Below are positions 1-64,000 of a DNA stretch of 64,000 bases, piece by piece. The notes below the pieces were generated by a model. That model was not told the DNA's origin, made no database searches, and was given only the letters and a program-made list of their open reading frames with translations. This DNA is from an uncultured Hyphomicrobiales bacterium (lineage in GTDB: Bacteria; Bacteroidota; Ignavibacteria; Kapaibacteriales; UBA2268). Within the stretch, counting starts at the first letter, position 1, and each line of letters starts with the position of its first letter. The DNA is taken from contig CAZDXB010000007.1 of assembly GCA_964509335.1 (NCBI GenBank), positions 44,882-108,881 of the forward strand, in the 5' to 3' direction. The position numbers and the translations under genes are program-made.

Positions 1-1342
1 ACAATTTCCTCGGAAGGTCTGACTGAGTTTCCGCTCCGCCTTCTTCGTCGTCTTTTTTTTCCTCTTTCTTTTTGTCCTTCTCTTTCTTGACTCTTTCAGG
101 ACCGGACGAAGGCGTCATTCCCGCGGCGAGAACGACCAAATCCGCTTCCACGGAAATTTGCTCGCCCATAAACGTATCGTCGGCTTCTATCGTGATTTTG
201 CCGTCTTCGCCTTCGCTTACTTCTTTTATTTCGCCTTTGGTTAAAAATATATTGTCTTCGTATTGAACTCTCTTGTAGAATTTTTCGTAATTCCCCGGCG
301 TTCTGACGTCTTTATAAATAACGTATATCGCCGCGTTCGGATATTTCTCCCTGATATACATCGCTTGCTTAAAAGTGGCGGTGCAGCATACGTTCGAGCA
401 ATACGGCAGATGTTCCGGGTCTCTGGAGCCGGCGCATTGTATAAAAGCTACGCTCTTAATATCGCCGCCGTCCGAAGGCTTCTTGAGACCGCCGTTACTC
501 GCCATCTCTTCCACTTCGATATTGGTAACTACGTTCTTGATTTTGCCGTAGCCCAAATGACCCAATCGTTCCGCCGGATAAGGCTTCCAACCGGTAGCTT
601 GAACTATCGAGCCGACCTGAAAGCTCAAATCCTCGTCGCCTATTTTAGCGTTTACGTCAAACTGCCCCGGTTGCCCGGAGATTTTCTTAATAAAGCAATT
701 CGTCAATACTTTAATATTCGGATTAGCTTCGACCTCCGCGATTAGCGAATCGCAGGTGTTCGGCTCTAAAGAGAAATACGGAGCCTTCGTCGGAGCCAAC
801 TTATATAGCTTTTTAAAGAAACCGCCAATGTTTTCGTCTTTTTCGGCTAAAACGACGTTGTAGCCGGTCTTCGCTGCCGATAAAGCGGAGTTCATGCCCG
901 TTACGCCGCCGCCGACAACGAGAATAGTGTCGTTAATATCCAATACCATCGGTTTGGGAACGTTCGCCAGTCTCGCTTTTGCGACTCCCATTCTCATATA
1001 GTCGAGAGCCAAATCCTGAGTGTGCTGGTCGTTAGGTTCGTGAGACCAAGCGACGCCTTCTCTAAGGTTAACTCTTTCAACGAAAGTGTCGCCGTTAAAA
1101 TCAAAAATATCTTTGTGATACCTCGGCGAGCTCGCGCCAATAACAACGGCGTCCAGCGACTCCGCCTCGATATCTTTACGTATTTCGTCCGCCGCCCCGT
1201 CCGTGCAAAGCTTCTTATGAGTTTTGCATACGGCGACGTCTTTTTCCTCTTTCAATGTTTCGACGATTTTGTCGCAATCGAACGTATCGCCGATTCCTTC
1301 TCCAGTATATATATAAACGCCGATTTTCTTTTCTTCAGCCAT
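1..1342 (-). CDS. HdrA-like FAD/Fe-S flavoprotein, QmoB-like; start and N-terminal region only, the gene runs off the window edge
   Basis: This reverse-strand ORF is absent from the supplied track because it has no stop inside the window. ATG at 1342-1340 is preceded by an AAAGAGGAG RBS. Translation MAEEKKIGVYIYTGEGIGDTFDCD... shows a ~140-aa Cys-containing N-terminal domain, then a Rossmann motif (ILVVGGGVTGMNSALSAAKTGYNVVLAEKDENIGG), then CAGSRD and CC motifs as in the heterodisulfide reductase subunit A family. A low-complexity KEKDKKKEEKKDDEE linker sits near the window edge. Confidence 0.55.
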   Translation of the reverse strand, partial: MAEEKKIGVYIYTGEGIGDTFDCDKIVETLKEEKDVAVCKTHKKLCTDGAADEIRKDIEAESLDAVVIGASSPRYHKDIFDFNGDTFVERVNLREGVAWSHEPNDQHTQDLALDYMRMGVAKARLANVPKPMVLDINDTILVVGGGVTGMNSALSAAKTGYNVVLAEKDENIGGFFKKLYKLAPTKAPYFSLEPNTCDSLIAEVEANPNIKVLTNCFIKKISGQPGQFDVNAKIGDEDLSFQVGSIVQATGWKPYPAERLGHLGYGKIKNVVTNIEVEEMASNGGLKKPSDGGDIKSVAFIQCAGSRDPEHLPYCSNVCCTATFKQAMYIREKYPNAAIYVIYKDVRTPGNYEKFYKRVQYEDNIFLTKGEIKEVSEGEDGKITIEADDTFMGEQISVEADLVVLAAGMTPSSGPERVKKEKDKKKEEKKDDEEGGAETQSDLPRKL

Positions 1343-1343
1343 A

Positions 1344-2627
1344 TCACGAACTCCTCTTTATTATTTGAATTGCTTTTAAGGCGGCGCCGGTAGCTTCCTG
1401 AACGCAGCTAGCGACGTCTTTAGGTCCCGTTGCCGTCCCGCAACCGATTATCGAATCGCTAAGGTCGGTTCTGATGAATCCGTTCTCGTCCATTGTCGAT
1501 TTATCCAACAACGCTCCGTTCAAAGCGAGCGTCGGTTGCATTCCGGTAGCCAAAACAGCCATATCCACTGCTTTTTGTTTTAGCTCGCCTGCCATCGTAT
1601 CTTCCGCTTCCACTATCAAATCTTGACTTTCGTAATCCTTGAACACTTTGGCGACCTTGCCTCGGTGCCAGAAAATCTTTTCGTCCTCTTTCGTGTCGGA
1701 ATAAAAGTCTTCCAAAGCCCCCGGAGCGCGCAAGTCTATATAGAAGATATGTATCTCGGCGTCCGGATACTGCTCTCTCAAGTATCTCGCCTGTTTCATC
1801 GAGGCTAAACAGCATACCGTAGAACAGTATTCGAGATGATTTTCGTCTCTAGAGCCGGCGCATTGAACGAACGCTACTTTCTTTAATTCCTTGTCCATTC
1901 CGGGAATAACGATTTTCCCTTCCGTCGGTCCGTTAGGAGCCGCTAAGCGCTCCATCTCGACATTCGTAATTACGTTAGGCTCTTTGCCGTAGCTGAGGTA
2001 ATCTAAATTCTTTGCGTCGTATGGATTCCAGCCCGTGGCAAAAACAATCGCCTTAGTATTTATCTCTACAGTTTCTTCGCTTTGATTTGTATCAATGCAA
2101 TCGCCGCAACTGGACGAAACCTCTTTAATTTGCTCTTCGGTCAATTCGTCCTTGTCGAATGTGTATCTCATAGGAAAAGCGTTGTTATACGGCAGGTTCA
2201 CCGCTTTTTTCTTCGACAGCCCGTAATCGAAATCGTTGTCAATTTCGACGGGACAGTTTTTCGAGCATTCCTCTATAGCTTCTTGGTCCGAAGCGTCCTT
2301 CAAGTAGCGCGGTTTAATCTTAACTTTTGTTTTGTAATCGCCCGACTCGCCTTCAATAGCGACCGGTTCGGCTTGCGTGAAGTAATTAATATTAGAACTT
2401 TCCGTAAGCCTTTTTACGTTAATCTCTAAACCGCAAGTGGGCGGACATAATTTCGGGAAATAATGATTGAACTGCACGACTCTGCCGCCTAAATACGGTT
2501 TCTTTTCCAGCAAGATAACCGAATATCCTGTTTCGGCGGTTTCCAAAGCCGCGGTCATTCCGGCGATTCCGCCGCCCACGACTAATAAATCCGCTGTTAG
2601 CTTATTGTTATCCATTGAACCATCCAT
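1344..2627 (-). CDS. HdrA-like FAD-dependent oxidoreductase, QmoA-like (427 aa, no ferredoxin insert)
   Basis: ORF track 427 aa. N-terminal VVGGGIAGMTAALETAETGYSVILLEKKPYLGGR dinucleotide-binding motif, then CAGSRDENHLEYCSTVCC, which is typical of HdrA/QmoA. The size and the missing Fe-S ferredoxin domain match QmoA. It lies immediately upstream of the second HdrA-like gene (1342..1), a qmoA-qmoB-like order. Confidence 0.6.
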   Translation of the reverse strand: MDGSMDNNKLTADLLVVGGGIAGMTAALETAETGYSVILLEKKPYLGGRVVQFNHYFPKLCPPTCGLEINVKRLTESSNINYFTQAEPVAIEGESGDYKTKVKIKPRYLKDASDQEAIEECSKNCPVEIDNDFDYGLSKKKAVNLPYNNAFPMRYTFDKDELTEEQIKEVSSSCGDCIDTNQSEETVEINTKAIVFATGWNPYDAKNLDYLSYGKEPNVITNVEMERLAAPNGPTEGKIVIPGMDKELKKVAFVQCAGSRDENHLEYCSTVCCLASMKQARYLREQYPDAEIHIFYIDLRAPGALEDFYSDTKEDEKIFWHRGKVAKVFKDYESQDLIVEAEDTMAGELKQKAVDMAVLATGMQPTLALNGALLDKSTMDENGFIRTDLSDSIIGCGTATGPKDVASCVQEATGAALKAIQIIKRSS

Positions 2628-2895
2628 TATTCATACATAATTTATTTAGCGTAGAATTGTGTTTCATCTTTTTACATAAGTATGCCAAATAACAAACAAA
2701 TTGAATTATACAAATCTGAAATTATAATAGTTTAGCTCGTATTACAAATTTTAAAACTTTATTGTAATCTCGGTGTTGTCAACTCTAAGCGATTAATATA
2801 TTTGCAGATATATTAAATCGTTTAATTTTTTTTGTTCTATCTCGCCTAATAATCTTATCTTTGAACTTTATTTTCAATAATAAATAGGAACAGTT

Positions 2896-3855
2896 ATGAA
2901 AACTAAAATAATTACGTTAACGATTGTATTTGCTATAATCATAGCTGGAAAATTGGAAGCTCAAGAATCGGACTCCGTGAAAACATCTCCTTTATTCGAC
3001 GCGGGCGGCAAAGCTTCCTTGGTTTTCAATCAAATAGCGTTCGTTAACTGGGCGAAGGGCGGCGAAAACGCTTTTTCTACAACTAGCTTAGTCAATCTCT
3101 ACGCCAATATGAAGAAAAATAAATTATCTTGGGAGAATAACGCCGACTTAAAGTTCGGCTTACAAAACTCAGAGCAATACGGATTGAGATTCAACGAAGA
3201 TTTAATCGACCTTTCCAGCAAATTCGGCTATAAAGCTCTCGAACAATTTTATTATACGTTTCTGATGAACTTCAAAAGCCAATTCGCCGCCGGATATAAT
3301 TATCCCGACGACTCTACGGAGGTATCAAGATTTATGGCTCCCGGCTACCTAATAGTCTCTTTAGGTATGGACTACCAACCGACGGATTACCTATCTTTAT
3401 ATATATCGCCGATGACGGGCAAGTTCATTTTCGTGCAGGACGAGGAAATAGCCAATCGCGGTTCATATACCAACGAACCCGCTAAAAGAGACGCCGACGG
3501 AGCCATAATACAAAAAGGCGCTCAATCGCTAGCCGATTTCGGAGCGTATTTAAAAGCGAATTTCAAATACGAAATCTTTGAAAACATAGAAATAGCCTCT
3601 AAACTAGAGCTTTTTAACAACTACACCGACAAAAACATCAGCAACCGGGCGAACATCGACGTTGATTTGGAGACAAACATAAATATGAAAGTAAACGAAT
3701 TTATTTCGGCGGGCGCTTTCTTTCGATTATTATACGACCACGACATTAAATCTCCAATTTACAAAATGATAGAAGGCGATAAAACTAAAGTCGGCGAAGG
3801 TCCTCGTCTGCAAGTTAAAGAGTCGATAGGAATCAGCATTTCATATACGTTGTAA
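2896..3855 (+). CDS. DUF3078-like outer-membrane beta-barrel protein with signal peptide
   Basis: N-terminal signal peptide (MKTKIITLTIVFAIIIAGKLEA). The motif FVNWAKGGENAFS resembles the NW..GG signature of DUF3078. Composition is rich in alternating aromatic residues and the protein ends in aromatic ...ISYTL. Confidence 0.45.
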   Translation: MKTKIITLTIVFAIIIAGKLEAQESDSVKTSPLFDAGGKASLVFNQIAFVNWAKGGENAFSTTSLVNLYANMKKNKLSWENNADLKFGLQNSEQYGLRFNEDLIDLSSKFGYKALEQFYYTFLMNFKSQFAAGYNYPDDSTEVSRFMAPGYLIVSLGMDYQPTDYLSLYISPMTGKFIFVQDEEIANRGSYTNEPAKRDADGAIIQKGAQSLADFGAYLKANFKYEIFENIEIASKLELFNNYTDKNISNRANIDVDLETNINMKVNEFISAGAFFRLLYDHDIKSPIYKMIEGDKTKVGEGPRLQVKESIGISISYTL

Positions 3856-3873
3856 TAGCTGATTTTTCAACTC

Positions 3874-3920
3874 GTTCCGTCCGCTCCCGCGGCGGAACGC
3901 ATACTAAGAAGCTCTGCGTC
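3874..3920 (+). repeat. REP-like palindromic element family 1 (GTTCCGNCCGCTCCNGCGGCGGAAC + GACGCTCCGCGTC), copy a
   Basis: Imperfect inverted repeat GTTCCGTCCGCTCCCGCGGCGGAAC followed by a second small palindrome. Five further copies are in this window. This copy sits 19 bp after the stop of the DUF3078 gene. Confidence 0.8.
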
Positions 3921-3945
3921 TTCTAAAAACGCTTATTCTATAATC

Positions 3946-3975
3946 CTCCTTCCCAAATTGCAATTTGGGAAGGAG
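3946..3975. repeat. Hairpin repeat family 2 (CTCCTTCCCAAATTGCAATTTGGGAAGGAG)
   Basis: Perfect 30-bp palindrome. Related copies with core CC(G/C)AAATTGNAATTT(C/G)GG occur at 17428, 21159, 34116 and 43846, and in the 6342-6466 array. Confidence 0.7.
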
Positions 3976-4031
3976 CGCAAGCCTGAACGGCAACGTCGAA
4001 CGGTCTGTTCGCCCCGTTTTACAATTGATTC

Positions 4032-4059
4032 GTAGGAGCTGAAAATCTTCAGCCCCTAC
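4032..4059. repeat. GTAG-type REP palindrome family 4 (GTAGGNGCTGAAAATCTTCAGCCCCTAC)
   Basis: Perfect stem GTAGGGGCTGAA/TTCAGCCCCTAC with a 4-nt loop. It begins with GTAG, as do REPs recognised by REP-associated tyrosine transposases. A second, 1.5-unit copy is at 53560-53603. Confidence 0.7.
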
Positions 4060-4074
4060 ATTTTTAACTCTTCA

Positions 4075-4105
4075 CTCATCCGATGACTCCGAGTCATCGG
4101 ATGAG
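4075..4105. repeat. Palindrome family 3 (CTCATCCGATGACTCnGAGTCATCGGATGAG)
   Basis: 31-bp perfect palindrome between the convergent DUF3078 and yoeB genes. An identical copy is at 56504-56534, downstream of the 1873-aa gene. Confidence 0.7.
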
Positions 4106-4121
4106 TGATGTCTATAAGCTG

Positions 4122-4168
4122 ATTCCGTCCGCTCCCGCGGCGGAACGCATACTAAGACGCTGCGCGTC
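4122..4168 (+). repeat. REP-like element family 1, copy b
   Basis: TTCCGTCCGCTCCCGCGGCGGAACGCATACTAAGACGCTGCGCGTC. It lies 200 bp from copy a and is near-identical to it. Confidence 0.8.
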
Positions 4169-4180
4169 TTCAAAAAACGC

Positions 4181-4441
4181 TTATCCGTAATGCGTCCACA
4201 TTTTAAGTATCTTAATTATCCTATCTTTTTCGTAAACTTGATAAACCAATCTATGTTGTTTATTTATCCTTCTTGATACGAATCCTTTTAATCTTCCTTT
4301 TAAGATTTCGTATTTAGGAGGATACGAGAACGGATCTTCCTTAATTATATCAAGCAATTTCTGAACTTTGCTTTTTAAATTTGATGCGGCAATTTTCTTT
4401 GAATCTTCTCGCGCTTGTTTAGTGAAATATATCTCCCACAT
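4181..4441 (-). CDS. yoeB: YoeB/Txe-family type II toxin (RelE/ParE superfamily)
   Basis: 86 aa. ...GFVSRRINKQHRLVYQVYEKDRIIKILKMWTHY matches the YoeB C-terminal catalytic region (RRI...HRLVY...RYHY-like). It is directly abutted by an upstream small antitoxin ORF. Confidence 0.75.
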   Translation of the reverse strand: MWEIYFTKQAREDSKKIAASNLKSKVQKLLDIIKEDPFSYPPKYEILKGRLKGFVSRRINKQHRLVYQVYEKDRIIKILKMWTHYG

Positions 4442-4654
4442 TTACCATTCTAAGCTTTTTGAGCAGTCGTCTAATTTTTCTTTTGAAGCTTCTATAATTG
4501 AATCGGCGACGCCGGGAATACTTTCCAGATATTCAGTGTCGCTTTCTTTTTTATGCTTTTCTTTCAAAAAAATGGCGTAGTCAAGCAAATCTTGAAGATA
4601 ATAGTATGGTATTTCGTCGATTATCTTTATCAAATTTGATTGTAAACGGTTCAT
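4442..4654 (-). CDS. Putative antitoxin partner of YoeB (small acidic protein, not obviously YefM-like)
   Basis: 70-aa ORF whose stop abuts the yoeB start (4442/4441). Acidic C-terminus. The organisation is typical of a type II TA operon. Confidence 0.5.
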   Translation of the reverse strand: MNRLQSNLIKIIDEIPYYYLQDLLDYAIFLKEKHKKESDTEYLESIPGVADSIIEASKEKLDDCSKSLEW

Positions 4655-4808
4655 ATTTTTGCTAAATTAATAATTTGAACTAACTTAATTAAGTAATATA
4701 ACGTAAAAGAGCGTTTCATATTTCATTCACCTCTTCCAATTGGGAAAAAAATCGTATATTATAAACGTTGTTTTGCAAATAAAAGACGCTCCGCGTCAAT
4801 TCTTATTC

Positions 4809-5834
4809 CTATTCGTTCTGTTTTCTGTTCCGCCTGTATTTAGAGACGTATCTTTGATGCTGTTTGTTTGTCGAGGAAAAATAATGCTCGCCGCTGCCGT
4901 CGCCTTTAGCCACGAAAAACAAATATTTATGTTCGGCTGGTTTCAAAGCCGCTTCAATCGAGGCTTCCGAAGGGCAGTTAATAGGTCCCGGCGGCAATCC
5001 GGGGTATTTATAAGTGTTGTATTGGTTGTTTGTTTTCAAATCGCTGTAAGTCAAGCGTTTCTTGCCTTTTAAAGCGTATTGAACTGTTGGGTCGGCTTGC
5101 AGAAGCATCCCGCGCTCCAAGCGATTATGATATACTCCGCTAACAATCGGACGCTCCTTATCGACGGAAGTTTCCGCCTCTATTATCGAGGCTAAGGTCA
5201 AAACTTCTAGCCGCGTCATACCTCTTCTTTCCGCTAAATCCTCGAATTTTTCGTTCCATAATTTCTCTTGCGTTCTAATCAATTTATTTAAAACGTCATC
5301 GGCTGAAGCGTCGGCGTAAAATTCGTAAGAGCTCGGGAATAAAAATCCTTCCAACGAACTGGCTTTTATTTCCCATTGTTTTCGAGTCTTTCGCGAATTA
5401 GCTAGCTCTAAAAATTCCTCTTTAGTGAAATTAAAATTCGCCGCGCTTATCTCCGCGATTCTCTCGACCGTAACGCCTTCGGGATAAGTTACCGAAACGA
5501 TATTTTGATGAGTTCCGTCAAAAATAGCTTTTAATATTTCCTCGTTTGTCGAACCGCTTTTGAATCGATACAATCCCGCCTTTACTCCTCGCGAATTGAA
5601 ACGAGCGTAAAACTTCGCCAAGAAATCGTAGAACCAGCTCGGCTTTAAAAGACCGCTTTCGTTCATAATTGAAATCGACTCCGAGACGCTCGCGTTTTGC
5701 GGTATCTCGACAACCAACTCGCCGTTTATCGACGCCGCTTCGGAAAGCTCGCTTTTACTCCAACGATAACCCGCGTATGCCGCGATTAACACGACAATCG
5801 CAAATACCAGCGCGAAAATGAAAAATTTCTTCAT
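4809..5834 (-). CDS. mltG: Endolytic murein transglycosylase MltG (YceG family)
   Basis: Single N-terminal TM segment. Hallmark YNTYKYPGLPPGPI motif and EAETSVDKERPIVSGVYHNRL, as in MltG/YceG. Confidence 0.85.
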   Translation of the reverse strand: MKKFFIFALVFAIVVLIAAYAGYRWSKSELSEAASINGELVVEIPQNASVSESISIMNESGLLKPSWFYDFLAKFYARFNSRGVKAGLYRFKSGSTNEEILKAIFDGTHQNIVSVTYPEGVTVERIAEISAANFNFTKEEFLELANSRKTRKQWEIKASSLEGFLFPSSYEFYADASADDVLNKLIRTQEKLWNEKFEDLAERRGMTRLEVLTLASIIEAETSVDKERPIVSGVYHNRLERGMLLQADPTVQYALKGKKRLTYSDLKTNNQYNTYKYPGLPPGPINCPSEASIEAALKPAEHKYLFFVAKGDGSGEHYFSSTNKQHQRYVSKYRRNRKQNE

Positions 5835-5931
5835 TTTAAAATAATCACTCTACTATTTAGTTATATTACTTTAATGAAAATACGATTATAGCGTAATAAA
5901 ATTTAATTATAAAATTTGACAGGAAAAAATT

Positions 5932-6336
5932 ATGAGTATGAAAATTTCGTTTTCGGGAAATTTAAAAATCGACGCGGAAATAAACGGCAAAGTCATTAAA
6001 ACCGACCAGCCGGCGAAAGAGGGCGGCGACGAGTCGGCTCCGGCTCCTTTCGAATATTTTTTAGCTTCTTTGGGAACCTGCGCCGGCGTTTACGTCGCGA
6101 AGTTCTGCCAAACTAGAAACATATCGTATGAAAATATCGAAATCGAACAGAAAATAGATTACGACAGAAAAAACAAACGCATCGGCAAAGTCATAATAGA
6201 CATTAAGTTGCCGGAAGACTTTCCGGAAAAATACAAAAGAGCGGTCGTAAAAGCCTCAAATATGTGCGCGGTTAAGAAATATCTGGAAAATCCGTTCGAA
6301 ATAGAAACGAAGACAACGGCGGTAGAGAGAGTATAA
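5932..6336 (+). CDS. OsmC/Ohr-family peroxiredoxin-like protein
   Basis: 134 aa. APFEYFLASLGTCAGVYVAKFC carries the first conserved Cys, and ASNMCAVKKYL the second Cys, of the OsmC fold. Confidence 0.8.
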   Translation: MSMKISFSGNLKIDAEINGKVIKTDQPAKEGGDESAPAPFEYFLASLGTCAGVYVAKFCQTRNISYENIEIEQKIDYDRKNKRIGKVIIDIKLPEDFPEKYKRAVVKASNMCAVKKYLENPFEIETKTTAVERV

Positions 6337-6341
6337 GCCTT

Positions 6342-6466
6342 ATAGACCTAATTCCCAAATAGACCTAATTCCCAAATTAGAATTTGGGAATTAGAACTGA
6401 AGTGAAATCGGAATTTGGGAATTAGAACTGAAGTGAAATCGGAATTTGGGAATTAGAACTGAAATT
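6342..6466. repeat. Tandem array: 2 x 17-bp direct repeat (AGACCTAATTCCCAAAT) then ~2.8 x 31-bp unit (GAATTTGGGAATTAGAACTGAAGTGAAATCG) containing family-2 palindrome TTCCCAAATTAGAATTTGGGAA
   Basis: Read directly. Units begin at 6380, 6411 and 6442. The array sits between the convergent osmC-like and sensor kinase genes. Confidence 0.8.
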
Positions 6467-6552
6467 TGCATTAGATATCGCGGCAACGCCGATACAGTCG
6501 AGTTCTGAGACAGCCCCAGAGCGCGAGAAAGACGCCCCGTGGTCTTAAGCTC

Positions 6553-9500
6553 TCAAGAAATTCTTTCTGGAATTTTTATCGTGAAAATAATTTTTTCCCC
6601 TTCCGACTGGACGTTTGTCTCTCCCCCCAATATATCAGCGCAATCCTTAGCTATCGCCAAGCTAAAATTGTCCGCGTCGCTGTCTTCGCTCAAGTGTCCT
6701 TCGTAAAAAGGCTCGAATAAGTTCTCAACCCTTTCTTTATCGATTGAGGTCGCTCCGACGTAAATCTCGCAAAGAAGCCATCCGCCAGTTCTTTCTAAAC
6801 ACAGTTTCACTTGCGATTTGTCCAAAGCTAATTCCAAAGCCGTCTTTAAAATTTTGCCGACGACAATTTTCAGCAAATAAGGGTCTGTTTCTACTTTGTC
6901 GTCGTCGATATTGCATTCAACGGAAACGGAGACTTCCTTGTCTTCGGGCTTTGGCGCGCCTTTAACCAAATCGTCGCAGAATTGTTTTAAAACGATTTGT
7001 TCTTTTTTCACTTCGATATCGCTGGACTCAATTTTGCCGAGCAACAGAATATCCTCCAAAAACCGAATCATTCGGTCGATAGCGCTTTGTATCTTGCTTA
7101 AATTCTTTTCAAACTTGTCCTTGTCGCCTTTTTCGTAATGTATTCTTAATAAGTCGATTGAAGTCTGCACTATAGTCAGCGGAGTTCTGTATTGATGAGA
7201 AATATTCGAAATAATAGAAGATTTCATTACGCTGAGTTTGTGTTCTTCCTCGAGCGATTCTTTCAATTTCTTTTCTACGGCTTTACGTTCGTCTATATCC
7301 GTAACAATAATTAGCGCTCCGTATCCAATATCGTATTCTACCTTATTTAGTCGAGCGTCCGCCCAAAATTCGGAGCGGTCGTCTCTTCGTAATTTTATTT
7401 CCATCCTATCAGGCGCTTCCAAGCCTTTTTTCAATCTCTCGATAATTTCCTCGGCTTTGCTTTTGAACTCTTCCGCTACAAAATCGACTATTCTTCTGCC
7501 TATGAGCTTCTTCGGATTTATTCCCAACATTTCCGCCGCTTTAGGGTTCGTATAATTAAAAAGACCGTGTCTAGTGGTAACTATGCCGTCGTTTGCGTTC
7601 TCAATTATGTATCTATATCTCTTTTCGCTCTCTTCAAGGTTCAATCGCGATTGTTTTATCTCATTTAAATATCTCGCTCTTTTTAAGTAGAAAAAGACAA
7701 GAGCCAGATATAAAACTCCGGCTAAAGCTATTAGAGGAATAACAAACCAAGGGTTTTTATACATTGGCGTTTCAAGTTCAAACTTTTGTATAAAAATCTC
7801 TTTGCCTTTGGCGTCGAAAATCCGTTTAAATCTCAATTCGAACGTGTGTTCGCCCGAGCTTAAGTCGTTAAACTCCGCTTTTCTGGATTTTGTCCAACTT
7901 GACCACTCGCCGCCGTCGATTCTATATTGGGAGCAAATTTTCTTTAAATCTAACAAACAAAAACTATTAATTTTCCATTGAACTATTGTTTTGGAGCCTT
8001 CTTTTTTAGTAGAGCTTTCTAGGGCCACGCTGATTTTATCTTTACATACGCGTTCGGCTTGCAATATATTTATCCCGCCGCTGGAGCCGAAATATATTTT
8101 ATTTGAATCTATGAGAAGGGGCCAAATCTTGTCAGACGTCAAACCCGAAGAGATATCTATATTAAAAAAACAGTTGCCGTTATAGTATATCACGCCGCCG
8201 TTTGTGGCAATCCATAAACAGCCGTTATTGTCGATTTCGATTTCCGTTATCGTAAGCCCTTTCATACTTTCGCGTTGTATGATATGAACGGAATCGTCTT
8301 TAATAAAACCGATAGCGCCTTGATGAGTTAGAGAGAAGAACATTTTGTCCTTCGTTTTATCGTAAGCTAAGGAAGAAACTTTGTTTATAGGAAAATCGCC
8401 GTTCGAGTTCCAACGTTTAATTCCGCCGTTTTTATATCTTACGACTCCTTTTGCGGTCGCGAACCAATACGCTCCGGAAGAATCTTCGAGGAAATCGTAA
8501 ATTCTTTCTTCGCTAAACTTCCCGTCGGCGTCGAACTTTCGAATCTCACCGTTTTCCAGCGCGTAAGCGCAGTAACCTTTTGAAGGGTCTTTCGACGATA
8601 AAGTTAAAAACCACAATCTATTTTCTGAATCTTTTCGTATTTTATGCACTCGCAAATCTCTATTGCCGGGGTCGAGAATGACTTTCTTCCAGCGCTCGCC
8701 GTCCCATTTATAGCTTTGCTCCAGCAATGTCCCGCTTCCAACCCAAATATTTCCGTTTTCGTCTTCGTTTATTGCCGTAACTATAGAAAGGGGAACGCCT
8801 AAAATTTTAGTAATAAAACGTTTGCTACCATCGGAGCTTATTACGGTCAGTCCTTTATTGCTCGCTATCCAAGTTGTGCCGTCGCTAGCTTTATAGATTT
8901 CATTTATATTGTTTCTTCTAGAATTTTTGAAAGTTATATAGCTCCACAGCGTTGATTCCAATCGGCACAAGTATATTTTATTTGAGCTAATAACCCATAA
9001 ATCCCCGTTAAAATCGTAATGTATTTCTTTGGCGTATTTTAAATTAAAGGAGGGGTATTTAATGTTTTCCCATTTTGCGCCTTTCCATATCTTTACTTTG
9101 CCGTTTCCAAAAACGATTAGAGCTTCGCCTTCTTGGTTAATATCGGCAGTTTTTATTCTCGGCTCAATCTCCCATTCGTTAAGTTTAGGCTCTCCGTGGT
9201 TGGCGAATTCCCAAACTCCCATAAAATTTTGAGGAAAATAGCATTGAAAAAAGCCGTACCCAAGATTATTCTCCACTATTTTTTGTATTCCGAATTTGTT
9301 GGCGAACGGCGTTTGCATCTTTTGCGTCCATTTACCGTTCCTAAACGAATACAAACCCTGAGGAGCGTTGAGCCACAAACACTTAGATTTAGTATAAAAT
9401 AAAACGTTGTTTGCTTCTATTTCTCGATTTATTTTAACGGCTTTAGGCATAGGAAAACGCTTGAGGTTTTCGCCGTCGTATAAATAAAGTTTGTAGTTTT

Positions 9501-9978
9501 TATCCTCGTTGTTTTCCTGTTTAGCGAGAATTAAGTAGTTGTTATCGTAAGCGACGCCGTCCATAGCGTAATATCTCTTTCCATTCGCAAAGATTTTTTT
9601 TGTTACGGCGCCTTCTTTGTCAACAATAAACATTGAACCTTCGTTGAAATCAAATATTTCGTCTTTCAATCCGGCTCTGAAGTTCTTAAACGGAATGTTA
9701 GCGATTAATTCGATAGCTTTGGAAGAATCGTTCTTTAAAATCGGATGGAAAGAAAAATCCTCGTAATAGTATATTCCTTCTCCGCCCACTATATAGAGAG
9801 AACTGTCGGGCGTTTGGATTATATCGTTGATTGTAGCGCCTGTCAGCCCCGCGTTGGAACCGAACTCAATCCATCGCCACCGCTCATTTAACTTCTCCTC
9901 CAAATCAAGCGCTTTAGAGAAGTTAAAAGTAAAAACCAATATTAAAAGAGCGATTGCAAAACTAAAATAGCGTCTCAT
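6553..9978 (-). CDS. Sensor histidine kinase with periplasmic two-component-regulator beta-propeller/Y_Y_Y region, TM, PAS, HisKA and HATPase_c domains (no receiver domain)
   Basis: 1141 aa. Signal peptide, then a long repeat-rich extracytoplasmic region with WxxG..G..F propeller-like repeats. TM helix PWFVIPLIALAGVLYLALVFFYL. PAS (RYRYIIENANDGIV). H-box ISHQYRTPLTIVQTSIDLL. C-terminal ATPase with G-boxes (GGETNVQSEGEKIIFTIKIP). Confidence 0.8.
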   Translation of the reverse strand: MRRYFSFAIALLILVFTFNFSKALDLEEKLNERWRWIEFGSNAGLTGATINDIIQTPDSSLYIVGGEGIYYYEDFSFHPILKNDSSKAIELIANIPFKNFRAGLKDEIFDFNEGSMFIVDKEGAVTKKIFANGKRYYAMDGVAYDNNYLILAKQENNEDKNYKLYLYDGENLKRFPMPKAVKINREIEANNVLFYTKSKCLWLNAPQGLYSFRNGKWTQKMQTPFANKFGIQKIVENNLGYGFFQCYFPQNFMGVWEFANHGEPKLNEWEIEPRIKTADINQEGEALIVFGNGKVKIWKGAKWENIKYPSFNLKYAKEIHYDFNGDLWVISSNKIYLCRLESTLWSYITFKNSRRNNINEIYKASDGTTWIASNKGLTVISSDGSKRFITKILGVPLSIVTAINEDENGNIWVGSGTLLEQSYKWDGERWKKVILDPGNRDLRVHKIRKDSENRLWFLTLSSKDPSKGYCAYALENGEIRKFDADGKFSEERIYDFLEDSSGAYWFATAKGVVRYKNGGIKRWNSNGDFPINKVSSLAYDKTKDKMFFSLTHQGAIGFIKDDSVHIIQRESMKGLTITEIEIDNNGCLWIATNGGVIYYNGNCFFNIDISSGLTSDKIWPLLIDSNKIYFGSSGGINILQAERVCKDKISVALESSTKKEGSKTIVQWKINSFCLLDLKKICSQYRIDGGEWSSWTKSRKAEFNDLSSGEHTFELRFKRIFDAKGKEIFIQKFELETPMYKNPWFVIPLIALAGVLYLALVFFYLKRARYLNEIKQSRLNLEESEKRYRYIIENANDGIVTTRHGLFNYTNPKAAEMLGINPKKLIGRRIVDFVAEEFKSKAEEIIERLKKGLEAPDRMEIKLRRDDRSEFWADARLNKVEYDIGYGALIIVTDIDERKAVEKKLKESLEEEHKLSVMKSSIISNISHQYRTPLTIVQTSIDLLRIHYEKGDKDKFEKNLSKIQSAIDRMIRFLEDILLLGKIESSDIEVKKEQIVLKQFCDDLVKGAPKPEDKEVSVSVECNIDDDKVETDPYLLKIVVGKILKTALELALDKSQVKLCLERTGGWLLCEIYVGATSIDKERVENLFEPFYEGHLSEDSDADNFSLAIAKDCADILGGETNVQSEGEKIIFTIKIPERIS

Positions 9979-10162
9979 ATCTTTTCTAATTTAACCTTTT
10001 ATTATTGCAAAGATAAAACTAACTCAATAACCAAGCAATTTTATCTCAATATATTATAAAAAAATTATTCGAATTTCGCCCATAATTTTGAATATATTTG
10101 AAAAAATAATTAAGTTGATTTTTTTATTATCTTGTTATAAAGTAAAAAGGAAGGCGATAAAT

Positions 10163-11356
10163 ATGAGCGGTTCAAAAATAATACCGGCGGAGAAGACTAA
10201 AGGCATAACCTACGCTATCAGAGATATAATAGTAATAGCGAACGAAACGGCTAAAACCGGCAAGGAAATGATGTATCTAAACATCGGCGACCCAAACGCA
10301 TACGACCACGTAACGCCGCCTCATATAGTAGAAGCGGTTTGCAAGGCTATGCGCGACAACAAGAACGGCTATTGCCCATCTTCGGGAATACCGGAAGCTC
10401 TCGACGCGATAGTCGAGGACGCGGAGTCAAAAGGAATTACAAACGTATTGGACGCGTTCGTAACTTCCGGGGCGAGCGAGGCGATAGAAATTTGCTTGAC
10501 GGCGTTGCTGAACAAAGGCGAGAATTTTCTGATGCCGACGCCGGGGTATCCGCTATACACGGCGGTTCAGAGCAAATTGGAATTGGAGCCGAATCCTTAT
10601 TATCTGGACGAGTCGAACGGTTGGCAACCCGACATCGAGGACATTAAATCTAAGATAAACGATAAGACGCGCGCTATTGTAGTCATTAATCCAAACAACC
10701 CGACAGGTTCGGTCGCTTCGAAAGAAATTTTAGAGCGAATCGCGGAAATAGCTATCGAAAATAATTTGCTCGTCATAGCCGACGAAATTTACGATAAACT
10801 ACTTTTCAGCGGCGAGAAGCACGCTTCGATAGCGTCGTTGAGCGAAGATTTGTCTTGCGTAACCTTTTCCGGTATGTCGAAAAACTACGTCGTTCCCGGT
10901 TTCCGTTTGGGTTGGGGCGTAGCGAGCGGAAAAAAAGAAGAGACGGCGAAATTTATAGAAGCCGTCAATAGAATACTTCGAGCGAGAGTTTGCGCCAACC
11001 ATCCCGAGCAATACGGAGCGATAGCGGCTTTGAAGGGCGAACAAACTCACTTGAAAAAAATGAACGAAACTTTGAAGCGGCGAAACGACTTGACGGTAAA
11101 ATATCTTAACGAAATACCGAGAACTTCGTTAGTTCAGCCGAAGGGAGCGTTTTACGCTTTTCCGAGCGTAGAAGTCGAGGACGATTTTCAGTTCGTCAAA
11201 GATTTGATTAAAGCTACCGGCGTAGTTGTAGTTCCCGGTTCAGGATTTGGTCAAAAGTCCGGGACAACGCATTTCAGAGCGGTTATATTACCCGACGAAG
11301 AAACGATAGAGAAATCTTATAAATTGATAGGCGACTTTTTAGCGGATTACAAATGA
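10163..11356 (+). CDS. PLP-dependent class I/II aminotransferase (alanine/aspartate aminotransferase-like)
   Basis: Track ORF 10088 starts at TTG. ATG at 10163 has an AAAAGGAAGG RBS. Motifs LNIGDPN, ...NPNNPTGSV and the PLP-lysine context FSGMSKNYVVPGFRLGW. Confidence 0.8.
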   Translation: MSGSKIIPAEKTKGITYAIRDIIVIANETAKTGKEMMYLNIGDPNAYDHVTPPHIVEAVCKAMRDNKNGYCPSSGIPEALDAIVEDAESKGITNVLDAFVTSGASEAIEICLTALLNKGENFLMPTPGYPLYTAVQSKLELEPNPYYLDESNGWQPDIEDIKSKINDKTRAIVVINPNNPTGSVASKEILERIAEIAIENNLLVIADEIYDKLLFSGEKHASIASLSEDLSCVTFSGMSKNYVVPGFRLGWGVASGKKEETAKFIEAVNRILRARVCANHPEQYGAIAALKGEQTHLKKMNETLKRRNDLTVKYLNEIPRTSLVQPKGAFYAFPSVEVEDDFQFVKDLIKATGVVVVPGSGFGQKSGTTHFRAVILPDEETIEKSYKLIGDFLADYK

Positions 11357-13278
11357 ACCGTCGAAAGAATCTAATATGCTTTTTAGTCTCTTTCGTCGTA
11401 AGCTATGTTTTCTATATTATGACGACTGCGCCGGACGTTACTTTTACTGACAACGGCGAGCTAGCGGCGGTTTGCTCGACTTTGGGAATAGCTCATCCGA
11501 CTGGCTATCCGCTTTTCGCGATCCTCGGATATCTTTGGTCGCTTTTGCCGTTGCCATTTTCTGAGGTATATTCTCTAAATCTGTTCGCGGGTTTTTTAAC
11601 CGCCGCTTCCGTCGGCGTATTTTATTTACTGGTAGAATCTTTGTTAAAAATAAAGCCGCGGAACGAGACAAAATCTAAAAAGAGAAAAGGCGCGAAAGGA
11701 AAAAAGAATGATTCTTCGCTAAGCGAGAAATTAGGGGAGGACGGCGTAAAATTAATAGCTCTCGCGTCGGCGTTCTTCTACGCTTTCGCGGGAATTATTT
11801 GGGCGCAGGCGACTTCGCTGGAGGTTTACTCTTTGCATCTTTTGTTGATGAATTTAACGCTTTTGCTAGTAGTAAAAGGCGTGTCGTCTGAAAAGAAAAA
11901 GGAGGCTTATTTCTTCGTCGCCGCCTTGGTTCTTGGGATGAGTTTTTCGAACCATATGACGTCGATATTGTTAATCCCGCCGATATTATTTATGTACTTC
12001 AAGCGTCCGGGCGAGAAATTTGATTTCGGCGAGGGAAGATTTAAAATTCTGCTAGTATTGCTAATCCCATTCTTCGTTGGGTTGAGCTTCTATCTATATC
12101 TGCCGCTTCGCTCGGCGGCTATGCCCGAATTCAATTGGGGTTGGGTCTCGCGTAGTTTTGATAAATTTCTTTATCACGTTAGCGGCAAGCAGTATCAGGT
12201 TTGGATGTTTTCAGACCCTTCGACTTGGCAAACAAATATCCAAAAGTTTATAGAAATACTTCCTCGGCAATTAGCTTGGATAGGCTTTATTCCGGCGGTT
12301 GTCGGTATATACGCGAGTTATAAAGCGGCGAAAGAAATATTCTGGTTTTTGGCGCTTTTAGTTCTTTGCTGCGTCCTTTATTCGATGAATTACTCAATCA
12401 CGGATATCGAGTCCTACTTTATTACGGCGGTAGCGGGCTTGATAGTTTTCGCGGCTTTCGGGGTCGCTTATCTTATTCGAACTAAACCGAAGCTCGTTCC
12501 TTTGGCGTTCGTTCTACCGGTATTGGCTCTAGCGTTTAATTATACTTCCAACGACCGTTCGGACGGTTACGTCGTTCCAGAATACACAAGAATTTTACTA
12601 AAGAAAATAGAGCCGAACGCCGTAATAATATCGGCGCAATGGGATTTTTTCTGTTCGGCTTTTTGGTATAAACAGAGAGTCGAGGGCGTTCGACCGGATA
12701 TTACTTTAATCGAGCAGGAGTTGCTTAGAAGGACTTGGTATTTAGAACAGCTCAAACGCTGGTATCCCGAAACGATAACGCCCTGCGAAGCGGAAATAAA
12801 CGCTTATCTGAAGGACTTAGAACTGTTCGAATCAGGTGAAGACTATCAGGCGGGCGTTTTGCAAGGGAAATACGAAAATCTTCTTAATTGTTTTATCGAC
12901 AAAAATATCGGCGAAAAGCCAGTTTATATCACGCTCGACATAATGCAAAAAGAAAATAACGTCGGTAGGAAATACGAAAAAATTGCAGACGGCTTCGCTT
13001 TGAAATTAGTTGAAAACAGAAAAGGGATATCGGTTACAACCGACGATATAAATATTGAAAAATTCTTGAAATCCTTGAACGACAGCGAAGGATTGTTTGT
13101 AGAGGCGACGAGAAACAACGCGGCGATTAATTTTGTAAACGTAGCCCGCTACCAATTTACTACGGGAGACGTCGAGGGAGCGAAGAATACAATGCAAAAA
13201 GCTTATAAAATCGCGCCGGAGAACGAATACGTGTTAAATACAATGAGGAATATGACAAACGCAAATATTAGAAATTAA
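11353..13278 (+). CDS. DUF2723 family polytopic membrane protein (GT-C-like glycosyltransferase fold) with C-terminal helical/TPR-like domain
   Basis: 641 aa, >10 predicted TM helices. The N-terminal motif TTAPDVTFTDNGELAAVCSTLGIAHPTGYPLF matches the DUF2723 signature (D.GE...GIAHPPGYP). Start overlaps the upstream stop (ATGA). Confidence 0.65.
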   Translation: MNRRKNLICFLVSFVVSYVFYIMTTAPDVTFTDNGELAAVCSTLGIAHPTGYPLFAILGYLWSLLPLPFSEVYSLNLFAGFLTAASVGVFYLLVESLLKIKPRNETKSKKRKGAKGKKNDSSLSEKLGEDGVKLIALASAFFYAFAGIIWAQATSLEVYSLHLLLMNLTLLLVVKGVSSEKKKEAYFFVAALVLGMSFSNHMTSILLIPPILFMYFKRPGEKFDFGEGRFKILLVLLIPFFVGLSFYLYLPLRSAAMPEFNWGWVSRSFDKFLYHVSGKQYQVWMFSDPSTWQTNIQKFIEILPRQLAWIGFIPAVVGIYASYKAAKEIFWFLALLVLCCVLYSMNYSITDIESYFITAVAGLIVFAAFGVAYLIRTKPKLVPLAFVLPVLALAFNYTSNDRSDGYVVPEYTRILLKKIEPNAVIISAQWDFFCSAFWYKQRVEGVRPDITLIEQELLRRTWYLEQLKRWYPETITPCEAEINAYLKDLELFESGEDYQAGVLQGKYENLLNCFIDKNIGEKPVYITLDIMQKENNVGRKYEKIADGFALKLVENRKGISVTTDDINIEKFLKSLNDSEGLFVEATRNNAAINFVNVARYQFTTGDVEGAKNTMQKAYKIAPENEYVLNTMRNMTNANIRN

Positions 13279-13327
13279 CTTTTAGAAGGAAGACTTAAGT
13301 AAGTATAACAAATAAATTACAATTTAT

Positions 13328-14410
13328 ATGAGAAAAATAAACATAGCGCTAATAACGCTTATAATAGCTTTCGCGGCTATAGGGCGAGCCGCGGGACAGG
13401 AGCCTTTGGTAGCTTACAAATACATGGGGCAGTGGCATGTATTAGACAATCGAGGCAACGAGTTTTTTCCGCCTTTTCAAGCGAATAAAGTAAAGGGATA
13501 CGGCGACGGATTGATATGTTTTTCCAAAAAGCGTTTCGGATTGGAAAGATGGGGCTATATGAATATGAAGGGCGATGTCGTCATTTCGCCCCAATACGAC
13601 ATAGCTTTTCCTTTTTCCGACAATAGAGCCTTGGTAGCTAATTACTTAAACGAAACGACGATGGCTCTTAATTTTCATTATATAAATAAAAAAGGCGAGA
13701 AAATAAACGATAAAGAGTATATCGACGCTTTGCCATTCAGCGAGGGGTTGGCTTTTTGTATGGAGAAAAAAAACAAAAGCGGATATATTGATACTTCAGG
13801 CGCTAAGGTTCTCGATATGAACGGTCTAATCGGCAATAAATTCAGCGAAGGATTGGCTTCGTTTGTCGACCATTCGATGCAACAAGGATATATTAATAGG
13901 GACTCTGAAGTAATTATCGAGTCAGAATATTCTACGGCAAAGGAATTTTCGGAAGGATTAGCCGCCGTTTCTATCGGTACCAAATTCGGATACGTTAACG
14001 CCAAAAGCGAAACGCAAATAAAGCTCAAATTCGACGACGCCAAATCGTTCAATTGCGGCAGAGCGTTCGTAGGAGATTTATACCCCAAAAAGTTTCAAAC
14101 AAAATGGGGTATTATCGATACTTCCGGCTTTTTTGTTGTTCACTATAAATATTGGAAAATTAATAATTTCAGAGAAGGATTAGCTTCCGTAAAGGAAACA
14201 GATAAGTGGGGATTCGTCGATAAAAAAGGCGAATACGCAATCGAGCCGAAATTCAGCTACGCCGGTTCTTTCTTCGACGGATTAGCTTACGTCGCTATCG
14301 AGGAAGAAGAAAAATTCGGATTTATAGATAAAAAGGGGAAGTTCATTTTGCAGATTCCTCGCTTTTCTTTGGCGGTAGATTTGAGATTAAACGAACAAGT
14401 TTATAAATAA
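13328..14410 (+). CDS. WG-containing repeat (KWG) secreted protein
   Basis: Signal peptide. Repeated units of the form WGYM/WGII/WGFVDKKG...PxF..A..FSEGLA, characteristic of the WG_beta_rep family. Confidence 0.6.
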   Translation: MRKINIALITLIIAFAAIGRAAGQEPLVAYKYMGQWHVLDNRGNEFFPPFQANKVKGYGDGLICFSKKRFGLERWGYMNMKGDVVISPQYDIAFPFSDNRALVANYLNETTMALNFHYINKKGEKINDKEYIDALPFSEGLAFCMEKKNKSGYIDTSGAKVLDMNGLIGNKFSEGLASFVDHSMQQGYINRDSEVIIESEYSTAKEFSEGLAAVSIGTKFGYVNAKSETQIKLKFDDAKSFNCGRAFVGDLYPKKFQTKWGIIDTSGFFVVHYKYWKINNFREGLASVKETDKWGFVDKKGEYAIEPKFSYAGSFFDGLAYVAIEEEEKFGFIDKKGKFILQIPRFSLAVDLRLNEQVYK

Positions 14411-14422
14411 AAGGATTTTGCT

Positions 14423-15361
14423 ATGAAACGGTTAAATTTAATTCTCGCCGTTCTCTTTTCCGGTCTTATCATTTTCGGTTCTTGCGAGGAGGAATCTTCG
14501 GGTCCTTCTTGCAACACCGATATAGACGACAGAGTAGCCGATTTATACGATTGTCCGCCCGACGCCGGCAATTGTTACGAGGGCGACCTCGCGCAAAGGG
14601 TGCAAGACGACGTTTTAGAGCGAGTCAACTATTTCAGAAATATTCACAATTTGCCGGACGTATCCTACAATCCAACCTTCGACGATTACGTTCAAAAAGC
14701 TTCTCTTATTGCCGCCGCGAACAAGGCGCTAACGCATTACCCGAGCGAATCGGCAAAATGTTATACAGCCGTCGGCGATACGGGCAGCCAGAAAAGCAAT
14801 TTAGCTCTTTCTTGGAGCGGCGGATTTGTAGATAAAGCATCCGAGTATTTTGTAGATGGATGGATAAGCGAAATCCACTCTGCCAGTATCGGACACAGGC
14901 GTTGGATTCTACATCCTTTTTTAAATACGGTTTCTTTCGGCAGGGTGGATAGTTTTGAAGAAGGACACGTCGTCGGTTCGGCGTTATACGTAATGGATTC
15001 GAAATCGCCAAGCCAAGCAAACGTAGAGTTCATAGCTTGTCCGTTCCATAATTATCCATCGTCCGCTTTTCCGAATAACGCGCGATTTTCTTTTCAAATT
15101 CTCGCCGATAAGGATTCGCCTTGGGGCGCTAACCGAAACGTAGATTTTTCTAACGCGAGCATAGAGGTTTACCAAGGCTCGCCGGATAATTCGCTCTCCG
15201 TTAATTCCGTTAAATACGACAACGATGGATACGGTTTGCCGAATTGCATTCAATGGAAAACAAGTACGTTTTCCTACGGGGCGAGATATACGGTTAACGT
15301 TTCGAACGTTATTGTCGGCGGCGAATCAAAAGATTACGAATATTGGTTCGAGATTGATTAA
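14423..15361 (+). CDS. Lipoprotein with CAP/SCP-like domain (tentative)
   Basis: Signal peptide ending IIFGSC (lipobox-like). VNYFRNIHNLP resembles the CAP2 motif and GHRRWILHP is a CAP1/3-like motif. The assignment is weak. Confidence 0.4.
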   Translation: MKRLNLILAVLFSGLIIFGSCEEESSGPSCNTDIDDRVADLYDCPPDAGNCYEGDLAQRVQDDVLERVNYFRNIHNLPDVSYNPTFDDYVQKASLIAAANKALTHYPSESAKCYTAVGDTGSQKSNLALSWSGGFVDKASEYFVDGWISEIHSASIGHRRWILHPFLNTVSFGRVDSFEEGHVVGSALYVMDSKSPSQANVEFIACPFHNYPSSAFPNNARFSFQILADKDSPWGANRNVDFSNASIEVYQGSPDNSLSVNSVKYDNDGYGLPNCIQWKTSTFSYGARYTVNVSNVIVGGESKDYEYWFEID

Positions 15362-15468
15362 CAAAATATGCCCGTAATACCTACTTTGATTTTTTGACAA
15401 AGATGAAAGATAATAAAGCAAAAAATCGCCGAAAATTAATACGTTTGGAGTAAGACGGAAAAGCGAAG

Positions 15469-15903
15469 TTGAATGACGCGGGCAAAATGATTGAGAAATG
15501 GTATCTTGAGTTAGAGAATAAATTCAAAGACGTTCAGAGCGATTATTTTGTAGTAATGCCAAATCATTTTCATTGTATCATATCAAAAGTAGGGGCAGAC
15601 CTATGTGTCTGCCCCAAGAATAAGCGGATAGAGAAAAATAGCGAACGCGATATTAATAAGGAATCCATAAAAAGGGTCGAACACACAGGTTCGCCCCTAC
15701 ACTCGATAATCCAATGGTTTAAAACAATGACAACCAATGAATATATTAGAGGAGTTAAAAACAACAATTGGCGTCCTTTCCCCAGCAAATTGTGGCAACG
15801 CAACTACTACGAACGTGTTATCCGAAGCGACCGCGATTTATACGAATTACGAAAATATATCAAATACAACCCATTAAAATGGACATACGACAAATACTAT
15901 TAA
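15469..15903 (+). CDS. IS200/IS605-family Y1 (HuH) transposase, REP-associated tyrosine transposase (RAYT)-like; N-terminally short or interrupted
   Basis: HuH motif VVMPNHFHCII at residues ~30-40. C-terminal LWQRNYYERVIRSDRDLYELRKYIKYNPLKW carries the catalytic-Tyr motif (WQ..YY.H/R.IR) of Y1 transposases/RAYTs. The usual ~30-aa N-terminal beta-strand region is absent. An in-frame TAA at 15451-15453 separates an upstream MKDNKAKNRRKLIRLE segment (15403..) from the rest. Confidence 0.7.
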   Translation: MNDAGKMIEKWYLELENKFKDVQSDYFVVMPNHFHCIISKVGADLCVCPKNKRIEKNSERDINKESIKRVEHTGSPLHSIIQWFKTMTTNEYIRGVKNNNWRPFPSKLWQRNYYERVIRSDRDLYELRKYIKYNPLKWTYDKYY

Positions 15904-15924
15904 ATAAAAACAAGTAATTGAAAT

Positions 15925-17235
15925 ATGACCCATTACAACATAATTAGCTTCTTCGGTTTGTTTGTTCTGATGGGAGTCGCTTGGCTGTTCTCTTCGGATA
16001 AAAAAAATATGAACTGGAGGGCGATTCTGTGGGGGACGGCGTTTCAATTCGCGATAGCGGCTTTTGTTTTTCTCGTTCCAATTGGAACGGACATATTTCT
16101 ATTCGTAAATAAATCGGTGATAAAATTCCTCGATTCCGCTTTCAAAGGGGCGGAATTCGTATTCGGACCTTTAGCGATACCGCCCGGAGAGACCGGCGAA
16201 GGCGGACAAAAATCTTTGGGCTTCATACTCGCTTTTCAAGGCTTGCCGACTATAATCTTCTTCGCCGCTTTTATTTCCATACTTTACTTCTTCGGCATAA
16301 TGCAAGTTATAATCAGGGGCTTCGCTTACGCGTTCGCCAAGCTGATGAAACTTTCCGGCGCCGAATCGCTCTCGGCGGCGAGCAATATATTCGTCGGCAT
16401 CGAGTCGGCTCTGACGATTAAGCCGTATTTGGAAAAGATGACGAAATCGGAGTTGTGCCTTGTTTTGACGGCGGGAACGGCGACAATCGCGTCAAGCATC
16501 CTCGCGACATACGTTTATATTTTGCAGAACCAAATCCCAACTATAGCGGGGCATCTAGTTTCCGCCTCGCTAATTTCCGCGCCCGCCGCGATTGTTATGG
16601 CGAAAATCGTCGAGCCGGAAAAAGACGAGCCGGAGACTTTGGGCGAAAGAGTCGAGCCATACTACGAAAAAGACCGCAACTTCTTCACGGCAATTATCAA
16701 CGGAGCGAATTCGGGCGTGAAAATGATTGTCGGCATAGTCGCTTTGCTCATCGCCGTCGTCAGCTTAGTGGCATTAGCGAACCAAATAGTAGGATTGCTC
16801 GGAGACTTAATAAACTGGATTTTCGGAACGGAAATAGACTTATCTTTGGAGAAAATTCTCGGCTACGTTTTCTATCCGTTCACTTTACTTATAGGAATAC
16901 CGCTGGAAGACGCCGCTAAAATGTCGGAAATAATAGGCGAGCGAATAATCGTTACCGAGCTGGTGTCTTATCAAGATTTAGCGGAGGCGATTAATCGGGG
17001 ACAAATAACTAATCCGCGTTCGATGGTCGTCGGCGCTTACGCTCTGTGCGGTTTCGCGCATTTCGCCTCAATCGCGATATTCACTGGCGGCATATCCGCT
17101 CTAGTCCCCAATAAAACGAAAGTCCTTACTTCGGTTGCGCTGAAAGCCTTGTTCGCCGCCGTTCTGGCTACGCTCGCCACCGCTTGCGTCGCCGGCGTTT
17201 TCTACGTTCAGGATCCGTCGATAATAGAGTTTTAA
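15925..17235 (+). CDS. nupC: NupC/CNT-family concentrative nucleoside transporter
   Basis: 436 aa polytopic protein. Conserved CNT motifs (GIESALTIKPYL, LTAGTATIASSILATYV, GFAHFASIAIFTGG). Confidence 0.85.
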   Translation: MTHYNIISFFGLFVLMGVAWLFSSDKKNMNWRAILWGTAFQFAIAAFVFLVPIGTDIFLFVNKSVIKFLDSAFKGAEFVFGPLAIPPGETGEGGQKSLGFILAFQGLPTIIFFAAFISILYFFGIMQVIIRGFAYAFAKLMKLSGAESLSAASNIFVGIESALTIKPYLEKMTKSELCLVLTAGTATIASSILATYVYILQNQIPTIAGHLVSASLISAPAAIVMAKIVEPEKDEPETLGERVEPYYEKDRNFFTAIINGANSGVKMIVGIVALLIAVVSLVALANQIVGLLGDLINWIFGTEIDLSLEKILGYVFYPFTLLIGIPLEDAAKMSEIIGERIIVTELVSYQDLAEAINRGQITNPRSMVVGAYALCGFAHFASIAIFTGGISALVPNKTKVLTSVALKALFAAVLATLATACVAGVFYVQDPSIIEF

Positions 17236-17250
17236 ATATTATATCGACTC

Positions 17251-17296
17251 GTTACGTCCGCTCCGGCGACGGAAAGCATACTAAGACGCTCCGCGT
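17251..17296 (+). repeat. REP-like element family 1, copy c (degenerate)
   Basis: CGTTACGTCCGCTCCGGCGACGGAAAGCATACTAAGACGCTCCGCGT, 16 bp after the nupC stop. Confidence 0.65.
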
Positions 17297-17331
17297 TGGT
17301 AGAGCCGAGCCGCTAACCAAAACAGTAGAAC

Positions 17332-17423
17332 GGGCTTTCTAGCCTGATTATTATACCTTTTTATTGTTTTTTTTATTGCTCAAGCTAGGAAGCTTGAGCT
17401 ACTTTTGGAGATGTTATTACGCG
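17332..17423 (+). repeat. ~95-bp repeat family 5 (GGGCTTYCTAGCCTG...CTCAAGCTRGGAAG.TTG.GCTACTTT.GAGA.ATRTTATTACG), copy A; contains terminator-like hairpin GCTCAAGCTAGGAAGCTTGAGC (17378-17399)
   Basis: Aligns at ~75 % with 56238-56330. Both copies lie just downstream of a + strand gene stop. The internal perfect 22-bp hairpin is followed by ACUUUUGG. Confidence 0.65.
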
Positions 17424-17427
17424 TCTT

Positions 17428-17451
17428 TTTCCGAAATTGCAATTTCGGAAA
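17428..17451. repeat. Hairpin repeat family 2 copy (TTTCCGAAATTGCAATTTCGGAAA)
   Basis: Perfect palindrome. Confidence 0.7.
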
Positions 17452-17594
17452 GAGAGAATGGAACCCGCCCTTACTTTTATGTATTTCACAGCTTTATAGC
17501 TTATTAACAAATTTTTCCTTAACTTACGCCTTCAAGAATTCTGAAAAAATTACGATAACTATACTTATAATATGTGATTCTAAAGAATTTGACT

Positions 17595-19625
17595 ATGAAA
17601 CGCTTAATACTGTCGCTTTTTATACTCGCTCTGGCGGCTACTCAGCTTGACGCCGGTCCTTACGACTCGACTCGCTACCGCTTCGGCGTCTGGGGCGATT
17701 ATTATATGAACTTCCACTATCCAAAGCTGAATCATATCGAGGGAATAACCGCTCAGCCGGCGGATTTTTCTTCTCTGCCTTGGCTCGGCTACGCCGGAGG
17801 CGTCGTGTTTGAGTACCCTCTGCTGAACGATTTCCTAATTTCGTTTAAGTTGGGACATTACGCCAAAAACGGCATCGTAGTTTTAGAAAGCGCGTCCGAC
17901 CAAACTATTTACTCTTATCTAAATATTGTCGGTCTGGAGCCGACTTTTAAATATCGGCTTTTTGACGAGTTCTATTTCAATTTCGGCTATACCATAGGCG
18001 TTTTATACGACGCGAAGTATAAATTGGATTTAGGCTACAAAGGAATCGACTTAATCGACGGGGAATTCAACAACGCTTATCCGCTCTACGCGGATATAGC
18101 GGCGGGATTCGGCTACGATATATTTTTCAACGACAGGAGGACTTTTTTAATAACGCCCGAAGTTTCTTATTCGGTGGGTCTGACGGACGTCAGCGAAGAC
18201 GGATACTGGAAAGTCAACTCGTTTAGAGCGGGGCTCTCTTTTAAATATTCTCCCGCGCCTACGATTTACGCGACGAGAGAGAGATTCCACATCGACACGG
18301 TTGAGAAAAAATCAATTGAGTACATAGTTGAAACGATTGAACCGGGAGTAGCCGATTTCGAGAAAAGAATAGTCGAGCGCGGCGACTCGGTCCTGACTAT
18401 TTGGGACGTTTACCGAACCGACACTTTATTCGTTCCGAAACCGACGACCGCCGCGACTATGGAAGTTTACGGCAAATTGCTTTCGGGAGAGTTAACGCCC
18501 GTTAATTCGATACTAATTAAAACCAGACAGCTTAAAGAGGTTTTTCCTTTGCTCATCCAGATATTCTTCGATTCCAAATCGACTAATATACCAAGCAGAT
18601 ACGAGTTTGTTGAGAACAAAGATTATTTCGATATTGAGGAACTAAATCCAAATCCTTTATCTTATCATAAGAATCTTCTGAATATAATCGGCTACAGAAT
18701 GGAGCAAAAGACGGGAACGGAGATTAACTTAATAGGGTTTGCCGACCCAAACACGGAAGAAAATCTCTGCCCTCTGGCAAACAAAAGAGCGGAGAAAATA
18801 GCGGCTTATTTGAATGAAATTTTGGGAATCGACAAGAGCAGAATTATTCCCGAGAAACAAAAGAAAAACTGCTATCCCGCCGACGCTTTTAAAATAAACA
18901 ATTTAGATTACTTCGCGGAAAACCGGAACGTTAGTCTTTACGGTTCGGTTAGCGCTTTGAAACCGATAGAATTAGGCTTTCGCAAAGAAGCTTTGACAGT
19001 CGCGCCGGAAGAAATTATATTCGACTTCTCGGCGAGCGATTTTTCCCAAATTGATTACTGGAACTTTAAACTGAAGCAAGGCGATTTTGTTTTCTACGAC
19101 ATAAAAGGCGACGGAGAGACGAAAAAGATAAAATACGCTTTCCAAAAAGAATTGGTGGAATATTTGGACTTTGACCGACCGATAACCGCGGAGTTTTACG
19201 CTTTCAACGAGCGGGGAGAATACACTTCGGCGACGAAGTCGCTTAATCTGGTTATTGATTCTATAAATCAAAAAGTAACGTCGTTAAAATTCGTTTTATT
19301 CGATTACGGCGAGAGCGATTTGACGGAAAAAGCTAAAACGCTAATCGGCTTGTATTGGAACGACATACAACGAGCCGAACATATTACTATAAAAGGATAC
19401 GCCGATAAATACGAACGGCAATTCGAATCCGGCTTTTTGCCATTGGAAAGAGCTTTGAACGCCGCTTATTATATTCGCCAGAAACTGCCGACCGCGGTCG
19501 TAAAAGAAGCCGTCGCCGGCGACGAGAAACAGCCCGACTGGATAGATTCGCAAGACCTGCCGGAAGAGCGCAAATTATCCAGAACCGTCGAAATCCGTCT
19601 TTTTTATACTATAGATGGATTGTAG
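17595..19625 (+). CDS. Outer-membrane protein with N-terminal beta-barrel-like region and two OmpA-like peptidoglycan-binding domains
   Basis: ATG 17595 gives signal peptide MKRLILSLFILALAATQLDA; the track start 17574 is GTG. INLIGFADPNTEENLCPLANKRAEKIAAYL and ITIKGYADKYE...LERALNAAYYIRQKL resemble OmpA-C-like domain cores (G.[TA]D..G....N..LS..RA..V). Confidence 0.55.
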   Translation: MKRLILSLFILALAATQLDAGPYDSTRYRFGVWGDYYMNFHYPKLNHIEGITAQPADFSSLPWLGYAGGVVFEYPLLNDFLISFKLGHYAKNGIVVLESASDQTIYSYLNIVGLEPTFKYRLFDEFYFNFGYTIGVLYDAKYKLDLGYKGIDLIDGEFNNAYPLYADIAAGFGYDIFFNDRRTFLITPEVSYSVGLTDVSEDGYWKVNSFRAGLSFKYSPAPTIYATRERFHIDTVEKKSIEYIVETIEPGVADFEKRIVERGDSVLTIWDVYRTDTLFVPKPTTAATMEVYGKLLSGELTPVNSILIKTRQLKEVFPLLIQIFFDSKSTNIPSRYEFVENKDYFDIEELNPNPLSYHKNLLNIIGYRMEQKTGTEINLIGFADPNTEENLCPLANKRAEKIAAYLNEILGIDKSRIIPEKQKKNCYPADAFKINNLDYFAENRNVSLYGSVSALKPIELGFRKEALTVAPEEIIFDFSASDFSQIDYWNFKLKQGDFVFYDIKGDGETKKIKYAFQKELVEYLDFDRPITAEFYAFNERGEYTSATKSLNLVIDSINQKVTSLKFVLFDYGESDLTEKAKTLIGLYWNDIQRAEHITIKGYADKYERQFESGFLPLERALNAAYYIRQKLPTAVVKEAVAGDEKQPDWIDSQDLPEERKLSRTVEIRLFYTIDGL

Positions 19626-19697
19626 AGTTGTTTTTATTATATCTCCGTTCTGAAAGAAGTATTCATAAATTTTCATTTGGAATTACGCGTAATATTG

Positions 19698-19711
19698 CGT
19701 ATAATTATACG
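19698..19711. promoter_or_regulatory. Perfect 14-bp palindrome CGTATAATTATACG embedded in direct repeats GCGTAATATT / ACGTAATATT, 30 bp upstream of the Phd-like antitoxin; candidate autoregulatory operator/-10 region
   Basis: Read from 19685-19725: ACGCGTAATATTGCGTATAATTATACGTAATATTATTCGC. It contains TATAAT. Confidence 0.45.
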
Positions 19712-19742
19712 TAATATTATTCGCAAGATATAAGGAAGTAAA

Positions 19743-20033
19743 ATGATAACATACGCAAAAGACGAATTGGTCTCCGCTTCTAAACTGGGGCGGAAACTGG
19801 GTAGCATCCTTAAAAGGCTTAGGGAAAAGAAAATAAAGAAAGTGGGCGTATTGAGAAACAACAATCTCGAAGCGGCTCTTATCCCGATAGAAGAATACGA
19901 AAGGCTGTTGGAGATAGTCGAGCATATTGAAACGGCAAAACAGATAGAGGAACGCGAAAAAACAGATTTGAAAGAAGCCGTCAGTATGGAAGATTTGGCT
20001 AAAGAAAATGGGATAGATATTGATGAGTTATGA
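19743..20033 (+). CDS. Phd/YefM-family type II antitoxin
   Basis: 96 aa. MITYAKDELVSASKLGRKLGSILKRL...VLRNNNLEAALIPIEEYERLLEIVEHIE matches the Phd/YefM N-terminal fold and its IP.EEYE..LE motif. Its end overlaps the start of a toxin remnant. Confidence 0.7.
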   Translation: MITYAKDELVSASKLGRKLGSILKRLREKKIKKVGVLRNNNLEAALIPIEEYERLLEIVEHIETAKQIEEREKTDLKEAVSMEDLAKENGIDIDEL

Positions 20034-20190
20034 AGTTTTATTCCATCCTGAAGCGAATTATAAAAAGCTTATCAAAGAAAAAGCAGAGATAATTTTTGAA
20101 TAAGAATCCTTCTCCGCCCTAAAGGACGGAGATAGCGAGTTGTTCATCCGAATTGGAGCGTTTTAGAAATAGCTTATCAAGTCTTCTTTC
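20023..20190 (+). pseudogene. Decayed RelE/ParE-family toxin gene (in-frame stops)
   Basis: ATG at 20023 overlaps the antitoxin stop, a classic TA junction. MSYEVLFHPEANYKKLIKEKAEIIFE resembles a RelE/ParE N-terminus but ends at TAA 20101. The same frame continues ...SELFIRIGAF, resembling the RelE core ELR[IV]GDYR, before a TAG. Confidence 0.4.
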
Positions 20191-20234
20191 CTTATTTTAG
20201 CGCTTTTGTTGTTTACATAAAAGCGAGGAGAAAT

Positions 20235-21140
20235 TTGAAAGCTTGGAAAGCGGAATTGGCTTTGTTGTTCGTTACAAGCGTTTGGGGCGGGACTTTCATA
20301 TTCACTAAGCTCGGTCTCGGCGACGCTTCGCCTTCGCTATATCTTTTTTTCCGCTTCTTAATCGCTTTTGTCATATCTTTGGCGCTCTTCCGCAAAAAAA
20401 TAACGAAAATTAACAGAGACACGTTATTCAAAGGCGTCGTTTTAGGTCTGTTCTTCGGCGGCGGCTTTTTGCTGCAAACGTTGGGACTAAAATACACCAT
20501 AGTTACCAAATCCGCTTTTATCACCGGACTATCGGTTGTTTTGACGCCGTTCGTCTTTTGGCTTTTGAAGCGAAAGAAAGTTCAACTGGGACCGAAAATC
20601 GGCGTTATCGTCGCGGCAATAGGACTATGGATTTTTACCAATCCGCGCTTCGGCTCGATTAATATCGGCGATATGATTACTATAGTATCAACTTTTTTCT
20701 GGGCGTTTTATATTGTTTATATGGACACATTCACGAAAGGCAAAGAGTCCTTCGACGAAACGGTGCAACTCGTTTTCCTTCAAATAACGACGACTATGAT
20801 AATCGCGGCGCTCGGCGCTTTCGCTATCGACGGGGCAAGCGTTAGAATAGAATTCACGAGCTTCCTGATTATCTCGCTCGCTTACAACGGCATACTAGCT
20901 TCCTTCGTCTTGACGTTTATTCATACCAGCTTCCAAAGATATACTACGCCCGTAAAGGCGGCTTTGATATTCTCGTTGGAGCCGGTCTTCGCGGCGTTCT
21001 TCGCAGTTTTGGCGATGCAAGAAATCCTATCGGTCAGAGGCTATATCGGAGCCGCGGTATTGTTCTTGGGCGTTTTAATCGCGGAGTTGGGAGAACCTTT
21101 GGCTATGCGCTTCAATAGGAAAATCAAAGCGGGAGAGTAG
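20235..21140 (+). CDS. DMT-superfamily transporter (two EamA domains)
   Basis: TTG start 20235 with a GAGGAG RBS 5 nt upstream. 10 TM helices in two halves. Composition is typical of EamA/RhaT drug-metabolite transporters. Confidence 0.75.
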   Translation: MKAWKAELALLFVTSVWGGTFIFTKLGLGDASPSLYLFFRFLIAFVISLALFRKKITKINRDTLFKGVVLGLFFGGGFLLQTLGLKYTIVTKSAFITGLSVVLTPFVFWLLKRKKVQLGPKIGVIVAAIGLWIFTNPRFGSINIGDMITIVSTFFWAFYIVYMDTFTKGKESFDETVQLVFLQITTTMIIAALGAFAIDGASVRIEFTSFLIISLAYNGILASFVLTFIHTSFQRYTTPVKAALIFSLEPVFAAFFAVLAMQEILSVRGYIGAAVLFLGVLIAELGEPLAMRFNRKIKAGE

Positions 21141-21158
21141 GGGATAAATAATCTTATT

Positions 21159-21190
21159 CTCATTCCAAAATTTCAATTTCGGAATGAGGG
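21159..21190. repeat. Hairpin repeat family 2 copy (CTCATTCCAAAATTTCAATTTCGGAATGAGGGG)
   Basis: Imperfect palindrome between the convergent DMT transporter and S24 peptidase genes. Confidence 0.65.
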
Positions 21191-21231
21191 GAATACCGGT
21201 GAAAATACGCTTTTCCTTAAAAGACACGGGG

Positions 21232-21660
21232 TTACAAATCTTTGATAACGTGCTTGACGACGCCTTGAATTTCGAAACGCCAGAACGGTTTTATTTCGAT
21301 TGGAAGGAAGTTTTTGTTCGCGGAGAAGAGGTATATAGCGCCGTCGATTACTCTAAGCGTTTTTACGGCTAACTCGCCGTTTACGGCGGCGATAACGACT
21401 TTTCCGTTTTTGGGTTCTTCGCTCGAATCGACCACTAGAATATCGCCGGCGTCTATTCCTTCCTCTATCATACTGTCGCCGACCACTCTGACCAGATAGG
21501 TGTTTTTTGGATTTGGCGTCAAATACGCTTTGAGGTCTATTTTTCTTATTCCGCTACCGTTCTTCTTAGCTAATCCGAGCGGTATAGCGGTTTTATAGAC
21601 TTCTGTCTCAAAGGCGTACTTAGCGCTCACCTTTATCGTTTTGTCTATTTTTGTTCCCAT
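21232..21660 (-). CDS. UmuD/LexA-like S24 peptidase domain protein (no DNA-binding domain); Ser/Lys dyad intact
   Basis: 142 aa. VVGDSMIEEGIDAGDILVVD holds the Ser nucleophile and NGELAVKTLRVI the Lys of the S24 dyad. No N-terminal wHTH. Leu-Gly sits where the Ala/Cys-Gly cleavage site is expected. Confidence 0.75.
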   Translation of the reverse strand: MGTKIDKTIKVSAKYAFETEVYKTAIPLGLAKKNGSGIRKIDLKAYLTPNPKNTYLVRVVGDSMIEEGIDAGDILVVDSSEEPKNGKVVIAAVNGELAVKTLRVIDGAIYLFSANKNFLPIEIKPFWRFEIQGVVKHVIKDL

Positions 21661-21663
21661 AAG

Positions 21664-22089
21664 CTAAAGCGAATGAATTACTTTTGTTACAAGCCCGAGT
21701 ATTTCGAATTTGACGTAGGGATTGATTTCCATAGGCAGAAATTGATTGTTAGTCGATTGAAGAAAAGCTTCTCCGTCGAAGACCCTATAGACTTTCAACG
21801 TCAATTCCTCGTTGCATCGCGCTACGACAATTTTGCCGTCTTTAGGTTCGAGCGACGAGTCGAATATAACCAAATCGTCGTCTCGGACGCCCAAATCCGC
21901 CATAGCGTCGCCGCAGACTTTTGCGAAAAAAGTCGCCGCCGGATGTTTGACGAGAAATTCGTTAATGTCAACCTCTTCGTCCTTCTCGCTGCCGACCGAA
22001 ACAGGCGTTCCGGCGGAAACGGACATAGAATAAAGAGGCGCTTTCTCGCCCGCTCCCGGCTCTAAAGCGAAAACTTCTTTTAGTTCCAT
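21664..22089 (-). CDS. UmuD-like S24-fold paralog with nucleophile Ser replaced by Ala (GDAM) but a canonical Ala-Gly cleavage site
   Basis: 141 aa. VCGDAMADLGVRDDDLVIFD aligns with GDSM of the neighbour but is S->A. The Lys is retained (EELTLKVYRV). VSAGTP places Ala-Gly exactly 35 residues upstream, as in UmuD/LexA. Confidence 0.7.
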   Translation of the reverse strand: MELKEVFALEPGAGEKAPLYSMSVSAGTPVSVGSEKDEEVDINEFLVKHPAATFFAKVCGDAMADLGVRDDDLVIFDSSLEPKDGKIVVARCNEELTLKVYRVFDGEAFLQSTNNQFLPMEINPYVKFEILGLVTKVIHSL

Positions 22090-22198
22090 ATGTCTTTTAA
22101 AGTATTTATTTAGAATTCCCCCCGAAAGTTTGAGCTAATATAAGGGAAATTCCTCAAAATTCCTAACAATTCTTGTTTTCTATCCTTATCTTGCGATT

Positions 22199-22696
22199 AT
22201 GACGAAGACAAAAAAAGTAATTATATATACGGACGGCTCAAGTTTAGGCAACCCGGGACCGGGTGGTTGGGCGGCGGTTCTAATTTACGGACCGAAGCGC
22301 AAGGAGATTAGCGGCGGTTTTCGCTCGACCACCAATAACAGAATGGAGCTTTACGCGGCTATTCGCGGCTTGGAAGCGATTAAGCGAAGCGACAAATGGA
22401 CGATTGAATTGCACACCGATTCGCGCTACTTAGCCGACGCCGTCAACAAAGGCTGGCTGGAAAGCTGGCGAAGACGCGGCTGGAAAAGAAAAAGCGGCGA
22501 AATCCTGAATTTGGACTTATGGAAAAGATTTTGGAAAGCTTACGAGGCGAGAAAAATGGAAATCGTTTGGGAGCGGGGGCATTCCGGCGTAAAAGAAAAC
22601 GAACGCTGCGACGAGTTAGCCAAGAAAGCCGCCCAAGAGCCAAATTTGCCTCGAGATGAAGAGTATGAGAGGTATTATGGGAATAAAAAGGGATGA
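22199..22696 (+). CDS. rnhA: Ribonuclease HI
   Basis: IYTDGSSLGNPGPGGWAAVL, ...NNRMEL..., HTDSRYL and GHSG..ENERCDELAKKAA are canonical RNase H catalytic DEDD-context motifs. Confidence 0.9.
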   Translation: MTKTKKVIIYTDGSSLGNPGPGGWAAVLIYGPKRKEISGGFRSTTNNRMELYAAIRGLEAIKRSDKWTIELHTDSRYLADAVNKGWLESWRRRGWKRKSGEILNLDLWKRFWKAYEARKMEIVWERGHSGVKENERCDELAKKAAQEPNLPRDEEYERYYGNKKG

Positions 22697-22705
22697 GGAT
22701 TTAAT

Positions 22706-23635
22706 TTAGTAGGAGTTTTGGGCGACTTCTTCTGCAAATAACGATTTTTGAGCAATTGTATCGTCTTCTCCGTGATTGTGATCTTTAATATTTTTGTCCA
22801 ATTCAAAATTACATACTAAAGCTTCTACTATTCTATTTCTATTTTCAATTTTACCGCCCGAATGATAGAAATGGTCTCTTGTGATTATGTTGAAATTGTC
22901 CCAATATTTATTTATCATTTCGTTGTTACGGAAGTCGTTGTGATGCCAAGTAGAAAGGATAAAATAAGCGTCCGTCTCTTTTAATTGGTTGAACAATAAT
23001 TCTTCTTCCTTTTCGGACCAGCCGTTGTAATAATCTACATAACGTCCGAGATACGGAGGATCGCAATATATAATATCGCCCTTTCTAGCCTTAGGTATAA
23101 CTTTATGAAATTGCTCGTTCAGAAATATCCATTCCTTTCCAATTCTTCTCTTTGCTTTATAGGCTTGATTTACAATTTTAGTAATGTAAGATTTCGAAAA
23201 TCTATTTGGTTTTTTACAAAACGGTATATTCCATTCCCCTTTTTTATTGAATCTCATCATTCCGTTAAATGCGGCTCTAGAAAGAAAAATGAAATCTAAC
23301 GACGACCCTTCTTCGTTAAATCTATTTTTAACGAATCTGTAATGAACGTAGCCGTCTTCTTTTGCGTTTCTTAAATTCTCGCCTTCTTTTTTTAAGTATA
23401 TCCTCACGGTTTCAGGAGTTATGTCGTTGTTTTGTAGCTCTTTGTAGAACTTTATGATATGAGGATTTATATCGTTTAGTATTGCTTTCTCAAAATTCAA
23501 ATTTAGAGCGACAACTCCGGTTCCCAAAAAAGGTTCTACCCAACGTCCGCTTGAACTTGGAGCAATCGATTTTATCCACGGGACTAATTTTGTTTTAATA
23601 CCCTGGCTTTTTATAGGCGGCACGCAAACTTTCAT
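22706..23635 (-). CDS. Dam-family (alpha-class) N6-adenine DNA methyltransferase, M.EcoRV-like
   Basis: N-terminal motif PPIKSQGIKTKLVPWI (AdoMet/Dam K.QG.K motif) and catalytic DPPY (IIYCDPPYLGR). Overlaps the start of the adjacent EcoRV-like endonuclease by 4 nt. Confidence 0.85.
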   Translation of the reverse strand: MKVCVPPIKSQGIKTKLVPWIKSIAPSSSGRWVEPFLGTGVVALNLNFEKAILNDINPHIIKFYKELQNNDITPETVRIYLKKEGENLRNAKEDGYVHYRFVKNRFNEEGSSLDFIFLSRAAFNGMMRFNKKGEWNIPFCKKPNRFSKSYITKIVNQAYKAKRRIGKEWIFLNEQFHKVIPKARKGDIIYCDPPYLGRYVDYYNGWSEKEEELLFNQLKETDAYFILSTWHHNDFRNNEMINKYWDNFNIITRDHFYHSGGKIENRNRIVEALVCNFELDKNIKDHNHGEDDTIAQKSLFAEEVAQNSY

Positions 23636-24555
23636 AACGTTTTCTTTCTTTTTTTAGCTCCTTTTAATATAACTTTTTTGAATAAATCTTTTCTTCCTTT
23701 GAACTCTAAAAAATCCCAAATATTAGTAATTTTTACCGTCTTGTCTTTTTTAACCATAGTGGCTTCTCCATAGTTCATCCAGTATTCGTCAAACCATTCC
23801 TCGCCTAAATTACTGAATACGCCATTTTCATTTTTCAAATCTTTAATGTCCTTAATAGAACCAATATTTGCAGTATTGCCCGACCCTCTACTATCGCTTG
23901 CTATTTTCCATTTTTCCGCTACGAAAAAGTCAAAATCTTTAATTATGGAAGTTAAGGAAACCAATTTATCGACAGTTCTAATTCGCTTTTTATTAAAGGA
24001 GTTTCTAAACTCTTCTTTGCATTCGTTCAGCTCTTTAACGCGATAAATTTCAGTTTCTCCAAGTTTATCGGAATAATCAATTTTCGAATAAATAATACCT
24101 AAACAATAATGCCCAAGATATTGATTATATGGAAATTGTATGTTCTTATCTTTATTCCTTTCTTTGAAATAACCGCCGTGGCTCCCTAACGTGAAGCCTG
24201 CGGTCTTGTCGTTTCGTCTGTAAGTAGTTTTTAGATCTAATGCAAACTTAACGTCGTCGTTGTTCTTATAAATGAACGTTAAATCAGGATAGTAATTCTG
24301 TTTTTCCGCTAGTATAATTTTGTAATCATTTTCTTCCGCAAATTTTAAAATCAACGGGAAAATGTGGGTTTCAAGGATTTTCGATACAATTTTTGTATCC
24401 GGCGATATCGTATATATATTCTTATAAATATCTATAAATCCTTTAATCGTCCAGCTACCGTCGTCCGAAGAAACATAATCCTTGAGTTCTAATACAAATT
24501 TTTTTAGATTGTTTGAAAATTCTCTTTTATACTTTTTCTTTTCCAATAATTTCAT
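23632..24555 (-). CDS. Type II restriction endonuclease, EcoRV family (predicted GATATC specificity)
   Basis: From recall of R.EcoRV, collinear matches include: DTKIVSKILE (EcoRV DTKVLSTIFE); AEKQNYYPDLTF (EPKQQNHYPDFTL, Asp74 region); ALDLKTTY (AIDIKTTY, Asp90/Lys92); FTLGSHGGYF; QFPYNQYLGHYCLGIIYS (VYPFDQYIAHWIIGYVYT); KWKIASDSRGSGNTANIGSI (KWVIAGDLAGSGNTTNIGSI); WFDEYWMNY (FLDYWRNY). Confidence 0.8.
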   Translation of the reverse strand: MKLLEKKKYKREFSNNLKKFVLELKDYVSSDDGSWTIKGFIDIYKNIYTISPDTKIVSKILETHIFPLILKFAEENDYKIILAEKQNYYPDLTFIYKNNDDVKFALDLKTTYRRNDKTAGFTLGSHGGYFKERNKDKNIQFPYNQYLGHYCLGIIYSKIDYSDKLGETEIYRVKELNECKEEFRNSFNKKRIRTVDKLVSLTSIIKDFDFFVAEKWKIASDSRGSGNTANIGSIKDIKDLKNENGVFSNLGEEWFDEYWMNYGEATMVKKDKTVKITNIWDFLEFKGRKDLFKKVILKGAKKRKKTL

Positions 24556-24732
24556 TTTTTTCGTTTAGTGATTTTTGATAATCAGATATTATAAAATATT
24601 TGAGTCATTTACAAATAAAAATAATAATTGTCTTATCAAGTAAAAAGGACGAACGATTCCGTCCGTCCCTTTAAATTATGAAGTCAACTTGTTTGAATTT
24701 GTATTGATTGTGTCGCTTAATTCCTGACTTCG

Positions 24733-25347
24733 CTAGAACTTGCCGAATTTAAAGGCGCAGTTAATCGATAATCCGCTAAAATCGGCGTCGCTCGAATGCG
24801 GAATGTTTAATCCGCCGATAAATCTATAGCTCGCGCCCACTTCCATTCGAAAGAACTTCAGGAAATTGATTTCGGCGCCAATTCCCGGCTCGAATATGAA
24901 GAAACCGGACGATTCGTATTCTCCGTCAATATCTTCTTCCATTAAGTCTAGTTCCGGCGTATAGCTTAGTCCGCCGCCGCCTATTAGCGACGACATTATT
25001 ATATGCACGACTTTGTTAGGCTTGTAGGCGTATTGCAGATATAAACCGCCCCAACCGGCTCTGGCGTAATAATTTGTATCTACGTCTTCTTTGTAGCCTT
25101 CGACTAACGGACTAGAAACCAGACCGTAACCGCCGCCGCCGATGGAAAAGGAGTGGTCGATTATCCAGCCGCCTCTTCCGCCGATTAAAATGGCGTTATG
25201 GTCGAAAAGTCTCGAATATTTCATTTCAAGAGCGCCGTAACCGCCGTGAGTTACGTCTTCGCCGCCAAAAATTGTTTCTGCCTTATCTTTAGCAAGCGCT
25301 TGCGTAGCTATTAATAACGCGATTAGGACTAAAAATTTTGACTTCAT
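24733..25347 (-). CDS. Small secreted beta-barrel-like outer-membrane protein (hypothetical)
   Basis: Signal peptide MKSKFLVLIALLIATQALA, with the start probably at the internal Met. Gly/aromatic-rich alternating pattern. Ends ...CAFKFGKF with an aromatic terminal residue. Confidence 0.4.
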   Translation of the reverse strand: MKSKFLVLIALLIATQALAKDKAETIFGGEDVTHGGYGALEMKYSRLFDHNAILIGGRGGWIIDHSFSIGGGGYGLVSSPLVEGYKEDVDTNYYARAGWGGLYLQYAYKPNKVVHIIMSSLIGGGGLSYTPELDLMEEDIDGEYESSGFFIFEPGIGAEINFLKFFRMEVGASYRFIGGLNIPHSSDADFSGLSINCAFKFGKF

Positions 25348-25460
25348 TATCCTTTCTCCCAACTTTTATTTCACATAATCCAAACTCATCTAATCGAAAT
25401 AAATTTCTTATTTTTGATATTCTACGAATTGCAATTGTATTTGTTTCATAAATTAATGTT

Positions 25461-27191
25461 ATGTTAAGTATGCTGGAATTAGATTTAAACGACCAAGAAA
25501 AAAGGAGACTGGAAGAGCTGGAAGAGCTTGAAGAAGCTGGAATTAATCCGTATCCTCACAAATTTGAAAAGACTCATTCCGCTAATGAAATATTGGATAA
25601 ATTTTCCGACGATAACCCTGACGAATTAAGCGAAGTCGCCGTCGCCGGAAGAATTATGAGCATCCGAAAAATGGGCAAGGCGAGCTTTTGCCATATGCAA
25701 GACCAGAGCGGCAAGATACAGATATATCTGAAGAAAGACGACTTAGCCGAAATGTACGAGCATTTCAAGAAGCGTTTCGATATTGGCGACATAATCGGCG
25801 TTAAAGGATTCGCTTTCAGAACGAAGATGGGCGAAATTTCCGTTCACGCGAAAGAGTTGCGCTTGCTGACCAAATCGCTTAGAATACTTCCCGTGAGAAA
25901 GGAAGAGACAGACGAAAAGGGGAACAAAATAGTCCACGACGCTTTCGCCGACGTTGAGTTGCGTTATCGCAGAAGATACGTGGATTTAATCGTAAATCCC
26001 GAAGTAAAAGAGACTTTCGTGAAAAGGTCGAAAATCATCGCCGAAATACGCGACTATTTCAATTCGAGAAACTGGCTGGAAGTGGAAACGCCGATATTGC
26101 AACAGATATACGGCGGCGCTACGGCGCGACCGTTTATCACGCATCATAACGCTTTGGACGTGGACTTCTATTTACGAATAGCCGACGAATTGTATCTTAA
26201 AAGGTTAATCGTAGGCGGCTTCGAAGGCGTTTACGAGATAAGCAAGAACTTCAGGAACGAGGGAATGGACAAGATGCACAATCCCGAGTTCACGGCGCTG
26301 GAAATTTACGTCGCTTACAAGGACTACGAGTGGATGATGGAAATGACGGAGAACCTTATTAACGAAGTCGCCAAGCGAGTCAACGGCGAGGAGTATATAG
26401 AATACGCGGGCAAGAAAATTAATTTGGAACTGCCTTTCAAAAGGGCGAAAATGTTCGATTTATTCGAAGAATATACAGGAAAAGACATAAGAGGTAAAAG
26501 TCGGGAAGAACTTTACGAAATAGCCAAAGACTTGGATTTGGAAGTTGAGAAAGATTTCAGCAAGATGAAGTTATACGACGAGATATTCAGCGAAAAAGTC
26601 GAACCGAACTTAATCGAGCCGACCTTCGTAGTTGATTATCCCATTGAATTGTCTCCCTTGGCTAAAAAGCATCGTTCAGGCGAAGAAAAGATAGTGGAGA
26701 GATTCGAATTATTTATCAACGGTTTTGAAATCGCCAATGCCTTCACCGAATTGAACGACCCGAGAGACCAAAGGGAAAGACTGGAAGAGCAAGCCAGAAT
26801 TAGAGCCGCCGGCGACGACGAAGCTATGATTGTCGATGAGGACTTCCTTTACGCGTTGGAAGTGGGGATGCCGCCCACGGCGGGATTAGGAATCGGCGTC
26901 GATAGGCTGGTTATGCTTCTAACCGGAGCGACGACAATCAGAGACGCCGTGCTGTTCCCGCAAATGAGACCGGAAAAGAAATCCAAGCCGTCGCCCGAGC
27001 CTGCGTTTAAAGAAATGGGCGTCCCGGAAGAATGGATAAGACACTTAATAAAAATGGGATTCGAAACAGCCGAAGATTTAAAAAAGGAACATCCGAACAA
27101 GCTTTTCAACGATATGGCGGTTTACAGAAAAAAGAACAAGCTCGACATAAAATTGCCTTCTAACAAAGAAGTTAAAAAGTGGCTTAAATAA
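25461..27191 (+). CDS. lysS: Lysine--tRNA ligase (class II) with ~75-aa C-terminal extension
   Basis: N-terminal anticodon-binding OB domain and class II motifs ([30 protein letters not shown]). An extra C-terminus [37 protein letters not shown]... follows the catalytic core. Confidence 0.9.
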
Positions 27192-27205
27192 ATAGCGGGG
27201 ATAAT

Positions 27206-28120
27206 ATGTTTCAAGACGCCTTCGATATAATTAAAGAGAAATTCGGCTCGTGGGGAAACGATTTGGTAAATATTCTACCTTATTTTTTCGTTTCGCTTTT
27301 AGTATTTTTTATTTTCGCTTTGATAGCTAAAATTTCCAAGAAAATTACGCAAAAGGCGCTGGGTAGATTAACTTTCTCAAAATCGGTCAACAAGTTAATA
27401 TCAAATCTGATTTTTCTGACTATATTGATTATAGGCGCCGTCGTAGCTTTGGGAGCTTTAAAGTTGGAGAAAACGGTAACGTCGGTTTTAGCCGGCGCCG
27501 GTATCGTCGGTTTGGCTTTAGGCTTCGCTTTTCAGGATTTGGCTTCTAATATTATTTCCGGCGTAATACTTTCTATTCGCAAACCTATTAATATCGGCGA
27601 CTACATAGAGGCGAAAGGATATTTTGGACGAGTGATGGATATTAGATTGCGCTCGCTCGAGATGCACAATCTCGACGGACAAATAGTCTATATCCCGAGC
27701 AAGGAAGTTTTGCAAAATCCGATTACGAATTACACCCAAATGGGCAAACGCAGAGTCGTTTTAGACGTTGGCATCTCTTACGGGGATAACCTTGAAAAAG
27801 TAAGGAAAGTAACCTTAGAAGCTATTGACGAAGTGGAAGGCATCTTGAAAGACGAACCGGTAGAGTTTTACTATAAAGAATTCGGAGATAGCTCGATTAA
27901 TTTTATCGTCAGGTATTGGGTGAATTTCGAGAGACAGCCGGATTATTTGCAGTCGGTTAGCGATTCGATAATGAACATAAAAGCTAAATACGACGAGAAC
28001 GATATTACTATACCGTTCCCGATTTCGACTTTGGATTTCGGAATAAAAGGCGGCGAGAAACTTCACGAATCTTTGAACGAGTTGAGCGAGTTTAATTTTA
28101 AAGATAGCAACGGAAGTTGA
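27206..28120 (+). CDS. MscS-family mechanosensitive ion channel
   Basis: 3 TM helices, then conserved MscS beta-domain motifs (INIGDYIEAKGYFGRVMDIRLRSLEMHNLDGQIVYIPSKEVLQNPITNYT). Confidence 0.85.
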   Translation: MFQDAFDIIKEKFGSWGNDLVNILPYFFVSLLVFFIFALIAKISKKITQKALGRLTFSKSVNKLISNLIFLTILIIGAVVALGALKLEKTVTSVLAGAGIVGLALGFAFQDLASNIISGVILSIRKPINIGDYIEAKGYFGRVMDIRLRSLEMHNLDGQIVYIPSKEVLQNPITNYTQMGKRRVVLDVGISYGDNLEKVRKVTLEAIDEVEGILKDEPVEFYYKEFGDSSINFIVRYWVNFERQPDYLQSVSDSIMNIKAKYDENDITIPFPISTLDFGIKGGEKLHESLNELSEFNFKDSNGS

Positions 28121-28135
28121 TTAGATTTTGCCGAT

Positions 28136-29215
28136 ATGAAAGAAGACGAATTAAATTTTGAGCAAGCTGGACGGAAAAAGAAGAAACCGTCGTCGATAAT
28201 AAATATACTTTTAATCGTAGCGACTTTTTTTACGACTTCGATAGCCGGAGTCTTGTGGGCGGGCAAGGATTTTACCGACCTGTCCAACATTCATTTGGGA
28301 TTCGCTTACGCTATATTGATTGTAACTTTTTTAGGAGCGCACGAGTTCGGACATTACATAGCGTCGCGAGTTCACAAAGTGGACGCTACTTTGCCGTTTT
28401 TTATTCCGTTCCCGCCCGCGCCCAATTTGCCGAGTATATTCGGAACTTTCGGCGCTGTAATCAAAACTTATTCGCCTATACGCTCTCGCAAAGCTTTGTT
28501 CGACATAGGAGTAGCGGGACCTATCGCGGGCTTTGTCGTAGCGTTCGCCTTTTTGATTTACGGGCTTTCGACTTTGCCCGGCAAAGAGTTCATCTACAAT
28601 ATTCATCCCGAGTATTTAACCGAATTCGGCGGGAAAATACCTGAAACGAGCTTGCACTTTGGCGACACTTTGCTCTTTTGGATTAGCGCGAAACTCTTCG
28701 CTAATCCGGACGGCTTTCTGCCGCCGATGAACGAAATTTATCACTATCCTTTTCTGAACGTCGGCTGGTTCGGTTTGTTCGTAACGACTTTAAATTTAAT
28801 ACCCATCGGTCAGTTGGACGGCGGACACGTAGCCTACGCTATGTTCGGCGAGGAAAAACAATACAAAGTCGCCAATATCGCTTGGAAAATTATGATGGCG
28901 ATAGGGATAGTTGGATTGCTGGGAATATTATACGATTTTATGTCCTTTGATTATCCCGACAAAACTTATCAGTTTTTCAAAGATTTGCTCCTGCCGCCTC
29001 TGAAATTTATTAAAGCAAAGGTCCCTTGGTTGCTGCAGTGTTGGCCCGGATGGCTCTTTTGGGGATTGATAGCTAGATTTTTCATTAAGTTGCGGCATCC
29101 TCCTTTAATTGAACACGGCGAACCGCTAGATTCAAAAAGAAGAGCAATTGGTTGGTGCGCCTTCGTAATTCTTTTCTTGAGCCTATCTTATAACGGCATA
29201 TACTTTATTCAGTAA
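28136..29215 (+). CDS. Site-2 protease (M50) family intramembrane zinc metalloprotease
   Basis: Polytopic. HExxH inside a TM helix (LGAHEFGHYIASRVH). A second conserved motif region is LNLIPIGQLDGGHV (LDG of the S2P family). Confidence 0.7.
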   Translation: MKEDELNFEQAGRKKKKPSSIINILLIVATFFTTSIAGVLWAGKDFTDLSNIHLGFAYAILIVTFLGAHEFGHYIASRVHKVDATLPFFIPFPPAPNLPSIFGTFGAVIKTYSPIRSRKALFDIGVAGPIAGFVVAFAFLIYGLSTLPGKEFIYNIHPEYLTEFGGKIPETSLHFGDTLLFWISAKLFANPDGFLPPMNEIYHYPFLNVGWFGLFVTTLNLIPIGQLDGGHVAYAMFGEEKQYKVANIAWKIMMAIGIVGLLGILYDFMSFDYPDKTYQFFKDLLLPPLKFIKAKVPWLLQCWPGWLFWGLIARFFIKLRHPPLIEHGEPLDSKRRAIGWCAFVILFLSLSYNGIYFIQ

Positions 29216-29320
29216 AAACATATGCTATACAGTATCCGATTTATTTGATAAGGCTAATTATTTTTTTTATATTGTCAAATCTAAGAAACAGTGTTAAAAA
29301 ATAAACAGAGGTAGATAGTA

Positions 29321-30868
29321 ATGGGTGAAAAGGTAGAAAATTTAGCTTTAACGAATCCTTTGTCGAAAATAATTGATAAAGGCCCTAAGGATTTTACTAG
29401 AGAAGACTTAATTAAAGTTATAGAAGAAAAAGAGATAGAAAGAATCACCTTCCATTATACGGGCGTTGACGGAAAAATAAAAGAATTAAAACTGCCGGTA
29501 AATAGCAAAAGATACGCGGAGCTAGTTTTAACCGAAGGCGAGCGAGCGGACGGCTCCTCGTTGTTCAAAGGAATGGTTGACCCCGGCAAATCGGATTTAT
29601 ACGTAGTTCCCAAATACAGCACGGCTTTTCTTAATCCTTTTGTGGAAGGCAGTTTGGATTTCGTTTGCCGTTTTATCAATCCTCAAGGCGAGTTGGCGGA
29701 GTTCCCGCCGGATAACATTCTTCGCCGAGCGAGCGATATGTTAAAGGACAATACGGGATTCGATTTGCACGCTTTGGGCGAGCTGGAATTCTTTCTTTTA
29801 AGCGACCCGGAAAACAGAACGTTTCCGCTTCCTAAGCAAGCGGGCTATCACGCCAGTTCGCCGTTCGTTAAGAACAACGAAGCTCTAAACGAAATGCTCA
29901 GGCTGATAACGCAAATAGCGGGGAACGTAAAATACGCTCACAGCGAAGTTGGCTTTTTGTCTAGAGTGGAAAGCGAATTAGAAGAAATCGACGGCAAAAT
30001 GGCGGAACAAGTGGAAGTTGAATTCCTGCCGACGCCTATAGAAGAAACGGGCGACTCGCTGGTGTTGGCGAAATGGATTATTCGCAACGTAGCTTATAAA
30101 CACGATTGCGTCGCTACTTTCGCTCCGAAAATTGAAGTCGGGCACGCCGGCAACGGAATGCACGTTCATCTTGCTTTAATGAAGGACGGCAAGAACGCGA
30201 TGGTCGATTCAAACAACCAATTGAACGAAAATTCCAAAAAAGTAATAGGCGGTTTGTGTAAATACGCTTCTAGCTTGAACGCTTTCGGCAATACGGTAGC
30301 CGGTTCTTATTTAAGACTGGTGCCGCATCAAGAAGCGCCGACAAAAGTATGCTGGAGCGAGATGAACCGCAGCGCGTTGATTCGCGTGCCGCTTGGATGG
30401 AACGAAGTCGAAAATTTAGCGTCAATAGTCAATCCCAACGAAAAGCTGCCCGAAACAAAGTTCGATTCAAGGCAGACCGTCGAGCTTAGAAGCCCAGACG
30501 GAAGCTGTAACTCGCATTTGCTATTGTCCGGAATTACTATGGCTGTCGATTGGGGATTGACCAACGGCGAAGAAGCTCTTAAAATTTCCGACAAATGTTA
30601 CGTAGCCGGCAATATCCACGACGAGGACAACGAGTTAAACTTGGAAGAAATCGCCGAAAGTTGCGAAGATTCCGCCGACGTATTGCTCGAGCATAGGGAT
30701 ATATTCGAAAGGAAAGATATTTTCCCCAAAAACGTAATAGACTTCATTGCTGAAAAGTTAAAAGAAGAGGAAGATAGAGATTTACATAAACGATTGATGT
30801 CGCTTTCGGACGAAGAAAAAGTTAAAGAGTCGAGACGAGTTATGCACAAGGATTTGCATAAACATTAA
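29321..30868 (+). CDS. Glutamine synthetase family protein (GS beta-grasp + catalytic domains)
   Basis: 515 aa. The N-terminus ITFHYTGVDGKIKELKLP resembles the GS beta-grasp domain. Catalytic-domain-like motifs NGMHVHLAL and SYLRLVPHQEAPT... are present. Type I versus other GS classes was not resolved. Confidence 0.65.
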   Translation: MGEKVENLALTNPLSKIIDKGPKDFTREDLIKVIEEKEIERITFHYTGVDGKIKELKLPVNSKRYAELVLTEGERADGSSLFKGMVDPGKSDLYVVPKYSTAFLNPFVEGSLDFVCRFINPQGELAEFPPDNILRRASDMLKDNTGFDLHALGELEFFLLSDPENRTFPLPKQAGYHASSPFVKNNEALNEMLRLITQIAGNVKYAHSEVGFLSRVESELEEIDGKMAEQVEVEFLPTPIEETGDSLVLAKWIIRNVAYKHDCVATFAPKIEVGHAGNGMHVHLALMKDGKNAMVDSNNQLNENSKKVIGGLCKYASSLNAFGNTVAGSYLRLVPHQEAPTKVCWSEMNRSALIRVPLGWNEVENLASIVNPNEKLPETKFDSRQTVELRSPDGSCNSHLLLSGITMAVDWGLTNGEEALKISDKCYVAGNIHDEDNELNLEEIAESCEDSADVLLEHRDIFERKDIFPKNVIDFIAEKLKEEEDRDLHKRLMSLSDEEKVKESRRVMHKDLHKH

Positions 30869-30875
30869 ATCGCCC

Positions 30876-31085
30876 TTAACGTTTGGGCTTGAAGTCGGGT
30901 TTTTCTTCTTTTTCCCAGAATTCCGGCGAGTTGACTTTTTTGTAAGAATCCTCGCTTTCGATGATAGATTCGATACTATTATCGGCGGGGATTTTTTTAT
31001 GAATTTCCCGACTAGAAGTATAGCCCGCGTCTCCTATAAAAGACGCGAGCCATACGAAAGTCAATATTGCTAAAACTGCTTTCAT
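30876..31085 (-). CDS. Small secreted protein (hypothetical), C-terminal ...EKPDFKPKR motif
   Basis: 69 aa with signal peptide MKAVLAILTFVWLASFIG. Shares a C-terminal motif with the adjacent 84-aa ORF. Confidence 0.3.
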   Translation of the reverse strand: MKAVLAILTFVWLASFIGDAGYTSSREIHKKIPADNSIESIIESEDSYKKVNSPEFWEKEEKPDFKPKR

Positions 31086-31096
31086 AGTTAACTAAA

Positions 31097-31351
31097 CTAG
31101 TCGTTGATTGGGTCTCTCTTAGGCTTCCAATCGGGCGGGTCGTCCCAAGGTTCTACAACGCCGCAATTCGGGTCGTAGGTTTCCTCGAAATACTGAACCG
31201 CGTCTTGCTGAAGGTTTTCGTCGTAGTACACGTCTTCGACGACTTGCTGGTTTTCTTCGTAGATGTAGATTAGGTCGTCGGCAGTGTACTGAGTTCCCGT
31301 TCCCGGTATCAACAATTGAAGATACCATAAAATAGCGATTAAAATATCCAT
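31097..31351 (-). CDS. Small secreted acidic protein (hypothetical), C-terminal ...PDWKPKRD motif
   Basis: 84 aa, hydrophobic N-terminus, acidic Tyr-rich body. Paralogous C-terminus to 30876-31085. Confidence 0.3.
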   Translation of the reverse strand: MDILIAILWYLQLLIPGTGTQYTADDLIYIYEENQQVVEDVYYDENLQQDAVQYFEETYDPNCGVVEPWDDPPDWKPKRDPIND

Positions 31352-31644
31352 TTTTACCCCCTATAATAATAAATAAAAAACGAATTTAACGGCTATAGTT
31401 CCAACTGGCGTGCCATATAAAACAGAAGAGCTTTAAAAAAGGGGAGTCTAAGGGTTTTTGCTCCTTTCGGCAAACCAATGACGCTGTAAACGCTTTAACA
31501 TCTATAATTTGCAAGTTCGGTAAAAAAAGCAATGCTTTAACGATTAGTTTTAAATAAATGGTATGGGTTTTGCTTAAAAGGAAACAAATAGGTTTATTTT
31601 AGCCAATGCGGCTAATTATTTAACCAATTGAAAAATGGTAGGAT

Positions 31645-34035
31645 ATGCGAAAGATGAAAAATAAAAGCTTGACTGGGGCTATAATCGCGATTATAGTAAC
31701 GGCGATTTGTATTTTTCAAACGCCGTTGTTAGCGAAAGGGCGCTTGGATAGTTTGACCAAGTCGCTTCAAGCCGCTGATTACGAGGACAGCGCCGAGATA
31801 TATAATGAAATATCCGAAAAGTATTTAGCCGAATCCCCCAAAAAGAGCATAGCTTTCGGCAAAAAGGCTTTGATGGTCGCCGAAAGAAACAACGACGAAG
31901 CCTTAAAAGCCAGAGCCTATATGTCTATCGGAGCCGGGTTCGAGTTTCAAGAGCAATACGATTTGGCTTTGTCTTATTACAAAGACGCTTTGTCGATTCA
32001 AAAGAAAATTGGCGACCAAAAAGATATTTCGAGGTCTCTAAACAATATCGGGGTTTTATATCAAAAAGCGGGGAATTTAGATTCAGCCGCCAAATATTAT
32101 GAAATAGCCTTGAATATTAAAGAGAAATTTAGCAATTACGAAGAGATAGCTAAAACGCTATATAACTTGGGTTCGGTTTATTCAATAAAGGGAGAGTATA
32201 ACAAAGCCATAGAATTTTTTAATAGACTGCTTAAAATACAAAAGAGACTTTCGAACAAAGAAGAACTCGCGAATGTTCACAACTACTTAGCCTATTCTTA
32301 CCAAAAAGTTGGCAAATACGACGCCGCTTTAAACAATTATTTGTCTGAATTGAAATTACGAGAGGAACTGAATCAAACCGAAAACGTCGAGAGATTCTTC
32401 TCGAAAATCGGGAAAATATACTACCAGATGCAGAATTACGAGAAGGCTATCGAATATTATAACAAAGCTTTGTTGATTGTTAAAGATAAAGACGAGGAGA
32501 TGGAAACGGCGAAGACTCTATCGAATCTAGGCAACGTTTATTACGAGGCAAAAGACTTTCGGGAAGCTTTGGAATACTATAAAAAATCGTTAAAAATAAC
32601 GGAGGACAAAGAGCAGTCCAGCGAAGACTTTAAATTGAGCGACAACGCCTTAAGGGGCAAGGCAATTCTTCTTAACAACTTGGGTTTGGTTTATAAAAAT
32701 TCCGGCGATTACGAAAAAGCGCTAGTTTATTGCAAAAGAGCAATTGAACTGAAAGACTCGATAAGCGAAGACAGCGACATTTTCTATCCGCTCACAAGCT
32801 TAGCCGAGATTTATTTGAAATTGGACAAACCCCAAGAAGCGCTAAATAACCTCGAAAAATCACTCGATATAGCCGAGCGAAAAGACAATATAAATTTAAA
32901 GAAAATCGCCCGAAAATTGCTCTACGAAGTTTACGCGAAAATCGGCGATTACGAACATGCTCTTGAAAACCATAAGAAATACTCCGCTCTAAAGGACAGC
33001 ATCTTGAACAAAACGACTAATAAGATAATTTCGGAGATGCAGGTCAAATACGAGACGAAAAGAAAAGAGCAGGAAAACAAAGCTCTGAAACGCGTAAACG
33101 AGACTCAGCGAAATTATTTTATAGTAATATCCGCTCTGATACTAATTATTTTAGGCGTTCTATATAGTAGATACAGAGGCAAGCAAAAAGCCAACAAGAT
33201 GTTGCGCGATATGAACAAGCAAATCAAAAAGCAGCACGGCGAGTTAGAATACATGTTTTCGCAATTGCAAGCGAAAGAAGAGCGATTGCGAGAAGCCAAC
33301 GCCACAAAAGACAAATTCTTTTCAATAATAGCGCACGATTTGAAGAATCCCTTGCAAGCTATAACCTTGTCGGCGGATATGCTGAAGAACAAATATAGAT
33401 ACATGGAAGCCGAGCAATTGGTTTCGCTAATCGGTAACATCAATAACGCCGGCGAGCATCTGTCCTCGCTTTTGGAAAATCTGCTGCAATGGTCGAGAAC
33501 GCAGAACGGAAAAATCAAGTATTATCCAGAGGAAATAGATTTAAAGGTCGTGGCGAAAGAGAACGTACAACTGATTTCCGCTTACGCCGAAAAGAAAGGC
33601 GTAAAAGTAAAAAGCGACATCGCCGCTCAAAAGAGAGCTTTTATCGACAAAAACATGATAAGCACCGTATTCCGCAATTTGATTTCCAACGCCGTTAAAT
33701 TTACCGAGGAAGACGGAGAGGTCAACTTGTCGGTAAACGAAAAAGATTTGTTTTACGAGGTGGCGGTAAAGGACACCGGAGTCGGCATAAGCGAAAAAGA
33801 CTTAGATACATTGTTTAGAATAGACGCTCATCGCACAACCAAAGGCACCCGCGACGAAAAAGGCACTGGCTTGGGCTTGATTTTATGCAAAGAATTCGTC
33901 GAGATGAACGGCGGAAGGATTTGGGCTGAAAGCGAGCTTGGCGAAGGCTCGACATTCTATTTCACCGTCCCGAAATTTATGAAAGACAAAAACAAAGGAC
34001 CGAGAGACGACGTTAATATCGTTAATATGAATTAA
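31645..34035 (+). CDS. TPR-repeat sensor histidine kinase (signal peptide, ~12 TPR units, TM, HisKA, HATPase_c; no receiver)
   Basis: 796 aa. Repeated A..YY..AL.I....G TPR pattern. TM NYFIVISALILIILGVLY. H-box FFSIIAHDLKNPLQAI. G-boxes DTGVGIS and GTGLGLILCKEFVEMNGGRIWAESE. Confidence 0.8.
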   Translation: MRKMKNKSLTGAIIAIIVTAICIFQTPLLAKGRLDSLTKSLQAADYEDSAEIYNEISEKYLAESPKKSIAFGKKALMVAERNNDEALKARAYMSIGAGFEFQEQYDLALSYYKDALSIQKKIGDQKDISRSLNNIGVLYQKAGNLDSAAKYYEIALNIKEKFSNYEEIAKTLYNLGSVYSIKGEYNKAIEFFNRLLKIQKRLSNKEELANVHNYLAYSYQKVGKYDAALNNYLSELKLREELNQTENVERFFSKIGKIYYQMQNYEKAIEYYNKALLIVKDKDEEMETAKTLSNLGNVYYEAKDFREALEYYKKSLKITEDKEQSSEDFKLSDNALRGKAILLNNLGLVYKNSGDYEKALVYCKRAIELKDSISEDSDIFYPLTSLAEIYLKLDKPQEALNNLEKSLDIAERKDNINLKKIARKLLYEVYAKIGDYEHALENHKKYSALKDSILNKTTNKIISEMQVKYETKRKEQENKALKRVNETQRNYFIVISALILIILGVLYSRYRGKQKANKMLRDMNKQIKKQHGELEYMFSQLQAKEERLREANATKDKFFSIIAHDLKNPLQAITLSADMLKNKYRYMEAEQLVSLIGNINNAGEHLSSLLENLLQWSRTQNGKIKYYPEEIDLKVVAKENVQLISAYAEKKGVKVKSDIAAQKRAFIDKNMISTVFRNLISNAVKFTEEDGEVNLSVNEKDLFYEVAVKDTGVGISEKDLDTLFRIDAHRTTKGTRDEKGTGLGLILCKEFVEMNGGRIWAESELGEGSTFYFTVPKFMKDKNKGPRDDVNIVNMN

Positions 34036-34037
34036 GC

Positions 34038-34067
34038 GAGCGTTATCGGAACGCTCTCTTACTTTTT
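34038..34067 (+). terminator. Rho-independent terminator after TPR-HK gene
   Basis: GAGCGTT-atcgg-AACGCTC hairpin followed by TCTTACTTTTT, 3 bp after the stop. Confidence 0.6.
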
Positions 34068-34115
34068 CCCGCATCCGACGAGCTAAATCTCGTCGCAATT
34101 GAACGACTTTTTATA

Positions 34116-34147
34116 TCATTCCGAAATTGGAATTTCGGAATGAGGGA
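34116..34147. repeat. Hairpin repeat family 2 copy (TCATTCCGAAATTGGAATTTCGGAATGAGGG)
   Basis: Perfect palindrome. Confidence 0.7.
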
Positions 34148-34195
34148 TAGAGATAGAAGACTTGTTCTGCCGTTCTATCTACGGCTAATCAGAGT

Positions 34196-34869
34196 TTAAG
34201 GTGACAGGCGCTAACGATAGGCGGATAACCGACACGCTTTAGCGGTCGGATATCCTTTTTCGGCGATATCGAGCGATGGCAAATAGTTAAAGAGACTGTC
34301 TCGAAAGCAATAAATTCATACACGGGGGGCAAGCCCCGTGTGCTTCCAAAGTAAATCAGCGTAAAGCGATGGAATATAAACTTATCAGTCAATATTGAAA
34401 GGACGCATCGGGGCTAGCCCCGATGTAATATTTAAGTTTTTTAGGCAGTCGCTTCAGTTGTCGGCTTTCGTCAAGCGGCTTCTTAGCGTTAGCGGAAAGC
34501 TAAAGCTTTCCGTTTCCTTGGATTGCGAAGACGGGGGCGTCTTCGCTACTCTGTTTTGAAAAAATAAAAATAATATTTGGATTGTATAAATTTTGTTTTT
34601 ATATTTGTATTGGAATGTTATAAGTTCATATATATATATGATTTACAAAAACAAATAGAGGAGGCGTAAATTTGCCGGACATAATAGTTATAGAATGCCA
34701 AAGATTAAAACTGCCAAAATAAAGGACCGGCGAGAGTAAGCCGCGTCGCCGGTCCAATTATTGCGTCAACGCGCGTTCCCGAGTTTAAGATGTTATATTC
34801 GCGTTATAACTGCGGCTCGGGAACGCCGCCTATAATAACAATTACAAATTTAATAAAAAGGAAAGAGTT
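34196..34869 (+). promoter_or_regulatory. Long conserved non-coding leader, copy 1: ~100-bp conserved block (34196-34300), ~260-bp hairpin-rich unique segment, then ~310-bp block (34560-34869) with AT-rich promoter-like region, SD-preceded 16-codon uORF (34672-34722) and two GC-rich stem-loops (34724-34755; 34773-34826)
   Basis: 34560-34886 is ~95 % identical to 38566-38891, and 34196-34300 is ~85 % identical to 38336-38440. Hairpins GGACCGGCGA-N12-TCGCCGGTCC and GCGTTCCCGAG-N32-CTCGGGAACGC are identical in both copies. The uORF AGAGGAGG-7nt-TTG is MPDIIVIECQRLKLPK. Confidence 0.6.
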
Positions 34870-35457
34870 ATGAAAAAGATAATTTTGTTAATAATAGGTT
34901 TAATGTTTTTATCGTTTGTAATTTTGAAATCGCAACCAGCTTGCGAGCCTTGTTCATCTCAAACTACTTGGGCAAATGCACCTGTTAGTGTTTTACACGT
35001 TGTAATATCTGGTTCGGGATGCGAATTTGACGTTGAATACCAAACAATATTCTGCCTGACAGATGGAACTTGTAATTTTAGAATATTAAAACTCTACAAT
35101 ATTTTGGAGGCTTGCGACGGTTATGGTCCATTGGAATTACTAGAACAAGCGGCGCTGCAAATTATAAAAAACGATGGTATGTTCAAACAATGCTGGCCAT
35201 CTGGCTCTGGAGATTGTGTAGAACAAACTAGAGAGTGGTCCGCGGCTTGCTGGAAGTGGAAAGGAAACGTTGGTCCAGGACCGGGAACTACAGCTACGCT
35301 TAAGCCTTGCGAAACAGAGTCCTGTTGCGAATCCTATTATATGATTTGTAATGAAGGAGGAGCAATTATTGTTTATAAAACATATACAGAGGCAACTCAT
35401 CCTTGCGTGAATCCCGGTCCTGAGTGCTTTATAAGATGTGATTCTGGAGAAAAATAA
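34870..35457 (+). CDS. Cysteine-rich secreted protein (195 aa, ~19 Cys), uncharacterised family; paralog of 38875-39450
   Basis: Signal peptide MKKIILLIIGLMFLSFVILKS. C.PC near the mature N-terminus and the motif GCEFDVEYQTIFC match C.C and HCVFEAYYC in the paralog. The first 17 nt of the CDS are identical to the paralog, as part of the duplicated leader. Confidence 0.6.
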   Translation: MKKIILLIIGLMFLSFVILKSQPACEPCSSQTTWANAPVSVLHVVISGSGCEFDVEYQTIFCLTDGTCNFRILKLYNILEACDGYGPLELLEQAALQIIKNDGMFKQCWPSGSGDCVEQTREWSAACWKWKGNVGPGPGTTATLKPCETESCCESYYMICNEGGAIIVYKTYTEATHPCVNPGPECFIRCDSGEK

Positions 35458-35467
35458 GGAGTAAAAT

Positions 35468-35992
35468 ATGAAAAAAATAATGTATATAATCGTGATGGCG
35501 TTAATGTTAACGATTATTTCGTCGGAGCAAAAATTAGACGCCAAAACAATATCGTTTGACGAAATTAAATACAAAACGTTTATTTATTATAACTTAGAAG
35601 ATAATTATGTTAAAAGATTTTACGAAGGATATTCTCTTAAAGAATACTTGCCGGTTAAAAAAGTAAAAGAGATAAAAAATAATCTGGAAACAATAAGGAA
35701 TGATAGCCAAGCTAAAATAGAAAATTTCGATTGTTTCAACGTCGATATAAGAATTTATCCGAATCCCGCTAGTAGTTATTTTAACGTTTCGCTAAATTCT
35801 GACGACGATATTAAGGAAGTGAAGATAGAGATAATAGACAAATTGGGAAGAACTATTCGCGTTTACAATCGCGAAGGATTGAAAGGAAAAAATAAAGTTA
35901 GAATAGATTTAAGCGGCGTTGAGAAAGGTAGCTACATAGTTAGAGCGGCAATAGGCTCGGCGATGAAAACGGCAAAATTAATCGTTTATTAG
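35468..35992 (+). CDS. Small protein consisting mainly of a T9SS C-terminal sorting domain
   Basis: 174 aa, signal peptide. The C-terminal ~80 aa IRIYPNPASSYFNVSLN...IEIIDKLGRTIRVYN...IDLSGVEKGSYIVRAAIGSAMKTAKLIVY matches the T9SS type-A CTD pattern. Confidence 0.6.
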   Translation: MKKIMYIIVMALMLTIISSEQKLDAKTISFDEIKYKTFIYYNLEDNYVKRFYEGYSLKEYLPVKKVKEIKNNLETIRNDSQAKIENFDCFNVDIRIYPNPASSYFNVSLNSDDDIKEVKIEIIDKLGRTIRVYNREGLKGKNKVRIDLSGVEKGSYIVRAAIGSAMKTAKLIVY

Positions 35993-36062
35993 AGAAGGAT
36001 AAAAGGGGAGGGAATAAATTCTCTCCCCTCGAATTTTCAATAAAAATCGGAGGCTTAATAAA

Positions 36063-38219
36063 ATGAAACGAAATATAATGTTATCAATATTAATATTTAC
36101 CGCTTCTTTCGCCGTTTGTTTTTCCCAGTTAGTTCCAAAATGGGAAATTGGCGCAGCGTCATTTACTCATAATGAATACAGATACGACGGATACCAATTT
36201 AATAAAATAGCGGGAACGAGTGAAAACGATATTATCGTTTTAGGTCAAAGTTACAATGCTGAAAATGGTTATTTTCCTGCAATTTGGCGTTTTAAAAATA
36301 AAGCCGACGAAAGAGAAATATTATATACAGACACAACTAAACAAGATAAAGGCCCCGATATCGCTACTCACGAGTTTAGGTCAATCGCGAAACCCGCACA
36401 TAACTACATAATCGCCGTCGGGGATTCTAACAAATATCAAGGAGAGTTTAAAGTCGAAGGAAAATTCGGCGAAGCTTGGCAAGAGTTTTATTTTAGAACT
36501 GGTTTTATGTTAATCTCAACCGACGGCGGCGAAAGTTGGAATAAAACAACGCTCGATTCTAACACCAAGTTAAACGAGGTAAGAATGCTCGATAACGACT
36601 ATGGGGTAATACTCGAGGAAGGTTGGGAGAATTATTACAACCAAAGAGAATTAATAAATAACGACACTTTGCTAATAACTAAAGACGGATGGAAAACATA
36701 CGAACAAATAAAACTTCCAGAAACAATAGAATATCCGGACGATATTTTCATTTTATCAAAGGATACGTTGGCTATTTTATGCTGGGACGCGGACACAAAA
36801 CGAACGTTTATTATTTTTTCCTACGACGGCGGCAAAAATTGGGAAGACGAATTTTACTTCGACGAAACCGTTCGTATTCAGGATATTGAATTTATAGGAA
36901 ACAAAGCTTACGCCGTTGGATGGTACGAACCGAGTTTATTGTCCGACACCGTTACTAATCCTTATGTTGATATTTCCGTTCAATTTCCTTATATCGCTTA
37001 TAGCGAAAATCGCGGACGTTCTTGGAGAAAACTCGAAAGCTTTCCAGTAGAAATTAACGATATAATTAAAGATTACGGACATAGGTTATACAGCGTTGAT
37101 TTTTGCGACAGTATAAACGGTATCGTAAGCGGATTTAGCGACAGTGCGAATCCTTACGTTTTTAAAACGACCGACGGCGGCGAAAGTTGGGAACGAGAAT
37201 ATTTGCCCTTTAGTTATCACAATCAAGCTTTGCTTATGAATATATATTTTCCGAGAAAAAATTACGCTCTAGTTTTTAATCAATCCAGATATGTTTACAA
37301 ATATGAAGGCGATAAACTTTTGGCTATGCCGAAATTTTATAAATTTAGCAACGTTCCAATAGAGAATTTGAAATTGAGATGGGCGTCGATAGAAGGGGCT
37401 AAAAATTATAGAATAAAAATTGACAGCACGAGAAAATGGTTTAGCGAATCTACCGGAATTAAAACCTATCCCGAGCCGGATTTCGAAAGTCCAATTATCG
37501 ATACTACAATAGCAGATACGTCTGTACTATTTGAGAAACTTATGTACGAATCGCGCATAGTCGCTTTTGTGAAAGCTATCGGCGAGTCGAGAGAAAGTTA
37601 CTGGCGTCGCTATATATTTGTAACTAATACTAGAGAAAATTATTTATATCAACCGAAGTTTGTATTTCCTAAATCTGTTACGATTATACGTGAATCGAGA
37701 GCGGAATTTAAATGGCGCGCTGTTAAGCCCGCAACCAAATATTACTTGACCATAGAAAATAAAGCTAACAGAGAAGTAATATTCAGGGATACGTTATCAG
37801 CCGTAGATACTAGCGTCGTAGTAATCGGTTTCGAGCCGAACACGGGTTATATGGCGCGTTTAGAAGCGACGAGAGGAAATGAATCATCCGGGGACTTAGC
37901 TTTTTTTATAACGGCGACGGAGTTGCCTGTTAGAGAGCGCAAAGAATACGAACCGATAACGAGTTTACGTATTTACCCTAACCCGACTTATTCTAGTATT
38001 AATCTTTCCGTGAATTTAAAAAGCCGAAGCAAAATTGAAATAGATTTGATAAATAGTTGGGGTTCAAAAATTGACAGGATATTTGGCGGTTATCAAACTG
38101 ACGGTTGTCATACTTTCCGCCATGCGCCGGAACCGGATTTGCCATCGGGAACGTATTGGATACGAGCGACTATTGACGGAGAGAAGCAAGTAGCAAAGCC
38201 GGTTGTGATATTAAAATAG
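36063..38219 (+). CDS. BNR/Asp-box repeat beta-propeller protein with FN3-like domains and T9SS C-terminal sorting domain
   Basis: 718 aa, signal peptide. Asp-box repeats STDGGESWNKT, SYDGGKNWEDE, TTDGGESWERE. FN3-like segments (KLRWASIEGAKNYRIKID; EFKWRAVKPATKYYLTIEN). C-terminal LRIYPNPTYSSINLSVN...VVILK CTD. Confidence 0.7.
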   Translation: MKRNIMLSILIFTASFAVCFSQLVPKWEIGAASFTHNEYRYDGYQFNKIAGTSENDIIVLGQSYNAENGYFPAIWRFKNKADEREILYTDTTKQDKGPDIATHEFRSIAKPAHNYIIAVGDSNKYQGEFKVEGKFGEAWQEFYFRTGFMLISTDGGESWNKTTLDSNTKLNEVRMLDNDYGVILEEGWENYYNQRELINNDTLLITKDGWKTYEQIKLPETIEYPDDIFILSKDTLAILCWDADTKRTFIIFSYDGGKNWEDEFYFDETVRIQDIEFIGNKAYAVGWYEPSLLSDTVTNPYVDISVQFPYIAYSENRGRSWRKLESFPVEINDIIKDYGHRLYSVDFCDSINGIVSGFSDSANPYVFKTTDGGESWEREYLPFSYHNQALLMNIYFPRKNYALVFNQSRYVYKYEGDKLLAMPKFYKFSNVPIENLKLRWASIEGAKNYRIKIDSTRKWFSESTGIKTYPEPDFESPIIDTTIADTSVLFEKLMYESRIVAFVKAIGESRESYWRRYIFVTNTRENYLYQPKFVFPKSVTIIRESRAEFKWRAVKPATKYYLTIENKANREVIFRDTLSAVDTSVVVIGFEPNTGYMARLEATRGNESSGDLAFFITATELPVRERKEYEPITSLRIYPNPTYSSINLSVNLKSRSKIEIDLINSWGSKIDRIFGGYQTDGCHTFRHAPEPDLPSGTYWIRATIDGEKQVAKPVVILK

Positions 38220-38239
38220 CTTCGAATATCATTAAACTC

Positions 38240-38313
38240 TTCCGTCCGCTCCAGCGGCGGAACGCATATTGAGACGCTCCGCGTCGTTTTTTCTTTGCCG
38301 CGCAGAGCGCGGG
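38240..38313 (+). repeat. REP-like element family 1, extended copy d (three hairpins: GTTCCG..CGGAAC, GACGCTCCGCGTC+T6, CCGCGCAGAGCGCGG)
   Basis: Begins 21 bp after the 36063-38219 stop. The long form is shared with copy e. Confidence 0.8.
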
Positions 38314-38335
38314 TTATTTTGGAATGAGGGGGAAG

Positions 38336-38874
38336 AGGGCGCTAACGATAGGCGGTAAACCGACACGCCTTAGCGGTCGGCAATCGTATCGCGGCAATAT
38401 TGAGCGCTGGCAAATAGTTAAAGCTATCGGTTGCCGAAAGATTACTTTGAAATATCGCATAGTTTTTGTGCGTATAAACCAATATAATATAAAATATTTA
38501 TAGAATATCTATGTTCACATGTGAACATTTTCAGCCCGCTATGTTCATATGTGAACATAGCTTAAATAATAAAAATAATATTTGGATTGTATAAATATTG
38601 TTTTTATATTTGTATCGGAATGTTATAAGTCCATATATATATATGATTTACAAAAATAAATAGAGGAGGCGTAAATTTGCCGAACATAATAGTTTTAGAA
38701 GGGCGAAGATTAAAACTGCCTAAATAAAGGACCGGCGAGAGTAAGCCGCGTCGCCGGTCCAATTATTGCGTCAAAGCGCGTTCCCGAGTTAAAGATGTTA
38801 TATTCGCGTTATAACTGCGGCTCGGGAACGCCTCCTATAATAACAATTGCAAATTTAATAAAAAGGAAAGAGTT
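38336..38874 (+). promoter_or_regulatory. Conserved non-coding leader, copy 2 (100-bp block 38336-38440; unique AT-rich segment with two perfect palindromes at 38511-38528 and 38539-38560; 310-bp block 38566-38874 with uORF 38677-38727 MPNIIVLEGRRLKLPK and the same two stem-loops)
   Basis: See copy 1. Palindromes ATGTTCACATGTGAACAT and CTATGTTCATATGTGAACATAG, read directly. Confidence 0.6.
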
Positions 38875-39450
38875 ATGAAAAAGATAATTTTAATATCGAT
38901 AACAATAGTCTTATTAGGATTAACTTTTAGCGCTAATAAGCTTAACGCACAGTGCGATTGCCCTCAAGACATACCGCCAACGAATATACCTTGGACTGTG
39001 GAAGGTCCCCATTATATCTTCATATACGACGACGAAGGTGACCATTGCGTTTTTGAGGCATATTATTGCTGGCGTAAAATTCTAGATTATTATCCGTCGC
39101 CGGAAATTCAAGTTGTTGTTTGTAAATATAGTCCTACGGAAGATTGCAACGAGAATTTTAATCTTTCGGTTTGGGAAATATATAAAAAATTGGGAATAAA
39201 AATAATTGAATTAAATCCAGATAATTTAGATTGGCCCGCTCCACCTTGTCCATATGGTTATCCATATTACTCAGTAGTAACTTTCGGTTGCTATGATGTA
39301 TATGACGAAACCCCGTGCGGCGGTTTAGTGTATTGTAAATACTTATTTGAAGTTTGTATGAGTGCGGGTCAAAGGATAACTAAGCCATTAGGAGCGACGA
39401 CGGTTGGAGACGAATGTCCGGTCGGGTGCGATAACAAATGCGGCGATTAA
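38875..39450 (+). CDS. Cysteine-rich secreted protein (191 aa, ~18 Cys), divergent paralog of 34870-35457
   Basis: Signal peptide MKKIILISITIVLLGLTFSANKLNA. Mature QCDCPQD...; HCVFEAYYC; C-terminal ECPVGCDNKCGD. Confidence 0.6.
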   Translation: MKKIILISITIVLLGLTFSANKLNAQCDCPQDIPPTNIPWTVEGPHYIFIYDDEGDHCVFEAYYCWRKILDYYPSPEIQVVVCKYSPTEDCNENFNLSVWEIYKKLGIKIIELNPDNLDWPAPPCPYGYPYYSVVTFGCYDVYDETPCGGLVYCKYLFEVCMSAGQRITKPLGATTVGDECPVGCDNKCGD

Positions 39451-39476
39451 TGATTGTAATAAAAAAGGAACTTGCT

Positions 39477-41954
39477 ATGTCGATTACAAAATATATTTTA
39501 ACAACGATAACAATAACTATAATCTTAGTTAATCCGTTGAAAGCCGAAAAGAAAATTGTTTGGCAAAATACAATATCGCGAATTTTGGATTGTCAAGTTA
39601 TCGATTCGCAGAATTACGTGATAGTCGGCGACGACGGCAAGATAATCTCGACGAGCGACGGCGGTTTTACTTGGCGATGGTTAGAATGCGGTTTGAGAAA
39701 TATATTTTACGGCGTAGATTTCCTCGACAAGAATACGGGCGTCGTTGTCGGCGACGGCGGCGCCTTCACCGCCACTACCGACGGCGGCGAGACTTGGCGT
39801 ACAGAAACTATAGATACGACCGCGTTTTTTTCGGTCGAAATGAAGAGCAAAAACGCGATATTCGCAAGCGGAATGAATACTTGTATTTACAAATCGAGCG
39901 ATTTCGGCGAGACTTGGAAAAAGGTTTTTAGCGGCGATAACGCCGTATTAGAAAACTATTTTTTCTTTAAAGACAGCATAAAAACAATAAAAGCCTATTC
40001 AAACAATAGCGATATTCATTTTGTAAACGACTCTATCGGTTTTGCCGCGGGCGTCGGACCTTTCGTTTTAAAAACCGAGGACGGCGGGGAGAGCTGGCGC
40101 AAAGTTCTGCAAAAAGGAGACAGCGCTCTATTTACGGATATCGACTTTTACGACGATAAACGCGGCGTAGCGGCGGGAGGCGATTTCGTATATAACGATT
40201 CGTTAAACTATGGGTATTTAAAAGCGAAGGCGTATTATACATTGGACGGAGGAGAAAACTGGATAGAAATGGATGCGCCGGGAGCGGGGCATTATATAGG
40301 CGCGAAGATGTTCGATAGCTCTTATATATATTTACTCGGCGGAACTCATTGGTCTCATATAACTAAAGATTTCGGTAACAGTTGGCGAAAAATTAAGTTT
40401 ATCGATTACAAATACTTCAAAAACAATCTGGACACTGATAATTATAAAGATACGACCGCGGCTTGGGGATCTGATTATACGCCGACAGCTATGTCCTCCG
40501 ATAACGAAGGGGTTATATTGTCTATCGACAAACAAGGAGTGATAATGAAATCGACCAATTTCGGCATAAATTATCAAACTTTAAAGAAGTTTGAAATGTA
40601 TGAATTTATTGGACATTATTTTAGACGCATTCACGGTTTTGCATCGCTTTCGGAAAACAAAGCGTTATTTTTTGGCGAGGAAAGCAAAGTTTATAGAACT
40701 TCCGACGGGGGAACAAGCTGGGACATTATTTTCCCTCGTTATGAAATAAAAAACTGGGATGATAAAGAATTTTGGAGTAGTATTTCATCGTCCAACGCTT
40801 CTTTTTATACTAGTTATTTACCCGATAGCGCGAACGGTTTCATTGCAGGCAAACTCGACGGTTGGAAGCCGTCAAATACGATATTTACTTCCGACGGCGG
40901 CGAAACTTGGGATATCGTAAATAATTTGAAATCGAAGAGCCTTAGTTTTATATCAAGAGATACAGGATTCGCAATAGGTTACGATTCATTACTTTTAAAA
41001 ACTGAAAATTTTGGGCTTAGTTGGGATACTCTGAGAATTTTTCATAGATCGGGCGATTATAATGAACGGCAACTTAACAATCGACCTCTACAAATAGTTT
41101 TTCCCGACTCAAGCGCCGGATATCTAATCATTAATTCAGCTTATATAAAAACAAACGATACGATTACTTATCCTACGGGTTATAAAGGGATCTCTAAGCT
41201 TTATAGAACTACAGACCGCTGGCAAACTTTCGATTCAATTTTTTGCGAGGAAACTCGCTGGCCCTTCGATAAAATTCACTTTATGGATAAAAATACGGCG
41301 TATATTTTTAGCGGCGACCATAAAACAATCTATAAAACGACCGACGGTTGCAAGACTTGGGATACGCGTATGCTTCCGGGAAATTACCATTTCGTAAACG
41401 ACGTTCATTTTATAGACGAAAATTTCGGGGTCGCCGTGGGGCGGCAGGACACAATATTTACTACGCGAGACGGCGGAAAATCTTGGGAAATAAAAGTTCT
41501 GCCTTTTAATAGAAATTATTTTGGCGATAAAAGGGGGGAGGATTTATATGATTTTATAGAAATAACCGAAGCAAAAAACGGTGATTTGTTTATTGTTGGC
41601 AAGGGCAGGGTTGTTAGAGGGTTAATAATAAACGACACGACGACGGTAGAGGGCCAAACGGAAGGCGGCAGGTATTGTCAGTTTTATTACATCACGATTA
41701 TCCCAAATCCTGTTAAGGGAACAGCGAAAATAAATTTATATGGATTGACACAGGCTAAGGGGCATAAATTGAGCTTAAAAATATACGATATAAACGGAAA
41801 TTTCGTTAAAGATATATCTAAGAAGGCGAACGCCAACAGCGATGGCAAAACCGCCGAGTTTGAAGTTAATTTGCACGGTTTGCCGAGCGGCATATATTTT
41901 ATTCAATTGGAGAGCAACAGCCGGACTAGATCCCGGAAGTTTATAAAGTATTAA
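39477..41954 (+). CDS. Large BNR/Asp-box repeat (Ycf48/sortilin-like) double beta-propeller protein with T9SS C-terminal sorting domain
   Basis: Track start 39438; ATG 39477 gives signal peptide MSITKYILTTITITIILVNPLKA. At least 12 Asp-box-like repeats (SDGGFTWRW, TDGGETWRT, SDFGETWKK, EDGGESWRK, LDGGENWIE, SDGGTSWDI, SDGGETWDI, TDGCKTWDT, RDGGKSWEI ...). C-terminal IIPNPVKGTAKINLYGL...FIKY CTD. Confidence 0.7.
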   Translation: MSITKYILTTITITIILVNPLKAEKKIVWQNTISRILDCQVIDSQNYVIVGDDGKIISTSDGGFTWRWLECGLRNIFYGVDFLDKNTGVVVGDGGAFTATTDGGETWRTETIDTTAFFSVEMKSKNAIFASGMNTCIYKSSDFGETWKKVFSGDNAVLENYFFFKDSIKTIKAYSNNSDIHFVNDSIGFAAGVGPFVLKTEDGGESWRKVLQKGDSALFTDIDFYDDKRGVAAGGDFVYNDSLNYGYLKAKAYYTLDGGENWIEMDAPGAGHYIGAKMFDSSYIYLLGGTHWSHITKDFGNSWRKIKFIDYKYFKNNLDTDNYKDTTAAWGSDYTPTAMSSDNEGVILSIDKQGVIMKSTNFGINYQTLKKFEMYEFIGHYFRRIHGFASLSENKALFFGEESKVYRTSDGGTSWDIIFPRYEIKNWDDKEFWSSISSSNASFYTSYLPDSANGFIAGKLDGWKPSNTIFTSDGGETWDIVNNLKSKSLSFISRDTGFAIGYDSLLLKTENFGLSWDTLRIFHRSGDYNERQLNNRPLQIVFPDSSAGYLIINSAYIKTNDTITYPTGYKGISKLYRTTDRWQTFDSIFCEETRWPFDKIHFMDKNTAYIFSGDHKTIYKTTDGCKTWDTRMLPGNYHFVNDVHFIDENFGVAVGRQDTIFTTRDGGKSWEIKVLPFNRNYFGDKRGEDLYDFIEITEAKNGDLFIVGKGRVVRGLIINDTTTVEGQTEGGRYCQFYYITIIPNPVKGTAKINLYGLTQAKGHKLSLKIYDINGNFVKDISKKANANSDGKTAEFEVNLHGLPSGIYFIQLESNSRTRSRKFIKY

Positions 41955-41974
41955 GCGGAAACTAACTTTCAACT

Positions 41975-42051
41975 CGTTCCGCCCGCTCCAGCGGCGGAAC
42001 GCATACCCAGACGCTCCGCGTCGTTTTTTCTTTGCCGCGCAGAGCGCGGGG
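41975..42051 (+). repeat. REP-like element family 1, extended copy e
   Basis: GTTCCGCCCGCTCCAGCGGCGGAACGCATACCCAGACGCTCCGCGTCGTTTTTTCTTTGCCGCGCAGAGCGCGGG, 21 bp after the 41954 stop. Confidence 0.8.
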
Positions 42052-42153
42052 AATTTATGAGGCGAAACACTGATTCAGCTTACCCTCCTTCCAAAACTCC
42101 GATTTTGGAAGGTTATTTATATCAATTTGTCGCGGTGTCGTTTAATGACGCGC

Positions 42154-43740
42154 CTAAGGTAGATTCGGCTCCGCCATTATTACTTGCTCCCTCGCTATTA
42201 CGACGCTGCCGGGATTCGCTCCTTTCGGTTTGCGAACGTATTTTTTGTATGTGTAGGCGACCGGAGCGTATTTGGCGTTTCTCGCTTTTGAGTAATACAA
42301 AGCTATAGAGGCGGCTTTTTGTATTATGTGTTTCGACGGTTTTTGCTTTTTTCCCAGTCTAAGAACGGCGTGCGAGCCGCCCGCGCCGCGAGCGTGAAAC
42401 CATAAGTCGTTTGGCTTGGCGAATTTCATCGTCAGTTCGTCGTTTTCGGCGGCGTTCTTGCCTACGTATAGAACGAAGCCTTCGCCTAAATCGAATGTTC
42501 TGAATTTCGCGTCTGCGCTATCTTCTTTCATTCCGCTTCCCAATATTTTATTCGCTTCTTTCTGTATCTTTTCAATTTCTTTGACGGTTCGCGCTTTTTC
42601 TAATTGATTGAGAATTTTTTGAACCGCGCTAAGCTCGTCTTTTGTTTTCGGTATTCTTTTCTTTCTGATTTTTAACTCTTCCCTCGTCGAGCGGGCTTTG
42701 TCGAAATATTTTTGCGCGTTCTCCAGCAAGCTTCTTTCTTTTTCGAGCGGTATTTCGATAGTTTCGCCGCTAAAATCTTCGAGATTTATCGAATCGCCCG
42801 CTTTGATTTTTGGATTTGGTTGCGCCATTAACACTTCGGCGTATTTTTGGTATTTTGCCGCTCTACTTTCCGCTTTCGTTTCGTTTTGCAATTCCGTTAG
42901 CGTTTTCGCGAGCTTATCTTTCCTTCTAATTAATCTCTTTTCGAGGCTTCCGCTAATCGAATCGAACTTTTCATTTTTCAAATAGCCGACGACGCGTTCG
43001 CGAATGGCAGCGCTTATTGAATCGAATATTTTTTCCGGCTCTTCCCTTTCGCTTAGCGGCGTTAAAGACAAAACCGAAGAACGCCCGCCGTATAAATAGA
43101 ATTTTTCCGAAGACTTTAGCTCGGCGATAAATTTCTCCGCTTCGCTTTTCAAGCGCTCTAGCGAAAATTCTCCGAGCTTCGCGTTTTTATCGATTCCCGC
43201 GCGACTTAATATCTCGGCGGCGTAGCGTTTGCCGAGCTTATAGTTGGATTTAGAAAGAACTTTGTAAATTGTCGTTTCGGGCTTGAAATCATCTATAGAC
43301 TTAAGCGAGCCTTTCGGCGCGGATAATTTCGAGCCGACGTATTTATCGGAAGATTTGAACGCGTCTGTAACGGTATCCTTCGAGTCGGTCAAGAAAACGT
43401 TGCTTTTAGGACCGCCGAAGACGAAAAAATATAAGTTATACTCGCCAAAGTAGAGTTTAATAATTCTATCGTCGGAAGAAATCTCGACGGATTCAACGGT
43501 TTCGCCGACGATTGGCGCGAATAAATCGACGACGTTCTTTCTGGCTTTGGCGAAGTCGTCCCTGAGAAACATGGACGCTATTTGCGGCTTGCCGTAATAT
43601 TGAACGTAAAATTCCTCGTCGCCAAAAAGCTCCAGAACGAGCGAATTCTTCTCTTGGCTAAAGCAATCCGACAGAGTCGCCCCCTTAAGAACTTGAAATT
43701 CCTCGACGACCTTTAGCAATGTATAGTAATTTCTAATCAT
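42154..43740 (-). CDS. rqcH: NFACT-family protein (FbpA/RqcH-like ribosome quality-control factor) with C-terminal NFACT-R/DUF814 domain
   Basis: 528 aa. The C-terminal WFHARGAGGSHAVLRLGKKQKPSKHIIQKAASIALYYSKARNAKYAPVAYTYKKYVRKPKGANPGSV is typical of DUF814/NFACT-R. A coiled-coil middle region is present. Confidence 0.7.
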   Translation of the reverse strand: MIRNYYTLLKVVEEFQVLKGATLSDCFSQEKNSLVLELFGDEEFYVQYYGKPQIASMFLRDDFAKARKNVVDLFAPIVGETVESVEISSDDRIIKLYFGEYNLYFFVFGGPKSNVFLTDSKDTVTDAFKSSDKYVGSKLSAPKGSLKSIDDFKPETTIYKVLSKSNYKLGKRYAAEILSRAGIDKNAKLGEFSLERLKSEAEKFIAELKSSEKFYLYGGRSSVLSLTPLSEREEPEKIFDSISAAIRERVVGYLKNEKFDSISGSLEKRLIRRKDKLAKTLTELQNETKAESRAAKYQKYAEVLMAQPNPKIKAGDSINLEDFSGETIEIPLEKERSLLENAQKYFDKARSTREELKIRKKRIPKTKDELSAVQKILNQLEKARTVKEIEKIQKEANKILGSGMKEDSADAKFRTFDLGEGFVLYVGKNAAENDELTMKFAKPNDLWFHARGAGGSHAVLRLGKKQKPSKHIIQKAASIALYYSKARNAKYAPVAYTYKKYVRKPKGANPGSVVIAREQVIMAEPNLP

Positions 43741-43845
43741 TCAAATCTTCAGATTGTATTTGTCGCAAAAATAAAAAAAGGAGAGGAGTATTTAACAATT
43801 CCCCTCTCATAAAACTCTGTTGAGAGAACGTTTAATGAACTCCTA

Positions 43846-43866
43846 CTGAAATTGAAATTTCGGAAG
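43846..43866. repeat. Hairpin repeat family 2 partial copy (CTGAAATTGAAATTTCGGAAG)
   Basis: Read directly. Confidence 0.5.
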
Positions 43867-43893
43867 AGACAAACAAAATCGCTACGATTAAAC

Positions 43894-43943
43894 GACGCGG
43901 AGCGTCTCAATATGCGTTCCGCCGCGGGAGCGGGCGGAACGAG
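43894..43943 (-). repeat. REP-like element family 1, copy f (reverse orientation)
   Basis: Reverse complement reads GTTCCGCCCGCTCCCGCGGCGGAACGCATATTGAGACGCTCCGCGTC. It lies ~80 bp downstream of the minus-strand metalloprotease stop, in matching orientation. Confidence 0.8.
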
Positions 43944-44020
43944 CCGAGTAAACGGGGTATCCCTTCTACTAGTCGTTGTAGAGACGCAAAATTTTGCGTC
44001 TCTACTTTTTCAGCTTCGAA

Positions 44021-47000
44021 TTATTGTTGCTTAACTATTAATTTACCGCCGCCTATTCTTTCGCCGTCGATAATCTTATAGAAATACATTCCGGGCGCGA
44101 CTGAGTTGTTTTGAGAGTCCGTCGCGTCCCAAACGACGGTTTGAATTCCTTGAGAGAGCTTGTTTGCTTCTATAGTTTTGATTTTGCTTCCTAAGGAATT
44201 ATAGATTAAAACTTTCGTTCGCTCCGGTTTGTCCGAATAAAACGAAATCGTCGTTTTATAAGTGAGCGGGTTAGGCGAAGCTTTATATTTGCTCAAACTT
44301 AAATCGCTTTCGTCATCAACTGAATATGCTAAACTCGCCGTTAGAACTTCGAAATCGTCTATAAGAGCGTCGGTAAATGAAGCTGGGTATCCCCCTTGAC
44401 CGGGTTTCCCGTAAAACAAAAACTTCATCTGGAATTCGCTTAAATCGTCGCCTATAACTTGAATTGGCAACAGAAGTTGTCCCCATTGGAAATTCCCTTG
44501 CTGTAATTGTTCGGTAACTGACCAGCTGTCGCCGCCGTTCGTAGAATGATATATTATTAAAGACGATTGTCCGTTTTGAAATAGCGGCACGTTTGAATAG
44601 AAATAGTAAAAACGAATTAAGGGATTGCGCAAAGGAGATAAATCCAGCACGGGAGTAAACAAAGTTGTTCTTCCGTCCGGAGTGCTTTGAATCATTTGCA
44701 TTATATTTCCGCCGCCTTCAGCTCCCGTAACCGCGCAAATATTTCCAAATTGGGTATGGTCGTTTTCCGGTTGTATAGGAATTTGGGTTCCTTGGATGTT
44801 AAGAGTGTATCCTCTTGGGTTGTCTATTTCCCATTCGCCTTTGTTCGCGTTATCGTTGGCGTCTCCAATCGACCAATCAGGAGCGTTATCTTCAAAATCT
44901 TCCAAATAAGCGGACTTATATCCGACTAAAAATCTATAAGGTTGAAACGAGGAAATATCTTTTGTAAGCGTTAGCTCGGCGTCGGAATACTTGTCTTTCG
45001 CTTCCATATAATAAGAAACTATCGTTCCAGCCTCCAGAGCCGGAATTTCCGCCCTGAATTTTCCTTCTTCGTATTCTACGGCTTCAACGGTATTTTGGGT
45101 TGTCATCCCGTCCGTCGAATAAATTAACTTTACGTCGTAAGGGTCGTTGTCGAGGAATTCCAGAGGATTGTTAAGCGTGAATTCCGCTACGTAAGGGCTC
45201 TCGGTTTCCTGCGTGTCTTCTAATGGGTCGTGATTGTAAGTGGTTCTGACTAACAAACTAGTTCCAATATTATGATTTCCGAAGGATTCAATAATTTCAT
45301 CGTCGTGCGGAGTTCCGTTTGACAAATCGTTGTCGCCCTCGGGACCGCTATCGTCCGTTATTAATGTTTCTAAAAACCATTCGGCGAAAGCTATAGCAAT
45401 GTCGGGGTCGTCGGGAGTTCCCATTTTTTTAGTATAATGCGAAATCCATCTGCCGTAATCCAAAGAAGTCATTTCGCGCAAATCCCAAAGGGAACCTCCT
45501 AGTATTAAACCGTTAATGTGGGAGTCGCTTTCTAAATCGTCAGGGTATTTATTGTTGTTTTTTAGATTTCGTATTACTTTATTAGTGTCTGCGAACGCCT
45601 TGTATCCTATTTTATTATCGTCTAATAAAAAGCCGGCGTAAATGTCCGCCAAAGCCTCGTGGCAAGACATATTAACCATGCCTTGATACGCTCCGACCTC
45701 GTAATATAATTGTTGGTTAACGGTATGACCGTATTCGTGATACAAAATGCCCGCCGTTAAGGGGAAACGATAACTAGGGTTTGAAATACCGGTAAAAGTA
45801 ATATTAGACTCAAGGTCCGACATCGCGTTTGGCGTGGATTGCTCCGTCAAAGTTACGGTTATTTGATAATCGACGGCTTCGGATTCCGGATCCAATGTTT
45901 TATAATAACTATGCGCGTTGTTTGTGTGGTGGTATAAACTTCTTTCGTATATGTGCGAATTATCGTCGTCCCAGAGTAACTCGAAATCCTCTCCGGGCGT
46001 TACGTTCCCCGAATAATTTGCGGAAGCTTTTCCGTCAAAAACTACTTTCGCCCAAGTTCCCGCAAGTCTCGCGGTAATAGAAGATTCTTCGCTAATATCT
46101 TTAAAAATTTCGCCGTTTTCGTCTGTGTAAACGTTATCTCCGTCTATTGTAGTTTTTAAATTTCCGAAAGGTTTAACGGTGGTTTCGTCTTCTGAAGTTC
46201 TTTCTTTTATTCCGCCTTTGGCGGTAATTTTAGTCTGCGCTCTAGTTATCATATCGCGTCGCCATACGATATCCGAGGAATGAGCGTCCACGAATGATTT
46301 GTATTTGAATGGGATTCCAATTTTGCAGCCCTCGACAAGTATATCGTAAACTAGGCTGTAATTAACTCCGTTTTTAGTTTTTACCGGCAGAACGTAAAGC
46401 TTCCCAGCCGACTGGATTTTTGCTTTTTTGTCGTCGATATTCAATCCTTTTGTAGCGGCGTTCTTCGCCGTTTGGATATTTACCTTCGGTTCGGTCGGTA
46501 TATTTATATCCTCGTAATACTGAACGCCTAAAGCGGAAACTTTGCCGTCGGTTCTTATTCTTAACTCTACTTCGGTTAACAACACTTCGATTCCGTTGTA
46601 AGTTTGAGCGTAAGAAAGCGACCATAAGTCGTTAATCTTGATTTTCTTAGTTAGTTTCAGGTTTTCTGTATTCAAATCAAGCAAATCGGAGTATTCGTTC
46701 AAGAAACGCAAAGCCGCCGACTCGACGTTTTCTTCCGTTATATCGTAATATCCGTTTATCTGAATCGGTTTTCCGAAAGCTCTATGGGCGTCGCCGGTTA
46801 AATTATCAAATAATATAGTCCAAGACGGATTATTCTCTTTAAATTTATTCCATTTTTGCTGTTGGAAATTCGGTTTGGCGGTTAAACCTACAGAGTTTTG
46901 AAAAGATTCTGTCGGCAATTGAATAGCTCCAGAATTTATGGTCCCCGGCGAATTGTTTTCTAATTTTTCTCCGGTAATCGCGAAAGCGTGAAGCGCCGCA

Positions 47001-47041
47001 AATATAAGCGCGATAAACAAAGCGGAAGCGAACTTTTTCAT
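44021..47041 (-). CDS. Secreted thermolysin-like (M4/M36-type) zinc metalloprotease with T9SS C-terminal sorting domain
   Basis: 1006 aa, signal peptide. HExxH (GILYHEYGHTVNQQL) with the third zinc ligand in HEALADIYAGF ~28 residues on, comparable to thermolysin NEAISDIFG. N-terminal propeptide-like region. C-terminal ...VLIYNSLGSKIKTIEAN...GMYFYKIIDGERIGGGKLIVKQQ CTD. Confidence 0.65.
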   Translation of the reverse strand: MKKFASALFIALIFAALHAFAITGEKLENNSPGTINSGAIQLPTESFQNSVGLTAKPNFQQQKWNKFKENNPSWTILFDNLTGDAHRAFGKPIQINGYYDITEENVESAALRFLNEYSDLLDLNTENLKLTKKIKINDLWSLSYAQTYNGIEVLLTEVELRIRTDGKVSALGVQYYEDINIPTEPKVNIQTAKNAATKGLNIDDKKAKIQSAGKLYVLPVKTKNGVNYSLVYDILVEGCKIGIPFKYKSFVDAHSSDIVWRRDMITRAQTKITAKGGIKERTSEDETTVKPFGNLKTTIDGDNVYTDENGEIFKDISEESSITARLAGTWAKVVFDGKASANYSGNVTPGEDFELLWDDDNSHIYERSLYHHTNNAHSYYKTLDPESEAVDYQITVTLTEQSTPNAMSDLESNITFTGISNPSYRFPLTAGILYHEYGHTVNQQLYYEVGAYQGMVNMSCHEALADIYAGFLLDDNKIGYKAFADTNKVIRNLKNNNKYPDDLESDSHINGLILGGSLWDLREMTSLDYGRWISHYTKKMGTPDDPDIAIAFAEWFLETLITDDSGPEGDNDLSNGTPHDDEIIESFGNHNIGTSLLVRTTYNHDPLEDTQETESPYVAEFTLNNPLEFLDNDPYDVKLIYSTDGMTTQNTVEAVEYEEGKFRAEIPALEAGTIVSYYMEAKDKYSDAELTLTKDISSFQPYRFLVGYKSAYLEDFEDNAPDWSIGDANDNANKGEWEIDNPRGYTLNIQGTQIPIQPENDHTQFGNICAVTGAEGGGNIMQMIQSTPDGRTTLFTPVLDLSPLRNPLIRFYYFYSNVPLFQNGQSSLIIYHSTNGGDSWSVTEQLQQGNFQWGQLLLPIQVIGDDLSEFQMKFLFYGKPGQGGYPASFTDALIDDFEVLTASLAYSVDDESDLSLSKYKASPNPLTYKTTISFYSDKPERTKVLIYNSLGSKIKTIEANKLSQGIQTVVWDATDSQNNSVAPGMYFYKIIDGERIGGGKLIVKQQ

Positions 47042-47337
47042 ACTAGTCCTCTGAATTATTGTTACTGTAGAATTACGTTCAATATAGTATTAAGACACAT
47101 AAATTAATTAAAAGTTACAAAAAGGCAAGATAATGAAAAATTCAGCCAATTTGCAAAACAAATTCGATAGTTATTACATAACCCCGCAGTTATATATAAA
47201 TTAACGTATTAGAACGTAAATATTTTATAAAAAAAGCCCGAAAGCGCCGCGGCGTTTCAGGCTTACAACTTCAAGAGGACTTTAAGGTCTAACCTTGACA
47301 GAGAATACGAACGCTTTCAAAAAAAGTTTCAAAAAAA

Positions 47338-48447
47338 TTAACGCCAATTAATAAGCATCGAAAAACGCATAGTGTTCGCTAGCGGATGGTTCGCTTCGAC
47401 AGTGTTAATGTAACTGAAGTCAAGCTGGAACATATCGTAACGAACTCCGGCGCCGAAATTATAAAACTTTCTGTTGCCTAAGGTGGAAGGCTCCCAGAAA
47501 TAGCCTCCTCTAAGAGCGACGAGATGTTGGTACCAATACTCCAATCCGAAAGAAACTTCCGCTCCGGGATTTTCCCAGCCGGTGATTAAAGATTTCGGCA
47601 ACGGGTCGGAGTCGATAGAATCTCTTTTGACTAATAGCTTCGAAACGTCAAAAGCGAACTTCAATTCGTTAAATTCGTTTTCGAATACTTTAATTGCCGT
47701 GCCGACTCTCAAAGTAGTGGGAAGCGGGTCGGCTTCGTTTCTGTAAGTCATTTTCGGACCTACGTTCTGGATATTAAAACCTAAAGCGATTCTGTCCCGA
47801 ATAGGAAGTCCGAAAACGTTCAAATCTTGCGGCGACCACAGTATGCCCAAATCAAAAGCGCCGCTGATTCCGGTGCCGGCTCCTTCGTTCTGTCCGGGAG
47901 CGGCGGGCGCTAAGTTCGATTGTATATATTTAAGTTGAACTCCGACAGCTAAGTCTCTCGCCACTATTGTTCCGTAAGCGATATTAAAAGCGAATTCGCT
48001 CGAAAGGAATTTTCCGAGAACTCTGCCGCTTTCGTGAGTTCTGGTAAATTCGCCTAAGTTCATAAAAGTAAAATTAGCGGCGACGGTTCCGTCGAGTTCT
48101 TCGAAGAATTGACCGAATGTTCCGTAACTGTAAAATAAATCAGCGTTAAATTGCGGCAGCCATCGCGAAAAGGCGAACGCTATTTGCCTCCAAGGGCTGT
48201 AGTCGTCCGGGTTTGTCGGATTCACGAAATAGTCGTGAAACCCTAAACCGGCGGGATTCCAGTAAATAGCGTTTATATCGTCGGCTATTGCCGTGCCTAC
48301 CTCGCCCATTCCGCTAGCTCTGGCGTCGGGTGAAATCAATAGGAAGGGAACGGCGGCGCCGCCCGCTTGCGATTTCGCTACGTTTGTGGAAAACCCAAAA
48401 ACTAGTAGGGCTATTAGTATGATTTTTAGTTTGCTTAACCGTTTCAT
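47338..48447 (-). CDS. porV: T9SS outer-membrane shuttle protein PorV (LptO) family, FadL-like beta-barrel
   Basis: 369 aa, signal peptide. N-terminal AAVPFLLISPDARASGMGEVGTAIADD, as in PorV-family proteins. Immediately downstream of a C25-peptidase PorU-like gene, the canonical porU-porV order. Ends in aromatic ...LINWR. Confidence 0.65.
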   Translation of the reverse strand: MKRLSKLKIILIALLVFGFSTNVAKSQAGGAAVPFLLISPDARASGMGEVGTAIADDINAIYWNPAGLGFHDYFVNPTNPDDYSPWRQIAFAFSRWLPQFNADLFYSYGTFGQFFEELDGTVAANFTFMNLGEFTRTHESGRVLGKFLSSEFAFNIAYGTIVARDLAVGVQLKYIQSNLAPAAPGQNEGAGTGISGAFDLGILWSPQDLNVFGLPIRDRIALGFNIQNVGPKMTYRNEADPLPTTLRVGTAIKVFENEFNELKFAFDVSKLLVKRDSIDSDPLPKSLITGWENPGAEVSFGLEYWYQHLVALRGGYFWEPSTLGNRKFYNFGAGVRYDMFQLDFSYINTVEANHPLANTMRFSMLINWR

Positions 48448-48508
48448 CTTTATTCCTCCTAAATTTTATTTTAATAATTTATTTTCATTTATTCCAAAAA
48501 TAATACCA

Positions 48509-51500
48509 TTATTTGATAATATTCAAAAAATTTGTTGATTCTACCATAATTCCGTCTTTATTTATCGCTTTTAGACGATAATAATAAGCTCCGCTAGTTA
48601 GATTTTTTCCGTTGTCGTCTTGGCAATTCCAACGTATTTCGGTTTTATATTTCGTTTGCGCTTCGCTCGATAGGGTAGATACGATTCTGCCCAAAGCGTC
48701 GCGCACGGTAATTTCGTAATCGAACGGCGGGTTTATAGTGTGATTAAAACTGAAAGTCAAGCTTGAACTAGCGGGATTTGGATAGGTCGTAAGATTATGA
48801 ATAATCAATCCGTCGCAAGACGCGGTTCTGAAGTAGGTCTCGGTTATCGAAAAGTTGTTGAACACGTCCCAAGCGCGAATTTTTATTTTATGTAGCCCGG
48901 GTTCCAAATCATACAGGATTTTTGTCGCTTCTCCCGAACGTGAATCTCCGAAAGAAGCGGAGAAGTTATCAGTTAAATCGATAGATTTGCGCGCGTCGTC
49001 TATCCAAGCTTCGATATTATGTCCTAAACCTATGCCTGTGGCGTTAATGCCGCTCTCGTCTGATAGCTCGACGATTAGCGTAGGCTCGCAACTAACGTAA
49101 TCGCCGGAAACGAACTCTTTTGAGTCTAAATAAACTTCGATTTCCGGTCCTCTGGAATCTGCGTGTGTGGTAGTATCAAGCCCGTCTATTATAAATTTGC
49201 GAGTGTCGCCTTTAGCAAATCTGTCGTCGTCGGAGTAAGCGTAAACTAAAAGTCTGCCGGGTTCGCCGGAAAAACTAATATCCTTCGGAATAATAAACTC
49301 GCTCGTAAATTTTCCGTTCTTAACTTCGCAGGAGCTTTGGTTTAGCGTTCCGCCGTATTTTGTGAAATGATGAGTCGTGCCGTTCGGAGAGCCGTCGTCT
49401 TCGAAAGCTCTTATTTGTTTGTCGCTATCGAGCATAGTGATTATTGCCGTTCCGTTGAATGTTTCGTCCGTAACGGTTGAAGACGCAGAAGTTACGCTTC
49501 CTTCAATCGTTACTTCCGACAAACCTTTCAATTTAGCCGTGTCTCCTTTTGATACGTTTACGTCGTTAATCTTGTTAATACGAGCGTTGTATTCGGGAAT
49601 TAGTATTTTTATCGTGGGGTCGCCGAGCAAACAGTATTTTTTGTCGTTCCTTTTATACTTTTCGTATTTTGTAATCATATTCACTACGCCTAAAGAGAAA
49701 TATTCGCCCGTTTCTTCGTTTTTTTCGAAGAAATTTCGGTAAAGAGTTTCGTTAAGCCTAGCGTTTGGGTCTGCAAATACGAGTCTCGTCGAAGAGAAAA
49801 CGCCTATGGCTCCGCCTCGCTCGCTAAGCAATAATTCTTCGGCGCCGCTTCTTATCTCCGGCGAATCGAATCGTCCGAAGTCGCAACTGGCGGCGGTGGC
49901 GAAAAATAATTTATCGAGATTAGTGAATTGCGGAATCGTTAAACTCCTCTCTAAGATTTCTTCGTGCGCCCAAACTCTTGGATTTCCGTGTCCAATATAG
50001 CATAAGAATAAGTTGCCGTCGTTATTGGAAGCCGAGAGCATTTCCTGAGTTACGCGCGGTTTTCTTTTGCCGCCGGTAACGCTTTCGCTTGGATATTCTG
50101 CCATATAGATTTTATTTACTCGCAAAAAATTCGGGAGATGATTTCTACATAGCTGTTCAGCGTCGTTTGTATGCAAGGTTCCGTCGGTAGAACCGCTTTT
50201 TTTCCAGCTATCGTCGGCGACGACCGTTATATTAGTTCTCCAAGAGTCCTCGCTCGATTCGTTTTCGTATTTACCGATTTTTTCTATCATCCAATTTCCC
50301 TCGCCGTTGGATTGAACGGGGATTCTGCCCAGCGCTATATCGATTAAGTCGTCGTCGCCCGCTATATTGGCGAAAAAGTCGTCGCTTGTGTAAGAATCAA
50401 TTTCGTCGTAAGAAAAAGAACTATTCGGTATTTGATAAGTCGGCGCGTAATTTTTCTCGTCCGTTCCTATTAACTTATAGTCGTAATGCCCGTCGCCCCA
50501 AAGCAAAACATATTTCGGCTTGCGCTCCCAACGGTCGAAAGCGTCCGCTATAAAATCTCTTATCGCCGTCGGGTCGGGCGTTCCTGAATTATATTCGTTG
50601 TAAATTTGAGTCAATGTCGCTATAAAAACTGAAATGTTCGAGCGCTCTTCTCTATATTCTTTATAATTGTTCGCCGATTCGAGTAAGTCTTTATGCGTTA
50701 TTAAAATTAAGTCAGAGCCTTTGCTCTCGCCCCTTAAGTTAGCGAATTCGGCTATTTGCAGAGACGGTTCTTTTATTTTTGAAGAAATGAAAAACTTCTT
50801 AGGACGATTTGCTTCCGTCTCGTTTTTAAAGCGGAACATTCCGCCGGTAACCGCTTTGTTTTCGATTAGTTTCGGATTCGCCGCGTCGGTTGTTTCAAAA
50901 CCGTAGATTTCCCCGCCGGAAAAGCCGTTTGTTAAGTATTCAACTACTCCGTCGTTTTCGGGATTTGAAAAGAAACTTAATTCATTGTTTATCGGCTCTA
51001 GATAGGCGGGATAGTGGATTTCATACCAATCGAAGTATCCTTGCGCTCCGCCGTCGCCGGAATAGTTTGTGTATTCAAATTTCAACGAGCTTCTGTTGTC
51101 AGCCGATACGTAGGAGGCGGGAGCTTTCGCGGTAACTTCTTCTCGTTCGGCGTCGTCGTGTCCCGAAGTTATTTTTAAATGCGCCTCGCATAACTTGTTG
51201 TCGTTTTCGTAGATGTCGAAAGTTCCAGTGTAGGGAGCGCGGTGCGCCACTGAAAAGCGGTAGAATATTTCGCCGTCTCTTTTCAAATTATTTAGTCGCT
51301 CGACAAACACAGCCGGCAACAAGTTCCTGCCGAACCAAGCCCTTCCCGAACCCGCGATATAAGCGTTGTGCATCTCTTCTTCGTAAAATATTCTTCTGGT
51401 ATAGGTATTCGGTTCGTAATCGGCTTCATATGTCGGTTGAACAATCGGTTCGGCTCTTTTGCCCGAATCGCCCGACCAAGTCAACATATAATAAGAGTTC

Positions 51501-52543
51501 TCGCTGAAATGGTTTATGTAATGACGGAATCCATTTGCGGAGTCGTATTTAAAACCCGAAGCGGGCGAGGCGTAAAAGATTATTTTATCCAGCGTTCCGT
51601 CGCCTTTTTTTTTGACGATTATTTCTTGTTCGTTCATTTCGTTGTTTACCGCGTCGGTTACGTTTTCGCTTAATTGCAAACCGCCGTTTCCGTAAATCTT
51701 TATTTTATGGATGTCTTCTTTGGGTATTAAAAATCCCAAGTTGTTTAATTTTCCTGCGGTTATTTGATAAACGCCCTCTTCCTCGATTTTTATTTTTACC
51801 CAGTCAGCGTCTGTTTCCGATTGAGTGTGGGATTTTTTAAGCGACAAGTCCGATTCTAAATTTTCTTTTATCAGCCAAGATTTAGTTTCGTTGTGGTTTA
51901 AGGAAAGGGGCGGGTCGAATATTCGTTCATTATTATAATAAGCGCCGCCTTCAGATTGGCTGTTGAATTTAATCTCGACGGTAATTTTTTTGGGGATTAA
52001 TATCGCTTTTTGTTCGGAAGAATATTTAGCGGCAATCAATTGAAGTTTTGCTAAGTGGCGATGACGGGAAATCCCCGAATACGATAATTTCGCCCAAACG
52101 ATATTGTTGTTTCGCCTGTAATCTTGCTCGTCGGTTATATAAATAGCGTGATAATTCCCGTCCAATTTATAGCGCATAGGGTAGGGAACGATTTTAACCG
52201 GAATTTTCTTAAACCCTGAAATATCATAATCGATTAACTCGAATCCTTCGGGATTTGGAACGGTTATGAAACTTTCGCCGACATACGTAGTCGGCGCGCC
52301 CGCTCCGCCGTTAAGAGAAGTCGCGTTGGTGAATTTTGGACGGACTAATCTTTGCCCGTCGGCGGCGTCGATAGTGTCTAACGCGACAAAATCAGGCTTG
52401 AAAACAAGCGTCAAACTTTGCTTGTTGGAATGAACGACTTGCCAGCCGTCTTTTGCCGATGATATAGAATAAGCGCTCGCGGTTAAAAAAGTAAAAGCCG
52501 CGACTATATATAGAGCCTTTTTAAGTTTACTTAAAATCTTCAT
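48509..52543 (-). CDS. porU: T9SS C-terminal signal peptidase PorU-like (gingipain-family C25 peptidase domain + CTD)
   Basis: 1344 aa, signal peptide. C25-like catalytic region with His (LFLCYIGHGNPRVWAHEEIL) and Cys (FFATAASCDFGRFD). YVLLWGDGHYDYK region. C-terminal CTD-like ...LIIHNLTTYPNPASSSLTFSFN...FLNIIK. Confidence 0.7.
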   Translation of the reverse strand: MKILSKLKKALYIVAAFTFLTASAYSISSAKDGWQVVHSNKQSLTLVFKPDFVALDTIDAADGQRLVRPKFTNATSLNGGAGAPTTYVGESFITVPNPEGFELIDYDISGFKKIPVKIVPYPMRYKLDGNYHAIYITDEQDYRRNNNIVWAKLSYSGISRHRHLAKLQLIAAKYSSEQKAILIPKKITVEIKFNSQSEGGAYYNNERIFDPPLSLNHNETKSWLIKENLESDLSLKKSHTQSETDADWVKIKIEEEGVYQITAGKLNNLGFLIPKEDIHKIKIYGNGGLQLSENVTDAVNNEMNEQEIIVKKKGDGTLDKIIFYASPASGFKYDSANGFRHYINHFSENSYYMLTWSGDSGKRAEPIVQPTYEADYEPNTYTRRIFYEEEMHNAYIAGSGRAWFGRNLLPAVFVERLNNLKRDGEIFYRFSVAHRAPYTGTFDIYENDNKLCEAHLKITSGHDDAEREEVTAKAPASYVSADNRSSLKFEYTNYSGDGGAQGYFDWYEIHYPAYLEPINNELSFFSNPENDGVVEYLTNGFSGGEIYGFETTDAANPKLIENKAVTGGMFRFKNETEANRPKKFFISSKIKEPSLQIAEFANLRGESKGSDLILITHKDLLESANNYKEYREERSNISVFIATLTQIYNEYNSGTPDPTAIRDFIADAFDRWERKPKYVLLWGDGHYDYKLIGTDEKNYAPTYQIPNSSFSYDEIDSYTSDDFFANIAGDDDLIDIALGRIPVQSNGEGNWMIEKIGKYENESSEDSWRTNITVVADDSWKKSGSTDGTLHTNDAEQLCRNHLPNFLRVNKIYMAEYPSESVTGGKRKPRVTQEMLSASNNDGNLFLCYIGHGNPRVWAHEEILERSLTIPQFTNLDKLFFATAASCDFGRFDSPEIRSGAEELLLSERGGAIGVFSSTRLVFADPNARLNETLYRNFFEKNEETGEYFSLGVVNMITKYEKYKRNDKKYCLLGDPTIKILIPEYNARINKINDVNVSKGDTAKLKGLSEVTIEGSVTSASSTVTDETFNGTAIITMLDSDKQIRAFEDDGSPNGTTHHFTKYGGTLNQSSCEVKNGKFTSEFIIPKDISFSGEPGRLLVYAYSDDDRFAKGDTRKFIIDGLDTTTHADSRGPEIEVYLDSKEFVSGDYVSCEPTLIVELSDESGINATGIGLGHNIEAWIDDARKSIDLTDNFSASFGDSRSGEATKILYDLEPGLHKIKIRAWDVFNNFSITETYFRTASCDGLIIHNLTTYPNPASSSLTFSFNHTINPPFDYEITVRDALGRIVSTLSSEAQTKYKTEIRWNCQDDNGKNLTSGAYYYRLKAINKDGIMVESTNFLNIIK

Positions 52544-52715
52544 AGTATTCCCGTTGAACTTAACGTCAAACTTAATTATTTAATCCGTAACAAAGGCTCT
52601 ATAAACGCGACTTCTTTTGTTTGAAATACTTAACTCAAAGATAATACAAAATTTCTTTTTTCAAAAACTTTTTTATAAGACGGAAGTGAATAACTTATAT
52701 TATTGGTATAAATAA

Positions 52716-52755
52716 AAAAATGCCTCGCCATCGGGGGGAATGACGGCAAGGCACG
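52716..52755 (-). terminator. Terminator-like hairpin downstream of tRNA-Gly (minus strand), followed by T7
   Basis: TGCCTCGCCATCGGGGGGAATGACGGCAAGGCA forms an imperfect stem, and the minus-strand reading is followed by TTTTTTTATT. Confidence 0.5.
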
Positions 52756-52789
52756 CAGCATAAAGAGGAAATGACGACGTGGGCCGTCG

Positions 52790-52862
52790 AGCGAAAGACG
52801 AGATTCGAACTCGCGACCCCAACCTTGGCAAGGTTGTGCTCTACCAGCTGAGCTACTTTCGC
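52790..52862 (-). tRNA. tRNA-Gly (anticodon GCC)
   Basis: The reverse complement GCGAAAGTAGCTCAGCTGGTAGAGCACAACCTTGCCAAGGTTGGGGTCGCGAGTTCGAATCTCGTCTTTCGCT folds as a cloverleaf. 7-bp acceptor stem, D-arm GCTC/GAGC, anticodon stem CAACC/GGTTG with loop TTGCCAA (anticodon GCC), T-arm GCGAG-TTCGAAT-CTCGT. Confidence 0.85.
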
Positions 52863-52917
52863 TTAATTACTTCCTCATATTTCAAAGGACAATTCTAATT
52901 TAAAATTATTTTAGCTT

Positions 52918-53547
52918 CTATCCAAATTTTTTTTCAAAAACCTCAGAACATTCGTTTTTTAATCTATCAAAATCAATTTCAGCGCCAATTTCCCGTTCTA
53001 TGGAAGTTATTTCTTTATCCTTTATGCCGCAAGGCGTTATGTAATCGAACTCGTCTATATTATTTTTGGCGTTAAGGGCGAATCCGTGCGAAGTTACCCA
53101 TTTGGAGCAATGCAACCCCATAGCGCATATTTTTCTTTCGCCGCCGACCCAAACCCCCGTAAGCCCTTTCATTCTATCTGATTCTATGCCGTAGAGACTC
53201 AACAAGTCTATAATCGCTCCTTCAATTTCTCTTAGAAACCAATGCAAATCTTCTTTATAGTCCGACAAATTGAAAATTGGATATCCGACAAGCTGACCGG
53301 GGTTGTGCAAAGTTACGTCTCCGCCTCTGTCGTTATGTATTATTTTGACGCCGCGGGATTCGAGAAAGGAACGCGCGCTCAGAACGTTTGTTTCCGAGCC
53401 TGTTCTGCCGATAGTGATTACGGTCGGATGCTCGCACAATATGAGAACGCTTCGGTTTCTTTTCGCCTTTATATCCTCGGCTAATTCTCTTTGCCGCCGC
53501 CAACCTTCTTTGTAATCTATTAGACCCCAGTCTTGTATTTCTATCAT
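52918..53547 (-). CDS. lipB: Lipoyl(octanoyl) transferase LipB
   Basis: LILCEHPTVITIGR, DRGGDVTLHNPGQLVGYP and KICAMGLH (catalytic Lys context) are canonical LipB motifs. Confidence 0.9.
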   Translation of the reverse strand: MIEIQDWGLIDYKEGWRRQRELAEDIKAKRNRSVLILCEHPTVITIGRTGSETNVLSARSFLESRGVKIIHNDRGGDVTLHNPGQLVGYPIFNLSDYKEDLHWFLREIEGAIIDLLSLYGIESDRMKGLTGVWVGGERKICAMGLHCSKWVTSHGFALNAKNNIDEFDYITPCGIKDKEITSIEREIGAEIDFDRLKNECSEVFEKKFG

Positions 53548-53559
53548 TTTCGTTGTTTA

Positions 53560-53603
53560 GTAGGGGCTGAAAATCTTCAGCCCCTACAATCTTCAGCCCC
53601 TAC
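53560..53603. repeat. GTAG-type REP palindrome family 4, 1.5-unit copy
   Basis: GTAGGGGCTGAAAATCTTCAGCCCCTACAATCTTCAGCCCCTAC between lipB and lpd. Confidence 0.7.
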
Positions 53604-53633
53604 ATTATATTACAATTATACTATACAATTTTA

Positions 53634-55037
53634 CTATATATTCACCGCTTCGTCGTATGCTTGCGCGGAAGCTTCCATAATCGCTTCGCTTAAAGTCGGA
53701 TGCGCGTGTATCGTTTTGAAAATCGTTTTCGCGTCCGCTTCCAAAGTTCTAGCGGTTCCTACTTCTCCAATTAATTCCGTAACGTCCGGTCCTACTATAT
53801 GCGCTCCCAAGATTTCGCCGTATTTTGCGTCGAAAATCATTTTTACGAATCCTTTAGCTTCGCCTATGCCGTGCGCTTTGCCGTTAGCCGTGAACGGGAA
53901 CTTGCCGATTTTGAGCTCGTAGCCGGCTTCTTTTGCCTCGTCTTCGGTCATACCGACGCTTGCCACTTGCGGATTGCAGTATGTGCAGCCGGGGATGTTA
54001 TTGTAGTCTATTCCGGTAGTTTCCTCGCCGGCGATATATTCGGCGCACTCGATTCCCTCGGCGGAAGCTTTGTGAGCCAGCCAAGGCGGTCCGGCGACGT
54101 CGCCGATAGCGTAAACGCCCTCGACGTTCGTTCTCATATGCTCGTCTATCTTGATGAAACCGCGTTCGATTTTCACTCCTAAATCTTCTAAGCCTATATT
54201 TTCGAGATTTGCTTGTATGCCGATGGCGTTTAATGCTATGTCGGCTTTCAGAGTTTCTTCTTTGCCGTCTTTCTTTTCTACTTTTACTTCTACTCCGTCG
54301 CCCTTGGCTTTCGCGGAAAGGACTTTTGTTTTGGTCATTAACTTCATCCCGCTTTTCTTAAAGTGTCGATTCAATTCGCGGGATACGTCTTTATCCTCGA
54401 CGGGCAGAATTCGGTCCATCATTTCAATTATCGTTACTTTCGTTCCGAAAGCGTTGTAGAAATAAGCGAACTCGACGCCTATCGCGCCCGCGCCCATTAT
54501 TATCATAGACTTCGGCGGCTCTTTCGGTACCAACGCTTGTTTGCTGGTTATAATTTTCTCGCGATCGACTTCAATTCCTTCGAACATTCTCGGTCTCGCT
54601 CCGGTGGCGATTATAATGTTCTTGGCTTCGATTAGCTCTTTCGCTTTGCCGTTTTCGTCTCTTACTTCAACTTCGTTCTTGTTCTTTATATATCCGAAGC
54701 CCTTAGCGTGTTCTACTTTGTATTTCTTAAACAAAAAGCCGATGCCGTTAGACATTCGCTTGGAAACGTCTCTGCTTCTTTTGATGATTTTGTCGAAATT
54801 AACGTCGTAGTCTTTGATATCGAATCCCAACTTCTTCGATTCTTTGAGAAAGTTAGCTTGCTCGGCGCTTTTAAGCAGCGCTTTGGTGGGTATGCAACCC
54901 CAATTGAGGCAAATTCCGCCTAAATCCGATTTCTCTATGCAAACAGCTTTTAATCCAAGTTGCGAAGCTCTAATAGCGGCAACGTATCCTCCGGGACCGG
55001 AACCTATAACCGCTATGTCAAATTTTCTTTTATCCAT
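53634..55037 (-). CDS. lpdA: Dihydrolipoyl dehydrogenase (E3)
   Basis: FDIAVIGSGPGGYVAAIRASQLGLK, then the redox disulfide GGICLNWGCIPTKALL. NADH-binding GAGAIGVEF. C-terminal HAHPTLSEA dimerisation motif. Confidence 0.9.
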   Translation of the reverse strand: MDKRKFDIAVIGSGPGGYVAAIRASQLGLKAVCIEKSDLGGICLNWGCIPTKALLKSAEQANFLKESKKLGFDIKDYDVNFDKIIKRSRDVSKRMSNGIGFLFKKYKVEHAKGFGYIKNKNEVEVRDENGKAKELIEAKNIIIATGARPRMFEGIEVDREKIITSKQALVPKEPPKSMIIMGAGAIGVEFAYFYNAFGTKVTIIEMMDRILPVEDKDVSRELNRHFKKSGMKLMTKTKVLSAKAKGDGVEVKVEKKDGKEETLKADIALNAIGIQANLENIGLEDLGVKIERGFIKIDEHMRTNVEGVYAIGDVAGPPWLAHKASAEGIECAEYIAGEETTGIDYNNIPGCTYCNPQVASVGMTEDEAKEAGYELKIGKFPFTANGKAHGIGEAKGFVKMIFDAKYGEILGAHIVGPDVTELIGEVGTARTLEADAKTIFKTIHAHPTLSEAIMEASAQAYDEAVNI

Positions 55038-55385
55038 TTCGCTTCCTTTTATTATTCAAAATGATAATACGCGATTGTCAATTTATGAATTTAACGTAAT
55101 TAGGCGAAGCATATTATTAATTATTTATTTACTTTCCGCGCGACTTTTTCTTAACTTATGACTCTATTTATATAAAGCGAATTAGACCAAATTGATTTTA
55201 ACACCGAATACAGCGGCAACGTAAGTTTACACACTTACGGTTTTAATGAAAATCAACTGGATTTAAACGATTTTATTCCTTTTCATAAAAAGTTAGTTTC
55301 TTTATACTATTTAGAATTTAAATCCAACAAAATTCCAGAAAAATTTCCCCCGAAAGTTGATAGTAGTATAAAAAAATTAAATTCA

Positions 55386-56234
55386 TTGTTAGTTGAATAT
55401 CAATCGGCGACGGAAGGCTTCGAGATACTTGAACATAAGATTGAGCAAAAACTTACGGGAATATATAATTACTTCGAGAAAATATCCTATAAAAATAACG
55501 ACTTGAGTAAAAGAAGAAACGATAGTTCTGACAAAGATAGCACGGAAGACATCTACAGAGAAAATTTTTACTCAGACGGAGAAAGCGACGATGATTCAGA
55601 GGGAGAAAATAACGAATGGAGCGATTTGGGAGTTCATACAAATTATGTAGATAATATAACTTTTATGGAAAAAATATTAAAGAGAAGATACAAATCCCTC
55701 GAAGAAAAACTGACGGCGCTTCACGATAAAATTGAAAATTACGTGATGATAAATAAGATGATAGCTATTAATATTTCGTTCAAAGACGACCCGGAAAACG
55801 AGGGACTGCTGTTCTGGTATAAGCCGTCCGAAAAATTGCTGAAATATCTGCCCAAAGACGCAAGGGCTCAAATCAAAAGGGAGTTTGAACTGTTGGAATC
55901 GGGAGCTATATGCGGCGCTCCGATAGACGGGGAGAACGCTTATATGGATATCTGGAAGTCTTGCAGCGGCGACGTTCAGAATTTGAGGATATTCCCGAAT
56001 CCCGTTAGCGAAGCGCTGAAAGTGAAATTCGAGCTCGCGACCCCCAGAAAAATATCCATAGCGGTTTGCAATTTAAAGGGACAAAAAGTCTTAACGCTCA
56101 AAGACCGCGAAGATTTAACGACGGGAACGCATTTTACGACGTTCGACGTCTCATCGCTAAAGCCCAATATATATTTCATCGTAGTAACTTCGGAGAAGGG
56201 CGAAAAGGCGTCTTTAAAGTTTATTAAGGAGTAG
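55386..56234 (+). CDS. T9SS C-terminal-domain protein without recognisable signal peptide (start uncertain)
   Basis: The C-terminal ~80 aa LRIFPNPVSEALKVKFELATPRKISIAVCNLKGQKVLTLK...NIYFIVVTSEKGEKASLKFIKE is a type-A CTD. The ORF is open upstream to 55176 with no ATG, and the TTG at 55386 gives a non-hydrophobic N-terminus. Confidence 0.45.
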   Translation: MLVEYQSATEGFEILEHKIEQKLTGIYNYFEKISYKNNDLSKRRNDSSDKDSTEDIYRENFYSDGESDDDSEGENNEWSDLGVHTNYVDNITFMEKILKRRYKSLEEKLTALHDKIENYVMINKMIAINISFKDDPENEGLLFWYKPSEKLLKYLPKDARAQIKREFELLESGAICGAPIDGENAYMDIWKSCSGDVQNLRIFPNPVSEALKVKFELATPRKISIAVCNLKGQKVLTLKDREDLTTGTHFTTFDVSSLKPNIYFIVVTSEKGEKASLKFIKE

Positions 56235-56237
56235 AGC

Positions 56238-56330
56238 GGGCTTCCTAGCCTGCTTCTTACTATGGTCTTTAATAATTTCTCTTTTTTCTCAAGCTGGGAA
56301 GTTTGCGCTACTTTGAGAAATATTATTACG
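56238..56330 (+). repeat. ~95-bp repeat family 5, copy B
   Basis: GGGCTTCCTAGCCTGCTTCTTAC...TCTCAAGCTGGGAAGTTTGCGCTACTTTGAGAAATATTATTACG aligns with 17332-17423. It lies 4 bp after the 56234 stop. Confidence 0.65.
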
Positions 56331-56503
56331 TTGTCATTTAATTTATCAAATCGAGGAATGTTTTGTTTCGCCGCATTTGTGAGGCGTTCTAAGGGGGATT
56401 TGATTAATCATATCTATACCTCTACGGAAACAAATTGTAGTTTTCACTAGCTCCGTCCTTTAGAGCGGAGGAATGAAAACTACGTAATTCGTAATTTTTC
56501 CTA

Positions 56504-56534
56504 CTCATCCGATGACTCGGAGTCATCGGATGAG
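56504..56534. repeat. Palindrome family 3 copy (CTCATCCGATGACTCGGAGTCATCGGATGAG)
   Basis: Perfect palindrome 29 bp downstream of the 1873-aa gene stop. Confidence 0.7.
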
Positions 56535-56562
56535 TTTCGTCTCTTCAGAAGATTAATTAAAT

Positions 56563-59500
56563 CTAGTCTTTTACAAATCTTCCCGAATAAGTTACGGGTT
56601 TGCCTTCGGAATCTATTCCGTCGAACGAATATATATAAGTTCCCTTTGGATGATTCGAAGCTCGCCAGTAAATTGAATTTCTGCCCAAATCGATTGGACA
56701 ATCCTTGAATTTGGCGACTTCCGAGCCGTCGAAGGAATATATCGTCAGCTTCAACGAATTCATTTCGCGAGTCAGATAATACGAAATATACGTTCTGTAA
56801 TCCATCGGGTTCGGATAGTTCTTTACTTCTACTATCCAATCTGGACCTTTCATCGGAATTTGCAATTTTCGGTCGTTGTTTTGAGAGCAGAATTCCGAGT
56901 TGGGGTCTTGCGACTCAACCGACGCGTAGAATTCGACGTATTCCGCCGAATCTTCGATAGCGTAATATACGTCCATGCGTCTTTCTTGGAATCTGTCGAG
57001 CGAATCCAAGGGTTTCTCGCCGATAAGAAGCGTGTCGCCGTCATTGCCGATAGCGAAGAATCTGACTATCGCGCCGCTAATCGCTCTTGCGCCGTTGCGG
57101 ACTTTTCCGGTAATTCTAACGTCCGAACCTCTTTCCAGAACTTCTTTATTAGCGCTCAAGTCGTATAAATATAAGTCGGGCGCTTCCAAGTCGAGATTTT
57201 CCCAGTCGGGATATCTGAATATAGTAGGTCCGGCGGAGCTTTTGCCCGCGTTTCCGCGATAGCTCACCATTACGTTCGGAATAACGGCGTTCGTGTCGAA
57301 CAAGCAGGAACATACGCCCGCTTTCTCGATAAACGGCAAATGTATTCTCTTCTTCTCGCCGGGAACGCAAGCGCCTATGCTCGCTACAATTCTATTGTTT
57401 GTGTAGGCGCAATTTGGCGGCAGAGCTTCGGCGATTGGGTTGAAATACGGTCCGACTTCGATGTCCAAAATCACGTTTTCAGCCATATCGTTGCCGTAGT
57501 TTGTTACTTGAACCATCGCGTCCACTCGTTTCCTGCCTTCCGAATCGAACTTCAGCGGTTGATTTTCTTTTATTTCTTTGCCGTTAATCGCCGCTATTTT
57601 CTTGAAGTTCATCAGTTTCGGACCGACCGCGGTTACCTCTACGTCTCTTCCGCTAGTCAGTAATTGAGAGCCGAAGTCGTCGCTTTCGTAACTCAGTATT
57701 TGCCGGTCTGATAATAGTATATCTCTTTTATCAGAATAAGCTTGAACTTTGCCTTTCTGTAGAATATAGAATTTCGAAAAATCGGTATTCGGGAAATTTG
57801 TAAATTGAGACAAATCTATCGTCTCTTTGCCGGCTTCGGCGTCGTATTCGGACGGGAGAGACGCCAAATCGTCAAATTCTGTGTAGTTGACGTCCTCGTC
57901 CGACCATCTCGCTTCTCCCATACCTTCGAAAAATCCGCTAGTTTCGACTAGCAAGCTCTTCAAATCGGCGTCGCCGACTACGATTTTTTCGTATCCGACG
58001 GGCGCGCCGTTCTCGTTTCTGTCCGAAACGCTGAACTTAAGCGGGGGAACTTCGTAGTTAATATCAATCGATTGCGCTTTGTCTTTCTTTCTAGCGTTCG
58101 ATTCGTCGTAATGCTTGCGAGTTCCGGATATTGAGAAGTTGATGTCGTAAACGTCGTTTTCCAAGTTCTCGTCGATTTTGAATAAAATGACGAAGTAAGC
58201 CCTACGGGAAGGTTGCATTAGCGGCAAAGTGTTGCCCATTTTAATCAAGACTTCGTCTTCGGGCTGATTGAAGCGCCAACCGGCTCTGAACGAGCCTAAG
58301 TCGTCGCCGCCTCTTATAACTTCGCCGGTCGCCGGGTCAACCTTCGCCGGCACGAGAGGTCTCGGATACGCGACGTATGACATTACGACTTCGCTATTGC
58401 CAAGCCCGTTAGGTATTTGCGGCGTTATAGTAGTGTTAATCCAATTGTCGTCGGTGCCGTTCATTATCTCGATTTTCGCTTCCAAGAAACAGCCGCTGAC
58501 CGTCTTTGGATAATCGGCTAAATCTGGATTGTCCGGGTCGGCGTTTGGAATTAAAGTAACGTTTTCTCTATAGTTATAATCGCCGTCTATTATGGTGGAC
58601 ATATTAAAAGACGGTTCTATTAAACTGCACGGGTCTCTGCCGCCGGCGTAAGTAGTAATTGTCGCCTCGCCGTAGCCGTATGAAACGCGGTACGGGTCGA
58701 ATCTGGCGTCGAAATAATGCGGCTCGTTTCTGTCTTCGATAGAGTATTTAATATAAGCGGTGTCTAAACCGAACTTAACAATAGAAGGCGTCGGTTTGGC
58801 GATTAATCTGTAATCGACGCCCTTGGCGTAGCCGGTCAATACGTGCGAGAATATCACCCAAGGCGAACCGCCGAATATCTCCTCCACTACAAGCCAGCCG
58901 CCTTTGCTAATATCGACAGAGCCTTCTTTGCCGTTGCCCTCGTATTTACAATTGAACTTGAAATGCGTCTTACCTAAAGTTTCGAAATAATCGTCTCCGT
59001 ATTCGCCGTCGGGTCCGTGATACCAGCCCGAATCGACTCTGCCGTAGATGTCGTCGATAAAAGGCTCTTCGGGATAATCCAGCCAGTCCTCGCCGTCGTC
59101 TAGCATAAAGTCGTCGTGCAAGAAGCCCGTGCTGGAACAGAACCTGTCGCCTCTGTCGTCAATCCAGTCGTCGATTCCGTCGAAGTTGTCATCGTCCAAC
59201 GCCGGCGGTATCAATACTTGCGGAATGTAGATATGATATTGATACGGGTCTTCCCATATCTCAATCGAATCTTTTGTGTTTGGATTATCTATCCATTTGT
59301 GATAGGGCGCGCCGTCTATTTCTACTATTGCGTCGATGTCGTAAGTTCCGTCTTGTCGTTTCGGCAATTTGATATTATATCCGCCGATGCCCTTCGGGAT
59401 ATCGTAAACAAAATAGCCGAAAACGCCGTCGCCCAACTCTTCGACATCTTCGTATTTCAAATCGCCCGAAGAGTCGTTATAATCGACGTCGTAGCCGACG

Positions 59501-62184
59501 TTTCTTATCCAATAATACGAGTATTCAGTCGAAGCGTCAACGTCGAACGTCAAGTTTGCCTCGCCGTTGGCGGGCAAATACTTTAACGTGTCGCCGTCGT
59601 CGTTCGTTATCGTGAAGTTGTTCGTCAAATACTCGAATTGCAGAGGATTGGGAAGCGGCGCCCAGTAGGTGTACGTGCTCCTAATAGGAGTTTTTCTGTT
59701 TTCGTCGAATATCGTTTTGTATTCCAAGTTCGAATAGGGCGAATTCGACGGTCGATAATGTTCCATATCTATTTCCTCGCCGCCTAGCGAAAGAACCGCT
59801 ATAAATTCTCTGTGCGGTTGCGGAACGGTTCCGACGCATTTATCCGTCGGCTTTAATTTATAGCCGGTCTTGGCGGTATCTATAAAAGTAAAGCCCTGGT
59901 AATTGTTAATTCTTTGGTATATCAATTGTTTCCAGATTACGTTGCCGTCGTCGTCTCTTTCCATCCAGTGCGACCAAGTCGTATCGTTCAAATCGGCGTT
60001 TTCGATGTTCGGCGTATAGGGGTAGAACATACCGCCGTTATAATTATCGTCCAAAGAGCCGTGAGCTTTGCCTACTGCCGCGGATAGATTGACTAGCTTT
60101 GGCGGGTCAACCCATATTTCGTAGTAACAGTAAGGGTCGAAATAATCGTAGCCGGAAATATCGCCTATATCCCAAGTTACTTTCCAGACCCGAATTTTAT
60201 CGCCGGCTTCCTCTAGGTCGATTTCGCCGTCGCCGTCCAAGTCTTTAGCTCTTCTGCCGTCGTGGTCGATGTCCTCGTAATAATCGTAATTCCCGGAACG
60301 CAGATGCTCCCAAGGATTTCTCCAATAAACAGAATCTTCTTCTATGGTGTATCCTTTCGGATAAATCGAAGCGGTGTCGAGCCATACGTCCGGATTTCCG
60401 TCGTTGTCCATATCGTATTCGGGATTGTCTTCGTCGTTGCTTCCCCGCAGAACATCGACAAATTTACCGCCGGGGGTTTTCAGAATCGGTATATTAATAG
60501 ATTTGTCGCTCCAGTAAAACGGCACGTCTTTGGGTATGTATTGAACGTATTTGGTTTCCAGAGCGGGCGTTCTTTCTTTGTTCTCCATTATCATAAACAC
60601 TTTGAAAGGCTGATAGTAAAGCCCGAGGAAGTTTTTCCAGTTTAAATCGGTGTCCGCCGCTAAGAAGGCGCTGAACATCATATCGGCGTAGTTGCGGTAT
60701 TTCCAGAACTTCCTTTTTGAGCCTTGATTCTCGTATTCCGTTTCATTATAGGAGACGTAAATATACGTCTTCCAGGATATGTATTTATCGACTTGCTCGT
60801 GAATTTCGTCGTCCGGTTCTGGGGTAGCCAATCGATAAACTATTACCTTCTCGGAGCGAGGAGGCATATTTAATCCGGTGAACTTGACGTCCTCGCCGTT
60901 GACTTCGTAAGTAACTCCCTGCGTTTCGACGTTCAGAAATTCGAAATAGTCCCTTACGTTTTCCTCGATTTCTATGCTGTTAATTGGCTCGTCGGACAAG
61001 TTTCTGACAGTGATTTGCACCTTAAACGTGTCTTTTCTGTCGTAAGAAACGGCGTTTTTACCCGCCGCGAGAGTGTCCGGGACCTCGTTTAAAATCGCTC
61101 GGGTTACGTCAATTTTCTGAACCCAAGTATAGAATATAGCGTTGAGCGACCACTGAAGCTGACGACTATCGTATTCTACTTCCTTAATTCCCCCGATAGT
61201 GGGGATTCCGGCGTTGCAAAGGATGCGTCCGCCGTCGGCTTTGTCGTCTTCGATTAGGAAGCAAGCGGGATAGCCTTTGTTGGCGGTCGAAGCTATTATT
61301 TTAGAGGAGCCTACGTCGGTATTAGGAATAATCGTAGCGTATAAGTTGCCGTTTACCGCGTCTTCTGTAAACGCGATGGGGTATTGCGAACTATTAAAGT
61401 TCACGCCGATTAAATTCGTTTGATAATCCGCTTCGTCGTAATCGTCGAAATCAACAGCGCCGGCGCTTAGATAGCCGAGCTTCTCGATAAAGTAAGAAGC
61501 GTTGCCCTCGGCGTAAATCGTTCCGCCGCTTTGCAAAAAGCTCTCGATTTTCTCTCCTATATTCGGGCAGATTTTGAATACGCTGTCGATATAATACTTT
61601 TGGTCTTCTCCTTTCAGCGAAAACGAGGGGATAATCAACAGCTGGGTGGCGCTTGAAATATCGTTAGTATCCAAGAAGCTTTCGTTTACTTCGTAATAGA
61701 TGTTGTCGTAAAGATATGTATTGAACAAATTCTCGAAGTAAATCGCCCCCCAAGTTACCGTGTTGTCGTCTTTTAGGATTTCGCTCCTAAAAATCGCTAC
61801 TCTTTTGGAATTTGGTTTATACTGCAGGGAATAGTGCGGAGTCGCTTCCCAGTCGTATTCGTCGTAGCTCTCGTTAGTAACGGAGCGATAGTTGTAAGGA
61901 ACTTTTTCCGGCAAAATGAAACTTCCTTTATTCTCGCCTTCGGCAGCCCAGTAAATTGAAAATTCTCCCCAGCGCGAGAATAAATTTGTGTCGAGATTTT
62001 GTCGGTAGAATCGCATATCAGCGTACGATTCGTACATAGCTAGTTTATACGCTTTCAGGAAATCCTCCTGAGTAGCGTCCGTCGGTATTATCGCGCCGCC
62101 GTCGGCAAGGGCGGGACGAAAAAGAGGCGTCAGAGTCAATAAAAGCGTTATTAAGGCAAGTTTAAGCGGTAGATTTTTTTTCAT
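56563..62184 (-). CDS. Giant (1873 aa) secreted protein with Asp-rich Ca-binding-like segments and T9SS C-terminal sorting domain; function unknown
   Basis: Signal peptide MKKNLPLKLALITLLLTLTPLFRPALA. Asp-rich stretches (DMDNDGNPDVWLD; DIDHDGRRAKDLDGDGEIDLEE; DDDNFDGIDDWIDDRGD). C-terminal VKNYPNPMDYRTYISYYL...SGRFVKD CTD. The N-terminal ~350 aa is possibly a GATase1-like/ThuA-like fold (weak). Confidence 0.65.
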   Translation of the reverse strand: MKKNLPLKLALITLLLTLTPLFRPALADGGAIIPTDATQEDFLKAYKLAMYESYADMRFYRQNLDTNLFSRWGEFSIYWAAEGENKGSFILPEKVPYNYRSVTNESYDEYDWEATPHYSLQYKPNSKRVAIFRSEILKDDNTVTWGAIYFENLFNTYLYDNIYYEVNESFLDTNDISSATQLLIIPSFSLKGEDQKYYIDSVFKICPNIGEKIESFLQSGGTIYAEGNASYFIEKLGYLSAGAVDFDDYDEADYQTNLIGVNFNSSQYPIAFTEDAVNGNLYATIIPNTDVGSSKIIASTANKGYPACFLIEDDKADGGRILCNAGIPTIGGIKEVEYDSRQLQWSLNAIFYTWVQKIDVTRAILNEVPDTLAAGKNAVSYDRKDTFKVQITVRNLSDEPINSIEIEENVRDYFEFLNVETQGVTYEVNGEDVKFTGLNMPPRSEKVIVYRLATPEPDDEIHEQVDKYISWKTYIYVSYNETEYENQGSKRKFWKYRNYADMMFSAFLAADTDLNWKNFLGLYYQPFKVFMIMENKERTPALETKYVQYIPKDVPFYWSDKSINIPILKTPGGKFVDVLRGSNDEDNPEYDMDNDGNPDVWLDTASIYPKGYTIEEDSVYWRNPWEHLRSGNYDYYEDIDHDGRRAKDLDGDGEIDLEEAGDKIRVWKVTWDIGDISGYDYFDPYCYYEIWVDPPKLVNLSAAVGKAHGSLDDNYNGGMFYPYTPNIENADLNDTTWSHWMERDDDGNVIWKQLIYQRINNYQGFTFIDTAKTGYKLKPTDKCVGTVPQPHREFIAVLSLGGEEIDMEHYRPSNSPYSNLEYKTIFDENRKTPIRSTYTYWAPLPNPLQFEYLTNNFTITNDDGDTLKYLPANGEANLTFDVDASTEYSYYWIRNVGYDVDYNDSSGDLKYEDVEELGDGVFGYFVYDIPKGIGGYNIKLPKRQDGTYDIDAIVEIDGAPYHKWIDNPNTKDSIEIWEDPYQYHIYIPQVLIPPALDDDNFDGIDDWIDDRGDRFCSSTGFLHDDFMLDDGEDWLDYPEEPFIDDIYGRVDSGWYHGPDGEYGDDYFETLGKTHFKFNCKYEGNGKEGSVDISKGGWLVVEEIFGGSPWVIFSHVLTGYAKGVDYRLIAKPTPSIVKFGLDTAYIKYSIEDRNEPHYFDARFDPYRVSYGYGEATITTYAGGRDPCSLIEPSFNMSTIIDGDYNYRENVTLIPNADPDNPDLADYPKTVSGCFLEAKIEIMNGTDDNWINTTITPQIPNGLGNSEVVMSYVAYPRPLVPAKVDPATGEVIRGGDDLGSFRAGWRFNQPEDEVLIKMGNTLPLMQPSRRAYFVILFKIDENLENDVYDINFSISGTRKHYDESNARKKDKAQSIDINYEVPPLKFSVSDRNENGAPVGYEKIVVGDADLKSLLVETSGFFEGMGEARWSDEDVNYTEFDDLASLPSEYDAEAGKETIDLSQFTNFPNTDFSKFYILQKGKVQAYSDKRDILLSDRQILSYESDDFGSQLLTSGRDVEVTAVGPKLMNFKKIAAINGKEIKENQPLKFDSEGRKRVDAMVQVTNYGNDMAENVILDIEVGPYFNPIAEALPPNCAYTNNRIVASIGACVPGEKKRIHLPFIEKAGVCSCLFDTNAVIPNVMVSYRGNAGKSSAGPTIFRYPDWENLDLEAPDLYLYDLSANKEVLERGSDVRITGKVRNGARAISGAIVRFFAIGNDGDTLLIGEKPLDSLDRFQERRMDVYYAIEDSAEYVEFYASVESQDPNSEFCSQNNDRKLQIPMKGPDWIVEVKNYPNPMDYRTYISYYLTREMNSLKLTIYSFDGSEVAKFKDCPIDLGRNSIYWRASNHPKGTYIYSFDGIDSEGKPVTYSGRFVKD

Positions 62185-62597
62185 CTCGACCTCGTTCTAT
62201 GTTAATAATTCCATTTCAAAACAGTCGTTAGTCAAAGGATTGGCTGTCTCTGACTAAAATTTCACGGAACGCGTAATTGACCCCGTTTTTTAACGTTCCT
62301 AACTTTCTATTAATCTTTATTGATTATAATATAAAAATAATTTGTAAAATCCAAATAAAAATTAAAAGAAGATTTAATCAAGATGAATTAACATTAATGA
62401 TTTTGGACATAAAGAGCGGGACGGAGTTTTCGCTCATCGCGTATGACAATTCAAGGAAAAGAAAAATTAGCGCTTTTAAGGGCGGCAACTCATAACTGTT
62501 TTTATATCAACAGTATAAGAAATTATATTCTTGGCATATCTATTGCTTATAGCACAAAAAGAAGCTATATTATTAATTAATTATTTGGGGGGATAAA

Positions 62598-62741
62598 ATG
62601 AACGAGCAACTGCTGAAATCGTGTTTTATCTTGGCGGCTACCGTCGGAATGATTTTGTTCGGCGTTAGTTCGAAAAGGAATTTGAGGAAAATCAAACGAC
62701 TATTTTTTAAATCAAAGAGCAAGAATCCTCGGGTAGCGTAG
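62598..62741 (+). CDS. Small hypothetical membrane peptide (47 aa)
   Basis: ATG 62598 preceded by GGGGGGATAAA. MNEQLLKSCFILAATVGMILFGVSSKRNLRKIKRLFFKSKSKNPRVA has a hydrophobic core and a basic tail. Not in the track because it is under 60 aa. Confidence 0.25.
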   Translation: MNEQLLKSCFILAATVGMILFGVSSKRNLRKIKRLFFKSKSKNPRVA

Positions 62742-62745
62742 AGCA

Positions 62746-63303
62746 ATGAAGGCGAAATTAATTATAGCGGTCGTTTTGGGGAGCGCGTTGCTTGCCAGTT
62801 GCTCTCAGAGCGTTCGTTTCACTTCGGCGGATAATTCTTATAATCGCGATGCGCGGAAAGCGACTGTAAAATCCAACGAAGTCAAAAGAAAAATAGGAAA
62901 AGCCGAGAACGTTTTTTCTTTCGGGGCTTCAGTAGTGGAAAAGGCTAAGGATTATTTAGGCGCGCCTTACTGTTGGGGCGGCGAAAGCGAAGATTGTTTT
63001 GATTGCTCGGGATTCGTCTCGAAGGTTTTTAACGAAGCCGGCGTTCAGTTGCCGCGAACCTCTTACAATCAGTATGACTATTGCGTTAAAATAGACAAAG
63101 ACGACGCGCGAATCGGCGACTTGGTGTTTTTCTATAGGAAAGGAAAAATTGGACACGTAGGCATATATTTAGGCGGCGGCAAGTTTATTCATTCATCGTC
63201 GTCTAACGGCGTCGAGTTGCAATCTCTTTCGAATTCGTATTATAAACAAACCTTTGCCGGTTTTGGTAGAGTTGATTTGGACCGAGATTATTCGAGAAAA
63301 TGA
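62746..63303 (+). CDS. NlpC/P60 (C40) family peptidoglycan endopeptidase lipoprotein
   Basis: Lipobox LLASC. Catalytic Cys in GAPYCWGGESEDCFDCSGFVSKVF, His in GHVGIYLGGGKFIHSS, and a third polar residue. Confidence 0.85.
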   Translation: MKAKLIIAVVLGSALLASCSQSVRFTSADNSYNRDARKATVKSNEVKRKIGKAENVFSFGASVVEKAKDYLGAPYCWGGESEDCFDCSGFVSKVFNEAGVQLPRTSYNQYDYCVKIDKDDARIGDLVFFYRKGKIGHVGIYLGGGKFIHSSSSNGVELQSLSNSYYKQTFAGFGRVDLDRDYSRK

Positions 63304-63515
63304 GTTCTGTCGCGTATAAATTGCCCTTCCGAAAGTTATGAGCTATCGGAAGGGCGCCCCCTATACTTTAAAATCTATACTTCCGGAAACGTCTATTTAC
63401 TCGCTGAATCAAAAGCTAATATAAATAGTAAATAATCAAAGACTATTTAGAGTCAATTTTTTAAAAAACTTTCCTTATATTAGAAATTTGAACATTTTAT
63501 AGAATTCCAGAAAAT

Positions 63516-64000
63516 ATGACGCTTAACAAAATAGTGATAAAAGAGGCGGAAGCGCTACTAAGTCAAATCGATTCGGTAGCGAATTTTATTCCTCTGTCTG
63601 CGATAGCCGAGAAAGACTCGATTGACAAAGCCTATAAGCAATTCTTCAACGCCGAGGTTGAATGGCGAATATTCGAAGAAAAGCTCTTTCGCAAATTGAA
63701 CAGAGGCTCCTTCATCGAAAAATTTATTGAAAAAGCCGAGCCGGAAATCGAGAAAATCTATCGCGAGAACGCGGGATTCGCTAAGGACGAATTGCGTCGT
63801 TTAGCCGAAACGGCGGTTAAAATGCGAATGAATTACTTGATTAGACCGCGTTTTACTTTGAACTGGTTTGTCTTCCGCGGCGAGAATTTTAAAAGATACG
63901 GCGAAATTGAGAAAAGACTCTACTATTTTAGCGACTATCCTTATTTAATCGAGGCGGTCAAAAATTTCGTCCGCGAAAACAATTTGAACTTAAAGCAGGA
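63516..64000 (+). CDS. Hypothetical protein, 5' part (ORF continues past the window end)
   Basis: ATG 63516. Open frame to the window end (MTLNKIVIKEAEALLSQIDSVANFIPLS...). No recognisable motif. Confidence 0.35.
   Translation, partial: MTLNKIVIKEAEALLSQIDSVANFIPLSAIAEKDSIDKAYKQFFNAEVEWRIFEEKLFRKLNRGSFIEKFIEKAEPEIEKIYRENAGFAKDELRRLAETAVKMRMNYLIRPRFTLNWFVFRGENFKRYGEIEKRLYYFSDYPYLIEAVKNFVRENNLNLKQ

Follow-up and report, generated by a model that had tools for sequence, protein, structure and literature searches.

Rare cysteine-rich exported proteins paired with T9SS propeller genes in uncultivated bacteria: a candidate family of cargo-specific partners

To our knowledge, only a few cases of cargo-specific helpers of the T9SS are on record, the potempins and the PorP/SprF-like proteins, and we know of no established function outside photosynthesis for the Ycf48/BNR-like propellers, a large group of T9SS cargos that is widespread. 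Partnerships between a propeller and a small cysteine-rich module are familiar from sortilin, in which the Cys-rich 10CC module is fused at the C-terminus of the Vps10 beta-propeller and packs on it. The vlp and vsp genes of Mycoplasma are multigene families of surface proteins in which a conserved 5' leader and signal-peptide start precede divergent mature regions. In Tannerella forsythia the gene of every KLIKK peptidase secreted by the T9SS is directly preceded by one for a potempin, a small exported protein that forms a stable and specific complex with the peptidase; potempins are outer-membrane lipoproteins of 98-132 aa that have OB or 8-stranded up-and-down barrel folds and inhibit the peptidases (PMC9890683). 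PorP/SprF-like proteins are outer-membrane beta-barrels that are found beside cargos with type B sorting domains (CTDs) (PMC9143113).

The locus described here lies in a window of 64,000 nucleotides (the whole stretch of DNA that was analysed) and consists of two cassettes, headed by genes for the cysteine-rich proteins A and B (Table 1). It resembles the potempin/KLIKK arrangement in that a small CTD-less protein, predicted to be Sec-exported, is encoded directly upstream of a T9SS cargo and in that there can be several paralogous cassettes per genome (PMC9890683). Potempin genes are co-transcribed with those of their cargo and their products are partner-specific (PMC9890683); what we see here is the gene arrangement, and specificity is known for the potempins only. 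Unlike potempins, the proteins of this locus are ~165 aa long in their predicted mature form, have no lipobox, are predicted to contain 7-9 disulfides and have no sequence or fold match, the structural models being weak; unlike the KLIKK peptidases, the cargos are Ycf48/BNR-like propellers. Membership in the potempins fails because the lipoprotein signal is absent, and the class of cargo differs. The likeness appears to be one of logic, not of homology, and as an analogy it is the nearest precedent for the locus. The concept is that of SprF/PorP, with an accessory gene of its own beside each T9SS cargo paralogue, but the cargos here have CTDs of type A (TIGR04183) and the accessory would be a small, soluble, disulfide-rich protein. 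The combination of an Asp-box propeller with a small disulfide-rich module is also reminiscent of Vps10/10CC, as an analogy only. Here, unlike in sortilin, the module would be a separate polypeptide encoded upstream of the propeller, and Sortilin_C (10CC) matches neither A or B (Pfam, E<=1) nor 27 members of their family (E<=0.01).

Table 1. Coordinates of the features of the two cassettes in the window.
Feature	Position	Strand	Description
Leader, cassette 1	34559..34869	+	Copy of the cassette 2 leader; promoter-like sequence, (AT)6, uORF, two hairpins, RBS
Cys-rich protein A	34870..35457	+	195 aa, 16 Cys, signal peptide, no T9SS CTD; highly divergent family member
Small T9SS protein	35468..35992	+	174 aa; short N-terminal region and type A CTD; Por_Secre_tail E=1.7e-15, TIGR04183
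Cassette 1 cargo	36063..38219	+	718-aa BNR/Asp-box propeller, fn3-like region, T9SS CTD (Pfam)
Terminator-like hairpin, end of cassette 1	38273..38295	+	GACGCTCCGCGTC, then T-run; inside a REP-like repeat
Leader, cassette 2	38564..38874	+	Copy of the cassette 1 leader
Cys-rich protein B	38875..39450	+	191 aa, 14 Cys, signal peptide, no CTD; typical family member
Cassette 2 cargo	39477..41954	+	Ycf48/BNR-like tandem propeller, T9SS CTD (Pfam, PDB)
Terminator-like hairpin with T-run, end of cassette 2	42010..42032	+	Same sequence as at 38273

Both of the open reading frames that an earlier note on this DNA had singled out are present on the + strand at the lengths given in Table 1. That note had put the number of cysteines at ~19 in each protein; the actual counts, 16 in A and 14 in B, amount to 8.2% and 7.3% of residues, as compared to 1.0% for the 36 window ORFs of at least 150 aa, among which the next most Cys-rich after A and B has 2.8%. 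Each protein starts with MKKIIL and continues into a hydrophobic signal-peptide core, with likely signal peptidase I cleavage between LKS and QPAC in A and between LNA and QCDC in B (the signal peptides of the family, including those of A and B, were assigned by eye from the sequence, without a predictor). The MKKIIL start had been listed among the features shared by the two proteins and it does occur in both, but it is encoded by the 3' end of a repeat in the DNA (see below) that takes in only the first ~7 codons, and for that reason its identity reflects the repeat and not protein conservation. The pair of cysteines described at the mature N-terminus is a CxxC in A (C25, C28) and a CxC in B (C27, C29), and both C-termini are rich in cysteine as noted previously (PECFIRCDSGEK in A, ECPVGCDNKCGD in B). 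The common motif that had been proposed, GC(E/V)F(D/E)..Y...C, is an approximate likeness and not an exact one, since A has G-C-E-F-D-V-E-Y-x4-C and B has H-C-V-F-E-A-Y-Y-C; the region corresponds to a conserved strand of the family, C..V.YCWR. No lipobox precedes the first cysteine (LKSQPAC in A, LNAQC in B), and the reading as a lipoprotein was rejected. Neither A, B nor any of 27 family members has a Por_Secre_tail match in a Pfam search; as they have no sorting domain, the reading of the cysteine-rich proteins as T9SS cargo themselves was rejected. All three genes downstream of them in the two cassettes do match Por_Secre_tail, as had been reported; the 718-aa product does so at 25.4 bits, just under the Pfam cutoff of 27, which the other two pass.

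The earlier note did not recognise the family, and profile searches bear it out in this: for A and B there are no Pfam families at E<=1 and none in NCBIfam, Pfam has no match at E<=0.01 to 27 family members, and the family profile has no match among PDB sequences. In a word-indexed search of a protein collection, A retrieves only itself and B retrieves one 59% homologue, and even a 28-sequence profile finds only 4 proteins by that route. An exhaustive HMMER search with a profile made from B and the 59% homologue gave 28 matches among 1.84 billion (1.84e9) representative proteins, 26 of which were judged genuine by sequence inspection, the other two being long repeat proteins. The 26 are stand-alone polypeptides of 96-216 aa, mostly ~190 aa; four are truncated, and the others are mostly about 185-216 aa long (173-216 aa over the whole range) with a signal peptide. 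There are no domain fusions and no unpaired copies among these representatives. Their alignment shows a conserved Cys framework, with mature counts of 14-18 when even (A 16, B 14), and the motifs CP.DIPPT..W, C..V.YCWR, NP.NL.WPCPPCP, PC...YC..Y.VCC..G.R and G..C..GC...C. B scores 173.9 bits against the family HMM, the alignment of which itself contains B. Only one member turned up under a public name, and that name is "hypothetical protein". A scan of genome contigs yielded a single relative, from a Bacteroidetes/Chlorobi-group MAG of the ChocPot_Mid sample, and a metagenome scan added three further loci. A and B belong to an undescribed family of proteins, exported as far as their sequences indicate, that is absent from curated databases; its members are few and come only from uncultivated lineages.

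The place of A in this family needs to be argued separately. BLASTP aligns A and B at E=0.011, with the signal peptide giving most of the score; mature A has no significant match to the two-sequence profile (hhalign, E=0.22), and A was not retrieved when the B-based profile was searched against the 1.84e9 representatives. All of this is what one would expect if A and B were unrelated, and alike only through the DNA of their leaders (MKKIIL) and a Cys-rich composition. With the 27-member profile, full-length A reaches E=7.6e-9 in hhalign and mature A reaches E=5.6e-4 (30% probability), in a co-linear alignment that takes in almost the entire domain; only 3-4 of 5,000 shuffles reach its HMM score, whether these are full shuffles or preserve the positions of the cysteines. 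What places A in the family is a link through proteins found by synteny on L004, a metagenomic contig with five tandem cassettes. The small protein of the second L004 cassette (4634-5272) is A-like, with the sequence GCDFDVVFC and a BLASTP match to A at 2e-6, and its mature part matches the family profile at E=1.8e-6 with 90% probability (hhalign); that of the first cassette matches at 9.4e-11. Against a profile that includes these two bridging proteins and excludes A, mature A scores 13.1 bits in hmmsearch, a value reached by 0 of 10,000 shuffles in which composition or Cys positions were kept (z=6-7). When all 424 stop-to-stop ORFs of the window are ranked by the family HMM, A comes second, behind B. 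The two genes also occupy the same operon position, and their structural models predict an identical order of secondary-structure elements. In the light of these results we consider it very improbable that A and B are unrelated. We conclude that they are deeply diverged paralogues, as their first description as divergent relatives had it, with A, which has neither the YCWR nor the WPCPPCP motif, an outlier subtype.

The cysteines of the family behave as pairs. Of the 23 complete members, 20 have an even number of them in the mature protein (p=2.4e-4), and particular positions are gained and lost together: alignment columns 185 and 234, the first Cys of WPC-PPC and the second Cys of VCC, are always present or absent together (14/0/0/9, p=1e-6), and columns 93 and 114 nearly always (10/1/1/11, p=1e-4). 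Even counts and paired gain and loss point to structural disulfides, not to a CxxC redox site or a metal cluster, and agree with the disulfide-rich, exported nature that was suggested for A and B at the outset. Judged by these patterns, proteins of the A/B type are locked by a predicted 7-9 disulfide bonds in a mature chain of ~165 aa and are probably exported by Sec. Gln stands at the predicted +1 position in about half of the members, and Q, D, S or T in most; a Gln in this place agrees with the Q-rule that describes the substrates of signal peptidase I in Bacteroidetes (PMC5837995). The CxxC (CPPC) motif that most members possess could suggest a thiol-disulfide oxidoreductase with a tryparedoxin-like WCPPC, or else a periplasmic binder of metal or Fe-S. 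This we find scarcely credible, and the thioredoxin-like and metal-binding readings were rejected: the first Cys of CPPC is missing from 9 of the 23 complete members, B included, and covaries perfectly with a distant residue, the second Cys of VCC; Cys parity speaks against such a site; there are zero thioredoxin-family matches in Pfam, NCBIfam and PDB; and the predicted order of elements differs from that of the thioredoxin fold. Structure prediction for both paralogues had been proposed as a check. The AF2 models agree on the order of elements (three strands, a helix, and a strand pair in the Cys-rich C-terminal half), but they are weak, with a mean pLDDT of 62.9 for B and 45.5 for A. The B model, of medium confidence at that pLDDT, matched no known fold, and a Foldseek search with it lists the potempin PotA only at E=1.8. 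A role in anti-phage defence was considered as well, and PADLOC gave no match.

Downstream of A and B the window encodes propeller cargos. The 718-aa protein of cassette 1 matches BNR, Sortilin-Vps10, PSII_BNR and Por_Secre_tail in Pfam and has four Asp-box motifs, and the cassette 2 protein matches PSII_BNR (4.7e-29), Sortilin-Vps10 (6e-17) and Por_Secre_tail (2.4e-12). The best PDB relatives of the 825-aa window propeller are Ycf48 proteins, at ~2e-9. The reading frame of the cassette 2 propeller is open from 39438, and its likely start is the ATG at 39477, behind AAGGA, which leaves a 26-nt gap after B; an 838-aa version was not found in the protein collection. The gene for the 174-aa T9SS protein, which among the cassettes is peculiar to cassette 1 of the window, starts 10 nt past the stop codon of A, and its ribosome-binding site (AAGGAG) overlaps that stop. 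Having a leader, genes and a terminator-like hairpin, each window cassette makes up a self-contained unit. A PorU-like Peptidase_C25 protein is encoded in the window too, and its Por_Secre_tail match is weak, falling a little short of the Pfam cutoff; the presence of this peptidase makes a T9SS plausible in the host organism.

The association of the small gene with T9SS-secreted BNR propellers, which was first remarked on in these two cassettes, proves to be a strictly conserved gene pair. Fourteen cassettes, drawn from about ten metagenomes or MAGs, have an intact small gene and readable DNA downstream of it, and an Asp-box propeller gene follows in every one. The window contributes two of them, L004 three, and L001, L003, L007, L008, L009, L011/A11PutaV, L012, L014 and L015 one each. 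In 13 of the 14 nothing lies between the small gene and the propeller gene; the exception is cassette 1 of the window, where the 174-aa T9SS gene intervenes. In the 13 cassettes tabulated, 3-124 nt separate the small gene from the next one, the distance in window cassette 2 being 26 nt if the 39477 start is taken. The cargo propellers are about 710-840 aa long (711-831 aa where a complete product was scored), and every complete product that was scored has a Por_Secre_tail except that of L012. Because a family gene stands at the head of a propeller unit in every readable cassette, its product is most likely a dedicated binding partner. Similarity among the small proteins is correlated with similarity among the propellers (Spearman 0.72, Mantel p=0.001), and this correlation is driven largely by one orthologous clade that consists of B, L001, L004 cassette 3 and L007; co-inheritance of an operon would by itself also give such a correlation. 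For A and its closest relative (L004 4634-5272), the adjoining propellers are not specially alike. All that is left of the small gene in cassettes 4 and 5 of L004 is a 35-aa remnant, made up of the signal peptide and the last 10 residues, and the propeller gene is intact. These remnants indicate that a partner in cis is not strictly required; a near-identical partner might be provided in trans by cassette 3.

The best explanation for these findings, to which we would give about an even chance of being correct, is that the cysteine-rich protein is a cargo-specific binding partner of the T9SS propeller encoded with it. Each cassette would be a single transcription unit of promoter, long structured leader, Cys-rich gene, propeller gene and terminator, with a tandem beta-propeller of the BNR/Ycf48 type, 710-840 aa long and exported by the T9SS, as its main product. 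The cysteine-rich protein, made in step with the propeller, would encounter it in the periplasm and there bind it in a cargo-specific manner: it might escort or block the propeller during transit and stay behind, or it might be a small capping subunit that leaves with the propeller for the surface. Whole cassettes have been duplicated, the two genes of each diverging together, and the leader has been kept near-identical within a genome, so that all paralogous pairs would answer the same signal. The sequence evidence favours a cognate partner and makes no choice among an inhibitor, a chaperone and an adaptor. Against a partner that blocks its cargo stands the lack of a recognisable catalytic domain in the propellers, which leaves nothing obvious that needs blocking.

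The potempins suggest one specific form of partnership, in which the cysteine-rich protein would be a safety catch that inhibits an activity of the propeller (e.g., glycan binding or hydrolysis) and protects the envelope of the producer during passage of the propeller through the periplasm or its stay on the surface of the cell that made it. Small disulfide-rich proteins are common inhibitor scaffolds, and a function of this kind would be in keeping with the strict synteny and with a gene order and logic like those of KLIKK peptidase and potempin, where a small exported protein without a CTD is encoded upstream in several paralogous cassettes. Such an inhibitor nevertheless seems to us unlikely. 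No catalytic family was matched in the propeller cargos by Pfam, NCBIfam and further searches, their matches being to Ycf48, BNR and Sortilin-Vps10 propellers only; potempins are lipoproteins with an OB or 8-stranded barrel, and there is no lipobox here; the topology in the weak model of B (three strands, a helix, more strands) would differ from those barrels; and cassettes 4 and 5 of L004 retain a propeller without an intact small gene.

The cysteine-rich protein might instead be co-regulated with the propeller but independent of it, a separate periplasmic or released factor (e.g., for ligand binding or signalling) that serves the same process without binding the propeller. Co-inheritance would suffice to account for synteny and co-divergence, and the intact propellers behind small-gene remnants on L004 fit as well. 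Moreover, the most conserved parts of the family, YCWR and NP.NL.WPCPPCP, are common to paralogues with very different propellers, a conservation that hints at a common target other than the propeller. One-to-one pairing in 14 of 14 cassettes across about ten metagenomes or MAGs speaks against independence, as do the short distances to the next gene where these are tabulated and the fact that the 26 representatives are never unpaired or fused. We regard independence as possible but, on balance, doubtful, and retain the cognate binding partner as our preferred reading.

In the window the two copies of a leader repeat of ~330 nt (34559-34890 and 38564-38895) show 95% identity across the 300 nt that were scored (38564-38863 in the second copy); identity begins at ~34559 and ends ~7 codons into each ORF, and beyond this point the coding DNA is essentially unalignable. 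By sequence inspection the leader has a promoter-like sequence of the Bacteroidetes type, TTTG...TAtaTTTG, at ~34576-34608, followed by an (AT)6 tract at 34628-34639 that is of equal length in both window copies. It also contains a short uORF with the SD sequence AGGAGG ahead of it and, upstream of the ribosome-binding site, two strong hairpins, GGACCGGCGA...TCGCCGGTCC and GTTCCCGAG...CTCGGGAAC. Its predicted folding beats 200 of 200 shuffles (z=-3.5), and Rfam has no match to the leaders. On the L004 contig the leaders of the five tandem cassettes are 94-99% identical; cassettes 1-3 have ~380 nt in common, beginning shortly before the promoter and extending as far as about codon 5, and their coding regions are saturated. 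The 5' UTRs of L004 and L007 share a structure of ~110 nt with three compensatory pairs, and a covariance model of this motif does not match the window leaders, so that leaders are lineage-specific. Leaders that are near-identical within a genome and little alike between genomes point to concerted evolution (gene conversion) of the regulatory region.

Near-identical promoters, 5' UTRs and first codons before highly divergent tandem coding regions are also what is seen with the vlp and vsp genes, and the likeness extends to a homopolymer tract beside the promoter in related loci: the leaders of L004 cassettes 2-5 have poly-C tracts of 9, 10, 8 and 8 nt, and L014 has a C8 tract in a similar location. 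Unlike the Mycoplasma families, the loci analysed give no sign of on/off switching, the poly-C lengths of L004 being equal in two samples, and the window leaders have no poly-C tract, only the (AT)6. A broader view that takes in all of these features is that uncultivated bacteria of the Bacteroidota/Chlorobi group may possess a hitherto undescribed surface-variation system, in which cognate pairs of a disulfide-knotted adaptor and a Ycf48-like double propeller, borne in tandem arrays behind structured, gene-converted leaders (some with hypermutable poly-C), would be switched or co-regulated as alternative T9SS surface complexes. The cysteine-rich proteins would then make up a new class of T9SS accessories, which go out together with the cargo and have no sorting domain of their own. 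We put this forward tentatively and regard it as rather improbable as a whole.

Since members of the family are rare and limited to lineages that are uncultivated, and its role is a matter of inference, the immediate impact of these findings is moderate. Near-identical leaders before saturated coding sequences in two unrelated genomes make a clean case of concerted evolution and are a candidate for a new cis-regulatory RNA. If the pairing reflects binding, as we infer, the cysteine-rich family would be a third, unrelated kind of small T9SS-cargo partner, one that is strictly linked to propellers. The family offers a handle on the function of these propellers, and it bears on the question of whether proteins that have no sorting domain can go along with T9SS cargo.

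The two cassettes of the window, each headed by a gene for an exported Cys-rich protein (A in cassette 1, B in cassette 2), carry nearly identical leaders (Table), which look like a regulatory 5' region undergoing concerted evolution. The repeated segment begins just upstream of a Bacteroidetes-type promoter-like sequence, TTTG...TAtaTTTG, ends about 7 codons inside the ORF, and encompasses an (AT)6 tract, two strong hairpins and a 16-codon uORF preceded by AGGAGG. This uORF, which reads MPDIIVIECQRLKLPK in one copy versus MPNIIVLEGRRLKLPK in the other, holds 5 of the ~15 differences between the two leaders, for which no entry was found in Rfam. An independent assembly of cassette 1, L017 (Logan SRR7048228, 3427 nt), starts just upstream of gene A, and the contig end truncates the first gene called on it (2-601), which is consistent with the assembly having broken at the leader repeat.

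Upstream of each leader lies a second conserved block, separated from it in both cassettes by sequence that cannot be aligned. Just upstream of the cassette 2 leader only, there is also a pair of palindromes that looks like a putative paired operator for a dimeric regulator. At the other end of the cassettes, the terminator-like hairpins of cassettes 1 and 2 come from the copies at 38240 and 41977 of a REP-like repeat that occurs five times within the window.

Coordinates of features in and around the family cassettes
Feature	Location	Size	Remarks
Leader copies	window 34559-34890 and 38564-38895	~330 nt each	95% identical between cassettes; sharp edges
Second conserved block	window 34207-34292 and 38338-38423	86 nt	86% identical; ~270-350 nt upstream of each leader
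Palindrome CTATGTTCA(C/T)ATGTGAACAT	window 38509-38558		near-perfect; occurs twice in direct orientation at a 30-nt spacing
REP-like intergenic repeat TTCCGTCCGCTCC.GCGGCGGAACGCATA...GACGCTCCGCGTC	window 3875, 4123, 17252, 38240, 41977	~60-80 nt each
Extra cassette 1 gene	window 35468-35992	174 aa	between A and its propeller
TPR-containing sensor histidine kinase	window 31645-34035, + strand		end 835 nt upstream of protein A
Peptidase_C25 protein	window 48509-52543, - strand	1344 aa	6.5 kb downstream; weak Por_Secre_tail match
L004 leaders, five tandem cassettes	L004 812-1150, 4312-4650, 7652-7990, 11287-11625, 14469-14807		94-99% identical
Cys-rich gene remnants	L004 11636-11743 (cassette 4), ~14818-14925 (cassette 5, presumed)
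5'-UTR structure GCCCUGCAUCCCGGAGG...hairpin...CCUCUGGGAGAAGGGCAAAUAAAUAA	L004 1026-1136 and four other L004 copies; L007 5773-5883	~110 nt

The extra gene of cassette 1 encodes little beyond a signal peptide, a stretch of ~70 aa and a C-terminal T9SS sorting domain (CTD) of type A, and no equivalent was seen in the cassettes of the other loci. In cassette 2, the longest propeller ORF (from 39438) shares 13 nt with the 3' end of B and its 838-aa product is absent from the protein collection; an ATG at 39477 has an AAGGA ribosome-binding site and is probably the true start, giving a protein of 825 aa. Among the flanking genes of the window are a sensor histidine kinase and a Peptidase_C25 protein, the latter a candidate PorU-like T9SS sortase. 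Unrelated tandem repeats also occur near two other family loci, namely six copies of a 102-nt unit in L003 (3280-4015), ~1.7 kb upstream of the Cys-rich gene, and 18/24-nt repeats in L007 (5033-5410) within an upstream ORF (4593-5633) that has HPEPVEG-type repeats.

In L004, a metagenomic contig of another organism, an internal deletion in cassette 4 leaves a 35-aa remnant of the Cys-rich gene (signal peptide plus ...DCPGGCSSHCD) in front of an intact propeller gene. Because cassettes 4 and 5 carry repeat copies that are 99% identical and 3182 nt apart, the Cys-rich gene of cassette 5 would appear to have collapsed likewise. A poly-C tract stands beside the promoter in the leaders of L004 cassettes 2-5 (lengths 9, 10, 8 and 8), and a C8 tract has a similar position in L014; these tracts may be hypermutable, but the lengths in L004 were equal to those in a second sample (L005). 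The ~110-nt 5'-UTR structure, which was not found in the window and has no match in Rfam, is conserved in two different organisms (L004 and L007) with three compensatory base pairs, and is a candidate for a new cis-regulatory RNA.

What the first reader, a model, noticed from the sequence alone, without database searches (positions are those of the whole stretch)
38509..38560. Two adjacent perfect palindromes (18 and 22 bp) with a TGTTCA-N-TGAACA core, found only upstream of cassette 2
ATGTTCACATGTGAACAT (38511-38528) and CTATGTTCATATGTGAACATAG (38539-38560) are separated by 10 bp. They sit in the segment that replaces the hairpin-rich spacer of copy 1.

Long perfect dyads of the form TGTTCA(C/T)ATGTGAACA are typical of dimeric transcription-factor operators. 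Two of them side by side suggests cooperative binding by a repressor.

They do not match the Gram-positive Cheo box (GAAC-N4-GTTC), and I could not match them to the E. coli LexA box or the common CRP site from memory. The element sits ~120 bp upstream of the promoter-like AT-rich part of the leader. The factor that might bind it is not apparent in this window.
Basis: seen in the sequence. Interest (0 to 1): 0.55.

Follow-up and report, generated by a model that had tools for sequence, protein, structure and literature searches.

The report
Orphan pair of XRE-type operator palindromes
Two nearly identical palindromes just upstream of one secreted-protein operon match the self-regulating binding sites of a widespread family of small XRE repressor-like proteins, but no such protein is encoded nearby, so this is probably an ordinary, unassigned transcription-factor site.

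Summary
The palindromes are real. Site 1 (38511-38528) is a perfect 18-mer. Site 2 (38539-38560) is not perfect: one central pair, T38548/G38551, is mismatched. The shared core TGTTCA-N4-TGAACA occurs nowhere else in the 64-kb window, even at 3 mismatches.

Exact-match scans of public genomes and metagenomes showed what this sequence is elsewhere. In 18 fetched loci it lies directly upstream of one family of 65-80-aa XRE/HTH_3 proteins. A near-perfect copy is centred at about -32 from the ATG, with a weaker copy at -8 or a second good copy 30-34 bp away. Four of four family members chosen by protein homology alone carry the same sites. Their neighbours are restriction and other defence genes, which is the layout of controller (C-protein/HipB-like) regulators.

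In the window the pair, with centres 30 bp apart, has that operator architecture but no cognate gene. It ends 3 bp before a 300-nt promoter/leader module shared at 95% by two otherwise unrelated T9SS-cargo cassettes.

Best reading: an orphan tandem operator for a trans-encoded XRE-type dimer, giving cassette 2 its own regulatory input. It could also be a relic. Function here is untested. This is a new member of a known kind, of modest interest.

The parts
38511..38528 (.). Site 1: perfect 18-bp palindrome ATGTTCACATGTGAACAT (16-bp core 38512-38527, half-site TGTTCA, 4-bp centre)
   Evidence: Read and verified as its own reverse complement. It is identical to the consensus distal operator upstream of the XRE family.
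38529..38538 (.). 10-bp spacer TTTCAGCCCG between the palindromes (14 bp between the 16-bp cores, centres 30 bp apart)
   Evidence: The spacer is not repeated, so only the palindrome itself is duplicated. Core spacings of 30-34 bp also occur in XRE loci L051, L041, L090, L097 and L177.
38539..38560 (.). Site 2: 22-bp near-palindrome CTATGTTCATATGTGAACATAG with one mismatched pair (T38548/G38551); 16-bp core 38542-38557
   Evidence: It has 1 mismatch to the reverse-strand pattern.
38424..38563 (+). Copy-2-specific, A+T-rich 140-bp segment that carries both sites. It replaces the 266-bp hairpin-rich segment of copy 1 (34293-34558).
   Evidence: Repeat map and pairwise alignment. Homology to copy 1 ends at 38423 and resumes at 38564, 3 bp after site 2.
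38552..38579 (+). Weak alternative sigma-70-like promoter: -35 TGAACA (right half of site 2), 16-bp spacer, -10 AATAAT. It would put site 2 at about -36 and site 1 at about -66.
   Evidence: Consensus scan only (9 of 12 matches). The geometry resembles the -32/-66 sites of L177 and L041. This is inference.
38581..38612 (+). Main predicted promoter of the shared leader: TTTG (38581-84) or TTGGAT (38582-87), then TATATT / TAtaTTTG (38605-12). The start is expected near 38618.
   Evidence: Read from the sequence. It is identical in both leader copies. It fits both the sigma-70 and the Bacteroidota-type consensus, as I recall them. No start site has been mapped.
38564..38863 (+). 300-nt promoter plus 5' leader module shared with cassette 1 (34559-34858, 95% identical). 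The homology runs on about 25 nt into the coding sequence.
   Evidence: The leader RNA folds at -74.4 kcal/mol, z = -4.2. There is no Rfam family.
38875..41954 (+). Cassette 2, the likely regulated genes: a 191-aa Cys-rich secreted protein (38875-39450) and an 838-aa BNR/Ycf48-like propeller with a T9SS C-terminal sorting domain (39438-41954)
   Evidence: ORFs and Pfam. The proteins are barely similar to those of cassette 1.

Best explanation
The two palindromes are a tandem pair of operators for a dimeric helix-turn-helix transcription factor. The most likely binder is a small stand-alone XRE/Cro-CI-type protein of the HipB/controller-protein kind, encoded elsewhere in the genome.

Each dimer would read one TGTTCA-N4-TGAACA site. 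The 30-bp centre-to-centre distance, about three helical turns, puts both dimers on one face of the DNA, so they could bind cooperatively.

The pair abuts the promoter/leader module of cassette 2 and is absent from cassette 1. It would therefore give cassette 2 a regulatory input that cassette 1 lacks. That input could be activation or anti-activation from about -68/-98, or occlusion of a weak upstream promoter whose -35 lies inside site 2.

- **Shown:** the sequence, its uniqueness in the window, and the link between this motif and the XRE family in other genomes.
- **Inferred:** that such a protein exists in this genome, that it binds here, and the sign of the effect.
For: **The sites**
- They are real, nearly identical and unique in 64 kb at up to 3 mismatches.
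- Only the palindrome is repeated, not the spacer, which points to copies kept for their own sake.

**Link to one protein family**
- Among loci fetched by the palindrome alone, 18 carry one family of 65-80-aa HTH_3/HTH_26 proteins next to it, at fixed geometry. A near-perfect site is centred at -31/-32 from the ATG, with a weaker site at -7/-8, or there are two good sites 30-34 bp apart.
- Independent test: 4 of 4 members chosen by protein homology only (L177, L178, L180, L181) have the same sites at -32 and -8, with 0-3 mismatches.
- A second XRE-type family, the Xre-like antitoxin paired with a RES toxin in Marinobacter, has the same 16-mer 11-23 bp upstream of its gene.

**Fit to known regulators**
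- 'Two operator copies, the distal one closer to consensus' is the published pattern for controller proteins (PMC2632904). Here site 1 is perfect and site 2 has one mismatch.
- The closest solved relatives of the family are HipB (E = 1.5e-9) and C.Esp1396I.
- About 73% of 148 exact matches elsewhere are intergenic.

**Position**
- The pair lies 21 bp upstream of the shared promoter module.
Against: - No HTH regulator and no homologue of the XRE family is encoded in the 64-kb window.
- In every comparator locus the regulator gene starts 0-25 bp after the proximal site. Here the next coding sequence is 315 bp away and encodes a secreted Cys-rich protein.
- Named members of the family are mostly Gammaproteobacteria, and other palindrome-adjacent members sit on contigs labelled Acidobacteria. 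The window comes from a Kapabacteria/Ignavibacteria-like member of Bacteroidota.
- No second locus with the motif was found in this lineage. The nearest relative lacks the whole cassette region.
- The sites lie upstream of the core promoter, which is an unusual place for a simple repressor.
Confidence: 0.5

Rival explanations
1. Relic. The pair is the leftover operator region of a small XRE-led defence, toxin-antitoxin or restriction module. The regulator gene and its cargo were lost by deletion or recombination at the leader boundary, and the sites now do nothing.
For: - In all comparator loci the operators sit directly in front of the XRE gene. Here that gene is missing, and homology to the leader of cassette 1 starts only 3 bp after site 2, as expected for a junction.
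- The family travels with mobile defence genes.
- The HK-plus-cassette region is lineage-specific and absent from the syntenic site of the nearest relative.
Against: - Both sites are essentially at consensus (0 and 1 mismatch), while the neighbouring duplicated 86-nt segment has diverged by 14%. Unselected sites of similar age should have decayed, although the insertion could be recent.
- No remnant of an XRE reading frame lies on either side.
- No other defence-island debris is adjacent.
Confidence: 0.22
2. Structural DNA/RNA element. The 52-bp dyad is a hairpin or cruciform of the kind this genome scatters in intergenic regions (REP/BIME-like repeat, insulator or terminator), not a protein operator.
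For: - The 71-nt stretch folds far better than shuffles (z = -8).
- The window is rich in long palindromes, 6 against 0.7 expected, and has other palindrome families and a RAYT-like Y1 transposase pseudogene.
- The corresponding spacer in copy 1 is filled with hairpins.
- In two other genomes (Desulfocapsa, Pyrinomonadaceae MAGs) the same 16-mer is part of a dispersed repeat.
Against: - There is a single locus in 64 kb, whereas the other palindrome family recurs at least 3 times.
- The stem is A+T-rich and no T-run follows it on either strand.
- The upstream gene already has two canonical terminators at 38273-38312.
- There is no GTAG/CTAC head.
- Rfam gives only sub-threshold generic hairpin hits.
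Confidence: 0.13
3. The sites are operators for a different regulator family, for example PadR, a winged-helix BlaI/CopY-like protein, or an uncharacterised Bacteroidota factor linked to type IX secretion. The match to the XRE operator is convergent.
For: - In Cyclobacterium (L109) the palindrome TTGTTCACATGTGAACAA lies between a weakly PorV-like gene (Pfam E = 0.0021, 18 bits, below the 27-bit cut-off) and a divergent PadR gene. The window also carries porU/porV and T9SS cargo genes.
- Two Bacteroidota loci (L086, L112) have the 16-mer upstream of homologous ABC ATPase genes.
- Several unrelated families evidently use this palindrome.
Against: - These are single instances among hundreds of expected chance or unrelated hits.
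- The PadR consensus as I recall it is ATGT-N8-ACAT, whereas these sites are ATGT-N10-ACAT.
- No PadR or BlaI gene is in the window.
Confidence: 0.1

Closest known systems
Operators ('C-boxes') of restriction-modification controller (C) proteins, e.g. C.PvuII, C.AhdI, C.Esp1396I (Sorokin et al. 2009, PMC2632904)
   Same: - Two copies of one palindromic operator side by side, with the first copy closer to consensus.
- Read by small XRE-type dimers that bind cooperatively.
- The XRE family found here with this motif sits next to type I R-M, SRA-HNH, HNH plus C5-methyltransferase and McrBC-like genes. Its proximal site overlaps the start codon, as expected for leaderless mRNA.
   Different: - In the window there is no C gene after the sites and no adjacent R-M genes. 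The EcoRV-like system is 14 kb away.
- The element is 52 bp with a 10/14-bp spacer, not the 35-bp Z-X-N-X-GTG-x-n-x-Z* layout.
- The paper gives its motifs only as figure logos, so I could not check whether this motif is one of its 10 classes.
HipB antitoxin/repressor and its multiple hipBA operators
   Same: HipB is the closest solved relative of the XRE family that accompanies this palindrome (E = 1.5e-9). It is a small XRE dimer that binds several spaced palindromic operators cooperatively (my recollection).
   Different: - The HipB operator sequence as I recall it (TATCC-N8-GGATA) is different.
- No hipA-like kinase accompanies the comparator loci or lies in the window.
Off-target sites of horizontally acquired controller proteins (C.Csp231I cross-talk with the Rac prophage repressor; PMC6765115, PMC9638921)
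   Same: This is a precedent that a mobile-element XRE-type regulator can act on operator-like sites away from its own gene and change host gene expression (abstracts listed).
   Different: - Those sites are adventitious partial matches in E. coli.
- Here there are two consensus-grade copies at a defined spacing, and no regulator has been identified.

Membership tests
Operator of the small XRE family defined here (alignment A2) | Core TGTTCA-N4-TGAACA with A/T flanks | tested here: met
   Site 1 has 0 mismatches and site 2 has 1 mismatch to the consensus seen at -32 in 18 + 4 loci.
Operator of the small XRE family defined here (alignment A2) | Two copies 24 bp or 30-34 bp apart, centre to centre | tested here: met
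   The spacing here is 30 bp (38519.5 to 38549.5). L051 has 30, L041/L090/L097 have 33 and L177 has 34.
Operator of the small XRE family defined here (alignment A2) | Cognate XRE gene starts 0-25 bp after the proximal site (autoregulation) | tested here: not met
   No ORF with an HTH lies on either side. tblastn of family members against the whole window finds nothing below E = 0.5.
Operator of the small XRE family defined here (alignment A2) | Protein actually binds the site | not testable with these tools
   This needs EMSA, DAP-seq or ChIP. It has not been shown even for the comparator loci; the link there is by co-occurrence only.
R-M controller-protein C-box (Sorokin 2009 motifs 1-6) | 35-bp unit made of two operators separated by a conserved GTG, with complementary outer trinucleotides | tested here: not met
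   The element is 52 bp with spacer TTTCAGCCCG and no central GTG. The outer CTA/TAG are complementary.
R-M controller-protein C-box | Located upstream of a C gene and restriction gene operon | tested here: not met
   The downstream genes are a Cys-rich secreted protein and a T9SS propeller. The only R-M system in the window is at 22706-24555.
LexA boxes (Gram-positive Cheo box GAAC-N4-GTTC; E. coli CTGT-N8-ACAG) | Half-site order and spacing | tested here: not met
   The sites read GTTC-N6-GAAC and contain no CTGT...ACAG. The consensus sequences are from established knowledge.
CRP/FNR sites (TGTGA-N6-TCACA; TTGAT-N4-ATCAA) | Half-site order and spacing | tested here: not met
   TCACA precedes TGTGA and the two abut (TTCACATGTGAA). 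The consensus sequences are from established knowledge.
REP/BIME repeats mobilised by RAYT transposases | Many dispersed intergenic copies; conserved GTAG/CTAC head next to the stem | tested here: not met
   There is one locus in 64 kb at up to 3 mismatches. The flanks are CTAT/ATAG.
Intrinsic terminator | G+C-rich stem followed by a T-run | tested here: not met
   The terminator scan does not flag it. The scan finds two terminators upstream at 38273-38312. The stem here is A+T-rich.
Known RNA families (Rfam 15) | Score at or above the family gathering threshold | tested here: not met
   Only a tRNA passes in the window. Around the site there are only generic miRNA-hairpin hits far below threshold.

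The most novel reading that the evidence does not exclude
A controller-type XRE regulator from a mobile defence module has been wired, through an orphan consensus operator pair, to one of two type IX secretion cargo operons that otherwise share an identical promoter/leader. Acquisition or activity of a defence island would then switch which surface or secreted propeller protein the cell makes. A variant reading is that the palindrome pair marks the edge of a portable promoter-leader module that is being placed in front of unrelated T9SS cargo genes.
Probability: 0.1. Interest if true: 0.6.

Novelty: new member of a known kind. Interest (0 to 1): 0.3.

Why it matters
**For this locus.** If the sites are functional, they are the only obvious difference between two operons that share the same promoter and 5' leader. 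They would explain how the cell expresses the two cargo cassettes differently.

**By-product.** The analysis gives a testable assignment of one operator motif, TGTTCA-N4-TGAACA at -32/-8, to a large family of small XRE regulators. The family has at least 784 members, and the few source names seen say no more than XRE/HTH-type regulator. They sit next to restriction and other defence genes.

**Limits.** An unassigned transcription-factor site upstream of a promoter is ordinary. Nothing here challenges current understanding.

Tried and rejected
**Reaching the source genome and its relatives**
- **Source contig.** Look-ups by exact protein failed for the 191-aa and 838-aa products. LysRS (P0124) gave only Logan contigs of the same strain, and the longer one (L182) breaks inside the histidine-kinase gene.
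- **Leader copies elsewhere.** A 24-mer from the most conserved leader hairpin found nothing in metagenome contigs.
- **Orthologous loci.** The 191-aa protein has one homologue in 5.8 billion proteins, on 1.9-kb contigs with 126 nt upstream and no leader or motif. The nearest relative by LysRS (78%) keeps flanking synteny but lacks the cassette region.

**Databases and literature**
- **Rfam.** Nothing at gathering thresholds. The permissive search gave only generic hairpin hits.
- **Literature.** No paper holds the exact sequences. A looser search gave nothing specific. The C-protein motif paper shows its motifs only as figure logos.
- **Phage and plasmid collections.** The XRE family had no plasmid match at E <= 1e-8, and the 177-bp segment had no meaningful phage match.

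**Readings considered and rejected**
- LexA, CRP/FNR and PadR (N8) sites were rejected on half-site order or spacing.
- A terminator was rejected because there is no T-run and the stem is A+T-rich.
- A simple tandem duplication was rejected because only the palindrome is repeated.
- An invertible-promoter switch was rejected because only 12 nt lie between the arms and no recombinase is in the window.
- The long-range P1 helix of the leader is not supported by the second copy: one substitution breaks it.

Full report
**1. The observation**

- The sequence was read directly and checked by script.
- ATGTTCACATGTGAACAT (38511-38528) is a perfect 18-bp palindrome.
- CTATGTTCATATGTGAACATAG (38539-38560) is not perfect. 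One central pair, T38548/G38551, is mismatched, leaving 9-bp perfect arms around TATG.
- The 16-bp cores TGTTCA(C/T)ATGTGAACA lie at 38512-27 and 38542-57. Their centres are 30 bp apart.
- Together the sites form a 52-bp dyad. As single-stranded DNA it folds at -16.8 kcal/mol, z = -8.0.
- At up to 3 mismatches the core occurs nowhere else in the 64-kb window: only these two sites, against 0.47 matches expected.
- Long perfect palindromes are generally over-represented here, 6 of at least 18 bp against 0.7 expected. The other five are G+C-rich stem-loops.
- Only the 20-nt palindrome is repeated (19/20). The 10 nt after each copy are unrelated, so this is not a slipped 30-bp tandem repeat.

**2. 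Context**

- The window comes from a type IX secretion (T9SS) bacterium. porU and porV are at 47338-52543, and several genes carry the Por_Secre_tail domain.
- LysRS places it near 'Bacteroidota bacterium' (78% identity) and the Kapabacteria/Ignavibacteria (about 70%). G+C content is 41.8%.
- Two gene cassettes are involved. Each encodes a small Cys-rich secreted protein plus a BNR/Ycf48-like propeller with a T9SS sorting domain.
- The cassettes share a 300-nt promoter/leader module at 95% identity (34559-34858 and 38564-38863). The homology runs about 25 nt into the coding sequence.
- The encoded proteins themselves are barely related.
- Further upstream an 86-nt element is shared at 86% (34207-92 and 38338-423).
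- Between that element and the leader, copy 1 has 266 bp of G+C-rich hairpins. Copy 2 has a 140-bp A+T-rich segment (38424-38563) that carries the palindromes.
- Site 2 ends 3 bp before the shared module begins.
- The module's promoter-like elements are identical in both copies: TTTG/TTGGAT at 38581-87 and TATATTTG at 38605-12. They put the start near 38618.
- A weaker sigma-70-like promoter uses the right half of site 2 as its -35 (TGAACA 38552-57, 16-bp spacer, AATAAT 38574-79). It would put the sites at about -36 and -66.
- The upstream gene has two ordinary terminators at 38273-38312.
- No known RNA family matches.

**3. No regulator nearby**

- Pfam scans of all sizeable ORFs and of the small intergenic ORFs found no helix-turn-helix regulator in the window.
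- What they did find:
  - two histidine kinases;
  - an EcoRV-like R-M pair (22706-24555);
  - two UmuD-like S24 peptidases;
  - toxin-antitoxin genes;
  - a RAYT-like Y1 transposase pseudogene.

**4. What the palindrome is elsewhere**

- Exact-match scans gave three sets of loci:
  - 25 viral loci;
  - 31 metagenome loci for the 19-mer TATGTTCAYATGTGAACAT.
- About 73% of the 148 16-mer sites in the viral and genome loci are intergenic by a crude ORF test.
- Clustering the flanking ORFs and a follow-up BLAST showed one family of 65-80-aa proteins right next to the palindrome in 18 loci. The family is HTH_3/HTH_26, Cro/CI-type.
- The geometry is fixed. A near-perfect site is centred at -31/-32 from the ATG, with a weaker copy at -7/-8 overlapping the start. 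Alternatively two good copies lie 30-34 bp apart (L051 30; L041, L090 and L097 33).
- The family is large: at least 784 members at E <= 1e-10 (alignment A2).
- As an unbiased check I fetched four members chosen only by protein similarity. All four have the same sites at -32 and -8, with 0-3 mismatches, and L177 has a third site at -66.
- Their neighbours are restriction and other defence genes:
  - type I hsdM/hsdS;
  - an SRA-HNH nuclease;
  - an HNH nuclease plus a C5 methyltransferase;
  - McrBC-like genes;
  - AbiE;
  - a divergent CsrA-HTH gene.
- This is the published layout for controller (C) proteins: two copies of a palindromic operator, the distal one nearer consensus, leaderless mRNA, and frequent association with mobile elements (PMC2632904).
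- By sequence the closest solved relatives are HipB (E = 1.5e-9) and, more distantly, C.Esp1396I.
- A second XRE-type family also carries the same 16-mer, 11-23 bp upstream of its gene. It is the Xre-like antitoxin paired with a RES toxin in five Marinobacter species.

**5. Interpretation for the window**

- The pair has the sequence (0 and 1 mismatch to consensus), the order (perfect copy first) and a spacing (30 bp) seen in bona fide operator pairs of this XRE family.
- It lacks the defining neighbour. There is no XRE gene on either side and none anywhere in the window (tblastn).
- My preferred reading (confidence about 0.5) is an orphan tandem operator bound by a trans-encoded XRE-type dimer. 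It would give cassette 2 an input that cassette 1 lacks.
- The direction of the effect is open. At -68/-98 the sites are better placed for activation or anti-activation than for simple occlusion. If the alternative promoter is real, site 2 overlaps its -35, as the -32 site does in the family.
- Precedents exist for horizontally acquired C proteins acting on sites away from their own genes (PMC6765115, PMC9638921).

**6. Rivals**

- **Relic of a lost XRE-led module (about 0.22).**
  - For: the missing gene and the junction 3 bp after site 2.
  - Against: both sites are still at consensus, while the nearby duplicated 86-nt segment has diverged by 14%.
- **Structural hairpin or REP-like element (about 0.13).**
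  - For: the genome is rich in palindromes, and the same 16-mer is part of dispersed repeats in two unrelated MAGs (Desulfocapsa, Pyrinomonadaceae).
  - Against: the element is single-copy in 64 kb, A+T-rich, and has no T-run or GTAG head.
- **Another regulator family (about 0.1).**
  - The lead is a Cyclobacterium locus where the palindrome lies between a weakly PorV-like gene (sub-threshold Pfam hit) and a divergent PadR gene.
  - It is a single case, and the spacing does not fit the PadR consensus as I recall it.

**7. What could not be done**

- The leader has no exact 24-mer match in the metagenome collection.
- The 191-aa protein has a single short-contig homologue without the leader or the motif.
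- The nearest relative lacks the cassette region at the syntenic position.
- So conservation at orthologous loci cannot be assessed.

**8. Verdict**

- The operator interpretation is partly supported. It can be sharpened to a specific regulator class, but it remains unproven at this locus.
- This is a new member of a known kind, of modest interest.

Noticed in passing
window 34559-34899 and 38564-38899: A 300-nt promoter plus 5' leader, with the first ~25 nt of the coding sequence (MKKIIL), is 95% identical in front of two operons whose proteins are otherwise barely related. The leader has two invariant strong hairpins (38727-38758, 38778-38832) and folds with z = -4.2, with no Rfam match. The predicted long-range closing helix is broken in copy 1, so there is no covariation support.
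   Followed up: partly
window 34207-34292 / 38338-38423; 38240-38319 / 41977-42056: Two more duplicated intergenic modules: an 86-nt element (86% identical) upstream of both leaders, and an 80-nt double-terminator module (93% identical) after both cassettes. The whole cassette unit looks modular.
   Followed up: no
window 3946-3975, 17428-17451, 34118-34145: A family of perfect or near-perfect palindromes, TTCC(G/C)AAATTG(C/G)AATTT(C/G)GGAA, recurs in three intergenic regions. It could be a dispersed hairpin repeat or a regulator site. Its identity is unknown.
   Followed up: no
window 15381-15903 and 43978-44005: A RAYT-like (IS200-type Y1) transposase gene that appears to have lost its N-terminal part. 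Elsewhere there is a 28-bp perfect palindrome with GTAG...CTAC ends, of the kind RAYTs act on.
   Followed up: partly
window 21232-22089 (- strand): Two tandem 141-142-aa Peptidase_S24 (UmuD-like) genes without a DNA-binding domain.
   Followed up: no
window 22706-24555 (- strand): An EcoRV-family restriction endonuclease plus a D12-class adenine methyltransferase. No controller gene is evident in the 177-bp upstream gap.
   Followed up: partly
loci L041, L051, L090, L093, L097, L117, L132, L147, L148, L151, L152, L157, L163, L164, L166, L167, L173, L176, L177-L181: A large family (at least 784 members) of 65-80-aa XRE proteins has conserved TGTTCA-N4-TGAACA operators at -32 and -8 from a start codon that the proximal site overlaps. 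The genes sit next to restriction and other defence genes, often with a divergent CsrA-like or CsrA-HTH gene. This motif-to-family assignment may be undescribed.
   Followed up: partly
L109 6509-6524 (Cyclobacterium sp.): The perfect palindrome TTGTTCACATGTGAACAA lies 48 bp upstream of a weakly PorV-like gene (sub-threshold Pfam hit) and 242 bp upstream of a divergent PadR-family regulator gene.
   Followed up: partly
L033, L042, L050, L056 and about 20 more contigs of Desulfocapsa MAG GMC8_bin_18; L047, L049, L055, L058 and others of Pyrinomonadaceae MAG JTS-RE86: In these two genomes the same 16-mer is embedded in a dispersed repeat with conserved flanks. In Desulfocapsa it is often at contig ends, which suggests the ends of an insertion sequence or MITE.
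   Followed up: no
L014 3177-3192 and 3322-3337 (IMG/VR contig): Two perfect copies of TGTTCACATGTGAACA lie 145 bp apart in a phage intergenic region. They could be a phage operator pair.
   Followed up: partly
L184 (GCA_042584245.1) versus window 25461-34035: The nearest relative keeps LysRS-MscS-M50-GlnA synteny, then diverges. The TPR histidine kinase and both cassettes are absent at the syntenic position, so that region is lineage-specific.
   Followed up: partly
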